DNA from: Patulibacter defluvii
GTDB lineage: Bacteria > Actinomycetota > Thermoleophilia > Solirubrobacterales > Solirubrobacteraceae
DNA length: 32,000 bases
Direction of reading: 5' to 3'
Assembly: GCF_034096925.1 (NCBI RefSeq)
Contig: NZ_JAWZSQ010000003.1
Location: 197,532 to 229,531, forward strand
Shown: piece by piece, positions 1 to 32,000 of the stretch
How the letters are laid out: the number at the start of each line of letters is the position of its first letter
Position numbering within the stretch: position 1 is the first letter of the stretch
Made by a program: the position numbers and the translations under genes
The notes under the pieces: generated by a model
Database searches by the model: none
Seen by the model: the letters and a program-made list of their open reading frames with translations, nothing else
What the model was told of the DNA's origin: nothing

Positions 1-491
1 GTCCCGCGGGGGTAGGCGGCGATCGGGGTCTGGTTCAGCCACCCGTGGCTGACGACGCAGCCGCCGCAGAACGAGACCCCGTTCGACTCGGCCTTGCCGA
101 CCGTCAGCTTGCGGGTCCAGACCGCGGTGAGCCCGCCGAAGCCGTCCGGGCCCGGGTACCACCACAGGTACTGCTTGCCGTCGGGCGACATCGAGGGCTG
201 GTTGACCACCGCCTTGTCGAAGACGGTCCGCGCGCCCTTGCCGTCGGCGCCGGCCTGCACCAGCCCGCCGCTCTCCGGCACCCACGAGAGCGTCTTGCCG
301 TCGCGGGTGATCCCGGCCAGGCGGCCCGTGGCGACGGTCTTCGGCTTCGCGCTGCCGCCATCGGGATCGATCGTGCAGACCGAGGAACCGCACTGGTAGG
401 CGATCGTCGACGCGCTGGCCGGAACGGCGCCGGCGACGAGCAGCAGGCCGCCGGCGGCGAGCGCGGCGAGCGGTGACCGGGGGAACGGCAT
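1..491 (-). CDS. Secreted PD40/TolB-like beta-propeller repeat protein, N-terminal part (3' end lies beyond the window start)
   Basis: Absent from the ORF track because it has no stop codon in the window. My own reverse-strand translation from the ATG (complement of 489-491) reads MPFPRSPLAALAAGGLLLVAGAVPASASTIAYQCGSS...SMSPDGKQYLWWYPGPDG.... It has a signal peptide with an ASA-type cleavage site, an SPDGK PD40-like signature, near-uniform G/C at codon position 3, and GGAGG 5 nt upstream of the ATG. Confidence 0.55.
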   Translation of the reverse strand, partial: MPFPRSPLAALAAGGLLLVAGAVPASASTIAYQCGSSVCTIDPDGGSAKPKTVATGRLAGITRDGKTLSWVPESGGLVQAGADGKGARTVFDKAVVNQPSMSPDGKQYLWWYPGPDGFGGLTAVWTRKLTVGKAESNGVSFCGGCVVSHGWLNQTPIAAYPRG

Positions 492-629
492 CGGGGCCTC
501 CGGAACGGGGGACGGGGGGCGTCCACGGCCCGACGACGAGCCGCAGGAGGCCGACGATATCCGCTGGTCGGAGCCCGGGAGCCGGAAGGGGCGAGCACGT
601 CAAAATCCTGCACATCACCACGCTGGTAT

Positions 630-2663
630 GTGTATCGTCGCGCCGTGGTCACGGATCTCCGCCCTCTCTGGGAGCCGGTGCAGGTCGGCCCCGTCACGCT
701 CCGCAACCGGATCGCGGCCGGCCCCTCGACGCTGCTCTACGCCGAGGACAACGTCCTCTCCGAGCGTCATGTGGCCTTCCACGCCGAGCGCGCCCGCGGT
801 GGCGCGGGCCTGATCCTCACCGAGGAGCACGGCGCCTACCGGACCGCGCTCGGGGCCTTCCCCGACGCCTGCACCGCCTGGGATCCGCGCGCGGTCCCGG
901 CGCTCGCGCGGCTGGCCGAGGCGGTCCACGAGCACGGCGCCGCGGCCTTCGTGCAGCTCTACGGTCCCGGGATCGCGGACACCGGCACGGTCGTCGGCGA
1001 CGCCTGGCAGCCGGTCGTCGGCCCCTCGCGCGTGCCCTCGCCCGGCCCGGGGGCGGTGCCCTACGCGCTCGGCGACGACGACATCGCCGAGATCGTCGCC
1101 GGCCACGCCACCTCGGCCCGCAACGTGGCCGAGGCCGGTCTCGACGGGGTCGAGGTCCACGCCGCCCATGGCTGGCTCGCGGCCCAGTTCCTGAGCCCGC
1201 TGTTCAACCGCCGCAGCGACCGCTACGGCGGCTCCGCGCGCCGCCGCTGCCGGTTCGTGCTCGAGCTCCTGGAGGCGATCCGCGCCGCCGCCGACGGCCT
1301 CGCGGTCGGGGTCCAGCTGTCGGTCGACGAGTACGTCGGCGCGGCCGGGATCACGCCCGAGGAGTGCCTGATCCAGGTCGACGAGCTGGTCGGCTCCGGG
1401 CTCGTCGACTACGTCAACGTCTCGACCGGCAGCCCGTTCTCGATCCCGCGCACGATCGCGGCGATGGAGGCGCCGGCGGCGGTCCTGGCCGATCACGGCC
1501 GCGCGATCCGCGAGGCCGTCGCGGGCCGGGCCGCGGTCCTGCTCGTCGACACGATCCGGACCGTCGACGACGCCGCCGCGGTGGTCGCCGCGGGCGCCGC
1601 CGACGTCGCGGTGATGACGCGCGCCCACTTCGCCGACCCGTTCCTGGTCCGCAAGGCGATGGCCGGGCGCACTGACGAGACGGTGCCCTGCATCGGCGAG
1701 AACGAGTGCATGGTGCGGGCCTTCGGGGCGCGGCCGGTGGCGTGCCTGATGAACCCGGCGATGGGCCGCGAGGCGCGCTGGGGCGAGCAGGCGACCGCCG
1801 CCGCACCGACCCCGGTCCCGCGGCGGATCGCGATCGCGGGCGCCGGTCCGGCCGGCCTGCGGGCGGCGGCGACGCTGGCCGACCGCGGGCACGAGGTGGT
1901 GGTCTGGGAGCGCGGGCCGCTCGGCGGTCACCTCGATCCGCTCTCGCGCCTGCCCGGCCGCCGCCGCTGGCGGTTGGCGATCGACGCCTTCGCGCGCGCC
2001 GCCGAGCGGGCCGGCGTCGAGCTGCGCCAGGGCGAGGCCGCGACCGCCGCCGGCCTCGCCGCGCACGCGCCCGACCTGGTGCTGTGCGCGACCGGCGCGA
2101 GCTGGGACCGCAGCGGCCTGTGGGCGGGGACGCCGGCCGCCGCGCCGCTGCCCGGGATCGATGCCCCGCACGTGCTCGACGTCGCCGAGGCGCTGCGACG
2201 GGCGCTCGACGACCCGACCGCGCTCGGCGCGCGGGTGGCGATCGTCGACGCGACCGGCGAGTACCTGCCGCTCGGCCTGGCCGACCTGCTCTCGGCCGCC
2301 GGCGTCCGCGTCGAGCTCGTCACCCCACAGGCCGAGGTCGGCCGCTGGGTCCGGCAGGCGCAGGACGGGACCGAGGTCTTCGCGCGGCTGGCCGAGCGCG
2401 GCGTCGCCGTGACGGCCGGTCGCGCCCTGGCCGCGGTCGCCGGCGACGCGGTCGCGCTGGAGGAGACCTGGTCGGGCCGGCGGGCGACGCTGGAGGGCGT
2501 CGACGCGGTCGTTCTGTCGCTGCTGCGGACGCCCGACGACCGGCTGCTGCGCGAGCTGGAGACCGCCGGCGTCGCCGCCCGCCCGCTCGGCGACGCGCTG
2601 GCGCCCCGGCGCACGATCGAGGTCGTCTACGAGGCCGAGGCGGTCGCCCGCGAGCTGGTCTAG
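630..2663 (+). CDS. Two-domain NADH:flavin oxidoreductase (Old Yellow Enzyme / 2,4-dienoyl-CoA reductase-like)
   Basis: 677-aa ORF. The N-terminal region is an OYE-type FMN barrel (VTLRNRIAAGP, HAAHGWLAAQFLSP). It is followed by a Cys linker PCIGENECMVRAFGARPVACLMNP and a Rossmann motif IAIAGAGPAGL. The start could be GTG 630 or the in-frame GTG 645, which lies 6 nt after TATCGT (633-638). Confidence 0.85.
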   Translation: MYRRAVVTDLRPLWEPVQVGPVTLRNRIAAGPSTLLYAEDNVLSERHVAFHAERARGGAGLILTEEHGAYRTALGAFPDACTAWDPRAVPALARLAEAVHEHGAAAFVQLYGPGIADTGTVVGDAWQPVVGPSRVPSPGPGAVPYALGDDDIAEIVAGHATSARNVAEAGLDGVEVHAAHGWLAAQFLSPLFNRRSDRYGGSARRRCRFVLELLEAIRAAADGLAVGVQLSVDEYVGAAGITPEECLIQVDELVGSGLVDYVNVSTGSPFSIPRTIAAMEAPAAVLADHGRAIREAVAGRAAVLLVDTIRTVDDAAAVVAAGAADVAVMTRAHFADPFLVRKAMAGRTDETVPCIGENECMVRAFGARPVACLMNPAMGREARWGEQATAAAPTPVPRRIAIAGAGPAGLRAAATLADRGHEVVVWERGPLGGHLDPLSRLPGRRRWRLAIDAFARAAERAGVELRQGEAATAAGLAAHAPDLVLCATGASWDRSGLWAGTPAAAPLPGIDAPHVLDVAEALRRALDDPTALGARVAIVDATGEYLPLGLADLLSAAGVRVELVTPQAEVGRWVRQAQDGTEVFARLAERGVAVTAGRALAAVAGDAVALEETWSGRRATLEGVDAVVLSLLRTPDDRLLRELETAGVAARPLGDALAPRRTIEVVYEAEAVARELV

Positions 2664-2667
2664 CCGC

Positions 2668-2690
2668 GGCGCCGGACCGGGAGCGGCGCC
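2668..2690. terminator. GC-rich hairpin between convergent genes (possible bidirectional terminator)
   Basis: GGCGCCG (2668-2674) and CGGCGCC (2684-2690) form a perfect 7-bp inverted repeat with a 9-nt loop. It sits in the 53-nt gap between the stops at 2663 (+) and 2717 (-). There is no U-tract. Confidence 0.35.
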
Positions 2691-2716
2691 CGCCCCTCCC
2701 GGCCCGACGCGGACGG

Positions 2717-5659
2717 CTAGCGGCGGGTGGTCTTCGCCTTGCCCGTCGCCGACTTGCGCTTGGCGGGCTGCGCCTTGCGGACCGCGCACGGGGTCCCGAT
2801 CCGCACGCTGGCCGCCCGCGGCGCGGCGCCGTTCTGCCCGGCCAGCGCCACGCGACCGGTCAGCTTGCGGCCGCAGAGCGCCCGGGTGGTGGCGATGATC
2901 CCGTGGCGGCCGCCGTTGATGTTGAGCGTGAACGACGTGATCGGCTGGTCGGGGATCGCCGCGAACGTCGTCACCAGCTGCTTGCGGCGGATCGCGGTCG
3001 TCGAGCGGAGGTCGATCGCCACCTCGCCGCGCAGCGCCACGTAGAGCGTCGGCAGGGTCTTGATCTCGCGCCCCGTCCTCGGATCGCGGCGGACGCCCTT
3101 GACGAAGTAGACCGGGCCGCTGAGCGGGCGGTCGAGGATCGACGTCTCGGCGGTCGCGGAGCCGACGACCGACGACGCCGGGCAGCTGCCCTTCAGCGCG
3201 TCCGCCGCCTCGCAGAGGCCCCGGGCGTTGGCCGCCGCCAGCGAGAGCGACGTCGGCAGCGCGACCGTCGCCGACCGCAGGCCGGCCTCGCCCTCGGCCT
3301 GGGTCACGGTCGCCGTCACGCGCGGGTGCTTGTGCTTGCCCATCTGGGTCTTGTTGGCGACCGCCAGCCGCACCTTCGGCGCGAACCGCAGCTGCTGGCA
3401 GCCGGTGAACGACAGCGGCGCGGCCGGGCTGGCGGTGGCGCCGCCGGCCGAGGTCAGCGTCGCCGCGACCGCGCCGGTCGAGCACGAGGTCGGGTTGCGC
3501 AGGAAGCCGGGGCGGTCGATCCGCAGCGTCAGCTCGCGCAGCCGCAGCAGGATCCCCTCGTGGACCTGCGGCAGCGGATCGCTGTCGACCGTCACCTGGG
3601 CGCTGGCCGGGTCGATTCGCAGTGCCTGCCGGACGACGACGTGCCCCAGGTCGTAGGGGCCGGCGAGCGCGCGGACGATCGCCACCATCCCGAACGGCGC
3701 ACCCTTGTAGCCGCCGGTCAGGTACAGGCTGCCGTTCAGCGCGTAGGGCGCGGCGCCCGGCCCGGCCTTGGTCGCGACGCTGCCGATCCGCGAGGCGGCG
3801 GGGCAGCTGGCGGCGGCCACGTCCTCCTCGGCGCAGCGCTGGACGCCGCGCAGCTTGGCCGTCATGCCGAGCGGCAGGCGCGCGCCGACGCCGCCCAGGT
3901 ACTGGTCGCCGTCGGGCCGCGAGAGCGTCACCGTCAGCGGGGCGAAGGCGCCCGACTGGGCGGAGCCGGCGGCGATCGCGAAGCCGGGCGAGAAGCCGAG
4001 CGGCCCGCAGCCGGTGACGTTCAGCGGGCTGCCGACCGCGACCGGCGCCGTGCCCGAGTAGGGCGTGAAGGTGGTGGTGGCCGTCGCGGCGCCGCAGCTC
4101 TGCGGCGAGGCGACGATCGCCTTCGCGCCGCCGTCGAAGTCGAGCGTCATCCGCGAGAACGGCAGCTGCGGGTTGTCGGCGAAGCTGGTGGTCAGCTGGC
4201 CGCTGGTGGGATCGGCGTCGACGCGGCCCTTGAGCCGGATCGCGATCCCGCGGCCCTCGGCGGTCACGAACAGCCGGTAGCGCTGCCCGGCCTGCGGCTG
4301 ACCGAGGTAGATCGCGCCCTCCAGCGGCTCGTCGAGAAGCGGCGACTGGATCGCGACCCGGCCGACCTTCGACGCCGGCGGGCAGCTGATCGGCTGGTCG
4401 GTGCCCTGGGCCAGGTCGCGGTCGCTGCACGCCTCCAGCCCGTCGGCGGCCGAGGGGCTGATCGACATCCCGGGCGGCAGGGTCAGCTTGACGTCGCGGA
4501 CGTGGGCGGCGGCGAGGCTGCCGCCGTCCTTGGTCTGCGGGACCGACAGCGAGACCGAGAGCGGGGTCGGCGCGTCGGCCTGCAGCGCGCTCGGACCGAA
4601 GCTCGTGGTCGGCGCGAACGGCAGCCGCTCGCAGCCGTCGCTGCCGACCGGGGTCGTGTCGCTCGAGCGCGAGCTCTTGCCCTTGGTCGAGGTGATCTCG
4701 ATCCGGGTCGTCTGGGGCCCGCTGCAGCTGGTCGGGTTGGTCAGGAAGGCGGTGGTCTTGTCGTCCACCTGGAGCCCGCCGCGCGAGTCGGGATCGGTCT
4801 GCAGGTCGGGGCCGGCGAGGGTCAGCAGCGCCATCCCGGCGAGCCCCCGCTCGGGGTCGTGGACCGGGTCGCCGGGGACGCCCCAGAGGGTCAGCTTCGA
4901 CCAGACCAGCAGCGGGTTCCGCGGCAGGTTCCTGATCTCGACGTAGGTGCCGTGGTCGGAGGGCCGGACGCCGCCGACCAGGTCGATCGGGTCGAGGTTG
5001 CCGTCCATCATGTAGGAGAGCGTCACCTGGCGCGGGTTGATCGCGAACCGCGCGACCTGGCCCTTGGCGCGGGTCATGTTGTAGACCGGCGCGACCGCCT
5101 CGACGGTGTTGCGGCCGGTGAAGATCGTGCCGCGGACCCGCATCCGCTGGATCCCGACCTGCGACGCGACGGGGCAGCCGCTGCCGGGCGGGCCCTTGCG
5201 CACGGCCGCGTAGTCCGGGTCGCCGGAGTCGCCGATGATCGAGAGGTTGTCGAGCTGCTCGTCGGTGCAGGTCGGGATCGCGGTCGGATCGGCGACCAGC
5301 CCGGCCGGCAGGTCGACGCGGATGTCGCGCGTGTAGCCGTAGGGCTCGCCGGGGTAGGTGTGGTTGCCGTTGGTGACCTCCTGGCTGGCCAGCCCGAACT
5401 CGGCGCTCGCGAAGGCCGGGTGGCCGCCGGCCTGGGTGAAGAGCGAGGCGCGGTCGGCGTTGCTCCCGTCGCTGGTCTTGAAGACGCCGGCCGAGAAGCT
5501 GGTCAGCCCGAAGTCGGTGTCCGGCAGCGCCGGTGGGGCCGGCATCGAGTCGGCGGCCATCGCCGGCCCGGCGACGAGCAGCGAGGCGAGGCCGAGCGCG
5601 GCGGCGAGGCCACGGGACGCGCGCCCCGTCCGCGCACGCCGATTGGAGGTGAGACCCAC
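2717..5659 (-). CDS. Large secreted Cys-rich protein of unknown function (980 aa) with internal ~200-aa module repeats and a Lys/Arg-rich C-terminal tail
   Basis: GTG start. The signal peptide is MGLTSNRRARTGRASRGLAAALGLASLLVAGPAMAADS. G/C at codon position 3 is strong throughout. The motif set NPTSC ... GC..L.F.P ... LP.G ... C...SCP..S.[VI]G ... PL.G.[IV]Y repeats three times. The protein ends in AQPAKRKSATGKAKTTRR. I recognise no family. Confidence 0.8.
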   Translation of the reverse strand: MGLTSNRRARTGRASRGLAAALGLASLLVAGPAMAADSMPAPPALPDTDFGLTSFSAGVFKTSDGSNADRASLFTQAGGHPAFASAEFGLASQEVTNGNHTYPGEPYGYTRDIRVDLPAGLVADPTAIPTCTDEQLDNLSIIGDSGDPDYAAVRKGPPGSGCPVASQVGIQRMRVRGTIFTGRNTVEAVAPVYNMTRAKGQVARFAINPRQVTLSYMMDGNLDPIDLVGGVRPSDHGTYVEIRNLPRNPLLVWSKLTLWGVPGDPVHDPERGLAGMALLTLAGPDLQTDPDSRGGLQVDDKTTAFLTNPTSCSGPQTTRIEITSTKGKSSRSSDTTPVGSDGCERLPFAPTTSFGPSALQADAPTPLSVSLSVPQTKDGGSLAAAHVRDVKLTLPPGMSISPSAADGLEACSDRDLAQGTDQPISCPPASKVGRVAIQSPLLDEPLEGAIYLGQPQAGQRYRLFVTAEGRGIAIRLKGRVDADPTSGQLTTSFADNPQLPFSRMTLDFDGGAKAIVASPQSCGAATATTTFTPYSGTAPVAVGSPLNVTGCGPLGFSPGFAIAAGSAQSGAFAPLTVTLSRPDGDQYLGGVGARLPLGMTAKLRGVQRCAEEDVAAASCPAASRIGSVATKAGPGAAPYALNGSLYLTGGYKGAPFGMVAIVRALAGPYDLGHVVVRQALRIDPASAQVTVDSDPLPQVHEGILLRLRELTLRIDRPGFLRNPTSCSTGAVAATLTSAGGATASPAAPLSFTGCQQLRFAPKVRLAVANKTQMGKHKHPRVTATVTQAEGEAGLRSATVALPTSLSLAAANARGLCEAADALKGSCPASSVVGSATAETSILDRPLSGPVYFVKGVRRDPRTGREIKTLPTLYVALRGEVAIDLRSTTAIRRKQLVTTFAAIPDQPITSFTLNINGGRHGIIATTRALCGRKLTGRVALAGQNGAAPRAASVRIGTPCAVRKAQPAKRKSATGKAKTTRR

Positions 5660-6037
5660 GGAGGCGTTCCCTTCGTCCTGTTGCAGAAGCCGGGCAGGCT
5701 AGATGAAGGACCGCTTTCGTGTCCGAGAGAAACGCCATTGTCCGACCCGCGTCGAACCGCGTACGTCGTCCGCGTTGACCGTGGCGAGTTCCCCTGCGGA
5801 ACGGGGGTCGAAACGTTTTCGCCAGTGTCCGCCGTGCGCCGCCGTGCGTTGGGCCGTCCGCGCGACGGTCACCGCGGGGGCGCTTCGGAAACGTCGTCGG
5901 ACATCCGTCCAGAGGCTGGGGCGGGCCAGCCCGCCGATCCCGAGCACGTGCTCGATGCCGGCGGTCCTGCCAGGGTGGAGGGGCGGCCGGCCTGGCGTAG
6001 GGTCGGTCCCGTCCGTCGCCTCACCCGGGAGCTGCTC

Positions 6038-7084
6038 ATGACCGACCTCTGGACCGCCGTCAAGGACCTGCCGATCACGATCGAGTCGTCGTCGTTCGAG
6101 GCGTTGGTGCCGAGCGGCCCCCTGGGGATGGAGGACTACACGACGACCCAGCTGCGGCTGCGGGGTCGTGGTGAGGAGGGGATCGGTGAGCAGGTCGGGA
6201 TGCCGGGTACGCAGGAGAGCCTGCGTGCCAGTGATCATTCGCTGACGGGGGAGTGGTCGACGCTGGCGGGGTTCCTGGACCATCTCGACACGATCGAGAT
6301 GTGGCCGGAGGCGCCGGAGTACGAGTTGGAGCGGAACTGGCGGCGCTGGACGTTCGAGTCGGCCGCGCTCGACCTCGCGTTGCGGCAGGCGGGGACGAGC
6401 CTGCCGGAGGTGCTGGGCCGGACGCCGCGGCCGTTGACCTTCGTCAACTCGTTCGGTCTCGGCGATCCGCCCGAGATCGACAAGGTCGCCAAGCGGCGGG
6501 CGGCGCAGCCGACGGTCGGCTTCAAGCTCGACGTCGCGCCCTCGTGGACGCAGGAGATCATGGACCGCGTGGCCGCCGTCGAGGGCGTCGCCACGATCGA
6601 CTTCAAGGGCCAGTACGGGATCGAGGTCGAGGACGAGGCGGCGCTGCTGGCGATGTACGAGCGGACGCTGGCCACCTTCACCGAGGCGGTCTTCGAGGAC
6701 CCGCACGACGACCCGGCGATCCTCGAGCTGCTGGCGCCGTTCGCCGACCGGGTCTCCTACGACGCGCCGATCACCACCGTCGAGTCGATCGCCGCCACCG
6801 CGATCGAGCCCCGGATCGTCAACGTCAAGCCCTGCCGCGTCGGGCGGCTGGCGGAGCTCAGCCGGCTCTACGCCCACTGCGGGGCGACCGGCATCCGGAT
6901 GTACAACGGCGGCATGGGCGAGCTGGGCGTCGGTCGCGGCCAGGCCCAGCTGCTGGCCGCGCTCTTTCACCCCGACGCACCGAACGACATCGCACCCTCG
7001 GACTACAACCTCGAGCAGCCCCCGCCCGGCCTCCCGCCGAGCCCGCTCGATCCGGCGCCCGACCGCGGCTTCCGACGCCGCTGA
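6038..7084 (+). CDS. Enolase-superfamily-like (MR/MLE-type barrel) protein, function unknown
   Basis: This is the 348-aa tail of the 1792-aa track ORF, and only this part reads like protein. Barrel-strand-like motifs are GFKLDV, IDFKGQY, VFEDP, VSYDAP and VNVKPCRVGRL. GGGAG lies 6 nt upstream of ATG 6038. Confidence 0.5.
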   Translation: MTDLWTAVKDLPITIESSSFEALVPSGPLGMEDYTTTQLRLRGRGEEGIGEQVGMPGTQESLRASDHSLTGEWSTLAGFLDHLDTIEMWPEAPEYELERNWRRWTFESAALDLALRQAGTSLPEVLGRTPRPLTFVNSFGLGDPPEIDKVAKRRAAQPTVGFKLDVAPSWTQEIMDRVAAVEGVATIDFKGQYGIEVEDEAALLAMYERTLATFTEAVFEDPHDDPAILELLAPFADRVSYDAPITTVESIAATAIEPRIVNVKPCRVGRLAELSRLYAHCGATGIRMYNGGMGELGVGRGQAQLLAALFHPDAPNDIAPSDYNLEQPPPGLPPSPLDPAPDRGFRRR

Positions 7085-7087
7085 GGG

Positions 7088-7450
7088 CTACTCCCCGAGC
7101 ATCGGCCGCGGATCGAAGGTGACCCGGACGGCCGTGATCAGGCCGTCCTCGACGTGGGTCCAGTTGGCGACCTGCATCGGCGGCTTGCCGGCGATCGTCA
7201 GCGCCGACCAGGTGACGACGTCGCGGTCGTCGGCCAGCCGCAGCAGCACGTCGTTGGCGGTGGTGGCGGCGAACATGCCGGCCAGTCCTCGCAGGAACTC
7301 GTCGGGGCCGCGGGTCGCGCCGAGGACGCCGTCGAAGGTGACGTCGGGAGCGAGCAGCGGGCGCAGCGGCTCGGGGTCGCCGGCCGCCCAGCAGGCGAAG
7401 TAGCGCTCGGCGATCGCGCGCGGGTCGGTCGGGCGGTCGGTGGACGTCAT
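7088..7450 (-). CDS. SnoaL-like / NTF2-fold small protein
   Basis: The internal ATG at codon 126 of track ORF 7088..7825 gives 120 aa: MTSTDRPTDPRAIAERYFACWAAGDPEPLRPLLAPDVTFDG.... The YFxCWxxGD...L..LLAPDV..D pattern is typical of SnoaL/ketosteroid-isomerase-like proteins. The upstream 125 codons are Arg/Ser-rich junk. Confidence 0.6.
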   Translation of the reverse strand: MTSTDRPTDPRAIAERYFACWAAGDPEPLRPLLAPDVTFDGVLGATRGPDEFLRGLAGMFAATTANDVLLRLADDRDVVTWSALTIAGKPPMQVANWTHVEDGLITAVRVTFDPRPMLGE

Positions 7451-7520
7451 GGGTCGATGTTCGAGCGCCCGGTTCCAGAAGTCCAATACCTGGTTCGGAT
7501 CGAATATAGAATTCTCAGTT
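7451..7520. promoter_or_regulatory. Divergent promoter region between the SnoaL-like gene and the LysR gene
   Basis: It is one of the most AT-rich segments of the window (GAATATAGAATTCTCAGTT). TAGAAT (7507-7512) fits TANNNT and lies 8 nt before ATG 7521. A short inverted repeat TTCGgatCGAA lies at about 7493-7503. No binding site is proven. Confidence 0.3.
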
Positions 7521-8393
7521 ATGGAACTGCAGCAGCTGCGGTACCTCGCCGAGGTCCGGCGGCGGGGCTCGTTCACCGCCGCCGCCGAGGCGCTGCACGT
7601 CAGCCAGCCGGGGGTCTCGGCCCAGGTCGCCAAGCTCGAGCGCGAGCTGGGCGTGCGGCTGTTCGACCGCGGCGCGCGGGTGGCGACGCTGACGCCCGAG
7701 GGCCAGGCGCTGCTGCCGCACGCGACGGCCGCGCTCGACGCGGTCGGGCGGATCCGGACGGTCGCCGACGACCTCGCCGGCGTCACCCGCGGCCAGGTCC
7801 GGATCGGGACCGTGATCGGCTGCACGATCCCGGGCTACCTGCGCGCGTTCGCCGGCTTCCGCAAGGCCCATCCCGGCGTCGCGGTGACGGCGAGCGAGGG
7901 CAACTCCGACGACCTGATCGCCGCTCTCGCCGCCGGCGATCTCGACGTCGCCCTGGTCGCGCACGCGGTCCCGCTGCCGGCCGACTTCGACGTCGTCACC
8001 GTCGTCGACGAGCCGCTCGCCGCCGCCGTGCCGCGGACGCACCCGTGGGCCGGGCGGATCGCGGTGCCCCCCGCCGCCCTGGCCGAGCAGGACGTCCTGA
8101 CCCTGCCGCCCGGAACCGGCGTCCGCGCCGCGCTGGCGACCACCTGCGCCGCCGCCGGCGTCGACCTCGTCCCGGCGGTCCAGGTCCACTCGCCCGAGGC
8201 GGCCCTGGCCCTGGCCGCCGAGGGCGCTGGCGTCGCGGTGCTCTCGCCGTCGATGATCGCCGCCCCGCTGGTCGCCGTCGCGATCGAGGGGGCCGCGCGG
8301 ACCGCGCTCTCGCTGGCCACCCGCGCCGAGCCCGGTGCCGCCGCGCGGGCGTTCGCGGCGGCGCTGCGGGGCGGGTTGACGGCTGGCCGGTAG
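7521..8393 (+). CDS. LysR-family transcriptional regulator
   Basis: MELQQLRYLAEVRRRGSFTAAAEALHVSQPGVSAQVAKLERELGVRLFDR is a canonical LysR winged-HTH. A substrate-binding domain follows. The gene is divergent from a small target-type gene. Confidence 0.9.
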   Translation: MELQQLRYLAEVRRRGSFTAAAEALHVSQPGVSAQVAKLERELGVRLFDRGARVATLTPEGQALLPHATAALDAVGRIRTVADDLAGVTRGQVRIGTVIGCTIPGYLRAFAGFRKAHPGVAVTASEGNSDDLIAALAAGDLDVALVAHAVPLPADFDVVTVVDEPLAAAVPRTHPWAGRIAVPPAALAEQDVLTLPPGTGVRAALATTCAAAGVDLVPAVQVHSPEAALALAAEGAGVAVLSPSMIAAPLVAVAIEGAARTALSLATRAEPGAAARAFAAALRGGLTAGR

Positions 8394-8519
8394 CCGCTCC
8401 CCTGGCGCACGACGACCTGTCATACTCATCGACGTTCCGGAACGCGCGCAGCCGGACGTGGCGTCTGCGAGGGGCCCGGCGCTCGGGAAGGGCGCGGACG
8501 CAGGAACGAGGAGGCCATC

Positions 8520-9260
8520 GTGGGAGCACGGCTGCGAGACGGAGCGACGGCGGTCGCGGCGACGCTGATGATCAGCGCGGCGGCGGGCTGCGGGAGCGAC
8601 GAGCCGACGGCGGCGACGTCCCGGATCCCGCCGACGGCGAAGGTCCTGATCACGGGCCCGGACGGGAGCGGCATGGCGATCTGGCACCCGCGGACGTTCG
8701 CGGACGCGGTGGCGGGCAGCGACGTCGTGGCGGTCGCGACCGTCCGCAGCGTCCGCGAGGGATCCCAGATCGAGGGCTCCCCGAGCCCGCCGAGCGAGGA
8801 GCTGCCGCCGCCGCTGTCGGCGTTGGCGGTCCAGATCGACGTCGAGCGGGTCATCAACCGCAGCGGCTGGGCCCGCGAGCTGCCCTCGGCGCCGACGCTC
8901 TACCTGCTCGATCCCGACGAGGACGCGCCGCTGGGCGTGACCGCCGGTCACCGCTACGTCTTCTTCCTCGCCGAGTTCGACCAGGTGGTCGAGGGGAACG
9001 ACCGGGCGTACCACACGGCTTGGGCAGGCGCCTACGTGGGTGTCGACGGCGACCGGCTCGAGCAGCTGCCGGAGCACGAGCCGGGAACGACCCTGGCGCC
9101 CACCGGCTCGATCGACGACCTCACCGCCACCGCCCAGCAGGTCAGCGTCGACCGCGAGCTCGCCACCGCCGACGTCAGCGCCTCTCCCAACCCGATGCTG
9201 ACCAACCGGCCGCGCTGGCGCGAGCGCTCCGGCTACCGCCCCCAGGACGACGACCGATGA
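8520..9260 (+). CDS. Putative lipoprotein, function unknown
   Basis: GTG start with GAGGAGG upstream. The signal plus lipobox-like sequence is ATLMISAAAGCGSDEP. G/C at codon position 3 is high. The stop overlaps the next gene's start (ATGA at 9257-9260). Confidence 0.65.
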   Translation: MGARLRDGATAVAATLMISAAAGCGSDEPTAATSRIPPTAKVLITGPDGSGMAIWHPRTFADAVAGSDVVAVATVRSVREGSQIEGSPSPPSEELPPPLSALAVQIDVERVINRSGWARELPSAPTLYLLDPDEDAPLGVTAGHRYVFFLAEFDQVVEGNDRAYHTAWAGAYVGVDGDRLEQLPEHEPGTTLAPTGSIDDLTATAQQVSVDRELATADVSASPNPMLTNRPRWRERSGYRPQDDDR

Positions 9261-9820
9261 CTCGCGCGCGCCGCGCCGCCGGGCGGACCCTCGTCCTCCT
9301 GCTGGCGGCGATCGGGCTCCAGCCGTCCGCGGCCCACGGTCACATCGCGTACGTCACCGACGACGACTGCTGCGTCCGCTTCCAGCACCAGGACCACGAC
9401 CGCGACTTCACGCTCTGGAACCAGATCGACAACGCCTCCTGGAAGGCCGGCGCCCGCCGCGCCCAGCTGCACCTGCACGACATCTACGACGGCTCGCTGC
9501 GGTTCCCGACCGCCGGCTCCTCGGGCAGCGCCGACATCGTGCTCGTCGATGCTCCCTACCCCCTGCCGTTCGTCGGACGCGCCTACCACTGGCGCCACCA
9601 CGGTGGCCAGGGTCGCCTGCAGATGAACACCAACTACGGCCTGACCGAGAACCAGGCCAAGGCCGTCGTCTGCCACGAGCTGAGCCACTTCACCGGCCTC
9701 GCCCACAGCAGCAACGCCTCCGACTGCATGATCGACGACCTCGCCTACCTGGCCAGCACCAACCTCGCGGTCTCGCACCGCGACCAGAACCGCGCCGAAT
9801 GGAACGCCTCGGGCCACTAG
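9257..9820 (+). CDS. Small secreted metzincin (matrixin-like) zinc metalloprotease
   Basis: This is the last 187 codons of track ORF 7154..9820. The signal peptide is MTRARRAAGRTLVLLLAAIGLQPSAAHG. It carries SADIVLV, then the HExxHxxGxxH(S) motif as CHELSHFTGLAHS, and a Met shortly after (SDCMID) that could be a Met-turn. Confidence 0.7.
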   Translation: MTRARRAAGRTLVLLLAAIGLQPSAAHGHIAYVTDDDCCVRFQHQDHDRDFTLWNQIDNASWKAGARRAQLHLHDIYDGSLRFPTAGSSGSADIVLVDAPYPLPFVGRAYHWRHHGGQGRLQMNTNYGLTENQAKAVVCHELSHFTGLAHSSNASDCMIDDLAYLASTNLAVSHRDQNRAEWNASGH

Positions 9821-9842
9821 TCGCGAGCACCGGCCCAGCACC

Positions 9843-9908
9843 TATCGCCCGCGTATCGGGAACCGCATACGCGCCGGCAGCAGGCCGCGGTCTTGACTGG
9901 CCGCATGA
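9843..9908 (+). promoter_or_regulatory. van promoter/operator module, copy A (includes the vanH start codon)
   Basis: TATCGCCcgcGTATCGggAACCGCaTACGcGCcGGC-N14-TTGACTGGcCGCATGA. By hand alignment, 48 of 66 positions match copy B at 13917-13982, with identical spacing to the ATG. The module contains TATCG twice, 11 bp apart, and an inverted repeat GCGTAT-N10-ATACGC. Confidence 0.6.
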
Positions 9909-10942
9909 TCCGCAGCGATCCGGCCCGAACCGCGGCACGCCCCCGACCGCCGGCGCCCTGGGCCGCGCCGGCCACCGCCGCGACCCGGATCACGGTCTAC
10001 GGGTGCGAGCAGGACGAGGCCGCGCTCTTCCGGGCCCTGGCGCCCGGCTTCGACGTCGACGCGACCATCACCGCGGCGCCCGTCTCGGTGGCCAACGTCG
10101 CGCTGGCGGCGGGGAACCGCTGCGTCAGCGTCGGGCACAAGGCCGAGGTCACGGCGGCGACGCTGCGCGCGCTGGCCGACGTGGGCGTGACCTACCTCTC
10201 CACACGGAGCGTCGGCTGCGACCACATCGATGCGGAATGCGCGCGGGACGTCGGCATCAGCGTCGGAACCGTCGCCTATTCGCCCGACAGCGTCGCGGAC
10301 TACACGCTGATGCTGATGCTGATGGCCGTCCGGCACGCGAAGGCGATCGTCCGCCGGGCCGACGTCCACGACTACCGCCTGCACGACCAGCGCGGTCGCG
10401 AGCTGCGCGACCTGACCGTCGGCGTGATCGGCACCGGTCGCATCGGCAGCGCGGTGATCGACCGGCTGCGGGGCTTCGGCTGCCGGGTCCTGGCCCACGA
10501 CCGCCGTCCGGGCGCCGCCGTCGACCACGTGCCGCTCGACGAGCTGCTGCGGCGCAGCGACGTCGTCACCCTCCACACGCCCCTGACCACCGAGACCCAC
10601 CACCTGCTCGACCAGGCCCGGATCGCGCGGATGAAGCCGGGCGCCGTCGTCGTCAACACCGGACGCGGCGCGCTCGTCGACAGCGCGGCGCTGGTCGCGG
10701 CGCTGGAGAGCGGCCGGCTGGGCGGCGCCGCGCTCGACGTCGTGGAGGGCGAGCAGGGGATCTTCTACGCCGACCGCCGCGACCGGCCGATCGAACCCGG
10801 CCCGCTGCGGCGGCTGCAGGAGCTGCCGAACGTGCTCGTCAGCCCGCACACCGCCTACTACACCGACCACGCGCTGCGCGACATGGTCGAGCACACGATC
10901 GCCAACTGCCTGGCGTTCGCCGGGGTGATCGAGCATGCGTAG
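9905..10942 (+). CDS. vanH: D-lactate dehydrogenase (pyruvate reductase), VanH
   Basis: ITVYGCEQDEAALF, VAYSPDSVADYTLMLMLMAVR, VGVIGTGRIGSAVIDRLRGFGC, GGAALDVVEGE and SPHTAYYTDHALRDMV read almost colinearly with enterococcal VanH as I remember it. ATG 9905 is preferred over the track's TTG 9893 because that TTG belongs to the conserved TTGACTGG DNA block. There is no other in-frame start before ITVYGC. Confidence 0.9.
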   Translation: MIRSDPARTAARPRPPAPWAAPATAATRITVYGCEQDEAALFRALAPGFDVDATITAAPVSVANVALAAGNRCVSVGHKAEVTAATLRALADVGVTYLSTRSVGCDHIDAECARDVGISVGTVAYSPDSVADYTLMLMLMAVRHAKAIVRRADVHDYRLHDQRGRELRDLTVGVIGTGRIGSAVIDRLRGFGCRVLAHDRRPGAAVDHVPLDELLRRSDVVTLHTPLTTETHHLLDQARIARMKPGAVVVNTGRGALVDSAALVAALESGRLGGAALDVVEGEQGIFYADRRDRPIEPGPLRRLQELPNVLVSPHTAYYTDHALRDMVEHTIANCLAFAGVIEHA

Positions 10943-11981
10943 GTCGAGGCTCGCGGTCGTCTTCGGCGGCAGTGGCGAGGAGCACCCGATCTCCGTCAAG
11001 TCCGCGCGCGAGGTCGCCAAGCACCTCGACCCCGACAAGTACGAGACGGTCTTCGTCGGGATCACCCGCGCCGGGGCCTGGCGGCTCTGCGACGGTCCCG
11101 ACGGCGACTGGGAGCGGCGCAGCACCCGCGCCGCCGTCCTCTCCCCGGACCGCAGCCGCCCCGGGCTGCTGGTGCTGGACGGCGATCGCCACGAGACCGT
11201 CCCCCTCGACCTGGTGCTGCCGGTGCTGCACGGCAAGTTCGGCGAGGACGGCGCGATCCAGGGGCTGCTGGAGCTGTCGGGCATCCCCTACGCCGGCTGC
11301 GACGTGCCCAGCTCCGCGCTCTGCATCGACAAGGCCCTGGCCTACGTCGTGGCGGGGAGCGCCGGAATCGCGACGCCGCGCTTCTGGACCGTCGCGCCCG
11401 GTGAGGAGATCGACGCGGAGCGGTTGCGCTTCCCGGTCTTCGTCAAGCCGGCGCGCTCGGGCTCGTCGTTCGGCGTCACCAAGGTCTCCGCTCCCGGCGA
11501 GCTGGAGGACGCGGTCCGCGACGCGCGCCAGTACGACGCCAAGCTCGTGATCGAGGAGGCGGTCGTCGGCAACGAGGTCGGCTGCGCGATCCACGGCAAC
11601 GGCGCCGACCTCTTCGCCGGCGAGGTCGACCAGATCGCGCTCTCCGGCGGCTTCTTCCGGATCCACCAGGAGCAGGCGCCCGAGCAGGGCTCCGACAACG
11701 CGACGGTCAACGTCCCGGCCGACATCTCCGCCGAGGCCCGATCGCGGGTGCAGGAGACGGCCAAGGCGATCTACCGCGCCCTCGGCTGCCGCGGGCTCGC
11801 GCGGGTCGACATGTTCCTGACCGCGGACGGGACGGTCGTGCTCAACGAGGTCAACACCTTCCCCGGGATGACCTCGTACAGCCGCTACCCGCGGATGATG
11901 GCCGCGGCCGGGCTCTCCTTCGCCGAGGTCCTCGACCGGATCGTGGCGTCGACGCTGGAGGGCCACGACGGTGACCGCTGA
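10935..11981 (+). CDS. vanA: D-alanine--D-lactate ligase (VanA/VanB type)
   Basis: LAVVFGGSGEEHPISVKSA is typical of the Ddl family. The C-terminal block FFRIHQEQAPEQGSDNATVNVPADISAEARSRVQETAKAIYRALGCRGLARVDMFL...LNEVNTFPGMTSYSRYPRMMAAAG closely follows the VanA sequence (..FRIHQE..EKGSENA..), not housekeeping Ddl. It overlaps vanH by 8 nt. Confidence 0.92.
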   Translation: MRRSRLAVVFGGSGEEHPISVKSAREVAKHLDPDKYETVFVGITRAGAWRLCDGPDGDWERRSTRAAVLSPDRSRPGLLVLDGDRHETVPLDLVLPVLHGKFGEDGAIQGLLELSGIPYAGCDVPSSALCIDKALAYVVAGSAGIATPRFWTVAPGEEIDAERLRFPVFVKPARSGSSFGVTKVSAPGELEDAVRDARQYDAKLVIEEAVVGNEVGCAIHGNGADLFAGEVDQIALSGGFFRIHQEQAPEQGSDNATVNVPADISAEARSRVQETAKAIYRALGCRGLARVDMFLTADGTVVLNEVNTFPGMTSYSRYPRMMAAAGLSFAEVLDRIVASTLEGHDGDR

Positions 11982-12597
11982 GTTCGCCTTCGTCGACGAC
12001 GTCGTCGCGGGCGTCCGCTGGGACGCCAAGTACGCCACCTGGGACAACTTCACCGGCAAGCCGGTCGACGGCTACGAGGTCAACCGGATCGTCGGCGCGC
12101 GGGCGCTCTGCGACGCGCTCGCCGTCGCCCGCGACGAGGCCGCCGTGCGCGGGTTCGGCCTGCTGCTGTGGGACGGCTACCGGCCCCAGCGCGCCGTCGA
12201 GTGCTTCCTGCGCTGGTTCGAGCAGCCGGAGAACGGGCGCACGAAGCAGCGCCACTACCCGAACATCGACCGCCGCGAGATGGTCGACCGCGGCTACGTC
12301 GCTCCCCGCTCGGGGCACAGCCGCGGCAGCAGCGTCGACCTGACGCTCTTCGACCTGGCGACCGGCGAGCTGGTGCCGATGGGCGGCGGCCACGACCTGA
12401 TGGACCCGATCTCCCACCACGACGCGCCCGGCGTGAGCGCGGTCGAGGCCGCCAACCGCCGGCAGCTGCGGGCGCTGATGGAGGCCTCGGGCTTCCGCGC
12501 CTACGCCTGCGAGTGGTGGCACTACGCGCTGCGGACCGAGCCCTACCCCGCCACCTACTTCGACTTCCCGATCAGCCATGCGCTTCTCGGCCGCTGA
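11971..12597 (+). CDS. vanX: D-Ala-D-Ala dipeptidase, VanX
   Basis: DAKYATWDNFTGKPVDGY, LLLWDGYRPQRAV, SGHSRGSSVDLTL (Zn ligands) and EWWHY are VanX hallmarks. The GTG start overlaps the ligase gene by 11 nt. Confidence 0.92.
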   Translation: MTAEFAFVDDVVAGVRWDAKYATWDNFTGKPVDGYEVNRIVGARALCDALAVARDEAAVRGFGLLLWDGYRPQRAVECFLRWFEQPENGRTKQRHYPNIDRREMVDRGYVAPRSGHSRGSSVDLTLFDLATGELVPMGGGHDLMDPISHHDAPGVSAVEAANRRQLRALMEASGFRAYACEWWHYALRTEPYPATYFDFPISHALLGR

Positions 12598-13906
12598 GCT
12601 GGCGGACCACCTGGGCGCCGAGCTGGTCGGCCCCGACGTCGCCGTCGAGGGCGCCAGCATCGACACGCGGACGCTCCGGCCCGGGCAGCTCTACGCGCCG
12701 ATCGTGGCGGCGCGCGACGGCCACGACTTCCTGCCGGCGGCGCTCGCGGCGGGCGCCGCGGCCTACCTGACCGCGCGCGAGCCGGTCGGCGGGACCGCCA
12801 TCCGCGTGCCCGACACCGCCGCCGCGCTGCTGCGGCTGGGGGCGCTCGGACGCGACAGGATCGCCGGCGCGATCGGCATCACCGGCTCGGTCGGCAAGAC
12901 CACCACCAAGGACCTGCTGGCCGGCTGCCTGGCGTCGACCTTCCCGACCGCGGCCAGCGAGCGGTCGTTCAACAACGAGCTGGGCCTGCCGCTGACGCTG
13001 CTCGGCGCGCCCGAGGCGACCCGCTGGGTGGTGCTGGAGATGGGCGTCCGGCGCGAGGGCGACATCGACCGGCTGTGCCAGGTGGCCCGGCCCGAGGTCG
13101 GCGTCGTGACCGCCGTCGACCTGGCCCACGTCGAGTTCCTGGGCGACCTCGACGGCGTCGCTCGGGCCAAGGGCGAGCTGGTCGCCGGGCTGCCGCCCTC
13201 GGGGCTGGCCGTCCTCAACGTCGACGACCCGCGGGTGCGGGCGATGGCCTCGCGCAGCGCCGCCCGCGTGCTGGGCTACGGCACCGGTCCCGAAGCCCAG
13301 GTCCGGGCCGACGACGTCGCGCTCGACGACGAGCTGCGCGCCCGCTTCCGGCTCTCGTCGCCGTGGGGCCGGACGGAGGTCCGGCTGGGGCTGCGCGGCG
13401 CCCACCAGGTGACCAACGCGCTGGCCGCGGCGGCGGTCGCGCTCTGGGCCGGGGTCCCGATCGAGGCGGTCGCCGCGGCGCTGGCCGAGGGGCGGGCGTC
13501 GCCGTGGCGGATGGAGGTCCACCACGTGCCCGCCGGCCCGCTGCTGGTGGTCGACTGCTTCAACGCGATCCCGGCGTCGGCCGAGGCGGCGGTGCGCTCG
13601 CTGGCGGCGCTGCCGGGCGAGCGCAGGCTGGCGCTGCTCGGACTGATGGCCGAGCTGGGGGAGCGGAGCGCGACCGAGCACCGCCGGATCGCCGCCGTGG
13701 CCGAGCGGCTCGGGGTCCAGGTGGTCGGCTACGAGACCGACCTCTACGGCGAGGCGCACGTGACCGGCGTCGACGATGCCGTCGCGCTGCTGCGGACGCT
13801 GGGTCCGCGCGACGCGGCGCTGGTGAAGGGCAGCCGGGTGGCGCGGCTCGAGGACGTGGTCCACGCCTACGGCCGGGCCCGGGGCGTGCCGTCGCTGGCG
13901 GGGTAG
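12578..13906 (+). CDS. murF: UDP-MurNAc-tripeptide--D-alanyl-D-alanine (D-Ala-D-Lac) ligase, MurF paralogue
   Basis: SIDTRTLRPGQLY, the P-loop ITGSVGKTTTKDL, NNELGLPLTL and MEV are Mur-ligase/MurF signatures. It overlaps vanX by 20 nt. Confidence 0.9.
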   Translation: MRFSAAELADHLGAELVGPDVAVEGASIDTRTLRPGQLYAPIVAARDGHDFLPAALAAGAAAYLTAREPVGGTAIRVPDTAAALLRLGALGRDRIAGAIGITGSVGKTTTKDLLAGCLASTFPTAASERSFNNELGLPLTLLGAPEATRWVVLEMGVRREGDIDRLCQVARPEVGVVTAVDLAHVEFLGDLDGVARAKGELVAGLPPSGLAVLNVDDPRVRAMASRSAARVLGYGTGPEAQVRADDVALDDELRARFRLSSPWGRTEVRLGLRGAHQVTNALAAAAVALWAGVPIEAVAAALAEGRASPWRMEVHHVPAGPLLVVDCFNAIPASAEAAVRSLAALPGERRLALLGLMAELGERSATEHRRIAAVAERLGVQVVGYETDLYGEAHVTGVDDAVALLRTLGPRDAALVKGSRVARLEDVVHAYGRARGVPSLAG

Positions 13907-13916
13907 GCGGCGGGGG

Positions 13917-13982
13917 TATCGCCGACGTATCGCAAACCGCGTACGTGCTGGCGACACCGCTCCCCGTTGACTGGTCGCATGA
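13917..13982 (+). promoter_or_regulatory. van promoter/operator module, copy B (includes the start codon of the PhyH-like gene)
   Basis: TATCGCCgacGTATCGcaAACCGCgTACGtGCtGGC-N14-TTGACTGGtCGCATGA. It has the same block order and the same 62-nt distance from TATCGCC to the ATG as copy A. It begins 11 nt after the murF stop. Confidence 0.6.
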
Positions 13983-14773
13983 GCTACAGCAACGCAGCGA
14001 CGGAGCCGCTGGCGAAGACCGTGGCGGAGGAGGGCTGGGCCGTGGTCGGGACGCTCGACCGCCCGCTCTCCCGCCGGCTGCTGGGGGCGGTCGACGAGGT
14101 GGCGGCACGGTCTCCCGAGGCCGGGGCCGGGGGCCAGCTCCACCTGCTCTCGGGCCTGGCCCAGCACCCGCGGCTGGCGGCGGTCGTCGACTGGCCGCCG
14201 CTGCTGGCGCTCGCGGTCGAGCTGCTCTCGCCCAACATCTACATCAACCACTCGCACCTGGACGTCCACCCGCCGCACCCGCCGACCGGCGCCCACCGCT
14301 GGCACCGCGACAACGGCCTGATGGGGCGCGACATGCGGCTGCTCTGGCGCGACCAGCCGCGGGTGACGCTGAAGGTCGCGATCTACCTGACCGACGTCGA
14401 GTCGGCGGACGACGGCGCGCTCGAGGTGGTCCCGCGCAGCCACCTCGACGCGGAGTCGCGGTACCCGACCGAGGAGCAGCCCGACGGCGTGCCGATCCTC
14501 GGGCCGGCGGGCACGGTCGCCGTCTTCGACGCCCGGCTCTGGCACCGCCGGCGGGACAACCTCGGCGCCCGCACCCGGCGGGCGATGTTCTGGGGCTACA
14601 GCTACCGCTGGATGACCTCGCGCGACACGCCGTTCGCCGACGTGCCGGCGTGGGCCACGCAGCCGCCGGTCCGCCGCCAGCTGCTCGGCGACCCGACGGT
14701 CGACCCGTTCTACTGGGCGGCCGGCGAGCTGGCGCTCGATCCGCGAGCCGGTGCGTTCCAGGAGGCGGCGTGA
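13979..14773 (+). CDS. PhyH-family Fe(II)/2-oxoglutarate-dependent dioxygenase, substrate unknown
   Basis: WHRD (HxD), LKVAIYLTDVESADDGALEVVPRSH and the distal His in FDARLWHRR match phytanoyl-CoA-dioxygenase-type signatures. ATG 13979 is preferred over TTG 13967 for the same reason as vanH. The stop overlaps the vanY ATG by 1 nt. Confidence 0.8.
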   Translation: MSYSNAATEPLAKTVAEEGWAVVGTLDRPLSRRLLGAVDEVAARSPEAGAGGQLHLLSGLAQHPRLAAVVDWPPLLALAVELLSPNIYINHSHLDVHPPHPPTGAHRWHRDNGLMGRDMRLLWRDQPRVTLKVAIYLTDVESADDGALEVVPRSHLDAESRYPTEEQPDGVPILGPAGTVAVFDARLWHRRRDNLGARTRRAMFWGYSYRWMTSRDTPFADVPAWATQPPVRRQLLGDPTVDPFYWAAGELALDPRAGAFQEAA

Positions 14774-15423
14774 TGCGGGCCGACCAGCTGACGGGGATGG
14801 GCACGATCCACCGCGCCCCGATCCGGATCCGCAAGCGGCGCGTGGCCGCCCTGCTCGTCGTCCTGGGGGCGATCGTGGTGGCGATCAGCGGCCGCTCGCC
14901 GGGACCGTCGGCGTCGATGGTCGACGCGGTCGGCGGCGAGCACCGCGGCAGCGGCTGGCGCGGCGAGCTGGGCGTGGCCGCCGGGGCCGTGCCCGACGGC
15001 ACGACGGTCTTCGACGGCGGCGTCCCGGGCGTCGCCAAGCTCGACCCGGCGCTGCTCGACGCGGTTCGTCGGGCCGCGTCGCAGGCGGCGAACGAGGGGA
15101 TCGCGTTCGTCGTCGACAGCGGCTGGCGCTCGCGGGCGTACCAGCAGCGGCTGCTCGACGAGGCGGTCGCGAAGTACGGCTCGCAGGCCGAGGCGTCGCG
15201 CTGGGTGGCCACGCCCGGCACCTCGGCCCACGTCTCCGGTCAGGCGATCGACATCGGTCCCGCGGGCGCCGCCGCCTGGCTGGCCCGGCACGGCTCCGCC
15301 TACGGCCTCTGCCGGATCTACGGCAACGAGCCCTGGCACTACGAGCTGCGGCCCGACGCGGTCGCCTCCGGCTGCCCGCCGGTCTACGCCGACCCGACGC
15401 AGGATCCGCGGATGCGGCAGTGA
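14773..15423 (+). CDS. vanY: Membrane-anchored D,D-carboxypeptidase, VanY (peptidase M15B)
   Basis: This is the last 216 codons of track ORF 13075..15423. The N-terminal anchor is RKRRVAALLVVLGAIVVAI. The M15 Zn motifs are SAHVSGQAIDI (SxHxxGxAxD) and EPWHYE. Confidence 0.85.
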   Translation: MRADQLTGMGTIHRAPIRIRKRRVAALLVVLGAIVVAISGRSPGPSASMVDAVGGEHRGSGWRGELGVAAGAVPDGTTVFDGGVPGVAKLDPALLDAVRRAASQAANEGIAFVVDSGWRSRAYQQRLLDEAVAKYGSQAEASRWVATPGTSAHVSGQAIDIGPAGAAAWLARHGSAYGLCRIYGNEPWHYELRPDAVASGCPPVYADPTQDPRMRQ

Positions 15424-15459
15424 CGGCCGTCGACCGGTGGGCCGGTTCGACGTCCGGTT

Positions 15460-16212
15460 TCAGGAGGAGGGTGCCGCCGATGCGTTCTCGGCGTCGAGCG
15501 CCGCACGCAGGCGGCGGTCGGCACGCTCCATGTGGGCGCGCATCGCGGCCCGGGCGGCGTCCGGATCGGCGCCGGCGATCGCGTCGACGATCGGCTCGTG
15601 CATGTCGAACGACGACGCCGTCTCGCCGGCGTGCTCGAGCACCCGCTTGGCCCAGACACCGAGCAGCGAGCGGAGACTGGTCACGAGGCTGATGAAGGTC
15701 TCGTTCTCCGTCGCGGCGGCGATCTCCAGGTGCAGCGCGACGTCCGCCTCGACGTAGCGATCGACGTCGTCGCCCGCCTGCCGGAGCGCGTCCAGGGCCT
15801 TGCGGAGCCGGGCGGTCGTCTCCTCCGTGGCGCGCTCGGCGGCGAGTCCCGCGACCAGCACCTCGATCTCGGCGCGCGCCTCGACCAGGTCGAAGATCCG
15901 CCGCTGCCCGAGCAACAGGCCCCATTCGATCACCTGCGGCAGCAGATCCGAGCCGGACTGCGACAGGTAGGTCCCGTCCCCCTGACGCACGTCGAGCAGG
16001 CCGAGCAGGCTGAGCGACTTGATCGCCTCGCGGACCTGTGAGCGGCCGACGCCCAGCGCCTCGGCCAGCTGCCGCTCCGGCGGGATCTTCGAGCCCGGGG
16101 AGACCTCGCCCGACAGCAGGTAGTCCAGCAGCGTCCGCGTGATCTCCGTCACCGGCGGCCGGCGGGGGGCGATGCGGAGGCTCTGGGGGAGGGCGCTTGA
16201 CTCGTTGTGCAT
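15460..16212 (-). CDS. GntR-family transcriptional regulator, FadR subfamily (FCD domain)
   Basis: The winged HTH is KIPPERQLAEALGVGRSQVREAIKSLSLLGLLDVRQGDGTYL. An all-helical C-terminal domain with conserved His/Asp (HLEIAAAT...MHEPIVDAI) follows. Confidence 0.9.
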   Translation of the reverse strand: MHNESSALPQSLRIAPRRPPVTEITRTLLDYLLSGEVSPGSKIPPERQLAEALGVGRSQVREAIKSLSLLGLLDVRQGDGTYLSQSGSDLLPQVIEWGLLLGQRRIFDLVEARAEIEVLVAGLAAERATEETTARLRKALDALRQAGDDVDRYVEADVALHLEIAAATENETFISLVTSLRSLLGVWAKRVLEHAGETASSFDMHEPIVDAIAGADPDAARAAMRAHMERADRRLRAALDAENASAAPSS

Positions 16213-16227
16213 GAAGATGGCGGATCA

Positions 16228-16243
16228 GGTCGACCGGTCGACC
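16228..16243. promoter_or_regulatory. Operator palindrome 1 (putative GntR site, in front of gntR)
   Basis: GGTCGACCGGTCGACC is a perfect 16-bp palindrome that ends 15 nt from the gntR start codon. It contains GT-N2-AC units, consistent with the generic GntR-family operator form. Confidence 0.6.
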
Positions 16244-16281
16244 AAGCCTAGAGCACCGTCCCGAAGGATGGCTCCCAAATT

Positions 16282-16297
16282 GGTTGACCGGTCGACC
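16282..16297. promoter_or_regulatory. Operator palindrome 2 (overlaps the -35 of the aminotransferase promoter)
   Basis: GGTTGACCGGTCGACC is self-complementary at all but one symmetric base pair. It is identical to the site at 25640-25655. Confidence 0.6.
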
Positions 16298-16318
16298 TCA
16301 AACGGTTACGCTCGGCCC
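16284..16318 (+). promoter_or_regulatory. Sigma-70-type promoter predicted to give a leaderless mRNA starting at ATG 16319
   Basis: TTGACC (16284-16289), N17, TACGCT (16307-16312), N6, ATG (16319). There is no Shine-Dalgarno sequence. Confidence 0.45.
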
Positions 16319-17632
16319 ATGGCCCAGTCCTCCAACCCCTTGGCGCTGCTGGGCGGGACCCCCGCGCACCGCCTGCCGAACCCCAAGTACCCGCGCCTCG
16401 GCGCCGACCTCCACGTCCGGATCGCGGACGCGCTCGACCGCGGGCCGATGCAGGGCCTCAGCAAGGGCCACCCGATCATCGAGGAGCTGGAGACGCGGCT
16501 CGCCGCGTACCACGGCGTCGACCAGGTGCTCGCCTCCAGCTCGGGCCACGGGGCGCTCCAGTCCGCCCTGATCGGGCTCGAGGTCACCGGCGGCGACGAG
16601 GTGCTCACCTCGCCCTACTCCTGGGGGGCCTCGGTCTCCTGCATCCTGCACAACGGCGCGGTGCCGGTCTTCGTCGACATCGACCGCGACAACGGGCTGC
16701 TGGACCCGGCCCGGCTCGCCGACGGACTGACGCCGCGGACCCGGGCGATCCTCGTGCCCCACCTCTACGGGCAGCCGGCGGACATGACCGCGATCATGCG
16801 GTTCGCCGAGGATCACGACCTGCTGGTGATCGAGGACGGCAGCCAGGCGCACGGCGCGCGTCACCGCGGCACCCGGGTCGGCGCCTTCGGTCACGCCGGC
16901 GGGTTCTCCACCAACGGGGTCAAGCCGCTCGCCACCACCGAGGGCGGGTACATGGTCACCCGCGTTGCCGACGTCTACTGGAAGGCGACCATCAGCGGTC
17001 AGCACGCCGGCCGCGGAGAGCTGCTGGGGCGGGCCAGCGAGCCCGGCTTCCCCGACGAGCTGCGGCCTCTGGTCGACTCGCTGATCTACTCCTACCGCCC
17101 GAACGTGGTCTCGGCGCTGATGGCGCTGGACCGGCTCCCGCACCTGGAAGAGGAGAACGCCGCGCGGCGCTGGAACGCGGCGCGGCTCTTCGAGGGACTG
17201 CGCGACGTCGAGGCGCTCAGCTGGCCGACGGTCGACGAGGCCGACGAGTGCGTCTTCCACATGGTGACCCTGAACTTCGACGCCGAGCTGGCGGGCGTCG
17301 AGCGCGACGCGTTCGTCGCCGCGCTCGCCGTCGAGGGCGTGCCGGCGGTCCCGTACGTGGCCAAGGGCCTGCATCGCTCGGAGCGGCTGAGCCCGAGCTA
17401 CGGCGGCCCGCGGGTGATGTGGACGGAAACGATCCGCCGGTCGGGCATCGACCCGACCGCCGTCGAGCTGCCGGGCTGCGACGCCAAGGTCGCCCGCTCG
17501 ATCGAGATCCCGTGGAACTACTTCGAGCGCGACCCCGACCTGATCGACAGCCTGGTCGGCGCCTTCCGGAAGGTCCAGGCGGAGCTGCCCGCGCTGCGAC
17601 GGCACGCCGATCGGCACCAGGCGACGGTCTAG
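16319..17632 (+). CDS. DegT/DnrJ/EryC1/StrS-family PLP-dependent (sugar/cyclitol) aminotransferase
   Basis: The internal ATG at codon 61 of track ORF 16139..17632 is used. Family-typical features are LALLGG.P, SSSGHGALQSALIGL, TSPYSWGASV, DIDRDNGLLD, IEDGSQAHGA and a probable PLP Lys in FSTNGVKPL. Confidence 0.85.
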   Translation: MAQSSNPLALLGGTPAHRLPNPKYPRLGADLHVRIADALDRGPMQGLSKGHPIIEELETRLAAYHGVDQVLASSSGHGALQSALIGLEVTGGDEVLTSPYSWGASVSCILHNGAVPVFVDIDRDNGLLDPARLADGLTPRTRAILVPHLYGQPADMTAIMRFAEDHDLLVIEDGSQAHGARHRGTRVGAFGHAGGFSTNGVKPLATTEGGYMVTRVADVYWKATISGQHAGRGELLGRASEPGFPDELRPLVDSLIYSYRPNVVSALMALDRLPHLEEENAARRWNAARLFEGLRDVEALSWPTVDEADECVFHMVTLNFDAELAGVERDAFVAALAVEGVPAVPYVAKGLHRSERLSPSYGGPRVMWTETIRRSGIDPTAVELPGCDAKVARSIEIPWNYFERDPDLIDSLVGAFRKVQAELPALRRHADRHQATV

Positions 17633-17669
17633 CGCCGGACGCTCCGTCCCGCGATCGATCTGGAGAACC

Positions 17670-18854
17670 GTGTCGACCTCGATGGCCACCGTCGCCTACG
17701 ACCCGTTCGCGTACGCGATGCACGATGACCCGTACCCGACCTACGCGCTGCTGCGGGACCACTTCCCGGTCTACCGCAACGAGGAGCGCGGCTTCTGGGC
17801 GCTCTCGCGCTTCGACGACGTGCGGGCGGCCGCGCGCGACTGGCGCAGCTTCTCGAGCCATCCTGGCGTCGATCTCGACGGCACCGGGCAGGAGTACGGG
17901 CCGGGCAACTTCATCGACCTCGACCCGCCCCGCCACGACGCGCTGCGCAAGGTCCTGCGCCACGCGTTCGTCCCCAAGCAGGTCGCCGGCTACGAGCCGG
18001 CGGCACGGGCGGCGGTCGCCGAGATCGCCCGCACGCTGGAGGGGCGGAGCACCGTCGACCTGGCCGACCAGGTCGCCTGGACGCTGCCGGTGACGATGAT
18101 CTGCGAGCTGCTCGGGGTGCCTCGCGACGACCGCGCCGCGCTGCGCTCGTGGCTCGACCGTTTCATGTTCCGGCACGACGGGGTCGACCGCCTGCCCGAG
18201 GACGCCGTCCACGCCCTGGGCGCGGCCGCCGGCTACTTCCGCGCCCTGATCGACGAGCGCCGGCGGACGCCCCGCGACGACGTCGCGACGACCCTGACCC
18301 GGGCCGAGGTCGATGGCGTCCCGCTGGCCGAGGACGAGATCGTCTCGATCTGCCTGCTGCTGCTCGCTGCCGGCGTCGAGACCGCGGCGGGCCTGATCGC
18401 GAGCGCGTTCCTGGTCCTCGCCGAGCATCCCGTCGCCCGCCGGCGCCTGCGGGCGACGCCCGACCTGATCCCGGCGGCGATCGAGGAGGTCCTGCGCCTG
18501 GAGTCCCCGATCCAGGGACTCGCGCGGACCGCGACCGTCGACGTCCCCGTCCACGATCAGGTGATCCCGGCCGGCGCCCGCGTGTTCCTGCTCTTCGGCG
18601 CCGCCAACCGCGACGGCCGCCGGTTCGACGATCCCAACGCGTTCGACCTCGACCGCGAGGCGCCGAAGAGCCTGGCCTTCGGCGAGGGGATCCACTTCTG
18701 CCTCGGCGCGCCGCTGGCCCGGCTGGAGGCGCGGGTCGTGCTCGAGCAGCTGCTGCCGCCGCTGGGCGACTACGTGGTCGACGGCCCGGTCGAGCGGCTG
18801 CACAGCCACACGACCCGGGCGGCGGTCTCGCTGCCGGTCGAGGTCGACGCGTGA
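17670..18854 (+). CDS. Cytochrome P450
   Basis: The heme-thiolate loop is FGEGIHFCLGAPLA, the ExxR motif is EEVLRLESP, and the I-helix is LLLAAGVETAAG. The GTG start is preceded by GGAGAA. ATG 17682 is an alternative start. Confidence 0.9.
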   Translation: MSTSMATVAYDPFAYAMHDDPYPTYALLRDHFPVYRNEERGFWALSRFDDVRAAARDWRSFSSHPGVDLDGTGQEYGPGNFIDLDPPRHDALRKVLRHAFVPKQVAGYEPAARAAVAEIARTLEGRSTVDLADQVAWTLPVTMICELLGVPRDDRAALRSWLDRFMFRHDGVDRLPEDAVHALGAAAGYFRALIDERRRTPRDDVATTLTRAEVDGVPLAEDEIVSICLLLLAAGVETAAGLIASAFLVLAEHPVARRRLRATPDLIPAAIEEVLRLESPIQGLARTATVDVPVHDQVIPAGARVFLLFGAANRDGRRFDDPNAFDLDREAPKSLAFGEGIHFCLGAPLARLEARVVLEQLLPPLGDYVVDGPVERLHSHTTRAAVSLPVEVDA

Positions 18855-20011
18855 GCGGCCCGCCGTTCCCGCCCGAGCAGCTGGACCGGCTGCTGGCGGA
18901 GCAGGACGTCGCCGCGGTCCTGGCCACCTCGGCCCACAACGTCCGCCACCTGCTCGGCGGGTACCGCTTCTTCCTCTATGCGACCCTCGACGGGATCGGC
19001 CACGACCGCTACCTGCCGTTCGTCGGGTACGTCGCTGGCCGTCCGGAGGCGGCGTTCTACGTCGGCGCCGGCAACGAGGCCTGGGGAACCGACGCGACGC
19101 CGCTGTGGGTGCCCGACCTGGCGCTGGAGGCGTGGACCGCGGCCGACGCGGCCCGGATCGCCGGCGCCCGCCTGCGCGACGCCGGCCTGGCGCGGGGCCG
19201 GATCGGGGTCGAGCTGCCCTATCTGACGGCGGACGCCTTCACGGCGCTCCGCGACGCCCTGCCCCACGCGGACCTCGTCGACGTCTCCCATCCGCTGGAG
19301 GAGCTGCGGGCGGTCAAGCGACGGGACGAGCTGGACCTGATGCGGCGCGGCGCCACAGCGGTCGTCGACGCGATGCTGGCGACGTTCGCCGCGACCCGCG
19401 TCGGCGCGAGCGAGCGCGAGATCGTCGAGCGGCTGCGGATCGAGGAGACCCGCCGGGGCCTCGGCTTCGGCTACTGCCTGATCGCCAGCGGCGACTCCGC
19501 CACCCGCGGGCCGTCCGACCGGCGGCTCGCTCCCGGCGACGTGCTGTCGCTCGACTCCGGGGCGCACTTCGACGGCTACGTCGCCGACCTCACGCGGATG
19601 GCGGTGGCCGGCGAGCCGACCCGCCGCCACCAGCAGCTGCTGGACCAGATCCTCGCCGTGCAGGAGGCCGCGCGGGACGCGGCCCGCGGGGGCCGGCGGG
19701 GCGGCGCGATCTTCGACGCCGCCGACGCCGCGATCCGCGAGCAGGCCGACGGCGCGCGGATGACCTTCCTCGCCCACGGCACCGGGCTGCTCTCGCACGA
19801 GGCGCCGCGGCTGACCGACAGCGGCTCGCCGCCCTACCCCGCGACCCACCGCGAGCGGCCGCTGCGCCCGGGTCAGGTGCTCTCGATCGAGACCCACCTG
19901 ATCGACCCGCTGATCGGCTTCGTGAAGCTCGAGGACACGGTGATCGTGACCGCCGGCGCCTGCGAGCCGTGCGGGGATCACGGGCGCGGCTGGACGGTCA
20001 TCGATGCCTGA
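18851..20011 (+). CDS. M24-family metallohydrolase (Xaa-Pro peptidase / creatinase-like)
   Basis: This is the tail of track ORF 18149..20011. The GTG overlaps the P450 stop (GTGA at 18851-18854). The metal-ligand pattern is LDSGAHFDGYVADLTR, HGTGLLSHE, LSIETH and KLEDTVIVT. Confidence 0.85.
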   Translation: MSGPPFPPEQLDRLLAEQDVAAVLATSAHNVRHLLGGYRFFLYATLDGIGHDRYLPFVGYVAGRPEAAFYVGAGNEAWGTDATPLWVPDLALEAWTAADAARIAGARLRDAGLARGRIGVELPYLTADAFTALRDALPHADLVDVSHPLEELRAVKRRDELDLMRRGATAVVDAMLATFAATRVGASEREIVERLRIEETRRGLGFGYCLIASGDSATRGPSDRRLAPGDVLSLDSGAHFDGYVADLTRMAVAGEPTRRHQQLLDQILAVQEAARDAARGGRRGGAIFDAADAAIREQADGARMTFLAHGTGLLSHEAPRLTDSGSPPYPATHRERPLRPGQVLSIETHLIDPLIGFVKLEDTVIVTAGACEPCGDHGRGWTVIDA

Positions 20012-21461
20012 GCTGCGGGCTGGCGTCGCCGTGACCGGCCGCCGCGGGCTGCTCGCCGATCGGCCGCCGGCGCCGATCGACGCCGGCCGTCCGGCCCGGA
20101 TCGCCGCTGCCCTGCGGAGGTCGCCGACGACGGTGCTGGTGGTCGACGACGACCCGACCGGCAGCCAGGTGGTGGCCGGCGTGCCGCTGGTGACGTCCTG
20201 GAGCGCGGACGACCTGCGGTGGGCGCTGGCCCACGAAGCCGGGGTGGCGTTCGTGCTCACGAACTCGCGGGCGCTGTCGGAGGCCGAGGCCGAGGCGATC
20301 AACCGCACCGTCGGCGAGCGGGCGCAGCAGGTCGCGGCGTCGCTCGGAATCCGACTCGAGGTGATCAGCCGCAGCGACTCGCTGCTCCGCGGCCACTTCC
20401 CGGCCGAGGTGCTGGCGCTCGACGAGGGGCTGCGATGCGGTGGGGCCGCGCCACTCGACGGCATCGTGCTCTGCCCGGCCTATCCGGAGGCGGGTCGGAT
20501 CACCGTCGACCGGCGGCACTGGGTCCGTCAGCGCGACGGCGGCCACCGGCCCGCGGCCGCGACCGAGTTCGCCGCCGACCCGGTGTTCGCCTACGACGAC
20601 TCCGATCTGCGCGCATGGGCGACGGCGCGCGGTCGCGGCCGCTGGCGGTCGGCGGACGTGCGCGAGGTCGGCCTCGACGACCTCCGCCGTGGCGGACCGG
20701 AGCGCGTCGCGGCGATCCTCGCCACCGTCTCCGGCGGCCGGCCGGTGGTCTGCGACGCCGCTGACGAGGAGGACCTGCTCGTATTGGCCGAGGGCCTGGC
20801 CCGGGCCGAGGCCCGCGGTCGTCGGTTCGTGACCCGGTCGGGACCGTCGTTCGTGGCCGCGCGCAGCGGCCGCACGGTCCCGCCGCCCTGCACGGGGCCG
20901 ATCGCCGAACCCGGGGTCGCCGCCGGCACGCTGGTGGTCGTCGGCTCGCACACCGCGCTCACCAGCGAACAGCTTGCGCGGGCGCAGCGGCGCACCGGCC
21001 TACGGGTGCTGGAGCTCGATACCGTCGCGGTCGCCAGCTCGGACAACGCGGCCCGCCGCGAGGTCCACCAGCTGGCGGCGCGCGCCGCTCGCGCGCTGCG
21101 CACGGGGGACGTCGCGATCGCCACCTCGCGGAGCCTGCTGACCCGCCGCGATCCGCTGGCCGACATCCGGCTGAAGCAGCGGATCGCGCAGGCGGTCGTC
21201 GACGTCGTCCGCGAGACCGTGGCCGCCACCCGGCCGCGGGCCGTGGTGGCCAAGGGCGGCGTGACCGCGCACCGCGTCGCCGCCGAGTCGCTCGGTGCGC
21301 GCCGCGCGATCGTCCTCGGCCAGCTGCTGCCCGGCCAGGTCTCGGTCTGGCGGATCGAGAGCGCCGCCGCGGCGGGCCTGCCGTACGTCGTCTTCCCCGG
21401 GAACGTCGGCCACGCCGACGCGTTGACCGCCGTCCTCACTCGAACCAAGGACCGGACCTGA
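20004..21461 (+). CDS. Four-carbon/acid-sugar kinase family protein (DUF1537; OtnK/DtnK/YgbK-like)
   Basis: VLVVDDDPTGSQ corresponds to the ADDFTGA N-terminal motif of YgbK-type kinases. VVAKGGVTAH corresponds to their C-terminal GGETS nucleotide-site motif. ATG 20004 (an 8-nt overlap) adds about 43 residues ahead of the usual N-terminus. The in-frame GTG 20133 is an alternative start. Confidence 0.8.
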   Translation: MPELRAGVAVTGRRGLLADRPPAPIDAGRPARIAAALRRSPTTVLVVDDDPTGSQVVAGVPLVTSWSADDLRWALAHEAGVAFVLTNSRALSEAEAEAINRTVGERAQQVAASLGIRLEVISRSDSLLRGHFPAEVLALDEGLRCGGAAPLDGIVLCPAYPEAGRITVDRRHWVRQRDGGHRPAAATEFAADPVFAYDDSDLRAWATARGRGRWRSADVREVGLDDLRRGGPERVAAILATVSGGRPVVCDAADEEDLLVLAEGLARAEARGRRFVTRSGPSFVAARSGRTVPPPCTGPIAEPGVAAGTLVVVGSHTALTSEQLARAQRRTGLRVLELDTVAVASSDNAARREVHQLAARAARALRTGDVAIATSRSLLTRRDPLADIRLKQRIAQAVVDVVRETVAATRPRAVVAKGGVTAHRVAAESLGARRAIVLGQLLPGQVSVWRIESAAAAGLPYVVFPGNVGHADALTAVLTRTKDRT

Positions 21462-22318
21462 TGCTCGCCACTGGTACCCGCGACCTCGCCCGCGCTCACG
21501 CGGAAGGCTGGGCGATCCCAGGCTTCTCCGTCTACAACCTCGAACAGGCCCTGGCGGTCTGCCGGGCGGCCGAGGCCGAGGGCACGCCGGCGATCGTGCA
21601 GGCCGGCAGCAGCGCGTTCGGCTACGCCGGCGAGGGTCCGCTGGCGGCGCTCGCGGTGGCCGCGGCGACGGCCAGCCCGGCCCGGATCGGCGTCCACCTC
21701 GACCACGCCACCGACCTCGACGAGATCGGCCGTTGCCTGCGGGCCGGCTACAGCTCGGTGATGTACGACGGCTCGGCCCTGCCGCTGGAGGAGAACGTGC
21801 GCCGGACCGGCGAGGTGGTGCGGATGGCGGCCGAGCACGGCGCCTGGGTCGAGGCGGAGCTTGCGGGATTCGCCGGCGACGAGGACCGGACGACCGATGC
21901 CCAGGCGACGGCCCTGACCGACCCCGAGGTGGCGGCGGGGTTCGTGGCGGCGACCGGCGTCGACGCGCTGGCGATCGCGATCGGCAACGTCCACGGCATC
22001 CCGACCCGGCCGGTGCAGCTCGACTTCGACCGGCTGGCGGCGATCCGCGAGCGCGTCGAGGTGCCGCTGGTCCTGCACGGCGCTTCGGGGCTGCCCGACG
22101 GCGACGTCGCCCGCGCGATCGGGCTCGGCGTGGCCAAGATCAACGTCAACACGGAGCTCCGGCGGGCCTTCCGGGACGCCTGGCGGCGGACGGCGGCCGC
22201 GCCTCCCGACGGCGACGCGCTGCCGCCGATCCTCGAACCCGCGATCCGGGCGGTCGAGGACGTCGCGCGGGCCAAGCTGCGGGCGTTCGCGCGGGCCACG
22301 ACCGGAGCGCGCGCATGA
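21461..22318 (+). CDS. Class II ketose-bisphosphate aldolase family (FBA/GatY/IolJ-like)
   Basis: Family motifs are GFSVYNLEQ, HLDH, MYDGS, EAELAG, IGNVHG and VLHGASGLP. The ATG overlaps the kinase stop by 1 nt. Confidence 0.85.
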   Translation: MLATGTRDLARAHAEGWAIPGFSVYNLEQALAVCRAAEAEGTPAIVQAGSSAFGYAGEGPLAALAVAAATASPARIGVHLDHATDLDEIGRCLRAGYSSVMYDGSALPLEENVRRTGEVVRMAAEHGAWVEAELAGFAGDEDRTTDAQATALTDPEVAAGFVAATGVDALAIAIGNVHGIPTRPVQLDFDRLAAIRERVEVPLVLHGASGLPDGDVARAIGLGVAKINVNTELRRAFRDAWRRTAAAPPDGDALPPILEPAIRAVEDVARAKLRAFARATTGARA

Positions 22319-23115
22319 ACCGCCGGATCGCCGAACGGATCCGGGCCGGCGAGTCGCTCGTCGGCGTGGTCGTGAAGATCCCCGGGGCCGCGATGGTGGA
22401 GACGGCCGGCCTGGCCGGCTTCGACCTGGTGGTGATCGACGCCGAGCACGGCGCCGGCGACACCGCCCTGCTCGAGGATCACCTGCGGGCCGCGTCCGCG
22501 GCCGGGATCGCGGCGCTGGTGCGGGTCGGCCGCAACGGCGACCTCGAGGTCCTGCGGGCGCTCGACGCCGGTGCGGCGGGGATCGTCGTCCCGCACGTCG
22601 ACGACGCCGCGGCGGCCGAGCAGGCCGTCACCGCCGCCTACTATCCGCCGCGCGGGCGGCGCGGCCTGGCCACGAGCACCCGCGCCGGCCGCTACGGGCT
22701 GACCTCGCTCGCGGCCCACGTGCGGCGCGCCAACGATGCGACGGTGGTGATCGTGCAGGTCGAGGACGTCGCCGCGGTGCCGCACGCGCGGGCGATCGCG
22801 GACGTCCCTGGCGTCGACGCGGTCTTCCTCGGGCCGACCGACCTCTCGATGTCGCTCGGGCGTCCCGGCGACGTCGAGCATCCTGACGTCGCCGACGCGA
22901 TCGATCGCGTCGTGGCGGGCGTAGGCGACGGCGACGCCGGCCTCTGCGTCTTCGCGCCGACCGTCGACAGCGCGCTCGGCTGGCGTCGCAAGGGCGCCCA
23001 GATCGTGCTCTTCGGCGGCCCCGCGATCCTCTCCCATGGCTTCCGCCAGATCGTCGGAGCCGTCAAGGACGGCCCGCCGGCGACCCCCGACTCTCCCCTC
23101 CAGGTGCACCGATGA
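22315..23115 (+). CDS. HpcH/HpaI-family 2-keto-3-deoxy-acid aldolase
   Basis: This is the tail of track ORF 21733..23115. The start is an ATGA overlap at 22315-22318. Motifs are VVIDAEHG, VRV, YPPRGRRG, VQVE and LGPTDLS. Confidence 0.85.
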   Translation: MNRRIAERIRAGESLVGVVVKIPGAAMVETAGLAGFDLVVIDAEHGAGDTALLEDHLRAASAAGIAALVRVGRNGDLEVLRALDAGAAGIVVPHVDDAAAAEQAVTAAYYPPRGRRGLATSTRAGRYGLTSLAAHVRRANDATVVIVQVEDVAAVPHARAIADVPGVDAVFLGPTDLSMSLGRPGDVEHPDVADAIDRVVAGVGDGDAGLCVFAPTVDSALGWRRKGAQIVLFGGPAILSHGFRQIVGAVKDGPPATPDSPLQVHR

Positions 23116-23924
23116 CCGATTCCGATCCCGTTCTCACCGGCGCCGGCGGCCGCTCGATCCTCGACCGACTGCGCCTCGACGGCCGCCGGGCGCTCGTCAC
23201 CGGCGCCGGTCAGGGCATCGGCCGCGCCTTCGCGCACGCCCTCGGCGAGGCCGGCGCCCGCGTCGCGGTGATCGACCTCGACCTGGACCGCGCCCGGACC
23301 GTGGCGGACGAGCTGGCGGCGAAACGGATCGACGCGCTCGCGCTCGCCGCCGACGTGGCCCAGGAGGACGCCGCCGAGCGCTACGTCGGCGCGATCGTCG
23401 ACGCCTGGGGCGGGCTGGAGATCGCCGTCAACAACGCCGGGATCAACCCCAACGGCGCGGCCGAGGAGACGACGCCCGAGCAGTGGGACGCCGCCTTCGC
23501 CGTCAACGCGCGGGGCGTCTTCCTCGGCTGCCAGGCGGCCGGCCGGGTGATGCTGCGGGCTGGCTACGGGAAGATCGTCAACACGGCGTCGATGGCGTCG
23601 CTGGTCGTTCCGCATCCGCAGAAGCAGGCCGCCTACAACGCCTCCAAGGCCGCCGTGGTGCAGCTCACGCGGACGCTCGCGGGGGAGTGGGCCGATCGTG
23701 GCGTGCGGGTCAACGCGATCTCCCCGGGCATCATCCGGACCGCGCTGATCGAGCAGTCGGAGGCGCTGCGTCCGCTGGTGGCCGAGTGGCTGACCCAGAT
23801 CCCCGCCGGTCGCCTCGGCGAGGTCACCGATCTGCAGGCCGGCCTGGTCTACCTGGCGTCCGAGGCCTCCGACTACATGACCGGCCACAACCTGATGATC
23901 GAGGGCGGTCAGAGCCTCTGGTGA
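23112..23924 (+). CDS. Short-chain dehydrogenase/reductase (SDR)
   Basis: Motifs are TGAGQGIG, NNAG, the catalytic YNASK and PG.IRT. The start is an ATGA overlap with the upstream gene. Confidence 0.9.
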   Translation: MTDSDPVLTGAGGRSILDRLRLDGRRALVTGAGQGIGRAFAHALGEAGARVAVIDLDLDRARTVADELAAKRIDALALAADVAQEDAAERYVGAIVDAWGGLEIAVNNAGINPNGAAEETTPEQWDAAFAVNARGVFLGCQAAGRVMLRAGYGKIVNTASMASLVVPHPQKQAAYNASKAAVVQLTRTLAGEWADRGVRVNAISPGIIRTALIEQSEALRPLVAEWLTQIPAGRLGEVTDLQAGLVYLASEASDYMTGHNLMIEGGQSLW

Positions 23925-25618
23925 GCGCCGTGGACGGCGAGCACGACCGCGGCGTGCGGGTGGCGTTCGACGTCGCGGCGCGGATGCGCGACGGCGTGAC
24001 GCTGCGGGCCGACGTCTACCGGCCGGCGGCCGCGGGCCGCTGGCCGACGCTGCTGACGCGAACGCCCTACGACAAGCGTCGCCCGCGCGCCTCGGCGACG
24101 ATCGACCCGGTCGCCGCGGCGCGGGCGGGATTCCTGGTCGTGGTCCAGGACGTCCGCGGGCGTTTCGCCTCCGCGGGCGCGTGGGAACCGCTCCGGCACG
24201 AGCGCGAGGACGGCTTCGACGCGGTCGAGTGGGCGGCGCGACTGCCCGGGTCGAACGGCCGCGTCGGCATGTACGGCGGCAGCTACTGCGGGAGCACGCA
24301 GTGGCAGGCGTCGCTCGCCCGCCCGCCGTCGCTGCGGGCGATCGCACCGTTGCTGACCTGGTGCGATCCGCTCGACGGCCTGGTCGCCCGCGGCGGCGCG
24401 CGCGAGCTCGGCCTCAACGCCTGGTGGGGCCTGGAAACCCACCTGGCGCAACTCGCCCGTCCGCCGCTCCCCAGCGCGGCGCGGCAGCGGCGGAGGGTCG
24501 CGGCGGTGCTCGACGAGATCGACCGCCTGGCGACCGACGGCGTCCGGGAGCTGCCCGTCGAGGGGTTGGGGCCGCTCCGCCGTCACGGTGCCCGCGATCT
24601 GGGCGCCACGCGTCGCGACGCCGAACCGGAGGTCGAGGTCCGTGGTCGGGTGGCGGGCGCGCACCGGCAGGTGGCGGTCCCGGTCCTCAACGTCGGCGGG
24701 TGGCACGACCTCTTCCTCCAGGGGACGCTCGACAACCACGTCGCCACGATCGCCACCGGCGGTCGCTCGCGGCTCGTCGTCGGTCCCTGGGGTCACGGCG
24801 ACTGCGACCTCGGCGCGACCGTCGGCGATCTCTCGTTCGGCGTCCGCGGGAACGGGCTGGGGACGCCGGCCCATCCCGAGGGTGACCTCGACGACCTGCA
24901 GCTGGCCTGGTTCCGTCGCCACCTCGATCCTGCGGCGCGGACCGGCGACGACGACCGGCCGCCGGTCCGGATCTTCACCACCGGCCGCAACGCGTGGCGC
25001 GACGAGCCGGCCTGGCCACTGCCGCGGGCCCGCGTCCGGCGATGGTTCCTCGCGCCCGGCGGCGGGCTCGCGCCGACCCCACCGACGGGACCGGCCGCGG
25101 CGAGCGGCTTCGTCCACGATCCGGCCGACCCCGTGGCGACGGTCGGCGGCGCCATCATGATCGGGGGTGGCTACCGGCGCGGACCGCTCGACCAGGCGCG
25201 GGTCGAGGCGCGCGACGACGTGCTCGTGTTCAGCAGCGCGCCGCTGACGGGGGAGCTCGAGGTCACGGGCCGCGTGCGCGTGGTCCTGCACGCGGAGTCG
25301 AGCGCGCCGACGACCGACTGGGTCGCCCGCCTCTGCGACGTGCACCCGGACGGCCGCTCGTACGGCGTCTGCGACGGGGTCGTGCGGCTCCTCGCGGGCG
25401 CCGATCGCCTGCGCTCGGTCGGGATCGATCTCTGGTCGGCGTCGCACGCCTTCCTCCGGGGCCACCGGCTGCGGCTGCAGGTGGCGAGCAGCAGCTTCCC
25501 GCGCTGGGACCGCAACCTCGGTGCTGGGGACGGCCCCCGCGGCGTCGCGGCCCGCCAGCTCGTGCACCACGACGGGGAGCGTCGGTCGTGGGTCGAACTG
25601 CCCGTCGTGGACGGGTGA
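23921..25618 (+). CDS. CocE/NonD-family (S15, X-Pro dipeptidyl-peptidase-like) serine hydrolase
   Basis: This is the tail of track ORF 23036..25618. The start is a GTGA overlap at 23921-23924. Features are DGVTLRADVYRP, TRTPYDK, the nucleophile elbow GGSYCG, GPW.H and a C-terminal beta-sandwich region. Confidence 0.8.
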   Translation: MSAVDGEHDRGVRVAFDVAARMRDGVTLRADVYRPAAAGRWPTLLTRTPYDKRRPRASATIDPVAAARAGFLVVVQDVRGRFASAGAWEPLRHEREDGFDAVEWAARLPGSNGRVGMYGGSYCGSTQWQASLARPPSLRAIAPLLTWCDPLDGLVARGGARELGLNAWWGLETHLAQLARPPLPSAARQRRRVAAVLDEIDRLATDGVRELPVEGLGPLRRHGARDLGATRRDAEPEVEVRGRVAGAHRQVAVPVLNVGGWHDLFLQGTLDNHVATIATGGRSRLVVGPWGHGDCDLGATVGDLSFGVRGNGLGTPAHPEGDLDDLQLAWFRRHLDPAARTGDDDRPPVRIFTTGRNAWRDEPAWPLPRARVRRWFLAPGGGLAPTPPTGPAAASGFVHDPADPVATVGGAIMIGGGYRRGPLDQARVEARDDVLVFSSAPLTGELEVTGRVRVVLHAESSAPTTDWVARLCDVHPDGRSYGVCDGVVRLLAGADRLRSVGIDLWSASHAFLRGHRLRLQVASSSFPRWDRNLGAGDGPRGVAARQLVHHDGERRSWVELPVVDG

Positions 25619-25639
25619 CGGGCGGCCGATCGATACACC

Positions 25640-25655
25640 GGTTGACCGGTCGACC
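25640..25655. promoter_or_regulatory. Operator palindrome 3 (in front of the ABC transporter operon), overlapping a TTGACC-N17-TAGGGT promoter
   Basis: GGTTGACCGGTCGACC is identical to the site at 16282-16297. TTGACC (25642-25647), N17, TAGGGT (25665-25670), N6, ATG 25677. Confidence 0.6.
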
Positions 25656-25762
25656 AATGTCGGCTAGGGTCTTCCCATGCAAGGAGCAGCACGAGCTTCG
25701 AACCCCGGGCAGCGGCCCGGGCGGCCGACGCGCGACACGGCCGACCGCGACGGCGCCGGACG

Positions 25763-26566
25763 GTGTCCTCGGTGAGTGCCACCGGCGAGCCGGCGCTCGC
25801 GGCGCGCGGGATCACGAAGTCCTACGGGCACGTCCAGGCGCTGCGCGGAGCCGACTTCGAATGCCGCTCGGGCGAGGTCACGGCGCTGATCGGCGACAAC
25901 GGCGCCGGCAAGTCGACGCTGGTGAAGGTGCTCTCCGGTTCGGCGACGCCCGATGGCGGCTCGATCGTCGTCGACGGCGCCGAGTACCAGCCGACGTCGC
26001 CGGGAGCGGCGCACGCGGCCGGGATCGAGACCGTGTACCAGGACCTGGCGCTCGCGCCCGACCTCGGGCCGACCGCGAACCTGTTCCTCGGCCGCGAGCG
26101 GCGCCGCTCCGGCGTCCTCGGGCGGCTGGGGTTCCTCGACGAGCGGGGCATGCGCGAGGAGGCCGCGGAGCAGTTCCGGCGGCTCGGCGTGACCGCGCGG
26201 GCGGACGGCGCCACCGTCCGCGGGCTCTCCGGCGGTCAGCGCCAGGGCGTCGCCGTTGCGCGGGCCGTCGCCTGGGGGCGGCGGATCGTGCTGCTCGACG
26301 AGCCGACCGCGGCGCTCGGCGTGGTCCAGACCCGCAACGTGCTCGACCTCGTGCGGCGGGTGGCGGACACCGGGGTGGCCGTGGTCCTGATCTCGCACAG
26401 CATGCCCGACGTGCTCGCCGTCTCGGACCGGATCGAGGTCCTGCGGCTGGGCCAGCGCGTCGCGCGCTTCGGTCGCGGCGAGGCGACGATCGACGGCCTC
26501 GTGGCCGCGATGACGGGCGGTGGAGCGGCTCCGCTCGGGACCGGCACGAAGGAGGCGGTCTCGTGA
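25763..26566 (+). CDS. Sugar ABC transporter ATP-binding protein (single NBD)
   Basis: Walker A is GDNGAGKSTL, the signature is LSGGQRQ, Walker B is VLLDEPTAAL and the H-loop is ISHS. The start could be GTG 25763 or the in-frame GTG 25772. Confidence 0.9.
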   Translation: MSSVSATGEPALAARGITKSYGHVQALRGADFECRSGEVTALIGDNGAGKSTLVKVLSGSATPDGGSIVVDGAEYQPTSPGAAHAAGIETVYQDLALAPDLGPTANLFLGRERRRSGVLGRLGFLDERGMREEAAEQFRRLGVTARADGATVRGLSGGQRQGVAVARAVAWGRRIVLLDEPTAALGVVQTRNVLDLVRRVADTGVAVVLISHSMPDVLAVSDRIEVLRLGQRVARFGRGEATIDGLVAAMTGGGAAPLGTGTKEAVS

Positions 26567-27612
26567 GCGCCCAGATGACGCCCCCCGTCCCGTCCGCGTC
26601 GACCCCCGGCGGCCCCGGCGCGCCGGGCGAGTCCGACCGACCGGCGGTCCCGTCGCGGACGCGGCGGATCGTCGCGAGCCCGCTGTTCGCCGTCTTCACG
26701 GCCCTCGTCGGCGTGATCGTGGCGTTCTCGGTGATCAACGGCGGCGAGTTCGCCAACGCCGACAACTTCCGCAACATCGGCCTCGACGTCGCGATCACGC
26801 TGGTGCTGGCCGTCGGCATCACCTACGTGATCATCACCGCGGGCTTCGACCTCTCGGTCGGCTCGGTCCTGGTCTTCTCCGGGGTGGTCGCGATGAAGGC
26901 GATGGGCGCGGTCGGCGGCAGCGGCTGGCCGACCGCGCTCGTCGGCCTGGTCGCCGCGCTGGCCGCCGGCGCGGCCTGGGGCGCGGTCAACGGCAGCCTG
27001 GTGGCCTTCGCTCGCCTGAACCCGATCATCGTGACCCTCGGATCGATGGGCGCCGGGCTCGGGCTGTCGCTGGTGGTCGCCAACGGCCAGGACCTGGTCG
27101 ACGTGCCCGCGTCGATGATCAGCCTCGGCAACGAGCGGGTGCTCGGGGTGCCCCCGGTGGCGCTGATCGCGCTGCTCTTCGCGGCGGCCGCCGGGGTGGT
27201 GCTGGCCAAGACCGTCTTCGGGCGCCGCACCTACGCGATCGGCTCGAGCAAGGAGGCCGCCGAGCGGGCCGGGATCCCCGTTCGCCGGCACCTGGTCTCG
27301 ATCTACGTGCTCTCGGGCACCGCCGCCGGGCTCGCCGGCTGGCTCGCCCTCGCGCGGTTCTCGACCACCAGCATCTCGGGCCACTCGCTCGACGCCCTCA
27401 ACGCCGCGACCGCCGCGCTGCTCGGCGGGGCCAGCCTCTACGGCGGCGTCGGCACGATCCTCGGCACGGTGATCGGCGCGTTCATCCCCGTCGTCCTGGC
27501 CAACGGGCTCGTGATCGGCAACGTCCAGTCCTACTGGCAGCAGGTCGTGACCGGCGTCGTGCTGGTGCTCGCGGTCTACCTCGACAGCGAGCGGCGCAAG
27601 CGCAGCGAGTGA
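26563..27612 (+). CDS. Sugar ABC transporter permease (RbsC/BPD_transp_2 type)
   Basis: This is the tail of track ORF 24994..27612. The start is a GTGA overlap at 26563-26566. There are multiple hydrophobic spans, and the patterns FGRRTYAIGSSKEAAERAGI and LLGGASLYGG are typical of CUT2 permeases. Confidence 0.9.
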   Translation: MSAQMTPPVPSASTPGGPGAPGESDRPAVPSRTRRIVASPLFAVFTALVGVIVAFSVINGGEFANADNFRNIGLDVAITLVLAVGITYVIITAGFDLSVGSVLVFSGVVAMKAMGAVGGSGWPTALVGLVAALAAGAAWGAVNGSLVAFARLNPIIVTLGSMGAGLGLSLVVANGQDLVDVPASMISLGNERVLGVPPVALIALLFAAAAGVVLAKTVFGRRTYAIGSSKEAAERAGIPVRRHLVSIYVLSGTAAGLAGWLALARFSTTSISGHSLDALNAATAALLGGASLYGGVGTILGTVIGAFIPVVLANGLVIGNVQSYWQQVVTGVVLVLAVYLDSERRKRSE

Positions 27613-27674
27613 CCGGCCGACGGTCCACCCCCGCCATCGACGTTCAGCAACCCATCACCAACAAGGAGCACGAC

Positions 27675-28718
27675 GTGGGCAACCAAGCCTGGCCATGCGG
27701 CGACGGACGTCGACGGCGGAAGCCGTCCGGCCGCGCGACCGCGACGGTCCTCTCGATCGCGGCCGCGCTGACGCTGGCCGCTTGCGGCTCGGACGACGGG
27801 GCCGGCAGCGGCACCGGTGGAGGCGGCGCGCTCTCCGGCAAGAAGCTCGCGATCGTGATGCCGGAGTCCGTCCCCGGCTACTCCAAGCAGATCGGCTGCG
27901 GCGCCTTCGACGAGGGCCGGAAGCTCGGCTTCGACGTCAGCCCGCCGCAGGGTCCGAGCAAGTCGCAGGACGCCGCCGAGCAGGCGCAGGTGCTGCAGTC
28001 GGCGCTGGCCCGCAACCCCGACGGGCTGATCTACAGCGCGGTCGACCCGAAAGCCGGCTCGGTCGCGATCAAGCCGGCGGTGGCCCAGGGGCTGCCGGTC
28101 GTCACCGCCGACGTCCCGCTGGCGGACGCGTCGCTGTCGATCTCGTTCATCAGCTCCGACCACGAGGCCGGCGGCAAGCTCGGCGGCGAGCTGCTGGCGA
28201 AGCAGATCGGCGAGCGCGGGCAGGTCGTCGCGATCGGCGTCATCCCCAGCCACCCGATCACGCGCGGACGGATCGCGGGCTTCCGCGCGGCGATGGCCGA
28301 GTTCCCGGGCATCGACGTGGTCGGGATCAAGTACCCGGACCTCGACGTCAACAAGATCGCGGCCGAGGCGGCGGCGTTGCTCAACCGCTACCCCGACCTG
28401 AAGGGCATCTACACCAGCAACGACCTGGTCGCCTCGGGCGTCGCGACCGCCCTGCGCCAGACGCAGAAGGTCGGCAAGGTCAAGGTCATCACCTGGGACC
28501 TGCAGCCGGTCGGGATCAAGCTGCTGCGTGAGGGGTCGGTCACCGGTTCCGTCGTTCAGCGTCCGCGCGAGGAGGGCCGGATGGCCGTGCGGCAGATCGC
28601 CAACGAGCTGACCGGGAAGCCGGTGACGAAGACCCTCACCCCGCCGATCAGCACCGTCAGCAACGACCAGATCGACAGCCCGAAGACCAAGGCCCTCTAC
28701 TACAGCAACCCCTGCTGA
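27675..28718 (+). CDS. Periplasmic-type sugar-binding lipoprotein (RbsB-like, CUT2 SBP)
   Basis: The GTG lies 6 nt after AAGGAG (27663-27668). The lipobox is LTLAACGS. The body (KKLAIVMPES..., ISSDHEAGGKLGGELL, GKVKVITWD) is type I periplasmic binding protein-like. Confidence 0.85.
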   Translation: MGNQAWPCGDGRRRRKPSGRATATVLSIAAALTLAACGSDDGAGSGTGGGGALSGKKLAIVMPESVPGYSKQIGCGAFDEGRKLGFDVSPPQGPSKSQDAAEQAQVLQSALARNPDGLIYSAVDPKAGSVAIKPAVAQGLPVVTADVPLADASLSISFISSDHEAGGKLGGELLAKQIGERGQVVAIGVIPSHPITRGRIAGFRAAMAEFPGIDVVGIKYPDLDVNKIAAEAAALLNRYPDLKGIYTSNDLVASGVATALRQTQKVGKVKVITWDLQPVGIKLLREGSVTGSVVQRPREEGRMAVRQIANELTGKPVTKTLTPPISTVSNDQIDSPKTKALYYSNPC

Positions 28719-28732
28719 GGCCCCGACCTGGT

Positions 28733-28764
28733 GCGCGGCCCGCCCGGATCCGGACGGGCCGCGC
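28733..28764 (+). terminator. Strong stem-loop after the SBP gene (attenuator or mRNA stabiliser)
   Basis: GCGCGGCCCG (28733-28742) and CGGGCCGCGC (28755-28764) form a perfect 10-bp stem. The loop contains the palindrome CCGGATCCGG. There is no U-tract. It lies 14 nt after the stop and 30 nt before the next ATG. Confidence 0.45.
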
Positions 28765-28794
28765 GGCACCGAGCCGACGACCGCGAGACGCACG

Positions 28795-29868
28795 ATGACC
28801 CACCCGAAGTACGACGGCCCCGTGATCGACGGGCACTGCCACTACGACGCCACGACGATCGAGCACGCCGACGCGGTCGCGGTCCGCGCGGGGCTGCGCG
28901 CGGCCGTCAGCTTCTGGGACACCAACTGGCCGCCGCCCGGATTCGCCGCCGAGGGCGTCGCCTGGGGGGATCGCGCCGAGACGGTGGTGCGGTGCGTGAT
29001 GCCTGACCTGACCGACGTCGGGACGGCGGAGTTCGAAGCCCGCAGCGAGCGAGCGATCCGCGAGGCCGCACGGCTCGGCGCCGCCGGGGTGAAGATGTGG
29101 AAGAACCTCGGACTCTGGCTGACCGACGCCGACGGCCACCGCTTCGGGGTCGACGACCCGCGGCTCGACGTGATCTGGCGGACGGCCGCCGAGCTCGGGC
29201 TCCCGATCGTGATCCACCAGGGCGACTCGCCGTGGTTCTTCGCCCCGCTCGACGAGCGCAACCCGCGTCGCGACGAGCTGCGGGACCACCCCGAGTGGTG
29301 GTACGGCGGCGGCGACCACCCGCCGCTGGAGCGGATCCACGAGCAGCTCGAGGCGACCGTCGCCCGCCATCCGGAGACGACCTTCGTCGGCCTCCACTTC
29401 GGCTGCTTCATGACCTGGCCCGAGGTCGACCGGATGCTGGCGACGTACCCCAACTACCGCGTCGACACCGCGACGACGATCGCCGACATGGGCCGCGACG
29501 ACGCCTGGGAGCAGGTGCGCGCGATCATCGTCCGCCACGCCGATCGCGTGCTCTTCGGCACCGACCTGATCCGCACCGCCCATCAGGACCTGCCCGGCCC
29601 CGATGGCAACTGGCGGATCGAGGCGCTCGACCCGGACGATCCGTCGCGGTGGCAGGTCGACGCCTGGTTCCAGCGCCACTGGGACTTCTTCGAGACCGGC
29701 GAACCGCGGCTGCAGCACCCGATCCCCGACGCCGGCGGCTGGACGGTGCACGGCCTCGACCTGCCGCTCGCGGTGCTGCGCCAGCTCTACTGGGAGAACG
29801 CCGTCCGCACCTTCCGGCTGCCCGCGCGCCTGATCGCCCCGTCCACGCCGTCCCGACCGGAGGCCTAG
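28795..29868 (+). CDS. Amidohydrolase_2-type metal-dependent TIM-barrel hydrolase/decarboxylase
   Basis: VIDGHCH (HxH), PIVIHQGD, GLHFG and LFGTD match the metal-ligand order of the ACMSD/amidohydrolase-2 fold. Confidence 0.75.
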   Translation: MTHPKYDGPVIDGHCHYDATTIEHADAVAVRAGLRAAVSFWDTNWPPPGFAAEGVAWGDRAETVVRCVMPDLTDVGTAEFEARSERAIREAARLGAAGVKMWKNLGLWLTDADGHRFGVDDPRLDVIWRTAAELGLPIVIHQGDSPWFFAPLDERNPRRDELRDHPEWWYGGGDHPPLERIHEQLEATVARHPETTFVGLHFGCFMTWPEVDRMLATYPNYRVDTATTIADMGRDDAWEQVRAIIVRHADRVLFGTDLIRTAHQDLPGPDGNWRIEALDPDDPSRWQVDAWFQRHWDFFETGEPRLQHPIPDAGGWTVHGLDLPLAVLRQLYWENAVRTFRLPARLIAPSTPSRPEA

Positions 29869-31044
29869 GTGCCCGCGGTCGAACGCATCGGCGTCGGGCA
29901 GATGGGGGCGGGCTTCATCGGCCAGGTCCACTCGCTCGCCTACCGGGGAGCCGCGGCCGCACGCCGGAGGGTCGGCGCGGACGTCGACCTGGTCGTGCTC
30001 GCCGACCGCGACCTGGCGCTCGCGCGGGAGGTTGCGGACCGCTACGGCTGGAGAGCGGTGGTCGACGACTGGCGGGCCATCGTCGATGACGATCGCGTGC
30101 AGCTGGTCGACGTGGCCGGGCCGAACCACGTGCACGTCGAGCCCTGCCTGGCCGCTGCGCGGGCCGGGAAGCACCTCCTCTGCGAGAAGCCGCTGGCTCC
30201 GACCGCCGCCCAGGCGCTGGAGCTGTGGCGGGCCGTCGAGGCGGCCCGAGTCCTGCATCAGTGCGCGTTCATGTACCGGTTCATCCCGGCGGTCCAGCAC
30301 GCGCGCGACCTGGTCCGCTCGGGTGAGCTGGGAGAGGTCCTCCACGTGCGGGCGCAGTTCCTGCTGTCGTTCGCGCTCGACCCGCGGGTCGAGATGTCGT
30401 GGCGGTTCGATCGCGCCGTCGCCGGTGCCGGAGCGCTCGGCGACCTCGGTTCGCACCACGTCGACGTGGCCCGCTTCGTGCTCGGGGAGGAGGTCGCGGC
30501 CGTGACCGGGCGCGTGTCCACCTCGATCGACGAGCGTCCCGGCGGACGGGTGACCAACGACGACGCCTTCGCCGCGATCGTCGAGCTGGAGGGCGGCGCG
30601 ACCGCGGTCCTCGAGGGCTCGCGGGTGGCCGGCAACCACGGGCTCACCAGCCGCGTCGAGATCGACGGCACCCGTGGCTCGCTCCGCTTCGACTTCGAGC
30701 GGCTCAACGAGCTGACGGTCTCGCTGCGCGGCCAGCCGGGGGCGCGGACGTACCTCGTCAGCCAGGCCGAGCATCCGTACAGCGACTTCTGGCTGCCGGT
30801 CGGGATCCAGGGCCAGCACCCGATCGGCTGGGCCGACTGCTTCGCGCACCAGGCGCACGCGATGGTGACCGCGATCGCGGCCGGGACGGCGCTCCCGGAC
30901 GGCGTTCCCACGTTCCGCGACGGCTACCGCGTGGCCCAGGTGGTCGAGACGATCGAGCGGGCCGCGGCCGAGCGGACCTGGCTGCCGGTCGCGTACGAGG
31001 ACGCGACGCCGGCCGCGGTCGCCCCGGTGCCGGCCGGGGCCTGA
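29869..31044 (+). CDS. Gfo/Idh/MocA-family NAD(P)-dependent oxidoreductase
   Basis: IGVGQMGAGFIGQVH is a Rossmann motif and LLCEKPLA is the EKP motif. The GTG follows the upstream TAG directly. Confidence 0.85.
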   Translation: MPAVERIGVGQMGAGFIGQVHSLAYRGAAAARRRVGADVDLVVLADRDLALAREVADRYGWRAVVDDWRAIVDDDRVQLVDVAGPNHVHVEPCLAAARAGKHLLCEKPLAPTAAQALELWRAVEAARVLHQCAFMYRFIPAVQHARDLVRSGELGEVLHVRAQFLLSFALDPRVEMSWRFDRAVAGAGALGDLGSHHVDVARFVLGEEVAAVTGRVSTSIDERPGGRVTNDDAFAAIVELEGGATAVLEGSRVAGNHGLTSRVEIDGTRGSLRFDFERLNELTVSLRGQPGARTYLVSQAEHPYSDFWLPVGIQGQHPIGWADCFAHQAHAMVTAIAAGTALPDGVPTFRDGYRVAQVVETIERAAAERTWLPVAYEDATPAAVAPVPAGA

Positions 31045-31050
31045 CGCCCG

Positions 31051-31086
31051 GGCCCCGGCCGGCTGGCTGGCTCAACGGCCGGGGCC
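31051..31086. terminator. GC hairpin between convergent genes
   Basis: GGCCCCGGCC (31051-31060) and GGCCGGGGCC (31077-31086) form a perfect 10-bp stem with a 16-nt loop. A third complementary arm at 31032-31041 allows alternative pairing. The right arm lies inside the 3' end of the minus-strand gene. Confidence 0.3.
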
Positions 31087-32000
31087 GTCGGCCTCGGCCG
31101 GTCGCGGAACGGCGCGCCAGCCGCGGGTCGCGGCGGCGTCGAGGATCGCGTCGGTCGCCTCGGCGACGTGCAGGGCGTCGCCGAACGTCGGGTAGCGGGC
31201 GTGCTCCCCGGCGACGAGCATCAGCAGCTGTCGCGCCTGGACCGCGAAGAGGTCGTCGAGGGCGTAGCCGAGCCCGTCGAGCGGGGCGATCGGGAACGGT
31301 GACGTGCGGGGTCCCATCGGGATCTGGTGGACGCCACCGGCGACGCGGTGGACGGCGACGACGTCCCGCGTCCGCCACCCGATCGTCAGGCCGCCGTGCT
31401 CGCAGTCGGCCTCGATCACCAGGTCCATCGCCCGGCCACGTGCCTCGCGGTCGACCTCGAGCACGCCGGTGGAGCCGCTGGCGAACTCCAGCAGCACCGC
31501 GGCCCGCCCGTCGATCTCGGGGTCGGCCGCCGTGGGCCGGGTGGTGGCGGCGACCGCGTCGACCGGCCCGGCGAGCACCACCAGCGCGTCGAGGACGTGC
31601 GAGCCGAGGCCGCGCAGGCTGCTCTCCAGCAACGTCTCCGAGTCCAGCAGGTAGCGCGCGCGGACGTTCCGCAGCGGGCCCAGCTCGCCGGCGGCGATCG
31701 TCCGCCGTGCGTGCTCCAACGCGGGCCAGCAACGCAGCACGAAGCCGACGAACTGGACGCCGTCGTGGCGATCGGCCGCCGCGGCCATCGCCCGCGCGTC
31801 GGCGGCCGACCCGGCGAGCGGCTTCTCGCAGAAGACGTGCTTGCCGTGGGCGAAGGCGTCCTCGGCGACCTCGCGGTGCGCGGCGTCCGGGGTGCAGATC
31901 GCCACCACGTCGATCTCCGGATCGCGCGTCACGGCTCGCCAGTCGGTCGTCGTCGAGCGCCACCCGAAGCGCGCGGCCAGCTCCGCGGCCGTCGCCCGAT
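31072..32000 (-). CDS. Gfo/Idh/MocA-family oxidoreductase, 5' end beyond the window
   Basis: The track starts it at an internal GTG (31932). The same frame stays open to 32000 and reads ...RATAAELAARFGWRSTTTDWRAVTRDPEIDVVAICTPDAAH...FCEKPLA, which is the usual family N-terminal domain. Confidence 0.8.
   Translation of the reverse strand, partial: RATAAELAARFGWRSTTTDWRAVTRDPEIDVVAICTPDAAHREVAEDAFAHGKHVFCEKPLAGSAADARAMAAAADRHDGVQFVGFVLRCWPALEHARRTIAAGELGPLRNVRARYLLDSETLLESSLRGLGSHVLDALVVLAGPVDAVAATTRPTAADPEIDGRAAVLLEFASGSTGVLEVDREARGRAMDLVIEADCEHGGLTIGWRTRDVVAVHRVAGGVHQIPMGPRTSPFPIAPLDGLGYALDDLFAVQARQLLMLVAGEHARYPTFGDALHVAEATDAILDAAATRGWRAVPRPAEADGPGR

Follow-up and report, generated by a model that had tools for sequence, protein, structure and literature searches.

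Four modules of four cysteines each in a candidate fibrillar-adhesin-like stalk protein of Patulibacter defluvii

Introduction

What kind of protein is encoded at positions 2717 to 5659 of the window analyzed here (a 32,000-nucleotide stretch of the Patulibacter defluvii genome), and what would hold it at the cell? The original prediction, made from the sequence, described a 980-amino-acid (aa) secreted product of repeated, cysteine-paired modules with no nameable family. Solirubrobacterales, the order to which this bacterium belongs, are reportedly among the commoner actinobacterial lineages in soil, and to our knowledge their cell surface has hardly been described. Here, we report an analysis of the gene, its product, and the family of proteins built from the same module.

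Results

The 980-aa open reading frame (ORF) occupies exactly positions 2717 to 5659 on the minus strand, from a GTG start codon with a Shine-Dalgarno-like stretch (GAAGGGA) upstream to a stop codon at 2717 to 2719, and is a real gene (GC3 0.98). It is convergent with a flavoprotein reductase gene and divergent from an enolase-like gene. No conserved neighborhood hinting at a pathway was found for it, and its relatives lie in unrelated contexts; two relatives have a 240-aa and a 250-aa gene upstream, but these genes are not homologous. Scanning the flanks of the gene for promoter and terminator consensus sequences returned nothing. A Van-like 12-mer in the upstream gap was set aside, as the genome contains exact copies at just two sites, with none upstream of the other paralogues, and it was not linked to the module family.

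The GTG start and residues 1 to 36 (5552 to 5659, minus strand) form a signal-peptide-like sequence of the Sec type, made up of an Arg-rich n-region, an h-region (residues 16 to 33), and an A-M-A site before Ala37, and the AlphaFold pLDDT is below 50 over the same residues. Export would proceed via Sec. Tat export was rejected (no match to a Tat-signal model in NCBIfam; h-region beginning 10 residues past the RR), as was a lipoprotein (signal peptide without a lipobox Cys). The mature N-terminus, delimited by alignment conservation, comprises residues 37 to 77 (5429 to 5551, minus strand) up to a conserved QAGGHP motif. It is the least conserved stretch of the protein, with a mean identity to homologues of 36%; A77, G78, and P81 are fixed or almost fixed.

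The remainder of the protein, up to a short C-terminal tail, consists of four complete homologous modules of ~205 residues with four Cys each, all on the minus strand, whose boundary is the second Cys of a C-x28-31-C pair (the "GC" cysteine). Module R1 (residues 78 to 343; 4631 to 5428; Cys 131-162 and 312-343) was delimited by hhalign against R2 and R3. Modules R2 (residues 344 to 551; 4007 to 4630; Cys 411-426 and 522-551), R3 (residues 552 to 754; 3398 to 4006; Cys 609-619 and 726-754), and R4 (residues 755 to 958; 2786 to 3397; Cys 816-826 and 929-958, the last Cys being its end) were delimited by hhalign and by matches to a module HMM. With family sub-alignments, all module pairs matched in hhalign at E = 1e-5 to 6e-32; R1 matched R2 (E = 7.5e-10) and R3 (E = 1.5e-12), covering both entirely, and R2 matched R3 (E = 6e-19) and R4 (E = 2e-20) end to end. 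In the "GC"-cysteine register, modules 2, 3, and 4 align over their full length, and four matches of the 207-position module HMM tile the protein. Self-BLASTP missed the repeat, which is visible by profile comparison only; pairwise identity between the modules is just 19 to 28%, so that rapid or recombinational length change is not expected for this gene.

The repetition described by the original prediction is therefore real, although the number of modules had to be corrected: there are four complete ones, rather than three plus an N-terminal fragment. The landmark motifs on which that description was built were all located, namely NPTSC (residues 308 and 722), SPQSC (518), GCERLPFAP (342), GCGPLGFSP (550), GCQQLRFAP (753), and the C...CP.AS.VG units (410, 608, and 815, with the N-terminal copy at 130 to 169), and the hhalign E-values put the repeat far beyond chance. 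R1 is the most divergent module (mean identity to homologues of 40%, versus 50 to 53% for R2 to R4) and owes its larger size to insertions, including a WGVPG..HD loop; the N-terminal QAGGHP stretch aligns with the beginning of the later modules.

All 16 Cys are invariant among 53 homologues. Across 272 proteins, the four Cys are all kept in 1,346 of 1,376 modules, and in the eight cases with two replaced, these are the third and fourth in every instance. Two disulfides probably lock each module: one would join a C-x10-31-C pair at short range, enclosing a small helical loop, and the other a C-x28-31-C pair that closes the module; this pairing within modules is predicted from the sequence. The AlphaFold model is confident and consists entirely of beta strands (pLDDT 89.5, pTM 0.79), and the four modules may fold as a chain of beta-sandwich domains. 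The invariant Cys set, the model, and a module number that varies among relatives support an extracellular beta-sandwich architecture, in line with the disulfide-stabilized arrangement of Cys-paired modules that was originally suggested.

Searches with the 980-aa protein gave zero matches in Pfam (including adhesive domains, A2M, and SLH), none in PHROGs, and none reaching threshold in PDB sequence and profile searches (phmmer and hmmsearch). The sole NCBIfam match was to choice_anch_T (NF041740, choice-of-anchor T) over 65 residues, at 12.5 bits and E = 0.06 against a curated cut-off of 70, and the same model matched none of eight relatives. Foldseek with the full model against PDB and BFVD returned generic arrays of Ig-like domains only, the best matches being multi-Ig stalks (integrin alpha legs, complement MG arrays, a mastigoneme, a Corynebacterium diphtheriae anchored protein, and the Sgo0707 adhesin). 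A 301-residue slice (1.5 modules) had no PDB match at E ≤1e-3. The claim that the protein belongs to no nameable family has thus withstood both HMM and structure searches, neither of which produced a confident match to a characterized family. Literature searches turned up nothing relevant on the module family, on surface proteins of Patulibacter or Solirubrobacterales, or on TTHA1873.

The module family comprises 9,958 representatives at 50% identity and, among the genomes sampled, is confined to the window's own order; matches with named sources came from Patulibacter, Solirubrobacteraceae, Thermoleophilaceae, and Baekduia. Genome distribution was assessed by profile search at the family and class level, and of the 81 genomes from the same taxonomic family, 31 yielded the module. 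The P. defluvii genome has six diverged paralogues, and up to 17 matches were found in relatives; in P. minatonensis, the genome searched yielded a single copy. Independent relatives are tiled 6, 12, and 22 times by the module HMM, and the number of modules per protein ranges from 2 to 32 across the 272 proteins, the largest relative having 7,161 aa. Giant relatives show a di-module super-repeat (~50% identity between module i and i+2), and some of their modules are 79 to 80% identical to each other. Some relatives carry NHL-propeller or Ig heads N-terminal to the modules. Since relatives contain 2 to 32 copies of the module or have a beta-propeller or Ig head on top of it, the module acts like a stalk unit that sets length. 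The family has expanded into paralogues and tandem arrays and is patchily distributed, as surface proteins typically are.

Directly after the last Cys, the protein ends in a 22-residue basic tail (residues 959 to 980; 2720 to 2785, minus strand; AVRKAQPAKRKSATGKAKTTRR) with a charge of ~+9 and zero acidic residues, delimited by its charge and by pLDDT. It is predicted to be disordered, the AlphaFold pLDDT dropping to ~50 at the C-terminus, and its stretch from residue 963 to 980 corresponds to the Lys/Arg-rich end noted originally. K/R-rich tails end all six paralogues in the genome, and basic C-termini are frequent across the family, with a median of 6 K/R in the last 20 residues versus ~10% K/R in the body; the ~1,400-aa six-module forms in the alignment are without a basic tail. 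Basic C-termini also occur on unrelated secreted families of the same genome, and a portable basic C-terminal domain of ~95 aa is common to paralogues, adjacent PD40 propeller proteins, and Baekduia proteins. Counted per family instead of per gene, basic tails are barely enriched among signal-peptide proteins (~6 families among 779 ORFs beginning with a signal-peptide-like sequence, versus 16/2,827 ORFs without; families counted by hand from the list).

No known adhesive domain or known anchor was found in the protein by Pfam, NCBIfam, or motif search. As anticipated, it has no LPXTG-type motif and no membrane anchor, its sole hydrophobic stretch (residues 16 to 36) being the signal peptide; it has no SLH domain either, nor does any other protein of the genome. 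The last 50 residues of the protein, of its five paralogues, and of five relatives contain none of nine sortase motifs (PMC9210967), and LPXTG, SLH, and membrane anchors are absent from every family member examined. The genome does encode a sortase, which the module family does not use.

Discussion

The 980-aa protein is a well-supported candidate for a structural surface protein. On balance, we lean toward a stalk protein resembling the fibrillar adhesins that would be kept on the envelope by non-covalent contacts. Removal of the signal peptide would leave a ~40-residue mature N-terminus leading into the four all-beta modules, and the 22-residue tail would bind anionic envelope polymers, holding the protein without a covalent bond; R1, the most variable module, would then stand at the far end and supply any binding specificity. 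We infer retention at the surface through the basic tail, and any adhesive role of the protein is likewise putative.

Among the closest known systems is the FA-like class of fibrillar adhesins described from Firmicutes and Actinobacteria (Monzon and Bateman 2022, PMC9210967). Measured by the features used there, the protein has the large size and repeated stalk rod (980 aa, four tandem modules, all-beta model); for the adhesive region, there is no Pfam adhesive domain, R1 is the most divergent module, and NHL or Ig heads occur in some relatives; in place of a surface anchor, it has a polybasic tail only. Like the fibrillar adhesins, it is a large, predicted secreted protein with a rod-like region of tandem beta-sandwich stalk domains, and it comes from a fast-evolving, paralogue-rich family in which relatives bear an N-terminal head (NHL propeller or Ig). 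Unlike in those proteins, the stalk is built from a module that resembles none of the described stalk domains, has double the length of an Ig-like domain, and has two predicted disulfides of invariant Cys. A known adhesive domain is missing, and instead of LPXTG or another recognized anchor the protein has just its short polybasic tail, some paralogues having the ~95-aa basic C-terminal domain.

Periscope proteins (SasG, Aap, Sgo0707 SHIRT, and Rib; Whelan et al. 2021, PMC8201768) are similar in that stalk repeat number varies widely among relatives (here 2 to 32) and that the giant relatives show recent expansion by a two-module unit, with module identity of up to 80%. They differ in their highly identical tandem repeats, which make gene length vary between strains (PMC8201768), whereas the modules of our protein are 19 to 28% identical, and in being sortase-anchored, which members of the module family are not. 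A chain of disulfide-containing beta-sandwiches serving as a semi-rigid extracellular leg also recalls the integrin alpha legs (thigh, calf-1, and calf-2) and the MG arrays of complement and alpha-2-macroglobulin; the likeness is at the fold level only (TM ≤0.17 for the full-length model). The sequences are unrelated, and the P. defluvii copy has neither a thioester nor a beta-propeller.

The signature of sortase-anchored MSCRAMMs and pilins (LPXTG-type signal, hydrophobic segment, and basic end) is not present. The actinobacterial pilins SpaA of C. diphtheriae and FimA of Actinomyces would be similar in having exported Ig-like domains stabilized by post-Sec disulfides, which in the pilins depend on the MdbA oxidoreductase. 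They are, however, polymerized and attached by sortases via pilin and LPXTG motifs, neither of which occurs in our protein. The tail of our protein recalls the Lys-rich C-terminal tail of mycobacterial HBHA and other polybasic tails that bind the envelope, being short, disordered, rich in Lys/Arg, and free of hydrophobic segments, so that it could bind polyanions. HBHA itself is unrelated in sequence; it forms a coiled coil and has no signal peptide.

A rather unlikely alternative is that the protein is released freely, as a matrix or binding protein in the medium or biofilm, with a tail that binds extracellular DNA, polyanionic polysaccharides, or mineral and soil surfaces. It would agree with the lack of a covalent or membrane anchor, with a mature protein that is basic as a whole (pI 9.3), and with the six-module relatives that lack a basic tail. 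However, the tail is exactly C-terminal and recurs on unrelated secreted families, and the larger basic C-terminal domain is common to different protein types, which makes these elements look more like a means of targeting or retention; the relatives with a head and stalk, too, suit cell-attached display. We consider it improbable that the protein self-assembles, as a subunit, into a lattice such as a surface layer or sheath. A large, secreted, all-beta protein without an anchor motif could be such a subunit, the SbsB S-layer protein is among the weak Foldseek matches, and the pTM of 0.79 suggests a defined inter-domain arrangement. Yet lattice-forming proteins usually derive from one dominant gene and have a fixed size, whereas this family has six diverged paralogues in the genome (up to 17 matches in relatives), occurs in just 31/81 same-family genomes, and varies from 2 to 32 modules, in a genome without SLH domains.

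Complement C3/C5, bacterial alpha-2-macroglobulins, and phage tail proteins were also among the top Foldseek matches, and a protease trap of the alpha-2-macroglobulin/complement type, an enzyme, or a phage-derived tail or receptor-binding protein is a very remote prospect: these matches are generic Ig-like arrays (TM ≤0.17; ≤0.09 for alpha-2-macroglobulin/complement). The thioester motif CGEQ of a trap is absent (0/16 Cys are followed by GEQ), there is no A2M Pfam match, no conserved set of catalytic residues is evident, and neither a PHROG match nor phage genes around the paralogues were seen. A non-covalently held stalk protein is the reading we prefer.

For the gene at 2717 to 5659 alone, this result is more modest than for the whole family. 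Although the module family amounts to nearly 10,000 clusters at 50% identity, neither Pfam nor NCBIfam has a model for it, and no relative has a solved structure; a definition of the module would annotate thousands of "hypothetical proteins" and add a new stalk domain to the catalogues of fibrillar adhesins. More tentatively, and with considerable doubt, the ~205-residue module may be an undescribed stalk domain that builds the main system of cell-surface fibers in Solirubrobacterales, with the polybasic tail or ~95-aa domain as a new non-covalent sorting element. If so, this element, common to unrelated secreted families, would fill the place that LPXTG or SLH has in other Gram-positive bacteria, and if the basic C-terminal elements are a retention signal, they would represent a new display route for Gram-positive bacteria.

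The target gene (2717-5659, minus strand) starts with GTG, lies 3' of a GAAGGGA stretch and encodes 980 amino acids. The G+C content of the window is 72-77%, and within the target open reading frame it is 0.98 at third codon positions versus 0.68 at first and 0.58 at second, which clearly singles it out as coding from the open frames that overlap it. It seems to be a solitary gene, convergent with a plus-strand gene for a 2,4-dienoyl-CoA-reductase-like flavoprotein (~630-2663; Oxidored_FMN and Pyr_redox_2) and separated by 378 nt from a divergent enolase-like gene (6038-7084). Consensus scans around it gave no sigma-70-like promoter or intrinsic terminator. The 12-mer AACCGCGTACGT has exactly two exact copies in the 5.3-Mb genome: one at 5755-5766, in the stretch between the divergent target and enolase-like genes and oriented as the plus-strand genes, and one at 13935-13946, just 5' of a PhyH-like gene in the van island; none lies near the other target paralogues. 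Elsewhere in the window, a gene for a D-2-hydroxyacid dehydrogenase precedes one of the D-Ala-D-Ala-ligase family (vanH/vanA-like pair, 9821-11981), and a gene for a SnoaL-like small protein (7088-7834, minus strand) overlaps one for a LysR-family regulator (7404-8393, plus strand), both named from Pfam matches only.

The original prediction described three Cys-paired modules of about 200 residues behind a separate N-terminal region, and every motif it quoted was located in the protein. No internal repeat was seen by self-BLAST; when a family alignment of 60 sequences (A1) was sliced and the slices compared by hhalign, they matched one another with E values of 1e-5 to 6e-32. The repeat is real and the prediction's interpretation stands, but the modules number four complete copies, not three, and the QAGGHP stretch assigned to the N-terminal region lines up with the beginning of the later modules. 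The register was cleanest when the C-x28-31-C pair closed each module, its second Cys (the "GC" landmark) being the last residue. With this register, R1 (residues 78-343) aligned over all of R2 (E = 7.5e-10) and R3 (E = 1.5e-12), and R2 (344-551), R3 (552-754) and R4 (755-958) aligned with each other end to end. From these alignments and the placement of QAGGHP, the protein comprises a signal peptide, a mature N-terminus of ~40 residues, four modules and a basic tail, with no residues left unassigned. A 207-position module HMM placed four tiles on the target and 6, 12 and 22 on independent relatives; among 272 family proteins the module count ranged from 2 to 32, with four in 220.

The 16 cysteines (131/162, 312/343, 411/426, 522/551, 609/619, 726/754, 816/826 and 929/958) were all kept in 53/53 four-module homologues (40-70% identity), and 1,346 of 1,376 modules had all four. 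The sole two-Cys substitution pattern in those 1,376 modules was joint loss of the third and fourth (8 cases), which, with the spacing, fits a probable Cys1-Cys2 and Cys3-Cys4 pairing.

AlphaFold2 with A1 predicted an almost entirely beta-strand protein (mean pLDDT, 89.5; pTM, 0.79), with low confidence limited to the signal peptide and tail. Foldseek matched the full model to multi-domain Ig-like arrays in the PDB (TM, ≤0.17; complement C3/C5, integrin alpha legs, mastigoneme, bacterial alpha-2-macroglobulin and a Corynebacterium diphtheriae anchored protein) and to DUF11, FN3 and tail-protein arrays in a viral set (TM, ≤0.14). For a 301-residue slice (one and a half modules; pLDDT, 80.8), no PDB match reached an E value of ≤1e-3, and the best weak matches were TTHA1873 (TM of 0.51 on the target), C3c MG domains, an integrin calf domain and the Sgo0707 adhesin. 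Because these matches are weak and generic, the module as modelled is a generic beta-sandwich and no recognisable member of a solved family.

The target had no match in Pfam or PHROGs, no meaningful one in the PDB (phmmer and profile searches) and, in NCBIfam, only choice_anch_T at 12.5 bits, below its 70-bit cut-off. Neither eight diverse relatives, including ~1,400-aa forms, nor two giant proteins gave a family match over cut-off. A word-indexed search returned >1,153 clusters at 90% identity. Their source-given names all read "hypothetical protein", and where a source was named it was Patulibacter, Solirubrobacteraceae, Thermoleophilaceae or one Acidobacteriota-labelled MAG. When 1.84 billion representatives were searched exhaustively with a profile, 9,958 proteins passed E ≤ 1e-3, of which 3,741 also passed E ≤ 1e-30; the longest had 7,161 aa. 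By whole genomes, the family occurred in 31 of 81 from the window's taxonomic family (up to 17 matches per genome, with tandem arrays) and in three further families of the order; 123 genomes sampled from five other families in the class yielded no match. The target's own genome encodes six full-length paralogues (35-52% identity), each with an N-terminus resembling a signal peptide and a basic C-terminus. Literature searches turned up no account of the family.

Two giant relatives, of 4,816 aa and 22 modules (locus L015:2727-17177, minus strand) and 2,667 aa and 12 modules (L016:509-8512, minus strand), alternate A and B module subtypes. In such giants, modules i and i+2 are ~50% identical (up to 80%) versus ~25% for neighbours, a two-module super-repeat that points to recent tandem expansion of di-module units. 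Some relatives have N-terminal heads: NHL beta-propeller repeats in two (one from Baekduia, annotated "NHL repeat-containing protein") and Ig domains in two more. Directly upstream of three of the six own-genome paralogues, all with four modules, lies a gene for a ~700-aa propeller-type protein (L026:4527-6836 and L026:9903-12002, minus strand; L027:723-3509, plus strand); two of these proteins gave matches to the PD40 beta-propeller repeat, and the third is homologous to them. A ~95-aa basic C-terminal domain, shared by the propeller proteins and their four-module neighbours, also ends the Baekduia protein P0199 (an NHL propeller fused to a four-module unit), another NHL-headed relative and two further own-genome open reading frames (contigs C22 and C7), and could be a portable targeting domain. 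The target itself has neither head nor partner gene, and only a short tail.

Residues 1-36 were read as a putative Sec signal peptide, with a positively charged n-region, the sole hydrophobic segment of the protein (residues 16-36) and an A-M-A site preceding Ala37; a lipobox Cys was absent and the NCBIfam Tat-signal model unmatched. Directly past the final Cys, the last 22 residues (959-980) carry a charge of about +9 and no acidic residue. Across the family alignment, the final 20 residues had a median of 6 K/R versus ~2 expected from body composition and were nearly devoid of acidic residues; C-termini there never showed a hydrophobic anchor or LPXTG, and the six-module ~1,400-aa forms end differently from the basic pattern. 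In a crude screen of the target's own genome, 13 of 779 open reading frames with a signal-peptide-like start had polybasic ends, versus 16 of 2,827 others, an enrichment that is suggestive and, counted by family, slight. Among the positives were two families with no relation to the target: an RTX-repeat protein, and six secreted, Cys-free paralogues of ~580-670 aa arrayed in tandem (L018:2526-16060, plus strand, contig C12:11525-25059, and L019) with a seventh copy on contig C1, without Pfam match and each with a K/R-rich tail of ~50 aa (e.g., ...KVKKVAVKKAAKKG).

We lean towards a stalk or adhesin attached to the cell by its basic C-terminus. The target has neither a second hydrophobic segment nor the sortase motifs used in PMC9210967, and release as a free matrix or binding protein is a less probable reading. 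The genome encodes one sortase and no SLH domain; a lattice subunit is improbable, and a trap, an enzyme or a phage origin more improbable still.

The observations fit a protein that would work like a secreted, disulfide-stabilised stalk of fibrillar-adhesin type. Four features define this class, namely large length, a rod-like repetitive region, an adhesive region and an anchor (PMC9210967). The target has no known adhesive domain and no known anchor, two of the four, so we liken it to the class and do not file it as a member. Periscope proteins by definition need highly identical repeats (PMC8201768), unlike the target's own modules (19-28% identity). The modules form a new family in a protein of a known kind; the importance lies mostly in the family's large size and wholly missing annotation, and in a possible basic C-terminal retention element.

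Follow-up and report, generated by a model that had tools for sequence, protein, structure and literature searches.

A stretch of 32,000 nucleotides of DNA from Patulibacter defluvii (termed here the window, at its full length) codes in order, between positions 9905 and 15423, for VanH, a D-Ala-D-Lac ligase, VanX, a MurF paralogue, a PhyH-family dioxygenase and a VanY-type carboxypeptidase. No vanRS or NRPS genes were found within the 32,000-nt window, which raises the question of how such an island is controlled. It is a genuine D-Ala-D-Lac (vancomycin-type) resistance set of a non-producing soil actinobacterium, and the system is of the ordinary kind with one extra gene, the PhyH-like one. 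Sequence comparison makes it likely that a canonical actinobacterial VanRS regulon has here been physically split, the island being its effector half, and vanRS genes on another contig (C20) probably control it in trans via two conserved promoter boxes. The features concerned are as follows.

9843 to 9907, plus strand: promoter/operator module of the vanH operon (repeats 9843-9871, TTGACTGG 9893-9900, ATG 9905)
9905 to 10942, plus strand: vanH, D-lactate dehydrogenase converting pyruvate to D-lactate (vanH_gen, 2-Hacid_dh_C)
10935 to 11981, plus strand: VanA-type D-alanine-D-lactate ligase (NF000206)
11971 to 12597, plus strand: vanX, D-Ala-D-Ala dipeptidase (NF033115, Peptidase_M15)
12578 to 13906, plus strand: murF paralogue (MurF2), UDP-MurNAc-tripeptide ligase, presumed to add D-Ala-D-Lac (TIGR01143)
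13917 to 13981, plus strand: promoter/operator module of phyH-vanY (repeats 13917-13945, TTGACTGG 13967-13974, ATG 13979)
13979 to 14773, plus strand: phyH, PhyH-family Fe(II)/2-oxoglutarate dioxygenase (PF05721)
14773 to 15423, plus strand: VanY-type membrane-anchored D,D-carboxypeptidase (PF02557)
7440 to 8393: LysR regulator
15460 to 16212, minus strand: GntR regulator, divergent from a DegT/P450 pair
C20, 7788 to 8912, minus strand: vanS, membrane kinase (best NCBIfam match VanS-O)
C20, about 8890 to 9585, minus strand: vanR (best NCBIfam match VanR-O)

All six frames of the island are intact with conserved catalytic motifs, and their high GC3 (0.94-0.97) indicates that they are real coding frames. 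The families proposed for them by a sequence-only reading are supported by HMM scores, and the gene overlaps that it listed (8, 11, 20 and 1 nt) are correct. It had placed the island's start at 9843; this is the first base of a promoter box and the TTG at 9893 lies inside the TTGACTGG element, so that vanH most likely starts at the ATG at 9905, which is kept together with the next codons in a relative (L010). By the same reasoning the ATG at 13979 is the most likely start of phyH, rather than the TTG at 13967, since the latter also falls inside the TTGACTGG element. The gap between murF and phyH measures 72 nt and holds the second promoter module, and the island thus comprises two transcription units.

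The vanH product scored 504 bits with the NCBIfam vanH_gen model, slightly below the cut-off of 540, its six best matches all being VanH types, as against 203 bits with the generic D-LDH model; Pfam 2-Hacid_dh_C gave 179 bits. The gene lies immediately upstream of the ligase gene and vanX immediately downstream (overlaps of 8 and 11 nt), and the genes are translationally coupled. VanX passed its equivalog model NF033115 (374.7 bits, cut-off 320) and matched Pfam Peptidase_M15 at 202 bits. The ligase exceeded the cut-off of the D-Ala-D-Lac equivalog NF000206 (559.8 versus 550 bits), models of D-Ala-D-Ser and D-Ala-D-Ala ligases gave at most 380 bits, and its best named NCBIfam types were VanI (583 bits), VanO and VanA-Sc. 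Comparison with solved structures likewise placed it with VanA (permafrost VanA 3SE7 521 bits, Enterococcus faecium VanA 452 bits) rather than with Ddl enzymes (at most 230 bits), and it is 38% identical to the housekeeping Ddl on contig C1. The FFRIHQE...GSDNA block that had been called VanA-like is indeed present: FFRIHQE pairs position by position with FFKIHQE of 3SE7, the histidine falling at residue 244, in line with VanA His244, the omega-loop histidine that replaces the tyrosine of Ddl. The enzyme is predicted to synthesize the depsipeptide D-Ala-D-Lac.

The gene after vanX had been read as a dedicated MurF paralogue, which agrees with its score (TIGR01143 335 bits, cut-off 288.6) and with an identity of 44% to the housekeeping murF found beside murE in the cell-division gene cluster of contig C23. 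In a MurF tree it groups with the van-linked MurFs of four relatives (G013, L010, L108 and L115; support 100/100), in a Solirubrobacterales-type clade separate from that of the Streptomyces van-linked MurFs, and it may prefer D-Ala-D-Lac over D-Ala-D-Ala as its substrate. VanY, whose ATG shares 1 nt with the stop codon of phyH, carries a hydrophobic N-terminal anchor and the metal-site motifs SAHVSGQAID (H-x6-D) and EPWHYE (E-x2-H). It matched Pfam VanY (PF02557, MEROPS M15B) at 53.4 bits (cut-off 25) and fell below NCBI's named VanY types (best 75.6 bits versus 250). It is 62-69% identical to the vanHAX-adjoining VanY of Kribbella, Amycolatopsis and Jiangella and 70% identical to that of a genus-mate (G013), where the gene occupies the same position.

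The host itself is best regarded as a non-producer, since no NRPS condensation domain was found above threshold anywhere in the genome (best PF00668 match 19.7 bits, cut-off 30.6), which is 95.7% complete. The suggestion that the island is an environmental reservoir version of the van operon is thereby supported. A P450 gene (17670-18854) and a DegT aminotransferase gene lie 0.7-2.2 kb downstream of the island; in keeping with the earlier statement that no Oxy P450 lies nearby, the 60 best solved-structure matches of this P450 included no Oxy enzyme, the best being generic CYP107/125/130-type proteins. Signs of a mobile genomic island were not found: the window has neither integrase nor transposase genes, and the island flanks hold no meaningful repeats. 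Synteny with genus-mates is lacking around the island, as it is with relative G001 beyond one gene, so that an empty site is not definable. The ligase occurs in two of the 61 relatives searched (the own genome counted), a patchy distribution that shows only the accessory status of the island.

The absence of vanRS holds within the window and not for the genome as a whole. A canonical vanR and vanS pair lies on C20, at least 128 kb from the island. Among NCBIfam models the pair matches VanR-O (454 bits) and VanS-O (474 bits) best, and other two-component families score far lower, although both scores lie under the NCBI cut-offs for these types (505 and 720, respectively). The C20 VanR and VanS share 90% and 70% identity, respectively, with the cassette-adjoining pair of L010 and 90% and 84% with that of G013, and at about 35 loci (Streptomyces, Amycolatopsis, Kribbella, Jiangella, Agromyces) a VanR encoded within 10 kb of vanHAX has 83-90% identity to the C20 VanR. 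In three relatives (G013, L010 and L119) the same cassette directly adjoins vanRS; indeed a single L119 contig carries vanSR, vanHAX-murF, phyH-vanY, lipoprotein/ABC genes and a TetR gene in one row. Separation of the two parts is common, as 22 of the 48 vanHAX loci whose flanks were complete lack a close VanR within 10 kb (at least 13 of the 22 actinobacterial), and vanRS unlinked from vanHAX has been published for Streptomyces toyocaensis and Amycolatopsis balhimycina (PMC4790382, PMC5036315).

The probable link between the island and the distant pair is a module of about 65 nt that stands ahead of both vanH (9843) and phyH (13917) and reads TATCG-N6-TATCG-N9-TACG ... TTGACTGG-N4-ATG. Six copies, that of vanH included, align without gaps with the ATG fixed at +62. 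Using a weight matrix built from 76 copies, all taken from other genomes, the vanH and phyH modules scored 66 and 69.7 bits, and a scan of the own 5.3-Mb genome returned exactly four sites (64-76 bits), with no further site of 20 bits or more; in three shuffled genomes the same matrix found nothing of 10 bits or more. Of the remaining two copies, one adjoins vanR on C20 and precedes genes for a lipoprotein, a peptidoglycan-binding protein and a MacB-type ABC transporter beside vanRS, and the other, on contig C4, precedes the gene for a Tat-exported TPR/aspartyl-protease protein. Dozens of loci have this module ahead of their van genes, and it also stands ahead of phyH in G013, L010, L108, L114, L115, L119, L120 and L121. 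With vanRS present on C20 and VanR-type modules kept on both operons, the implied oddity of an island without a sensor falls away.

The modules also suggest how transcription would start. The vanH, vanK and vanR transcripts of Streptomyces coelicolor are leaderless, and vanK carries CCTTGACTGG-N4-ATG, identical to the core of the island module (PMC3160421, Table 1); leaderless transcription is thus predicted for the island. In the -10-like hexamer TTGACT the A that is usual at position 2 is missing, which leaves the sigma factor uncertain. Within the vanH box the operator scores 40.9, against a typical 45-60, because its A-rich spacer reads GGGAAC. An experimental determination of the actinobacterial VanR binding site is not given in PMC5036315.

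In the proposed mechanism, a glycopeptide would be sensed by the membrane kinase VanS, which would phosphorylate VanR, both encoded on C20; VanR-P would then bind the TATCG-N6-TATCG-N9-TACG direct repeats of four self-contained, probably leaderless promoters and so induce them. The vanH promoter would drive vanH-ligase-vanX-murF2: VanH would supply D-lactate, the ligase would join it into D-Ala-D-Lac, VanX would destroy D-Ala-D-Ala, and MurF2 would attach the depsipeptide to UDP-MurNAc-tripeptide. The phyH promoter would drive phyH-vanY, with VanY trimming the remaining D-Ala-ending stems outside the membrane and PhyH carrying out some Fe/2OG-dependent oxidation. The C20 module would drive the lipoprotein, peptidoglycan-binding protein and MacB-type ABC transporter genes and the C4 module that of the Tat-exported protein, and resistance would be the expected phenotype.

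Control by the C20 pair has to be weighed against other arrangements. The island could be constitutive and free of any VanRS, as is vanHAX in the balhimycin producer A. balhimycina, where it is unlinked, outside VnlR control and expressed constitutively and independently of VanR (PMC5036315); the below-average operator score of the vanH box would fit. We think this unlikely, as both TATCG repeats are intact in each window module and, in a control comparison, mutated in Amycolatopsis producer-type loci, the module is kept at four genome sites, and a host without NRPS has no need of constant self-protection. A different regulator is offered by another VanRS-like pair, which has a vanY of its own, on contig C21 (87.7-89.8 kb). 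This is the genome's second-best match (61% and 42% identity with VanR and VanS of L010; VanR-O 279 bits) and could serve the island alone or jointly with the C20 pair. TATCG repeats are absent from its own intergenic region, which carries an inverted repeat, and it is the C20 pair that is orthologous to the cassette-linked pairs of G013, L010 and L119 (90% identity), making a regulatory role for the C21 pair very unlikely, although it could interfere with C20 control.

The LysR and GntR regulators, correctly described before as the only ones near the island within the window, have scarcely any claim to its control: neither travels with the cassette in relatives (L010, G013, L108, L115, L119-L121), where DNA homology begins at 9839 and stops at the phyH or vanY stop codon, and GntR more plausibly serves the divergent DegT/P450 pair. 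Only slightly greater is the chance of a relic that is silent or decaying and no longer has a role, a reading for which the island's patchy occurrence and non-syntenic surroundings might speak; six intact, GC3-rich frames with conserved catalytic motifs and two intact promoter modules argue otherwise. Least probable of all is self-resistance of a glycopeptide producer with its biosynthetic cluster elsewhere in the genome. MurF paralogues are indeed found with vanHAX in sta and tei (PMC4790382), but the genome-wide condensation-domain search and the generic nature of the nearby P450 speak against it.

Several known systems come close to the island. The inducible, VanB-like vanSRJKHAX cluster of the non-producer S. 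coelicolor has the vanHAX core in common with it, together with VanRS control and several separate VanR-dependent promoters, as proposed here for the island, and at Streptomyces loci of this kind VanR has about 85-89% identity to that of C20. Unlike in S. coelicolor, vanRS lies far off, neither vanJ nor vanK was seen within the window, a murF paralogue, a PhyH dioxygenase gene and vanY are found instead, and the host, judging from its nearest loci, is a Solirubrobacteraceae-like member of Thermoleophilia. A small share of Solirubrobacterales and Rubrobacterales species carry vanYRS or vanRSHAXY, sometimes with murF (Andreo-Vidal et al. 2021, PMC8698665). The present genome likewise has vanYRS (C21) and vanHAX-murF-...-vanY, but with vanRS apart from vanHAX. 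Dedicated MurF paralogues adjoin vanHAX in the sta (A47934, murX) and tei (teicoplanin, murF2) cassettes, as the sequence-only reading had stated and PMC4790382 confirms, and in sta vanRS is again not adjacent to vanHAX; these cassettes lie inside NRPS clusters, however, and the van MurF clades are distinct. A. balhimycina shares the distance between vanHAX and VanRS homologues, and in Amycolatopsis loci of that type the repeats are degenerate rather than intact. The vanI cluster of Desulfitobacterium hafniense (vanX-murF-vanK-vanW-vanI-vanRS) resembles the island in holding murF and in its ligase type, and has one core gene (vanH) elsewhere on the chromosome (PMC4229326); it differs in being from Firmicutes, in gene order and in having vanRS linked.

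As murF-bearing Solirubrobacterales van loci and unlinked vanRS are already published, the newer point of the island is its PhyH-like gene; the survey text of PMC8698665 makes no mention of a dioxygenase or PhyH gene. The protein matched PF05721 at 52.1 bits (cut-off 22), and across 33 homologues H109-x-D111 and H189 (the HxD...H triad) and R200 (the 2OG-binding Arg) are invariant. Its AlphaFold2 model (pLDDT 85.7) has a jelly-roll fold that matches other family members at TM 0.72-0.76, with FtmOx1, AsqJ, SptF and TlxI as neighbours at about 0.72, and all 12 sampled homologues of at least 70% identity lie in VanRS-linked clusters. It is tentatively proposed, as a possibility rather than an expectation, that in Thermoleophilia and Acidimicrobiia the VanR regulon has in PhyH a further member, so far unnamed and required for function, which would act in the cytoplasm to oxidize a peptidoglycan precursor or building block, and that the regulon is built of portable modules, each with a VanR operator and a leaderless promoter. 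If so, such self-contained modules could scatter over the chromosome, as here, without losing control, and through PhyH glycopeptide resistance would gain a chemical step in addition to the D-Ala-D-Lac swap.

Raw lists of open reading frames are noisy in this window because its G+C content is 72-79%. Third-position GC picks out six co-directional genes at 9.9-15.4 kb (GC3 0.94-0.97). Profile searches identified them as listed here.

Genes of the island in order, all on the plus strand, with profile scores and cut-offs
vanH, most likely from ATG 9905: VanH-type D-lactate dehydrogenase (vanH_gen 504 bits, cut-off 540; all top matches are VanH types)
ligase gene: D-Ala-D-Lac ligase (NF000206, 559.8 > 550; best named types VanI, VanO and VanA-Sc)
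vanX: VanX (374.7 > 320)
murF2: MurF (TIGR01143, 335 > 288.6)
phyH, most likely from ATG 13979: PhyH-family dioxygenase (52 bits)
vanY, ending at 15423: VanY-type M15 peptidase (53 bits)

The gene overlaps of 8, 11, 20 and 1 nt given by the sequence-only reading were confirmed, and its assignment of the ligase as VanA-like rather than Ddl holds: the protein scores 521 bits against permafrost VanA (structure 3SE7) and 452 bits against Enterococcus faecium VanA, with D-Ala-D-Ala ligases at 230 bits or less, and the alignment pairs its FFRIHQE motif with omega-loop His244 of VanA. Elsewhere the genome carries a housekeeping ddl (contig C1, 14535-15503; 38% identity to the island ligase) and a housekeeping murF adjoining murE on contig C23 (44% identity to the island MurF), so that both island genes are true extra copies. 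A further Ddl-like frame, the third, lies at C1:46048-46818 and shares 35% identity with the van ligase. MurF paralogues beside vanHAX, which the sequence-only reading had named for the sta and tei clusters, are documented there (PMC4790382), and murF also lies beside van genes in the vanI cluster (PMC4229326). The van-linked MurF of the Solirubrobacterales type forms a clade of its own (100/100 support), apart from the Streptomyces van-linked MurFs, which hints at a separate recruitment. The island protein, MurF2, groups weakly (93/71) with the host housekeeping MurF, on long branches and in a tree built without housekeeping MurFs of other taxa, and the tree is read only as separation from the Streptomyces van-MurF clade.

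The host is a glycopeptide non-producer. The absence of a glycopeptide NRPS, claimed earlier for the neighbourhood, was upheld by a search of the whole genome (95.7% complete), in which the best match to an NRPS condensation domain scored 19.7 bits against a cut-off of 30.6. Outside the island, the window has genes for oxidoreductases and sugar-acid catabolic enzymes, for a sugar ABC transporter, for LysR and GntR regulators, for a lipoprotein together with a small metzincin-like protease, and for a DegT aminotransferase and a P450. The DegT/DnrJ/EryC1-type aminotransferase and the P450 (16139-18854), divergent from GntR, begin 0.7 kb downstream of vanY and do not go with the cassette in other loci. 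The best structural relatives of this P450 in a sequence search are of the generic CYP107/125/130 type, with no Oxy among the top 60; the claim that no Oxy P450 lies nearby thus stands as regards the Oxy type, but ‘no P450’ is not literally right, since this one lies 2.2 kb from vanY. On the other side of the island, the two genes at 8520-9820, for a small metalloprotease of the matrixin type (Peptidase_M10, 26 bits) and for a lipoprotein, end 22 nt before the vanH promoter box; their DNA (8622-9825) has a 77% identical copy at C19:25290-26504, and the pair is absent beside the cassette in relatives.

How the island is sensed was the main question left by the sequence-only reading, which had seen no vanRS nearby. 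This is true locally, but a search of the whole genome found a canonical pair on contig C20. The nearest locus in public genomes, L010 from a Solirubrobacteraceae metagenome-assembled genome, shares 77% DNA identity over exactly 9839-14769 (vanH through phyH) and carries a response regulator and histidine kinase divergent from, and upstream of, the cassette. Used as queries, these two proteins found the pair at C20:7788-9585 (minus strand; 90% and 70% identity), at a distance from the island that contig geometry sets at 128 kb or more. The C20 proteins are closest to the NCBIfam families VanR-O (454 bits) and VanS-O (474 bits), the next family scoring about 170 bits or less, and in about 35 loci of Streptomyces, Amycolatopsis, Kribbella, Jiangella and Agromyces a regulator no more than 10 kb from vanHAX shares 83-90% identity with this VanR.

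A link between this pair and the island is suggested by a conserved block that emerged when the sequence ahead of vanH was aligned to L010, where the block recurs downstream of vanR. It forms a predicted promoter-operator module of about 65 nt, TATCG-N6-TATCG-N9-TACG followed by a core, and the repeat pattern occurs with zero mismatches at four places in the genome.

Copies of the module in the genome, by position of the first T
window 9843: upstream of vanH
window 13917: upstream of phyH, within the 72-nt gap
C20:9610: between vanR and a lipoprotein gene
C4:21272: before the gene of a 463-aa protein

These four copies and the two of L010 align without gaps; in all six, TTGACTGG follows 21 nt past the repeats, and the distance from the first T to an ATG or GTG is exactly 62 nt. 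A weight matrix trained only on 76 copies from other genomes recovered the same four sites in the 5.3-Mb genome (64-76 bits) and nothing else at 20 bits or above; three shuffled genomes gave no match of 10 bits or more. Across dozens of loci in actinobacteria, the same module precedes vanH, murF, vanY and further genes linked to van. The starts in the mechanical ORF list, TTG 9893 for vanH and TTG 13967 for phyH, are the TTG of the module element, and the most likely starts are ATG 9905 and ATG 13979. The island as first described was confirmed, with its gene starts corrected and its genes divided between two transcription units. Conservation of the module extends beyond the start codon (consensus ATG-aCC-TAC-AGC) before unrelated genes, at 9905-9916 and 13979-13990 in the window and in many other loci; in a leaderless mRNA these would be the first bases to be transcribed and translated, and they may be constrained as such. 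In Streptomyces coelicolor, vanH, vanK and vanR are experimentally leaderless (PMC3160421 Table 1, citing Hong et al. 2004), the sequence upstream of vanK, CCGCCGCCTTGACTGGGGGCATG, has the same core as the window module (PMC3160421), and VanR-dependent induction of vanRSJKHAX is documented (PMC7947799). As the exact VanR binding site was not yet established as of 2016 (PMC5036315), the repeats are a putative VanR operator by inference only, from where they lie, from their repeat structure and from their conservation together with VanR.

Other candidates were set aside. Consensus sigma-70 promoters and intrinsic terminators were scanned for over 9200-16300 and none was found, and the module was rejected as a canonical sigma-70 promoter. 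A stretch at 5741-5783 shares AACCGCGTACGT with the phyH box, but it has no first repeat, is wrongly spaced and falls short of 20 bits with the matrix of the full module, and it was not accepted as a third module. On contig C21 (87100-89800), a second, weaker VanRS-like pair (VanR-O 279 bits) and a VanY-like gene of its own are divergently arranged; the region between them has a 13-nt inverted repeat in place of the TATCG repeats and retains GCAACAC...TTGGCTGG.

Separation from the sensor genes could also go with constitutive expression, as in Amycolatopsis balhimycina, where vanHAX is unlinked from the VanRS homologues vnlRS, constitutive and independent of VnlR (PMC5036315). Four Amycolatopsis loci of the A. 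balhimycina type (L029, L031, L051 and L053) have the module about 50 nt upstream of vanH with both TATCG repeats mutated (TATTG ... GCATCG or GCCTCG) and an operator score of 25-32, against 45-60 elsewhere, which fits the published VanR-independent expression. In contrast to these degenerate copies, the window vanH box has both repeats intact; its score of 40.9, with the deviation located in the A-rich spacer, marks it as weaker than typical. The intact repeats favour VanRS control over constitutive expression. Taken together, the island is probably sensed by the unlinked canonical VanRS, acting on the two conserved operator-promoter modules. The earlier interpretation is in part borne out: the non-producer host is supported, and the unlinked pair probably answers the question of sensing.

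A comparison of layouts shows how such parts are distributed. Only one of 60 relatives, the genus-mate G013, has the ligase and the PhyH gene; there vanS-vanR are divergent from vanH-A-X-murF-phyH-vanY, with the same six genes and the same vanY stop, and VanR and VanS are 90% and 84% identical to the C20 pair. Four other genus-mates (G001, G003, G007 and G010) have vanRS adjoining vanY, and in G003 and G007 the stretch examined also includes lipoprotein and peptidoglycan-binding genes. All parts stand in a single row with four van boxes in L119 (positions 1-12710 of a 31-kb contig of metagenome JGI 3300014968), which is likely a picture of the unsplit arrangement; in the genome studied here they lie in two pieces.

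Order of the parts in L119 and in the two pieces of the genome
L119: vanS and vanR, divergent from the rest; [box] S11 carboxypeptidase; [box] vanHAX-murF-LytR_C; [box] phyH; [box] vanY, lipoprotein, peptidoglycan-binding protein, ABC ATPase, MacB permease; then TetR
Window (contig C3): [box] vanHAX-murF; [box] phyH-vanY
C20: vanSR; [box] lipoprotein-PG_binding-ABC-MacB; then TetR

On C20 (7788-13909), vanS and vanR are divergent from the box at 9610, which precedes a 191-aa lipoprotein gene followed by genes for a PG_binding_1 protein, an ABC ATPase, a MacB/FtsX permease and then TetR. The same lipoprotein-PG_binding-MacB module follows vanY in L119 and lies beside sensor pairs in L109 (Acidimicrobiales), L112 and L113. 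On C4, the box and the gene behind it span 21272-22725 (L092 6273-7726). This gene, which is not among the known van genes, encodes 463 aa that combine a Tat-like signal and TPR repeats with an aspartyl protease domain of the retropepsin-like type (Asp_protease_2, 39.5 bits), and it is followed by a gene for an alpha/beta hydrolase. Each module would bring its own predicted operator and promoter, so splitting them apart need not lose control. Around the island, a search for insertion scars gave only high-GC noise and vanX/vanY active-site similarity, and no flanking mobility genes were found; the insertion history is unreadable, since a search for an empty site in genus-mates found synteny only at the gene at 6038-7084.

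In the PhyH-like protein, the residues that are invariant in Fe(II)/2OG oxygenases are in place (H109-x-D111, H189 and R200), inspection by eye shows no signal peptide, and the structure model is confident (pLDDT 85.7). Its nearest folds are FtmOx1, AsqJ, SptF and TlxI, tailoring oxygenases of small-molecule fungal and bacterial natural products (TM about 0.72, 18% identity); these and the weak PDB sequence matches (E about 1e-3) allow no substrate to be inferred. Homologues of at least 70% identity are frequent in soil metagenomes, and all 12 readable loci have a VanRS-linked context: phyH-vanHAX-murF in L108, L115 and L120; vanHAX-murF-(LytR_C)-phyH in the genome studied here, L010, G013, L114, L119 and L121; and a sensor pair, then lipoprotein-PG_binding-MacB ABC-phyH with vanHAX not nearby, in L109, L112 and L113. 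At 50-55% identity, two homologues lie in contexts with no van link. Two broad van-gene surveys (PMC8698665, PMC9689679) nowhere mention a dioxygenase or PhyH, and a text search of the literature for a PhyH-van link found nothing. Our best guess, a speculation more apt to be wrong than right, is that the protein oxidizes a peptidoglycan precursor or building block in the cytoplasm.

A small share of Solirubrobacterales has vanYRS or vanRSHAXY, sometimes with murF (PMC8698665), vanRS apart from vanHAX is already known in S. toyocaensis and A. balhimycina, and a close VanR is missing within 10 kb in 22 of the 48 sampled vanHAX loci with full flanks. Given these precedents, the island adds one more environmental case to a system already known, from which it differs in its split layout, its PhyH gene and the additional modules of the regulon, and it contributes little new on vanHAX itself. 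It does show that a van operon with no adjacent sensor can be classified from sequence: intact TATCG repeats predict VanRS control, and degenerate ones, as in Amycolatopsis producers, accompany constitutive expression, a reading that helps to annotate environmental resistance reservoirs. The predicted VanR regulon of this lineage extends beyond the classical genes to the dioxygenase, the lipoprotein/peptidoglycan-binding/MacB-ABC module and the secreted TPR-aspartyl protease, all candidate accessory functions, and the strongly conserved 65-nt module offers a cheap probe for whole VanR regulons in actinobacterial genomes.

Follow-up and report, generated by a model that had tools for sequence, protein, structure and literature searches.

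Two segments of DNA in the genome of Patulibacter defluvii, each ending in the start codon of a gene, resemble one another closely, and the locus raises the question of why a block of this kind should stand twice in front of genes related to glycopeptide resistance. The preliminary description of this DNA had read the pair as a regulatory module preceding two van sub-operons. We analysed the two copies, called here A and B, within the window, that is, the whole stretch of 32 000 nt (G + C content 74.5%), and compared them with other genomes; loci of other genomes are designated by L and a number. Judged from sequence comparison, both copies very probably represent a conserved actinobacterial van promoter that is activated by a response regulator and is apparently leaderless, a cognate P. 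defluvii VanR being assumed.

The module pair and the genes behind it

The copies at 9843–9908 and 13917–13982 are identical at 48 of 66 positions in an ungapped alignment, and the flanks on both sides show background identity only. The distance from TATCGCC to the ATG is 62 nt in both copies; these values agree exactly with those first read from the sequence. A 36-nt upstream block (three mismatches or fewer) occurs in the window only at these two sites, the number expected from 100 shuffles being 0. The two copies are also the only window sites of the 16-nt block TTGACTGGNCGCATGA, for which 0.49 are expected. A profile HMM built from 96 modules of other genomes, the window copies being left out, retrieved both copies with the same E-value (table 1) and found no third site.

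The module contains a direct repeat of TATCG at module positions 1–5 and 12–16, with a period of 11 bp, and an inverted repeat CGTAT-N10-(A/G)TACG. Relative to the start codon, the elements of box A are TATCG at −62 to −58, TATCG at −51 to −47, ATACG at −38 to −34 and GGCAGC at −29 to −24, the last standing where the family consensus has GGCAAC. The window copies depart from the consensus at −46/−45 (GG/CA for AA) and at −26 to −24 (AGC/GAC for AAC). In both copies the hexamer TTGACT is separated from the ATG by 6 nt. It lacks the A found at position 2 of the canonical −10 element, and its earlier description as a non-canonical −10 element is supported. The ATG is preceded by GGCCGC in copy A and by GGTCGC in copy B, 6 nt that offer no usable Shine–Dalgarno sequence. 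In relatives that have GGAGGC at this place, the motif ends 1 nt before the ATG, too near for a ribosome-binding site. A consensus scan of positions 9200–16400 revealed no canonical sigma-70 promoter and no intrinsic terminator.

Table 1. Coordinates of the van promoter modules and of the genes behind them in the window of P. defluvii.
Feature	Position	Strand	Basis
Module A, complete van promoter module, from the box to about +27 of vanH	9841..9932	+	HMM, E = 5.9e-18
Putative VanR box A	9843..9881	+	Position frequencies, HMM; box co-occurs with vanR in 88 of 120 loci listed
−10-like hexamer TTGACT, copy A	9893..9898 (−12..−7)	+	T−12, T−11, A−9 and T−7 at least 87% conserved
vanH (D-lactate dehydrogenase)	9905..10942	+	Pfam and NCBIfam vanH models; annotated 345 aa
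vanA-type D-Ala-D-Lac ligase	10935..11981	+	NCBIfam D_ala_D_lac, 559.8 bits (cut-off 550)
vanX D-Ala-D-Ala dipeptidase	11971..12597	+	NCBIfam dipept_VanX, 374.7 bits (cut-off 320)
murF-like ligase, last gene of operon A	12578..13906	+	TIGR01143 murF, 335 bits
Module B, second complete van promoter module	13916..13999	+	HMM, E = 5.9e-18; orthologous modules before phyH in relatives
−10-like hexamer TTGACT, copy B	13967..13972	+	Sequence, HMM
PhyH-family Fe(II)/2-oxoglutarate dioxygenase gene, first behind module B	13979..14773	+	Pfam PhyH, E = 1.3e-13; annotated 264 aa
vanY D,D-carboxypeptidase	14770..15423 (start GTG 14770 or ATG 14773)	+	Pfam VanY, E = 3e-14; NCBIfam vanY models

Both ORFs behind the modules had been reported to begin with MTGRM. 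This shared start is an artefact and arises because the mechanical ORF caller starts at the TTG of TTGACT, an in-frame codon 12 nt before the ATG. In the public annotation both proteins begin at the ATG (345 and 264 aa, each with 100% identity and coverage), and in genomes with a spacing of 7 nt between TTGACT and ATG that TTG is out of frame. The N-terminus of VanH is MIRSDPARTAARPR, and the ATG at 9905 is the sole in-frame start between itself and the conserved ITVYGCE motif. By analogy with mapped promoters of the same kind (see below), we infer that this ATG is also the transcription start and that the vanH mRNA is leaderless.

The genes of operon A (vanH-vanA-vanX-murF) have overlapping or abutting ends, and the murF stop codon is separated from box B by 10 nt. 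Gene clusters of the type vanHAX, sometimes with murF, have already been noted in Solirubrobacterales (PMC8698665). Of the two van sub-operons named in the preliminary description, the second consists of phyH and vanY, the latter having been hidden by a spurious ORF. The PhyH protein begins with MSYSNAATEPL. The start of vanY overlaps the phyH stop codon (GTGATG) and has a GGAGG ribosome-binding site 4–7 nt ahead of it, and from this arrangement the two genes are predicted to be translationally coupled. The window vanY product is 72% identical (tblastn) to the VanY of locus L001.

The ORF at 14751–15692, considered as the gene after phyH, was rejected as spurious. It gave no hit in Pfam, and the true gene, vanY, lies in a different frame. 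Mechanical ORF lists merge the vanY frame into a 782-aa ORF (13075–15423). A separate module precedes vanY in most relatives, unlike the vanY of the window.

Pfam analysis of about 40 ORFs and tblastn revealed neither vanR nor vanS in the 32 kb window, nor any other response regulator or histidine kinase. A small gene on the forward strand (about 9260–9820) carries a zinc-metalloprotease motif, HELSHFTGLAHS, with a weak match to Pfam Peptidase_M10 (E = 9e-6). It ends 22 nt before box A, at the site at which relatives carry a divergent vanR–vanS pair.

The same geometry of hexamer and start codon had also been claimed for three other promoters of the window. The hexamer at 16307 is followed after 6 nt by the ATG at 16319; the one at 25665 precedes an ORF of 32 codons only. 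Both hexamers (TACGCT at 16307, TAGGGT at 25665) follow an identical 16-nt sequence, GGTTGACCGGTCGACC, which is present twice on the forward strand (16282–16297 and 25640–25655) and is in each case succeeded by 9 nt and a TANNNT hexamer. The sequence includes a −35-like TTGACC and the palindrome GGTCGACC. Its first copy lies between a divergent GntR/FCD regulator gene (15460–16212, reverse strand) and a DegT-type aminotransferase gene (ATG 16319). Since the ATG at 25677 opens only 32 codons, the transcript from the second copy probably has a leader. The GGTTGACCGGTCGACC repeat is probably a shared operator.

The module in other genomes

A 29-nt pattern derived from the box alone, TATCGNCNNNRTATCGNNAANNNNRTACG, was searched in a collection of 185,579 species genomes. 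It matched at least 120 loci in other genomes, with approximately 17 chance matches estimated for the whole collection under uniform base composition. Among the matches listed, the downstream part of the module, which lies outside the search pattern, is also present in 125 of 134 instances. Its consensus is GGCAAC, 11 nt, TT(G/C)A(C/A)T, 6 nt, and ATG or GTG. In the 134 instances listed, the offset of the start codon from the box is 62 in 99 cases, 63 in 23 and 61 or 64 in three, and a start codon is absent in nine. The earlier proposal that conservation resides in shared regulatory DNA is supported, the module standing upstream of van genes in at least 120 loci of other genomes.

The box is regularly accompanied by van genes. 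At least one of them is present in 110 of the 120 loci listed, a VanR gene in 88 and VanS in 78. The VanR proteins are 84–94% identical to a Streptomyces VanR; the box-linked VanR scores best on the NCBI VanR-O model (454 bits, versus 93 on VanR-A). In the loci listed, vanR typically begins about 25 nt from the box on the opposite strand. The TATCG repeats 11 bp apart had been likened to an OmpR/PhoB-type, VanR-like site; their conservation, and the usual vicinity of vanR, support this comparison. Among the matches listed, the genes directly behind the module code for VanY (about 40), VanH (14), VanK/FemAB (10), VanJ-like (five) and VanZ-like (four) proteins. Others encode MurF (three), alanine racemase (two), an S11 DD-carboxypeptidase, an ABC ATPase, lipoprotein-like unknowns and PhyH. 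Among loci retrieved through VanH and PhyH homologues, two Solirubrobacterales-type MAGs and Streptomyces have the module upstream of vanH, and in Streptomyces it also precedes a murF-vanK operon.

Further module-driven genes, of unknown or unexpected type, are present in relatives (L142 5022–5936, L132 1070–2023, L145 about 200, L151 about 343, L158 about 2689, L031, L071 and L093). Among them are an S11 (PBP5-like) DD-carboxypeptidase that carries the common N-terminal peptide described below, Cys-rich lipoprotein-like proteins for which Pfam gives no hit, and, between murF and phyH, an unassigned gene.

Because a pattern search fixes some positions by construction, conservation was checked in a second set of 64 distinct modules, which were obtained through PhyH protein homology in metagenomes and of which 39 match the pattern exactly. 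In this set the box positions are at least 90% conserved, and both TATCG repeats at least 92% (at least 59 of 64). The −10 hexamer is TTGACT in 38 modules, TTCAAT in 11 and TTGAAT in nine.

Copy A agrees with the vanH modules of other genomes at 61–64 of 80 positions and with copy B at 55 of 80. Since copy A is nearer to foreign vanH modules than to its neighbour, the two copies appear to be old and maintained, with no recent duplication; on this comparison they would be old paralogues, each kept with its own gene.

Where vanR faces away from vanH or vanY, one box of about 36 nt seems to serve two divergent promoters. The reversed box is seen both at the shared divergent vanR/vanH box and at a stand-alone Streptomyces vanR promoter. 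In L001 (9908–10000), L002 (9915–10000) and L004 (about 5340–5402), the reversed box upstream of vanR is succeeded, after about 10 nt, by TAGCAT and then, usually 6 nt further on, by ATG; in L001, TAGCAT lies 13 nt before the called GTG. By its sequence, vanR also looks leaderless.

Complete modules were also found in records assigned outside the Actinomycetota: Chloroflexi-type MAGs (L020, L115), Vicinamibacterales MAGs (L027, L050, L123), a Steroidobacteraceae MAG (L062) and a Mesorhizobium loti contig (L061). Most of them adjoin VanR (85–91% identical), VanS or VanY. They reflect either horizontal transfer of the regulator together with the promoter, or mis-binning or contamination, about which a warning for such MAGs has been published (PMC9689679).

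The closest experimental counterparts are promoters of Streptomyces coelicolor, whose vanSRJKHAX cluster is under VanRS control (PMC6767563). Table 1 of PMC3160421, citing Hong et al. 2004, includes vanH, vanK and vanR among the S. coelicolor genes with a transcription start mapped at the start codon. The promoters given there are GAGGCGCCTTGAATAGAGGCATG for vanH (TTGAAT-AGAGGC-ATG), CCGCCGCCTTGACTGGGGGCATG for vanK (TTGACT-GGGGGC-ATG) and TAATCT-N7-ATG for vanR. On a matrix built from the −20 to +3 part of the module, the vanH promoter of S. coelicolor reaches 21.6 bits and its vanK promoter 30.8 bits, as against 25.0 bits for copy A and 18.5 bits for copy B. The other 284 ATG-ending 23-mers of the window have a mean of −19 and a maximum of 2.2, and other leaderless S. 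coelicolor genes range from −33 to +11. The proposal of a leaderless, activator-dependent transcript gains from this comparison, as the core matches that of the S. coelicolor vanH and vanK promoters listed as experimentally leaderless. For an actinomycete VanR homologue, Kilian et al. 2016 described the binding motif as still to be determined and reported gel shifts that failed. In the literature searched, we found no defined actinomycete VanR site, EMSA or footprint.

Proposed mechanism and alternative explanations

We propose the following mechanism. Phospho-VanR, of the OmpR/PhoB family and the VanR-O/VanR-Sc type, would bind the box from about −62 to −24. The box (TATCG-N6-TATCG, ATACG, GGCAAC) would cover the place of the −35 element, and VanR would recruit RNA polymerase to the intrinsically weak −10 hexamer TTGACT at −12 to −7. 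With no A at position 2, this hexamer should make for a weak promoter unless an activator assists. Transcription would start at the A of the ATG and yield an mRNA that has neither leader nor Shine–Dalgarno sequence. Copy A would drive vanH-vanA-vanX-murF and copy B phyH-vanY. Translation of phyH would depend on the 5′-terminal AUG, while vanY, with its normal GGAGG, would be coupled to phyH. As phyH has no ribosome-binding site, it would need a promoter copy of its own, although it follows murF closely with no terminator between them. Conservation, spacing, the association with van genes and vanR, and homology to the mapped S. coelicolor promoters were established directly; VanR binding, the transcription start in P. 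defluvii and inducibility we infer. We hold with considerable confidence that the feature is a VanR-dependent leaderless van promoter of a known kind, here in a member of the Thermoleophilia.

Other explanations of the module have to be weighed against this one. The inverted repeat was correctly reported in the preliminary description, where it was suggested to suit a dimeric repressor; CGTAT-N10-ATACG would then be an operator, and the promoter would become active once the repressor is released, not through an activator. The bases of the repeat are indeed conserved (C at −53, TAT at −51 to −49, ATACG at −38 to −34), and a protein bound there could block RNA polymerase. However, the arms are just 4–5 bp long, and in about half of the instances an A at −52 breaks the pairing. 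A −10 element without the key A at position 2 would be weak unaided, the gene that consistently accompanies the box codes for an OmpR/PhoB-type activator, and van expression in S. coelicolor needs VanRS (PMC6767563). As the homologous promoters are known to be regulated by an activator, the repressor reading finds no support, and we consider it very unlikely. The inverted element may relate to bidirectional use of the box, as the same box serves vanR in the reverse orientation.

There is no need to invoke an alternative sigma factor, which had also been considered, and the spacing of the AAC motif does not fit an ECF promoter. In such a promoter, GGCAAC would provide the ‘AAC’ −35 element: the motif at −29 to −24 is almost invariant, the ECF sigma-E promoters of Streptomyces have an AAC motif in their −35 and a TC motif in their −10 region, and envelope-stress sigma factors are induced by glycopeptides. 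Yet only 11 nt separate AAC from TTGACT; a spacing of 16–17 nt would place the −10 element at about −7 to −3 (TGGCGGC, with no CGTC-like motif) and the transcription start downstream of the conserved ATG, whereas the mapped S. coelicolor starts in the table cited above sit at the ATG (PMC3160421). In the loci listed, it is vanRS that accompanies the module, and no sigma or anti-sigma gene does so. An ECF-type promoter is highly improbable on these grounds. That the two copies are a neutral repeat, produced by a recent local duplication or by a mobile intergenic element and without regulatory role, is scarcely credible. Two similar non-coding stretches 4 kb apart might be taken for such a repeat, but among the loci compared, more than 120 genomes from many orders, the module stands only before van-related genes and keeps a constant spacing to the start codon. 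Copy A resembles foreign vanH modules more closely than it does copy B, and the HMM detects no further copy in the window. The VanR-activated promoter remains our preferred explanation.

Coding-region extension, phyH and comparison with known systems

Conservation of the module runs past the ATG to about +27, with the consensus ATG ACC TAC AGC GAA CCA GCA CGA AC. Non-homologous proteins encoded behind the module (L010–L129) have in common the N-terminal peptide M-(T/S)-(Y/H)-S-(E/Q)-P-A-R-T-A-A-R-R. Its carriers include VanY, VanH, VanK and VanJ-like proteins, one MurF and unknowns. The window copies (9905–9932 and 13979–13999) retain just part of this extension. Codons ending in A make up 50% at codons 5–9, compared with 5.7% at codons 50–150 of the same genes. 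By group, their fraction at codons 5–9 is 0.52 in VanH, 0.60 in VanK, 0.57 in VanY, 0.42 in unclassified genes and 0.07 in three MurF genes. The first 42 nt of the module-driven mRNAs have a mean folding energy of −7.2 kcal/mol, against −14.0 kcal/mol for internal 42-nt windows. The excess of A-ending codons and the weak 5′ folding point to a constraint at the nucleotide level.

This pattern suggests that start codon and first codons travel with the promoter as one cassette. The cassette would comprise the divergent vanR −10 element, the VanR box, the weak −10 element, the start codon and about nine CA-rich, weakly folding codons. Because a leaderless promoter is inseparable from its start codon, in-frame fusion of the cassette to unrelated genes would have occurred repeatedly, leaving the N-terminal scar M-T/S-Y/H-S-E-P-A-R-T-A-A-R-R on VanY, VanH, VanK, VanJ and others. 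The A-ending codons 5–9 could act as an enhancer of leaderless translation, or as a contact for VanR or RNA polymerase. We put forward only tentatively, and regard as somewhat doubtful, the full proposal of a portable cassette from about −82 to +27 that is repeatedly fused in frame, leaves a scar peptide and recruits genes such as phyH as an accessory resistance gene. If it is correct, the PhyH-family dioxygenase gene would be an unrecognized accessory glycopeptide-resistance gene.

The module stands directly before phyH in 38 of 42 judgeable metagenome loci, and in two more it lies about 55 nt further upstream. It also precedes phyH in L001 (about 14096), L007 (10001) and L009 (10001). In the metagenome loci (L130–L186) the genes usually follow one another as [module]vanHAX-murF, [module]X, [module]phyH, [module]vanY, and L007 has a phyH-vanHAX-murF operon that begins with phyH. 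In soil Solirubrobacterales-like bacteria, phyH belongs consistently to the genes driven by the module. The solved structures nearest to the PhyH protein are fungal meroterpenoid dioxygenases (E about 1e-3). Among the matches listed in a full-text literature search, ‘phytanoyl-CoA dioxygenase’ was not found together with vanY or vanHAX.

Within the window the outcome is largely ordinary, the two copies being promoters of a single known regulon. More novelty lies in the consensus box, its coding-region extension and the phyH gene. The comparison provides a sequence-level definition, comprising box, spacing, −10 element and start codon, of the site that accompanies VanR across Actinomycetota, and the motif is specific enough for VanR regulons to be read from genomes and metagenomes. 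Such a readout flags candidate glycopeptide-resistance functions, among them the PhyH-family dioxygenase, the S11 carboxypeptidase and several unknown lipoprotein-like genes. The resistance operons of deep-branching soil Thermoleophilia share their switch with those of Streptomyces, which fits a transfer of the regulator together with its promoters.

Among known regulatory sites, the pho box of PhoB/PhoP is similar in its direct repeats with an 11-bp period over the −35 region, its poor core and its dependence on an activator. It differs in repeat sequence, regulator and signal, and the van module adds a third, inverted element and the conserved GGCAAC. The promoters PvanH and PvanR of the enterococcal VanA type are reportedly activated by phospho-VanR. 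They resemble the present case in that a VanR of the OmpR/PhoB family activates its own promoter and the resistance promoter through upstream repeats. Enterococcal transcripts, however, have leaders and ribosome-binding sites, and the enterococcal VanR is only distantly related, the box-linked VanR scoring 454 bits on VanR-O and 93 on VanR-A.

The VanRS-dependent, leaderless promoters of S. coelicolor vanH and vanK (and vanJ) are the nearest. The host here belongs to the Thermoleophilia, no vanRS lies adjacent, and the P. defluvii operons differ from those of S. coelicolor in that murF is joined to vanHAX and the second operon is phyH-vanY. Over the 23 nt compared, the S. coelicolor vanH and vanK promoters have the same core, TTGACT or TTGAAT followed by 6 nt and ATG, and likewise control genes of van resistance. 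Other Streptomyces carry the complete box ahead of vanH and of the murF/vanK operon and, in reversed orientation, ahead of vanR.

Follow-up and report, generated by a model that had tools for sequence, protein, structure and literature searches.

A Predicted Fe(II)/2-Oxoglutarate Oxygenase of the PhyH Family as a Conserved Accessory Gene of the van Cluster in Solirubrobacterales

Introduction

Directly behind vanH, vanA, vanX, and murF, the van-type gene cluster of Patulibacter defluvii carries a gene for a predicted Fe(II)/2-oxoglutarate (2OG) oxygenase of the PhyH family, here called phyH. Judged from the gene orders of related loci, the van cluster of the Solirubrobacterales, an order of soil actinobacteria, includes phyH as a conserved accessory gene, fixed next to vanH-vanA-vanX-murF. 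Because the operator/promoter cassette found in front of vanH is repeated in front of phyH, the gene probably belongs to the van regulon, and it is probably an accessory resistance gene that has escaped description. As the best explanation overall, we propose, with slightly more belief than doubt, a van-regulon oxygenase that acts on a cell-envelope intermediate.

Environmental actinobacteria are regarded as the source reservoir of the clinical van clusters, and the catalogue of van accessory genes has not changed in years. To our knowledge, there is almost no experimental genetics in the Thermoleophilia, the class to which P. defluvii belongs.

The van Cluster in the Window

The window analyzed here is a stretch of 32,000 nucleotides of the P. 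defluvii genome (assembly GCF_034096925.1, contig NZ_JAWZSQ010000003.1, positions 197,532 to 229,531). Its DNA composition is 72–79% G+C, and the GC content at the third codon position (GC3) cleanly divides the real genes of the window from spurious open reading frames. The genes vanH-vanA-vanX-murF-phyH-vanY all lie on the same strand (Table 1). The start of vanH was fixed at the ATG because of the geometry of the cassette described below, in which a TTG at 9893 is part of the -10-like hexamer. The orthologues of this murF, at 75–81% identity, are located in van clusters.

A sequence-only reading of this DNA had placed phyH directly behind vanH-vanA-vanX-murF, and the gene layout bears this out. 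The same reading had called the module “copy B”, which was not reproduced: tblastn searches with all the van proteins give a single module in the window, with no second van module, vanR, or vanS. The regulator of the window's own van cluster lies outside the window.

Table 1. Features of the van cluster in the window (positions are those of the window).
Feature	Position	Strand	Basis
Cassette before vanH	9842..9904	+	CTATCG-N5-GTATCG-N8-ATACG, GGCAGC, TTGACT, 6 nt, ATG; box match with 1 mismatch
vanH, D-lactate dehydrogenase	9905..10942	+	Pfam 2-Hacid_dh_C, 6e-53; NCBIfam vanH_gen, 504 bits
vanA-type D-alanine-(R)-lactate ligase	10935..11981	+	NCBIfam D_ala_D_lac equivalog, 559.8 bits (cut-off 550)
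vanX, D-Ala-D-Ala dipeptidase	11971..12597	+	NCBIfam dipept_VanX, 374.7 bits (equivalog cut-off 320)
van-associated murF	12578..13906	+	TIGR01143 murF, 335 bits (cut-off 289)
Cassette before phyH	13916..13978	+	GTATCG-N5-GTATCG-N8-GTACG, GGCGAC, TTGACT, 6 nt, ATG; exact box match
phyH-like Fe(II)/2OG oxygenase gene, 264 aa	13979..14773	+	Pfam, triad, fold
Shine-Dalgarno sequence AGGAGG for vanY, within the 3' end of phyH	14760..14765	+	
vanY-type M15 D,D-carboxypeptidase	14770..15423	+	Pfam VanY PF02557, 3e-14
GntR-family gene, convergent, after vanY	15460..16224	-	

The phyH Gene and Its Product

The phyH open reading frame has a GC3 of 0.95, and its product matches the Pfam family PhyH (PF05721) with an E-value of 1.3e-13 and 52.2 bits, against a cut-off of 22. 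The facial triad is formed by H109 and D111, in the motif WHRD (residues 108–111, nt 14300–14311), and by H189, in the motif LWHRR (residues 187–191, nt 14537–14551); R200 is the 2OG-binding arginine. In an alignment of 18 sequences reaching down to 47% identity, all four residues are invariant. The same holds for an unusual strand, NHSHLDVHPPH, and for nine arginines and five histidines that do not belong to the metal triad. The earlier assignment to the PhyH-family Fe(II)/2OG dioxygenases with an intact HxD...H motif is thus upheld by both the Pfam match and the invariant triad.

The AlphaFold2 model of the product has a pLDDT of 86 and a pTM of 0.85. Its best Foldseek match is 8zyb (E = 3e-14, TM-score 0.76), and several hundred further matches were obtained at E <= 0.001, all of those listed being PhyH-like oxygenases; these structural relatives have TM-scores of 0.70–0.76 and identities of 15–21%. 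At the level of the predicted structure, the double-stranded beta-helix fold is therefore confirmed. Comparison with the orthologues gives dN/dS values of 0.13–0.35, that is, purifying selection, and the protein sequence contains no signal peptide, membrane segment, or export signal. The gene is predicted to encode an active, cytoplasmic Fe(II)/2OG oxygenase. The substrate cannot be inferred from the Protein Data Bank (PDB), because the matches there are generic tailoring oxygenases of 15–21% identity; phmmer, a profile search, and Foldseek returned only such PhyH-like enzymes and no clue to the substrate.

The protein database contains 254 homologues, mostly from soil metagenomes. In a representative library, one cluster at 50% identity scores 427 bits and the next at most 215 bits, which indicates a compact subfamily. 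A tblastn search of a plasmid collection gave a single irrelevant match of 30% identity, on a Streptomyces plasmid.

Many of the orthologues are annotated by JGI as “ectoine hydroxylase”. We reject this name because the score of the P. defluvii protein against the ectoine hydroxylase (EctD) equivalog TIGR02408, 19.3 bits, is far under the cut-off of 336.5. This sub-threshold match is the sole one of the product among the NCBIfam models.

Conservation of the Gene Order across the Solirubrobacterales

We collected 91 loci by scanning species-representative genomes and metagenome contigs, and mapped onto them, by tblastn, the window proteins together with six further reference proteins. An orthologue of phyH at >= 74% identity (range 74–91%) is present in 72 loci, a count in which the metagenome contigs are partly redundant and not fully independent samples. 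Where at least 400 nt of upstream sequence is available, the gene immediately upstream of phyH belongs to a van cluster in 47 of the 48 loci, with the same redundancy among the contigs: it is lytR_C in 25 loci, murF in 15, vanR in three, a gene for an S11 carboxypeptidase (S11 for short) in two, and vanS and vanX in one each. The loci without van genes are all cut off upstream, with the exception of L080. In six loci, phyH is located just upstream of vanH.

On the long contigs, the order is vanS-vanR (leftward), S11, vanH, vanA, vanX, murF, in some cases lytR_C, and then phyH and vanY, and vanY is often followed by an operon for a PG-binding-HlyD protein, an ABC protein, and an FtsX protein (MacB-type). 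The hosts belong to several families and include Solirubrobacter soli DSM 22325, Patulibacter medicamentivorans, Conexibacter woesei DSM 14684, members of the Paraconexibacteraceae, and many metagenome-assembled genomes (MAGs) of the Solirubrobacteraceae. Cultured strains with this arrangement are C. woesei DSM 14684, S. soli DSM 22325, and P. medicamentivorans I11.

The loci were also selected from the opposite direction, via murF. Among six loci picked in this way, phyH is intact in five, namely C. woesei DSM 14684 (the complete genome of a type strain), a related assembly, a Baekduia MAG, and two metagenome contigs. On the C. woesei chromosome (CP001854.1), phyH occupies approximately positions 1,486,109–1,486,912. 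In the sixth locus, from a MAG, an in-frame deletion has left a 75-aa remnant of phyH in this position, and vanHAX-murF-vanY are kept. Because this MAG lost most of the gene and retained the others, phyH is not indispensable.

The sequence-only reading had suggested looking for this PhyH subfamily beside vanY or vanHAX in other genomes, and the outcome in the 47 of 48 informative loci is strongly positive. This synteny marks phyH as a conserved accessory gene with a fixed place next to vanH-vanA-vanX-murF in the Solirubrobacterales van cluster.

A 63-nt Operator/Promoter Cassette in Front of phyH

When the 140 nt upstream of phyH were aligned across 36 loci, a block of approximately 65 nt proved to be conserved regardless of the gene upstream. 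The block is a cassette of 63 nt with the consensus gCATATCGnCGGCaTATCGAAAAcCgCATACGtGCnGGCAACacCnCgctGccTTgAcTGGcGGC-RTG. It consists of three direct repeats, ATATCG-N5-ATATCG-N8-ATACG, spaced by 11 and 14 nt, then a conserved GGCAAC, and a -10-like hexamer (TTGACT/TTCAAT) positioned exactly 6–7 nt ahead of the start codon. The start codon stands at offset 63 in 70 of 78 cassette copies. The promoter signal emerged only through this comparison of orthologous upstream regions; a generic scan of positions 9000–16400 for sigma-70 promoters and terminators gave zero sites.

The core pattern of the cassette, NTAT[CG]G-N5-NTAT[CG]G, occurs in 96 copies (88 unique) in 771 kb, whereas about 1.1 copies are expected from the base composition. 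All of the classified copies lie in van clusters, are directed at the downstream gene, and abut its start codon. By downstream gene, the 96 copies divide into phyH (43), vanH (15), vanY (12), S11 (9), lytR_C (6), and unassigned (11). The unassigned copies mostly precede genes cut off at contig ends, and two loci (L048 and L052) have one at the ABC operon; the MacB-type ABC operon is probably also preceded by the cassette. In the 43 loci, phyH has its copy whatever gene lies on its 5' side, and the same cassette precedes vanH in 15 related loci.

Only two good copies lie in the window, one ahead of vanH and the other ahead of phyH, and both deviate slightly from the consensus. Because of these two copies, we divide the cluster into two box-controlled units, vanH-vanA-vanX-murF and phyH-vanY. 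As vanRS are absent from the window, the regulation of this particular locus is read from the cassette.

We also considered the cassette as an RNA element, and rejected this possibility because RNAalifold found no consensus structure among the 88 unique copies; the cassette is therefore read as a DNA operator/promoter. It has the layout of an activator site of the OmpR family, with overlap of the -35 region. In the related loci, the regulators score 450 bits against the VanR-O model and 485 bits against the VanS-O model. The direct repeats, centred near -60, -49, and -36, would be candidate binding sites for phosphorylated VanR of the VanR-O type. The cassette contains no Shine-Dalgarno sequence, its hexamer lies 6 nt upstream, and the start codon falls at the expected +1, which together suggest leaderless transcripts; transcription would begin with the first base (A or G) of the start codon itself. 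If phosphorylated VanR binds the cassette in this way, a glycopeptide would induce phyH together with vanHAX-murF.

Since phyH carries a copy of the vanH-type cassette, we consider it very probable that phyH belongs to a VanR-O-type van regulon and is served by its own promoter. The earlier reading had predicted a co-induction of phyH with vanHAX-murF from its position behind murF; this prediction finds better support in a dedicated cassette than in read-through from murF.

It might be argued that phyH is a passenger, an unrelated oxygenase gene that happens to lie beside murF and has no part in the van response, and the MAG that keeps its van cluster with a 75-aa remnant can be quoted in favor of this view. 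On the contrary, phyH keeps its place in 47 of 48 informative loci from several families, 43 loci possess a separate copy of a cluster-specific cassette for this gene, and the active site is invariant under purifying selection. The conserved position, the regulatory cassette, and the dN/dS values effectively exclude a passenger, which we regard as highly improbable.

The Junction of phyH and vanY

The vanY product has the zinc motifs SxHxxGxAxD (as SAHVSGQAID) and ExxH (as EPWH), and an N-terminal membrane helix, VAALLVVLGAIVVAI. Because its score with the NCBIfam model VanY-N, 75.6 bits, is under the cut-off of 250, it is to be seen as a distant VanY. Translation may start at the GTG at 14770 or at the ATG at 14773. 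The stop codon of phyH (TGA, 14771–14773) overlaps this ATG (14773–14775) by 1 nt, exactly as the sequence-only reading had claimed (TGATG, 14771–14775), and it overlaps the in-frame GTG by 4 nt (GTGA), so that the whole junction reads GTGATG (14770–14775). The CAGGAGGCGGCGTGA junction is also found in C. woesei, and in C. woesei and P. medicamentivorans, the two genes are joined by CAGGAGGCGGCGTGA or by an ATGA overlap (RTGA overlaps).

In the window, vanY may well be translated through coupling to phyH, given the AGGAGG and the GTGATG overlap, and to this extent the coupling predicted earlier stands. It does not extend to the relatives in general: coupling is limited to the window, Conexibacter, and Patulibacter, where vanY lacks a cassette, whereas in most relatives vanY has a cassette of its own. 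Across the compared loci, the conserved feature to be stressed would therefore be the dedicated phyH copy of the cluster operator/promoter, and not the coupling to vanY.

Distant Orthologues

Orthologues at 47–74% identity occur in the Acidimicrobiia and in unclassified Actinomycetota. In four loci (L012, L016, L076, and L095), the orthologue closes a PG-binding-HlyD/ABC/FtsX (MacB-type) operon as its fourth gene; it starts with an ATG that overlaps the stop codon of the permease gene (TGATG), and a two-component system lies alongside. In L014, it is located between ftsQ and ftsZ, after murC and murB; in L096 and L097, it stands directly behind a cwlM-like amidase gene, in a murJ...trxB-trxA-cwlM...parBA region. 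Other distant orthologues (L092–L094, L017, and L018) are without neighboring envelope genes. As a guide to function, these contexts are mixed and suggestive, not decisive.

The solitary orthologues bear on another explanation, in which the enzyme is a stress-metabolism or regulatory hydroxylase that acts on a compatible solute, a small metabolite, or a protein as part of a general envelope-stress response. The orthologues in the Acidimicrobiia stand alone in varied metabolic contexts, a profile search of the PDB finds EctD (E = 3e-7), and the JGI name points in the same direction. This explanation is nevertheless unlikely: the equivalog score given above is far from that of an ectoine hydroxylase, no ectABC genes lie near phyH in any locus examined, and a van-specific role is what one would expect of a gene with its own VanR-type cassette and a constant position in the van cluster.

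The Proposed Substrate

The sequence-only reading had left three possibilities for the gene: a passenger, an enzyme that modifies the antibiotic, or one that hydroxylates a wall precursor. With the first removed by position, cassette, and dN/dS, we turn to the other two.

In the second, the enzyme would oxidize and inactivate a glycopeptide or another wall-targeting natural product. The apparent co-regulation of phyH with the resistance genes through a shared cassette would be consistent with this, as would the secondary-metabolite tailoring oxygenases found as nearest structural relatives and the repeated coupling to ABC transporters of the MacB type, for which a drug could be the cargo. The objection to this view is mainly topological: PhyH has neither a signal peptide nor a membrane segment and depends on Fe(II), 2OG, and O2 from the cytosol, whereas glycopeptides stay outside the cell and exert their action on the external side of the membrane. 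Moreover, the invariant arginines and histidines outside the triad suggest that the substrate is small and anionic, unlike a large heptapeptide. We know of no enzymatic inactivation of glycopeptides by such an oxidation. The lack of an export signal, the need for cytosolic 2OG and Fe(II), and the position of glycopeptides outside the membrane disfavor the modification of an antibiotic, and we consider it quite unlikely.

The wall precursor fares best of the three. We propose that the enzyme hydroxylates a cell-envelope intermediate in the cytoplasm or at the inner face of the membrane, and this is the weakest step of our proposal. Given the links to envelope genes, the missing export signal, and a site rich in arginine, the likeliest substrate would be an anionic envelope intermediate of the cytoplasm, and candidates would be a UDP-MurNAc-peptide or depsipeptide, a stem-peptide amino acid, or a lipid carrier. 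Hydroxylation might fit wall synthesis to the D-Ala-D-Lac pathway, as is the case for vanK and murF2 in other actinomycetes. The confidence that we attach to these statements falls as they become more specific. That the substrate is related to the cell envelope at all is a tentative suggestion, not quite reaching an even chance. The narrower idea that it is specifically the peptidoglycan stem peptide is doubtful, and a glycopeptide-inducible modification of peptidoglycan precursors, such as the hydroxylation of a stem-peptide residue or of the depsipeptide precursor, is a shade more doubtful again. We know of no hydroxylated peptidoglycan component in the host genera, and a literature search found no paper identifying a peptidoglycan amino-acid hydroxylase.

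Significance

The order-wide conservation of phyH and its own operator copy suggest that D-Ala-D-Lac resistance in the Solirubrobacterales needs, or benefits from, an oxidative step. If the oxygenase does modify peptidoglycan precursors in a glycopeptide-inducible manner, it would constitute a third biochemical arm of van-type resistance, beside the replacement of the terminus (VanHAX) and its trimming (VanY/VanX), and the first demonstrated case of an Fe(II)/2OG enzyme with precursors of the bacterial wall as its substrate. Apart from the enzyme, the 63-nt cassette makes it possible to define, in testable form, a VanR-O-type regulon and probable leaderless promoters in the Thermoleophilia.

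Comparison with Known Systems

In a survey of actinobacterial van clusters published in 2021 (PMC8698665), murF, murG, and GNAT genes were found to be co-localized with van genes, and the arrangements given for the Solirubrobacterales are vanYRS or vanRSHAXY, sometimes with murF. The survey makes no mention of an oxygenase, a hydroxylase, or PhyH (PMC8698665), and our literature search found no paper linking PhyH or a 2OG oxygenase to van clusters, so that the earlier remark that a PhyH-type oxygenase lies outside the known van accessory repertoire holds.

With the tailoring oxygenases DhiD (8zyb), TlxI/J (7vbq), SptF, EasH, FtmOx1, AsqJ, EctD, and SnoK, the predicted enzyme shares the beta-helix fold, the HxD...H triad, and the 2OG arginine. 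The identity to these enzymes is, however, just 15–21%, the subfamily of the window is distinguished by the invariant NHSHLDVHPPH and a very arginine-rich site, and the context of phyH is a resistance cluster and not a biosynthetic cluster.

Among the known van clusters, vanO of Rhodococcus equi shows the closest likeness in regulation, as VanR-O and VanS-O are the best models for the regulators of the related loci; the ligase scores 547 bits with the VanO model. All of these scores, including those of the regulators, are below the allele-specific cut-offs, and the host order, Solirubrobacterales, is a different one. We know of no report of an oxygenase gene in vanO clusters.

Hong et al. are said to have described, in 2004, vanJ and vanK of Streptomyces coelicolor as VanR-dependent units next to vanHAX. 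Together with the murF, murG, and GNAT genes of other actinobacterial van loci, these two come nearest to phyH in logic. Like vanJ and vanK, phyH is an extra unit in an actinobacterial van cluster that is apparently driven by the response regulator of vanHAX, and the parallel extends to the thought that such units adapt wall synthesis to D-Ala-D-Lac precursors. The difference lies in the proteins: VanK is a FemAB-type transferase and VanJ a membrane protein, whereas the phyH product, known here from its sequence, is a PhyH-type Fe(II)/2OG oxygenase. What appears to be new in the Solirubrobacterales is thus a van cluster, and a putative van regulon, with an accessory enzyme of a new class.

A predicted promoter cassette that reaches into coding regions

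The conservation of the cassette, the 63-nt predicted operator/promoter element before vanH, phyH, vanY, lytR_C and the S11 carboxypeptidase gene (S11), does not end at the start codon, but continues through roughly the first 15 nt of coding sequence, in the window and in all copies at the related loci (L001–L104). The non-homologous S11, lytR_C, phyH and vanY share the opening RTG-ACC-TAC-AGC (M-T/S-Y-S), and vanH shares it partly. Because the cassette reaches this far into non-homologous genes, these sequences suggest that promoter and first codons spread through the van cluster together, as a single module. This arrangement may reflect a requirement of leaderless translation or of the initially transcribed region.

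Genes around the van cluster

Downstream, the van genes are followed by a long co-directional run with genes for a DegT-type aminotransferase, a P450, an M24 peptidase, a four-carbon acid sugar kinase-like protein (SBD_N/NBD_C), a class II aldolase, an HpcH aldolase, an SDR and an S15 peptidase; these genes could form a catabolic cluster or a small biosynthetic one. The cassette is absent from this run, which is therefore, as judged from sequence, not in the van regulon. The 980-aa ORF, with an extreme third-position GC of 0.98, has no Pfam match. Of the two small genes directly upstream of the vanH cassette, one encodes a 230-aa protein with no family match and the other a 187-aa protein that looks secreted and weakly matches matrixin (M10) zinc proteases; neither was seen in any other locus compared, and related loci have vanR or S11 at this place. 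The van cluster of a Baekduia MAG carries an inserted RibD_C-domain gene between phyH and vanY.

One MAG locus chosen through murF (L103) retains vanRS-vanHAX-murF-vanY, with phyH cut down to a 75-aa ORF, in which the first ~20 codons are fused in frame to ~30–40 codons starting near residue 196 of the window protein. Either the gene was shortened by a natural deletion, or the remnant is an artefact of the assembly.

Coordinates of the features discussed
Feature	Locus	Position	Strand
Cassette with conserved first codons	Window	9842-9921; 13916-13995	
980-aa ORF	Window	2717-5659	-
Two small genes	Window	8568-9820	+
Co-directional run	Window	16139-25618	+
RibD_C-domain gene	L101	12514-13062	
phyH remnant	L103	8353-8580	
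Permease-stop/phyH-start overlap	L012, L016, L076	~60 nt before PhyH match	
Region with permease-stop/phyH-start overlap	L095	7013-9828	
ftsQ/oxygenase/ftsZ	L014	8739-12156	
cwlM-like amidase/oxygenase	L096	5983-7834	
Apparent cassette, ABC operon	L048; L052	2105; 4043	-

phyH outside van clusters

Distant oxygenase orthologues also occur beside cell-envelope genes: in one Acidimicrobiaceae MAG, ftsQ and ftsZ flank the gene, and in another lineage a cwlM-like amidase gene lies directly upstream of it, near parAB. In the intermediate clade, the stop codon of a MacB-type FtsX permease gene overlaps the phyH start codon (ATGTGATG), placing phyH fourth in a PG-binding-HlyD/ABC/FtsX operon, and a two-component system adjoins these four genes. 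The Solirubrobacterales van cluster is often flanked by the same PG-binding-HlyD/ABC/FtsX operon, which there appears to carry the cassette.
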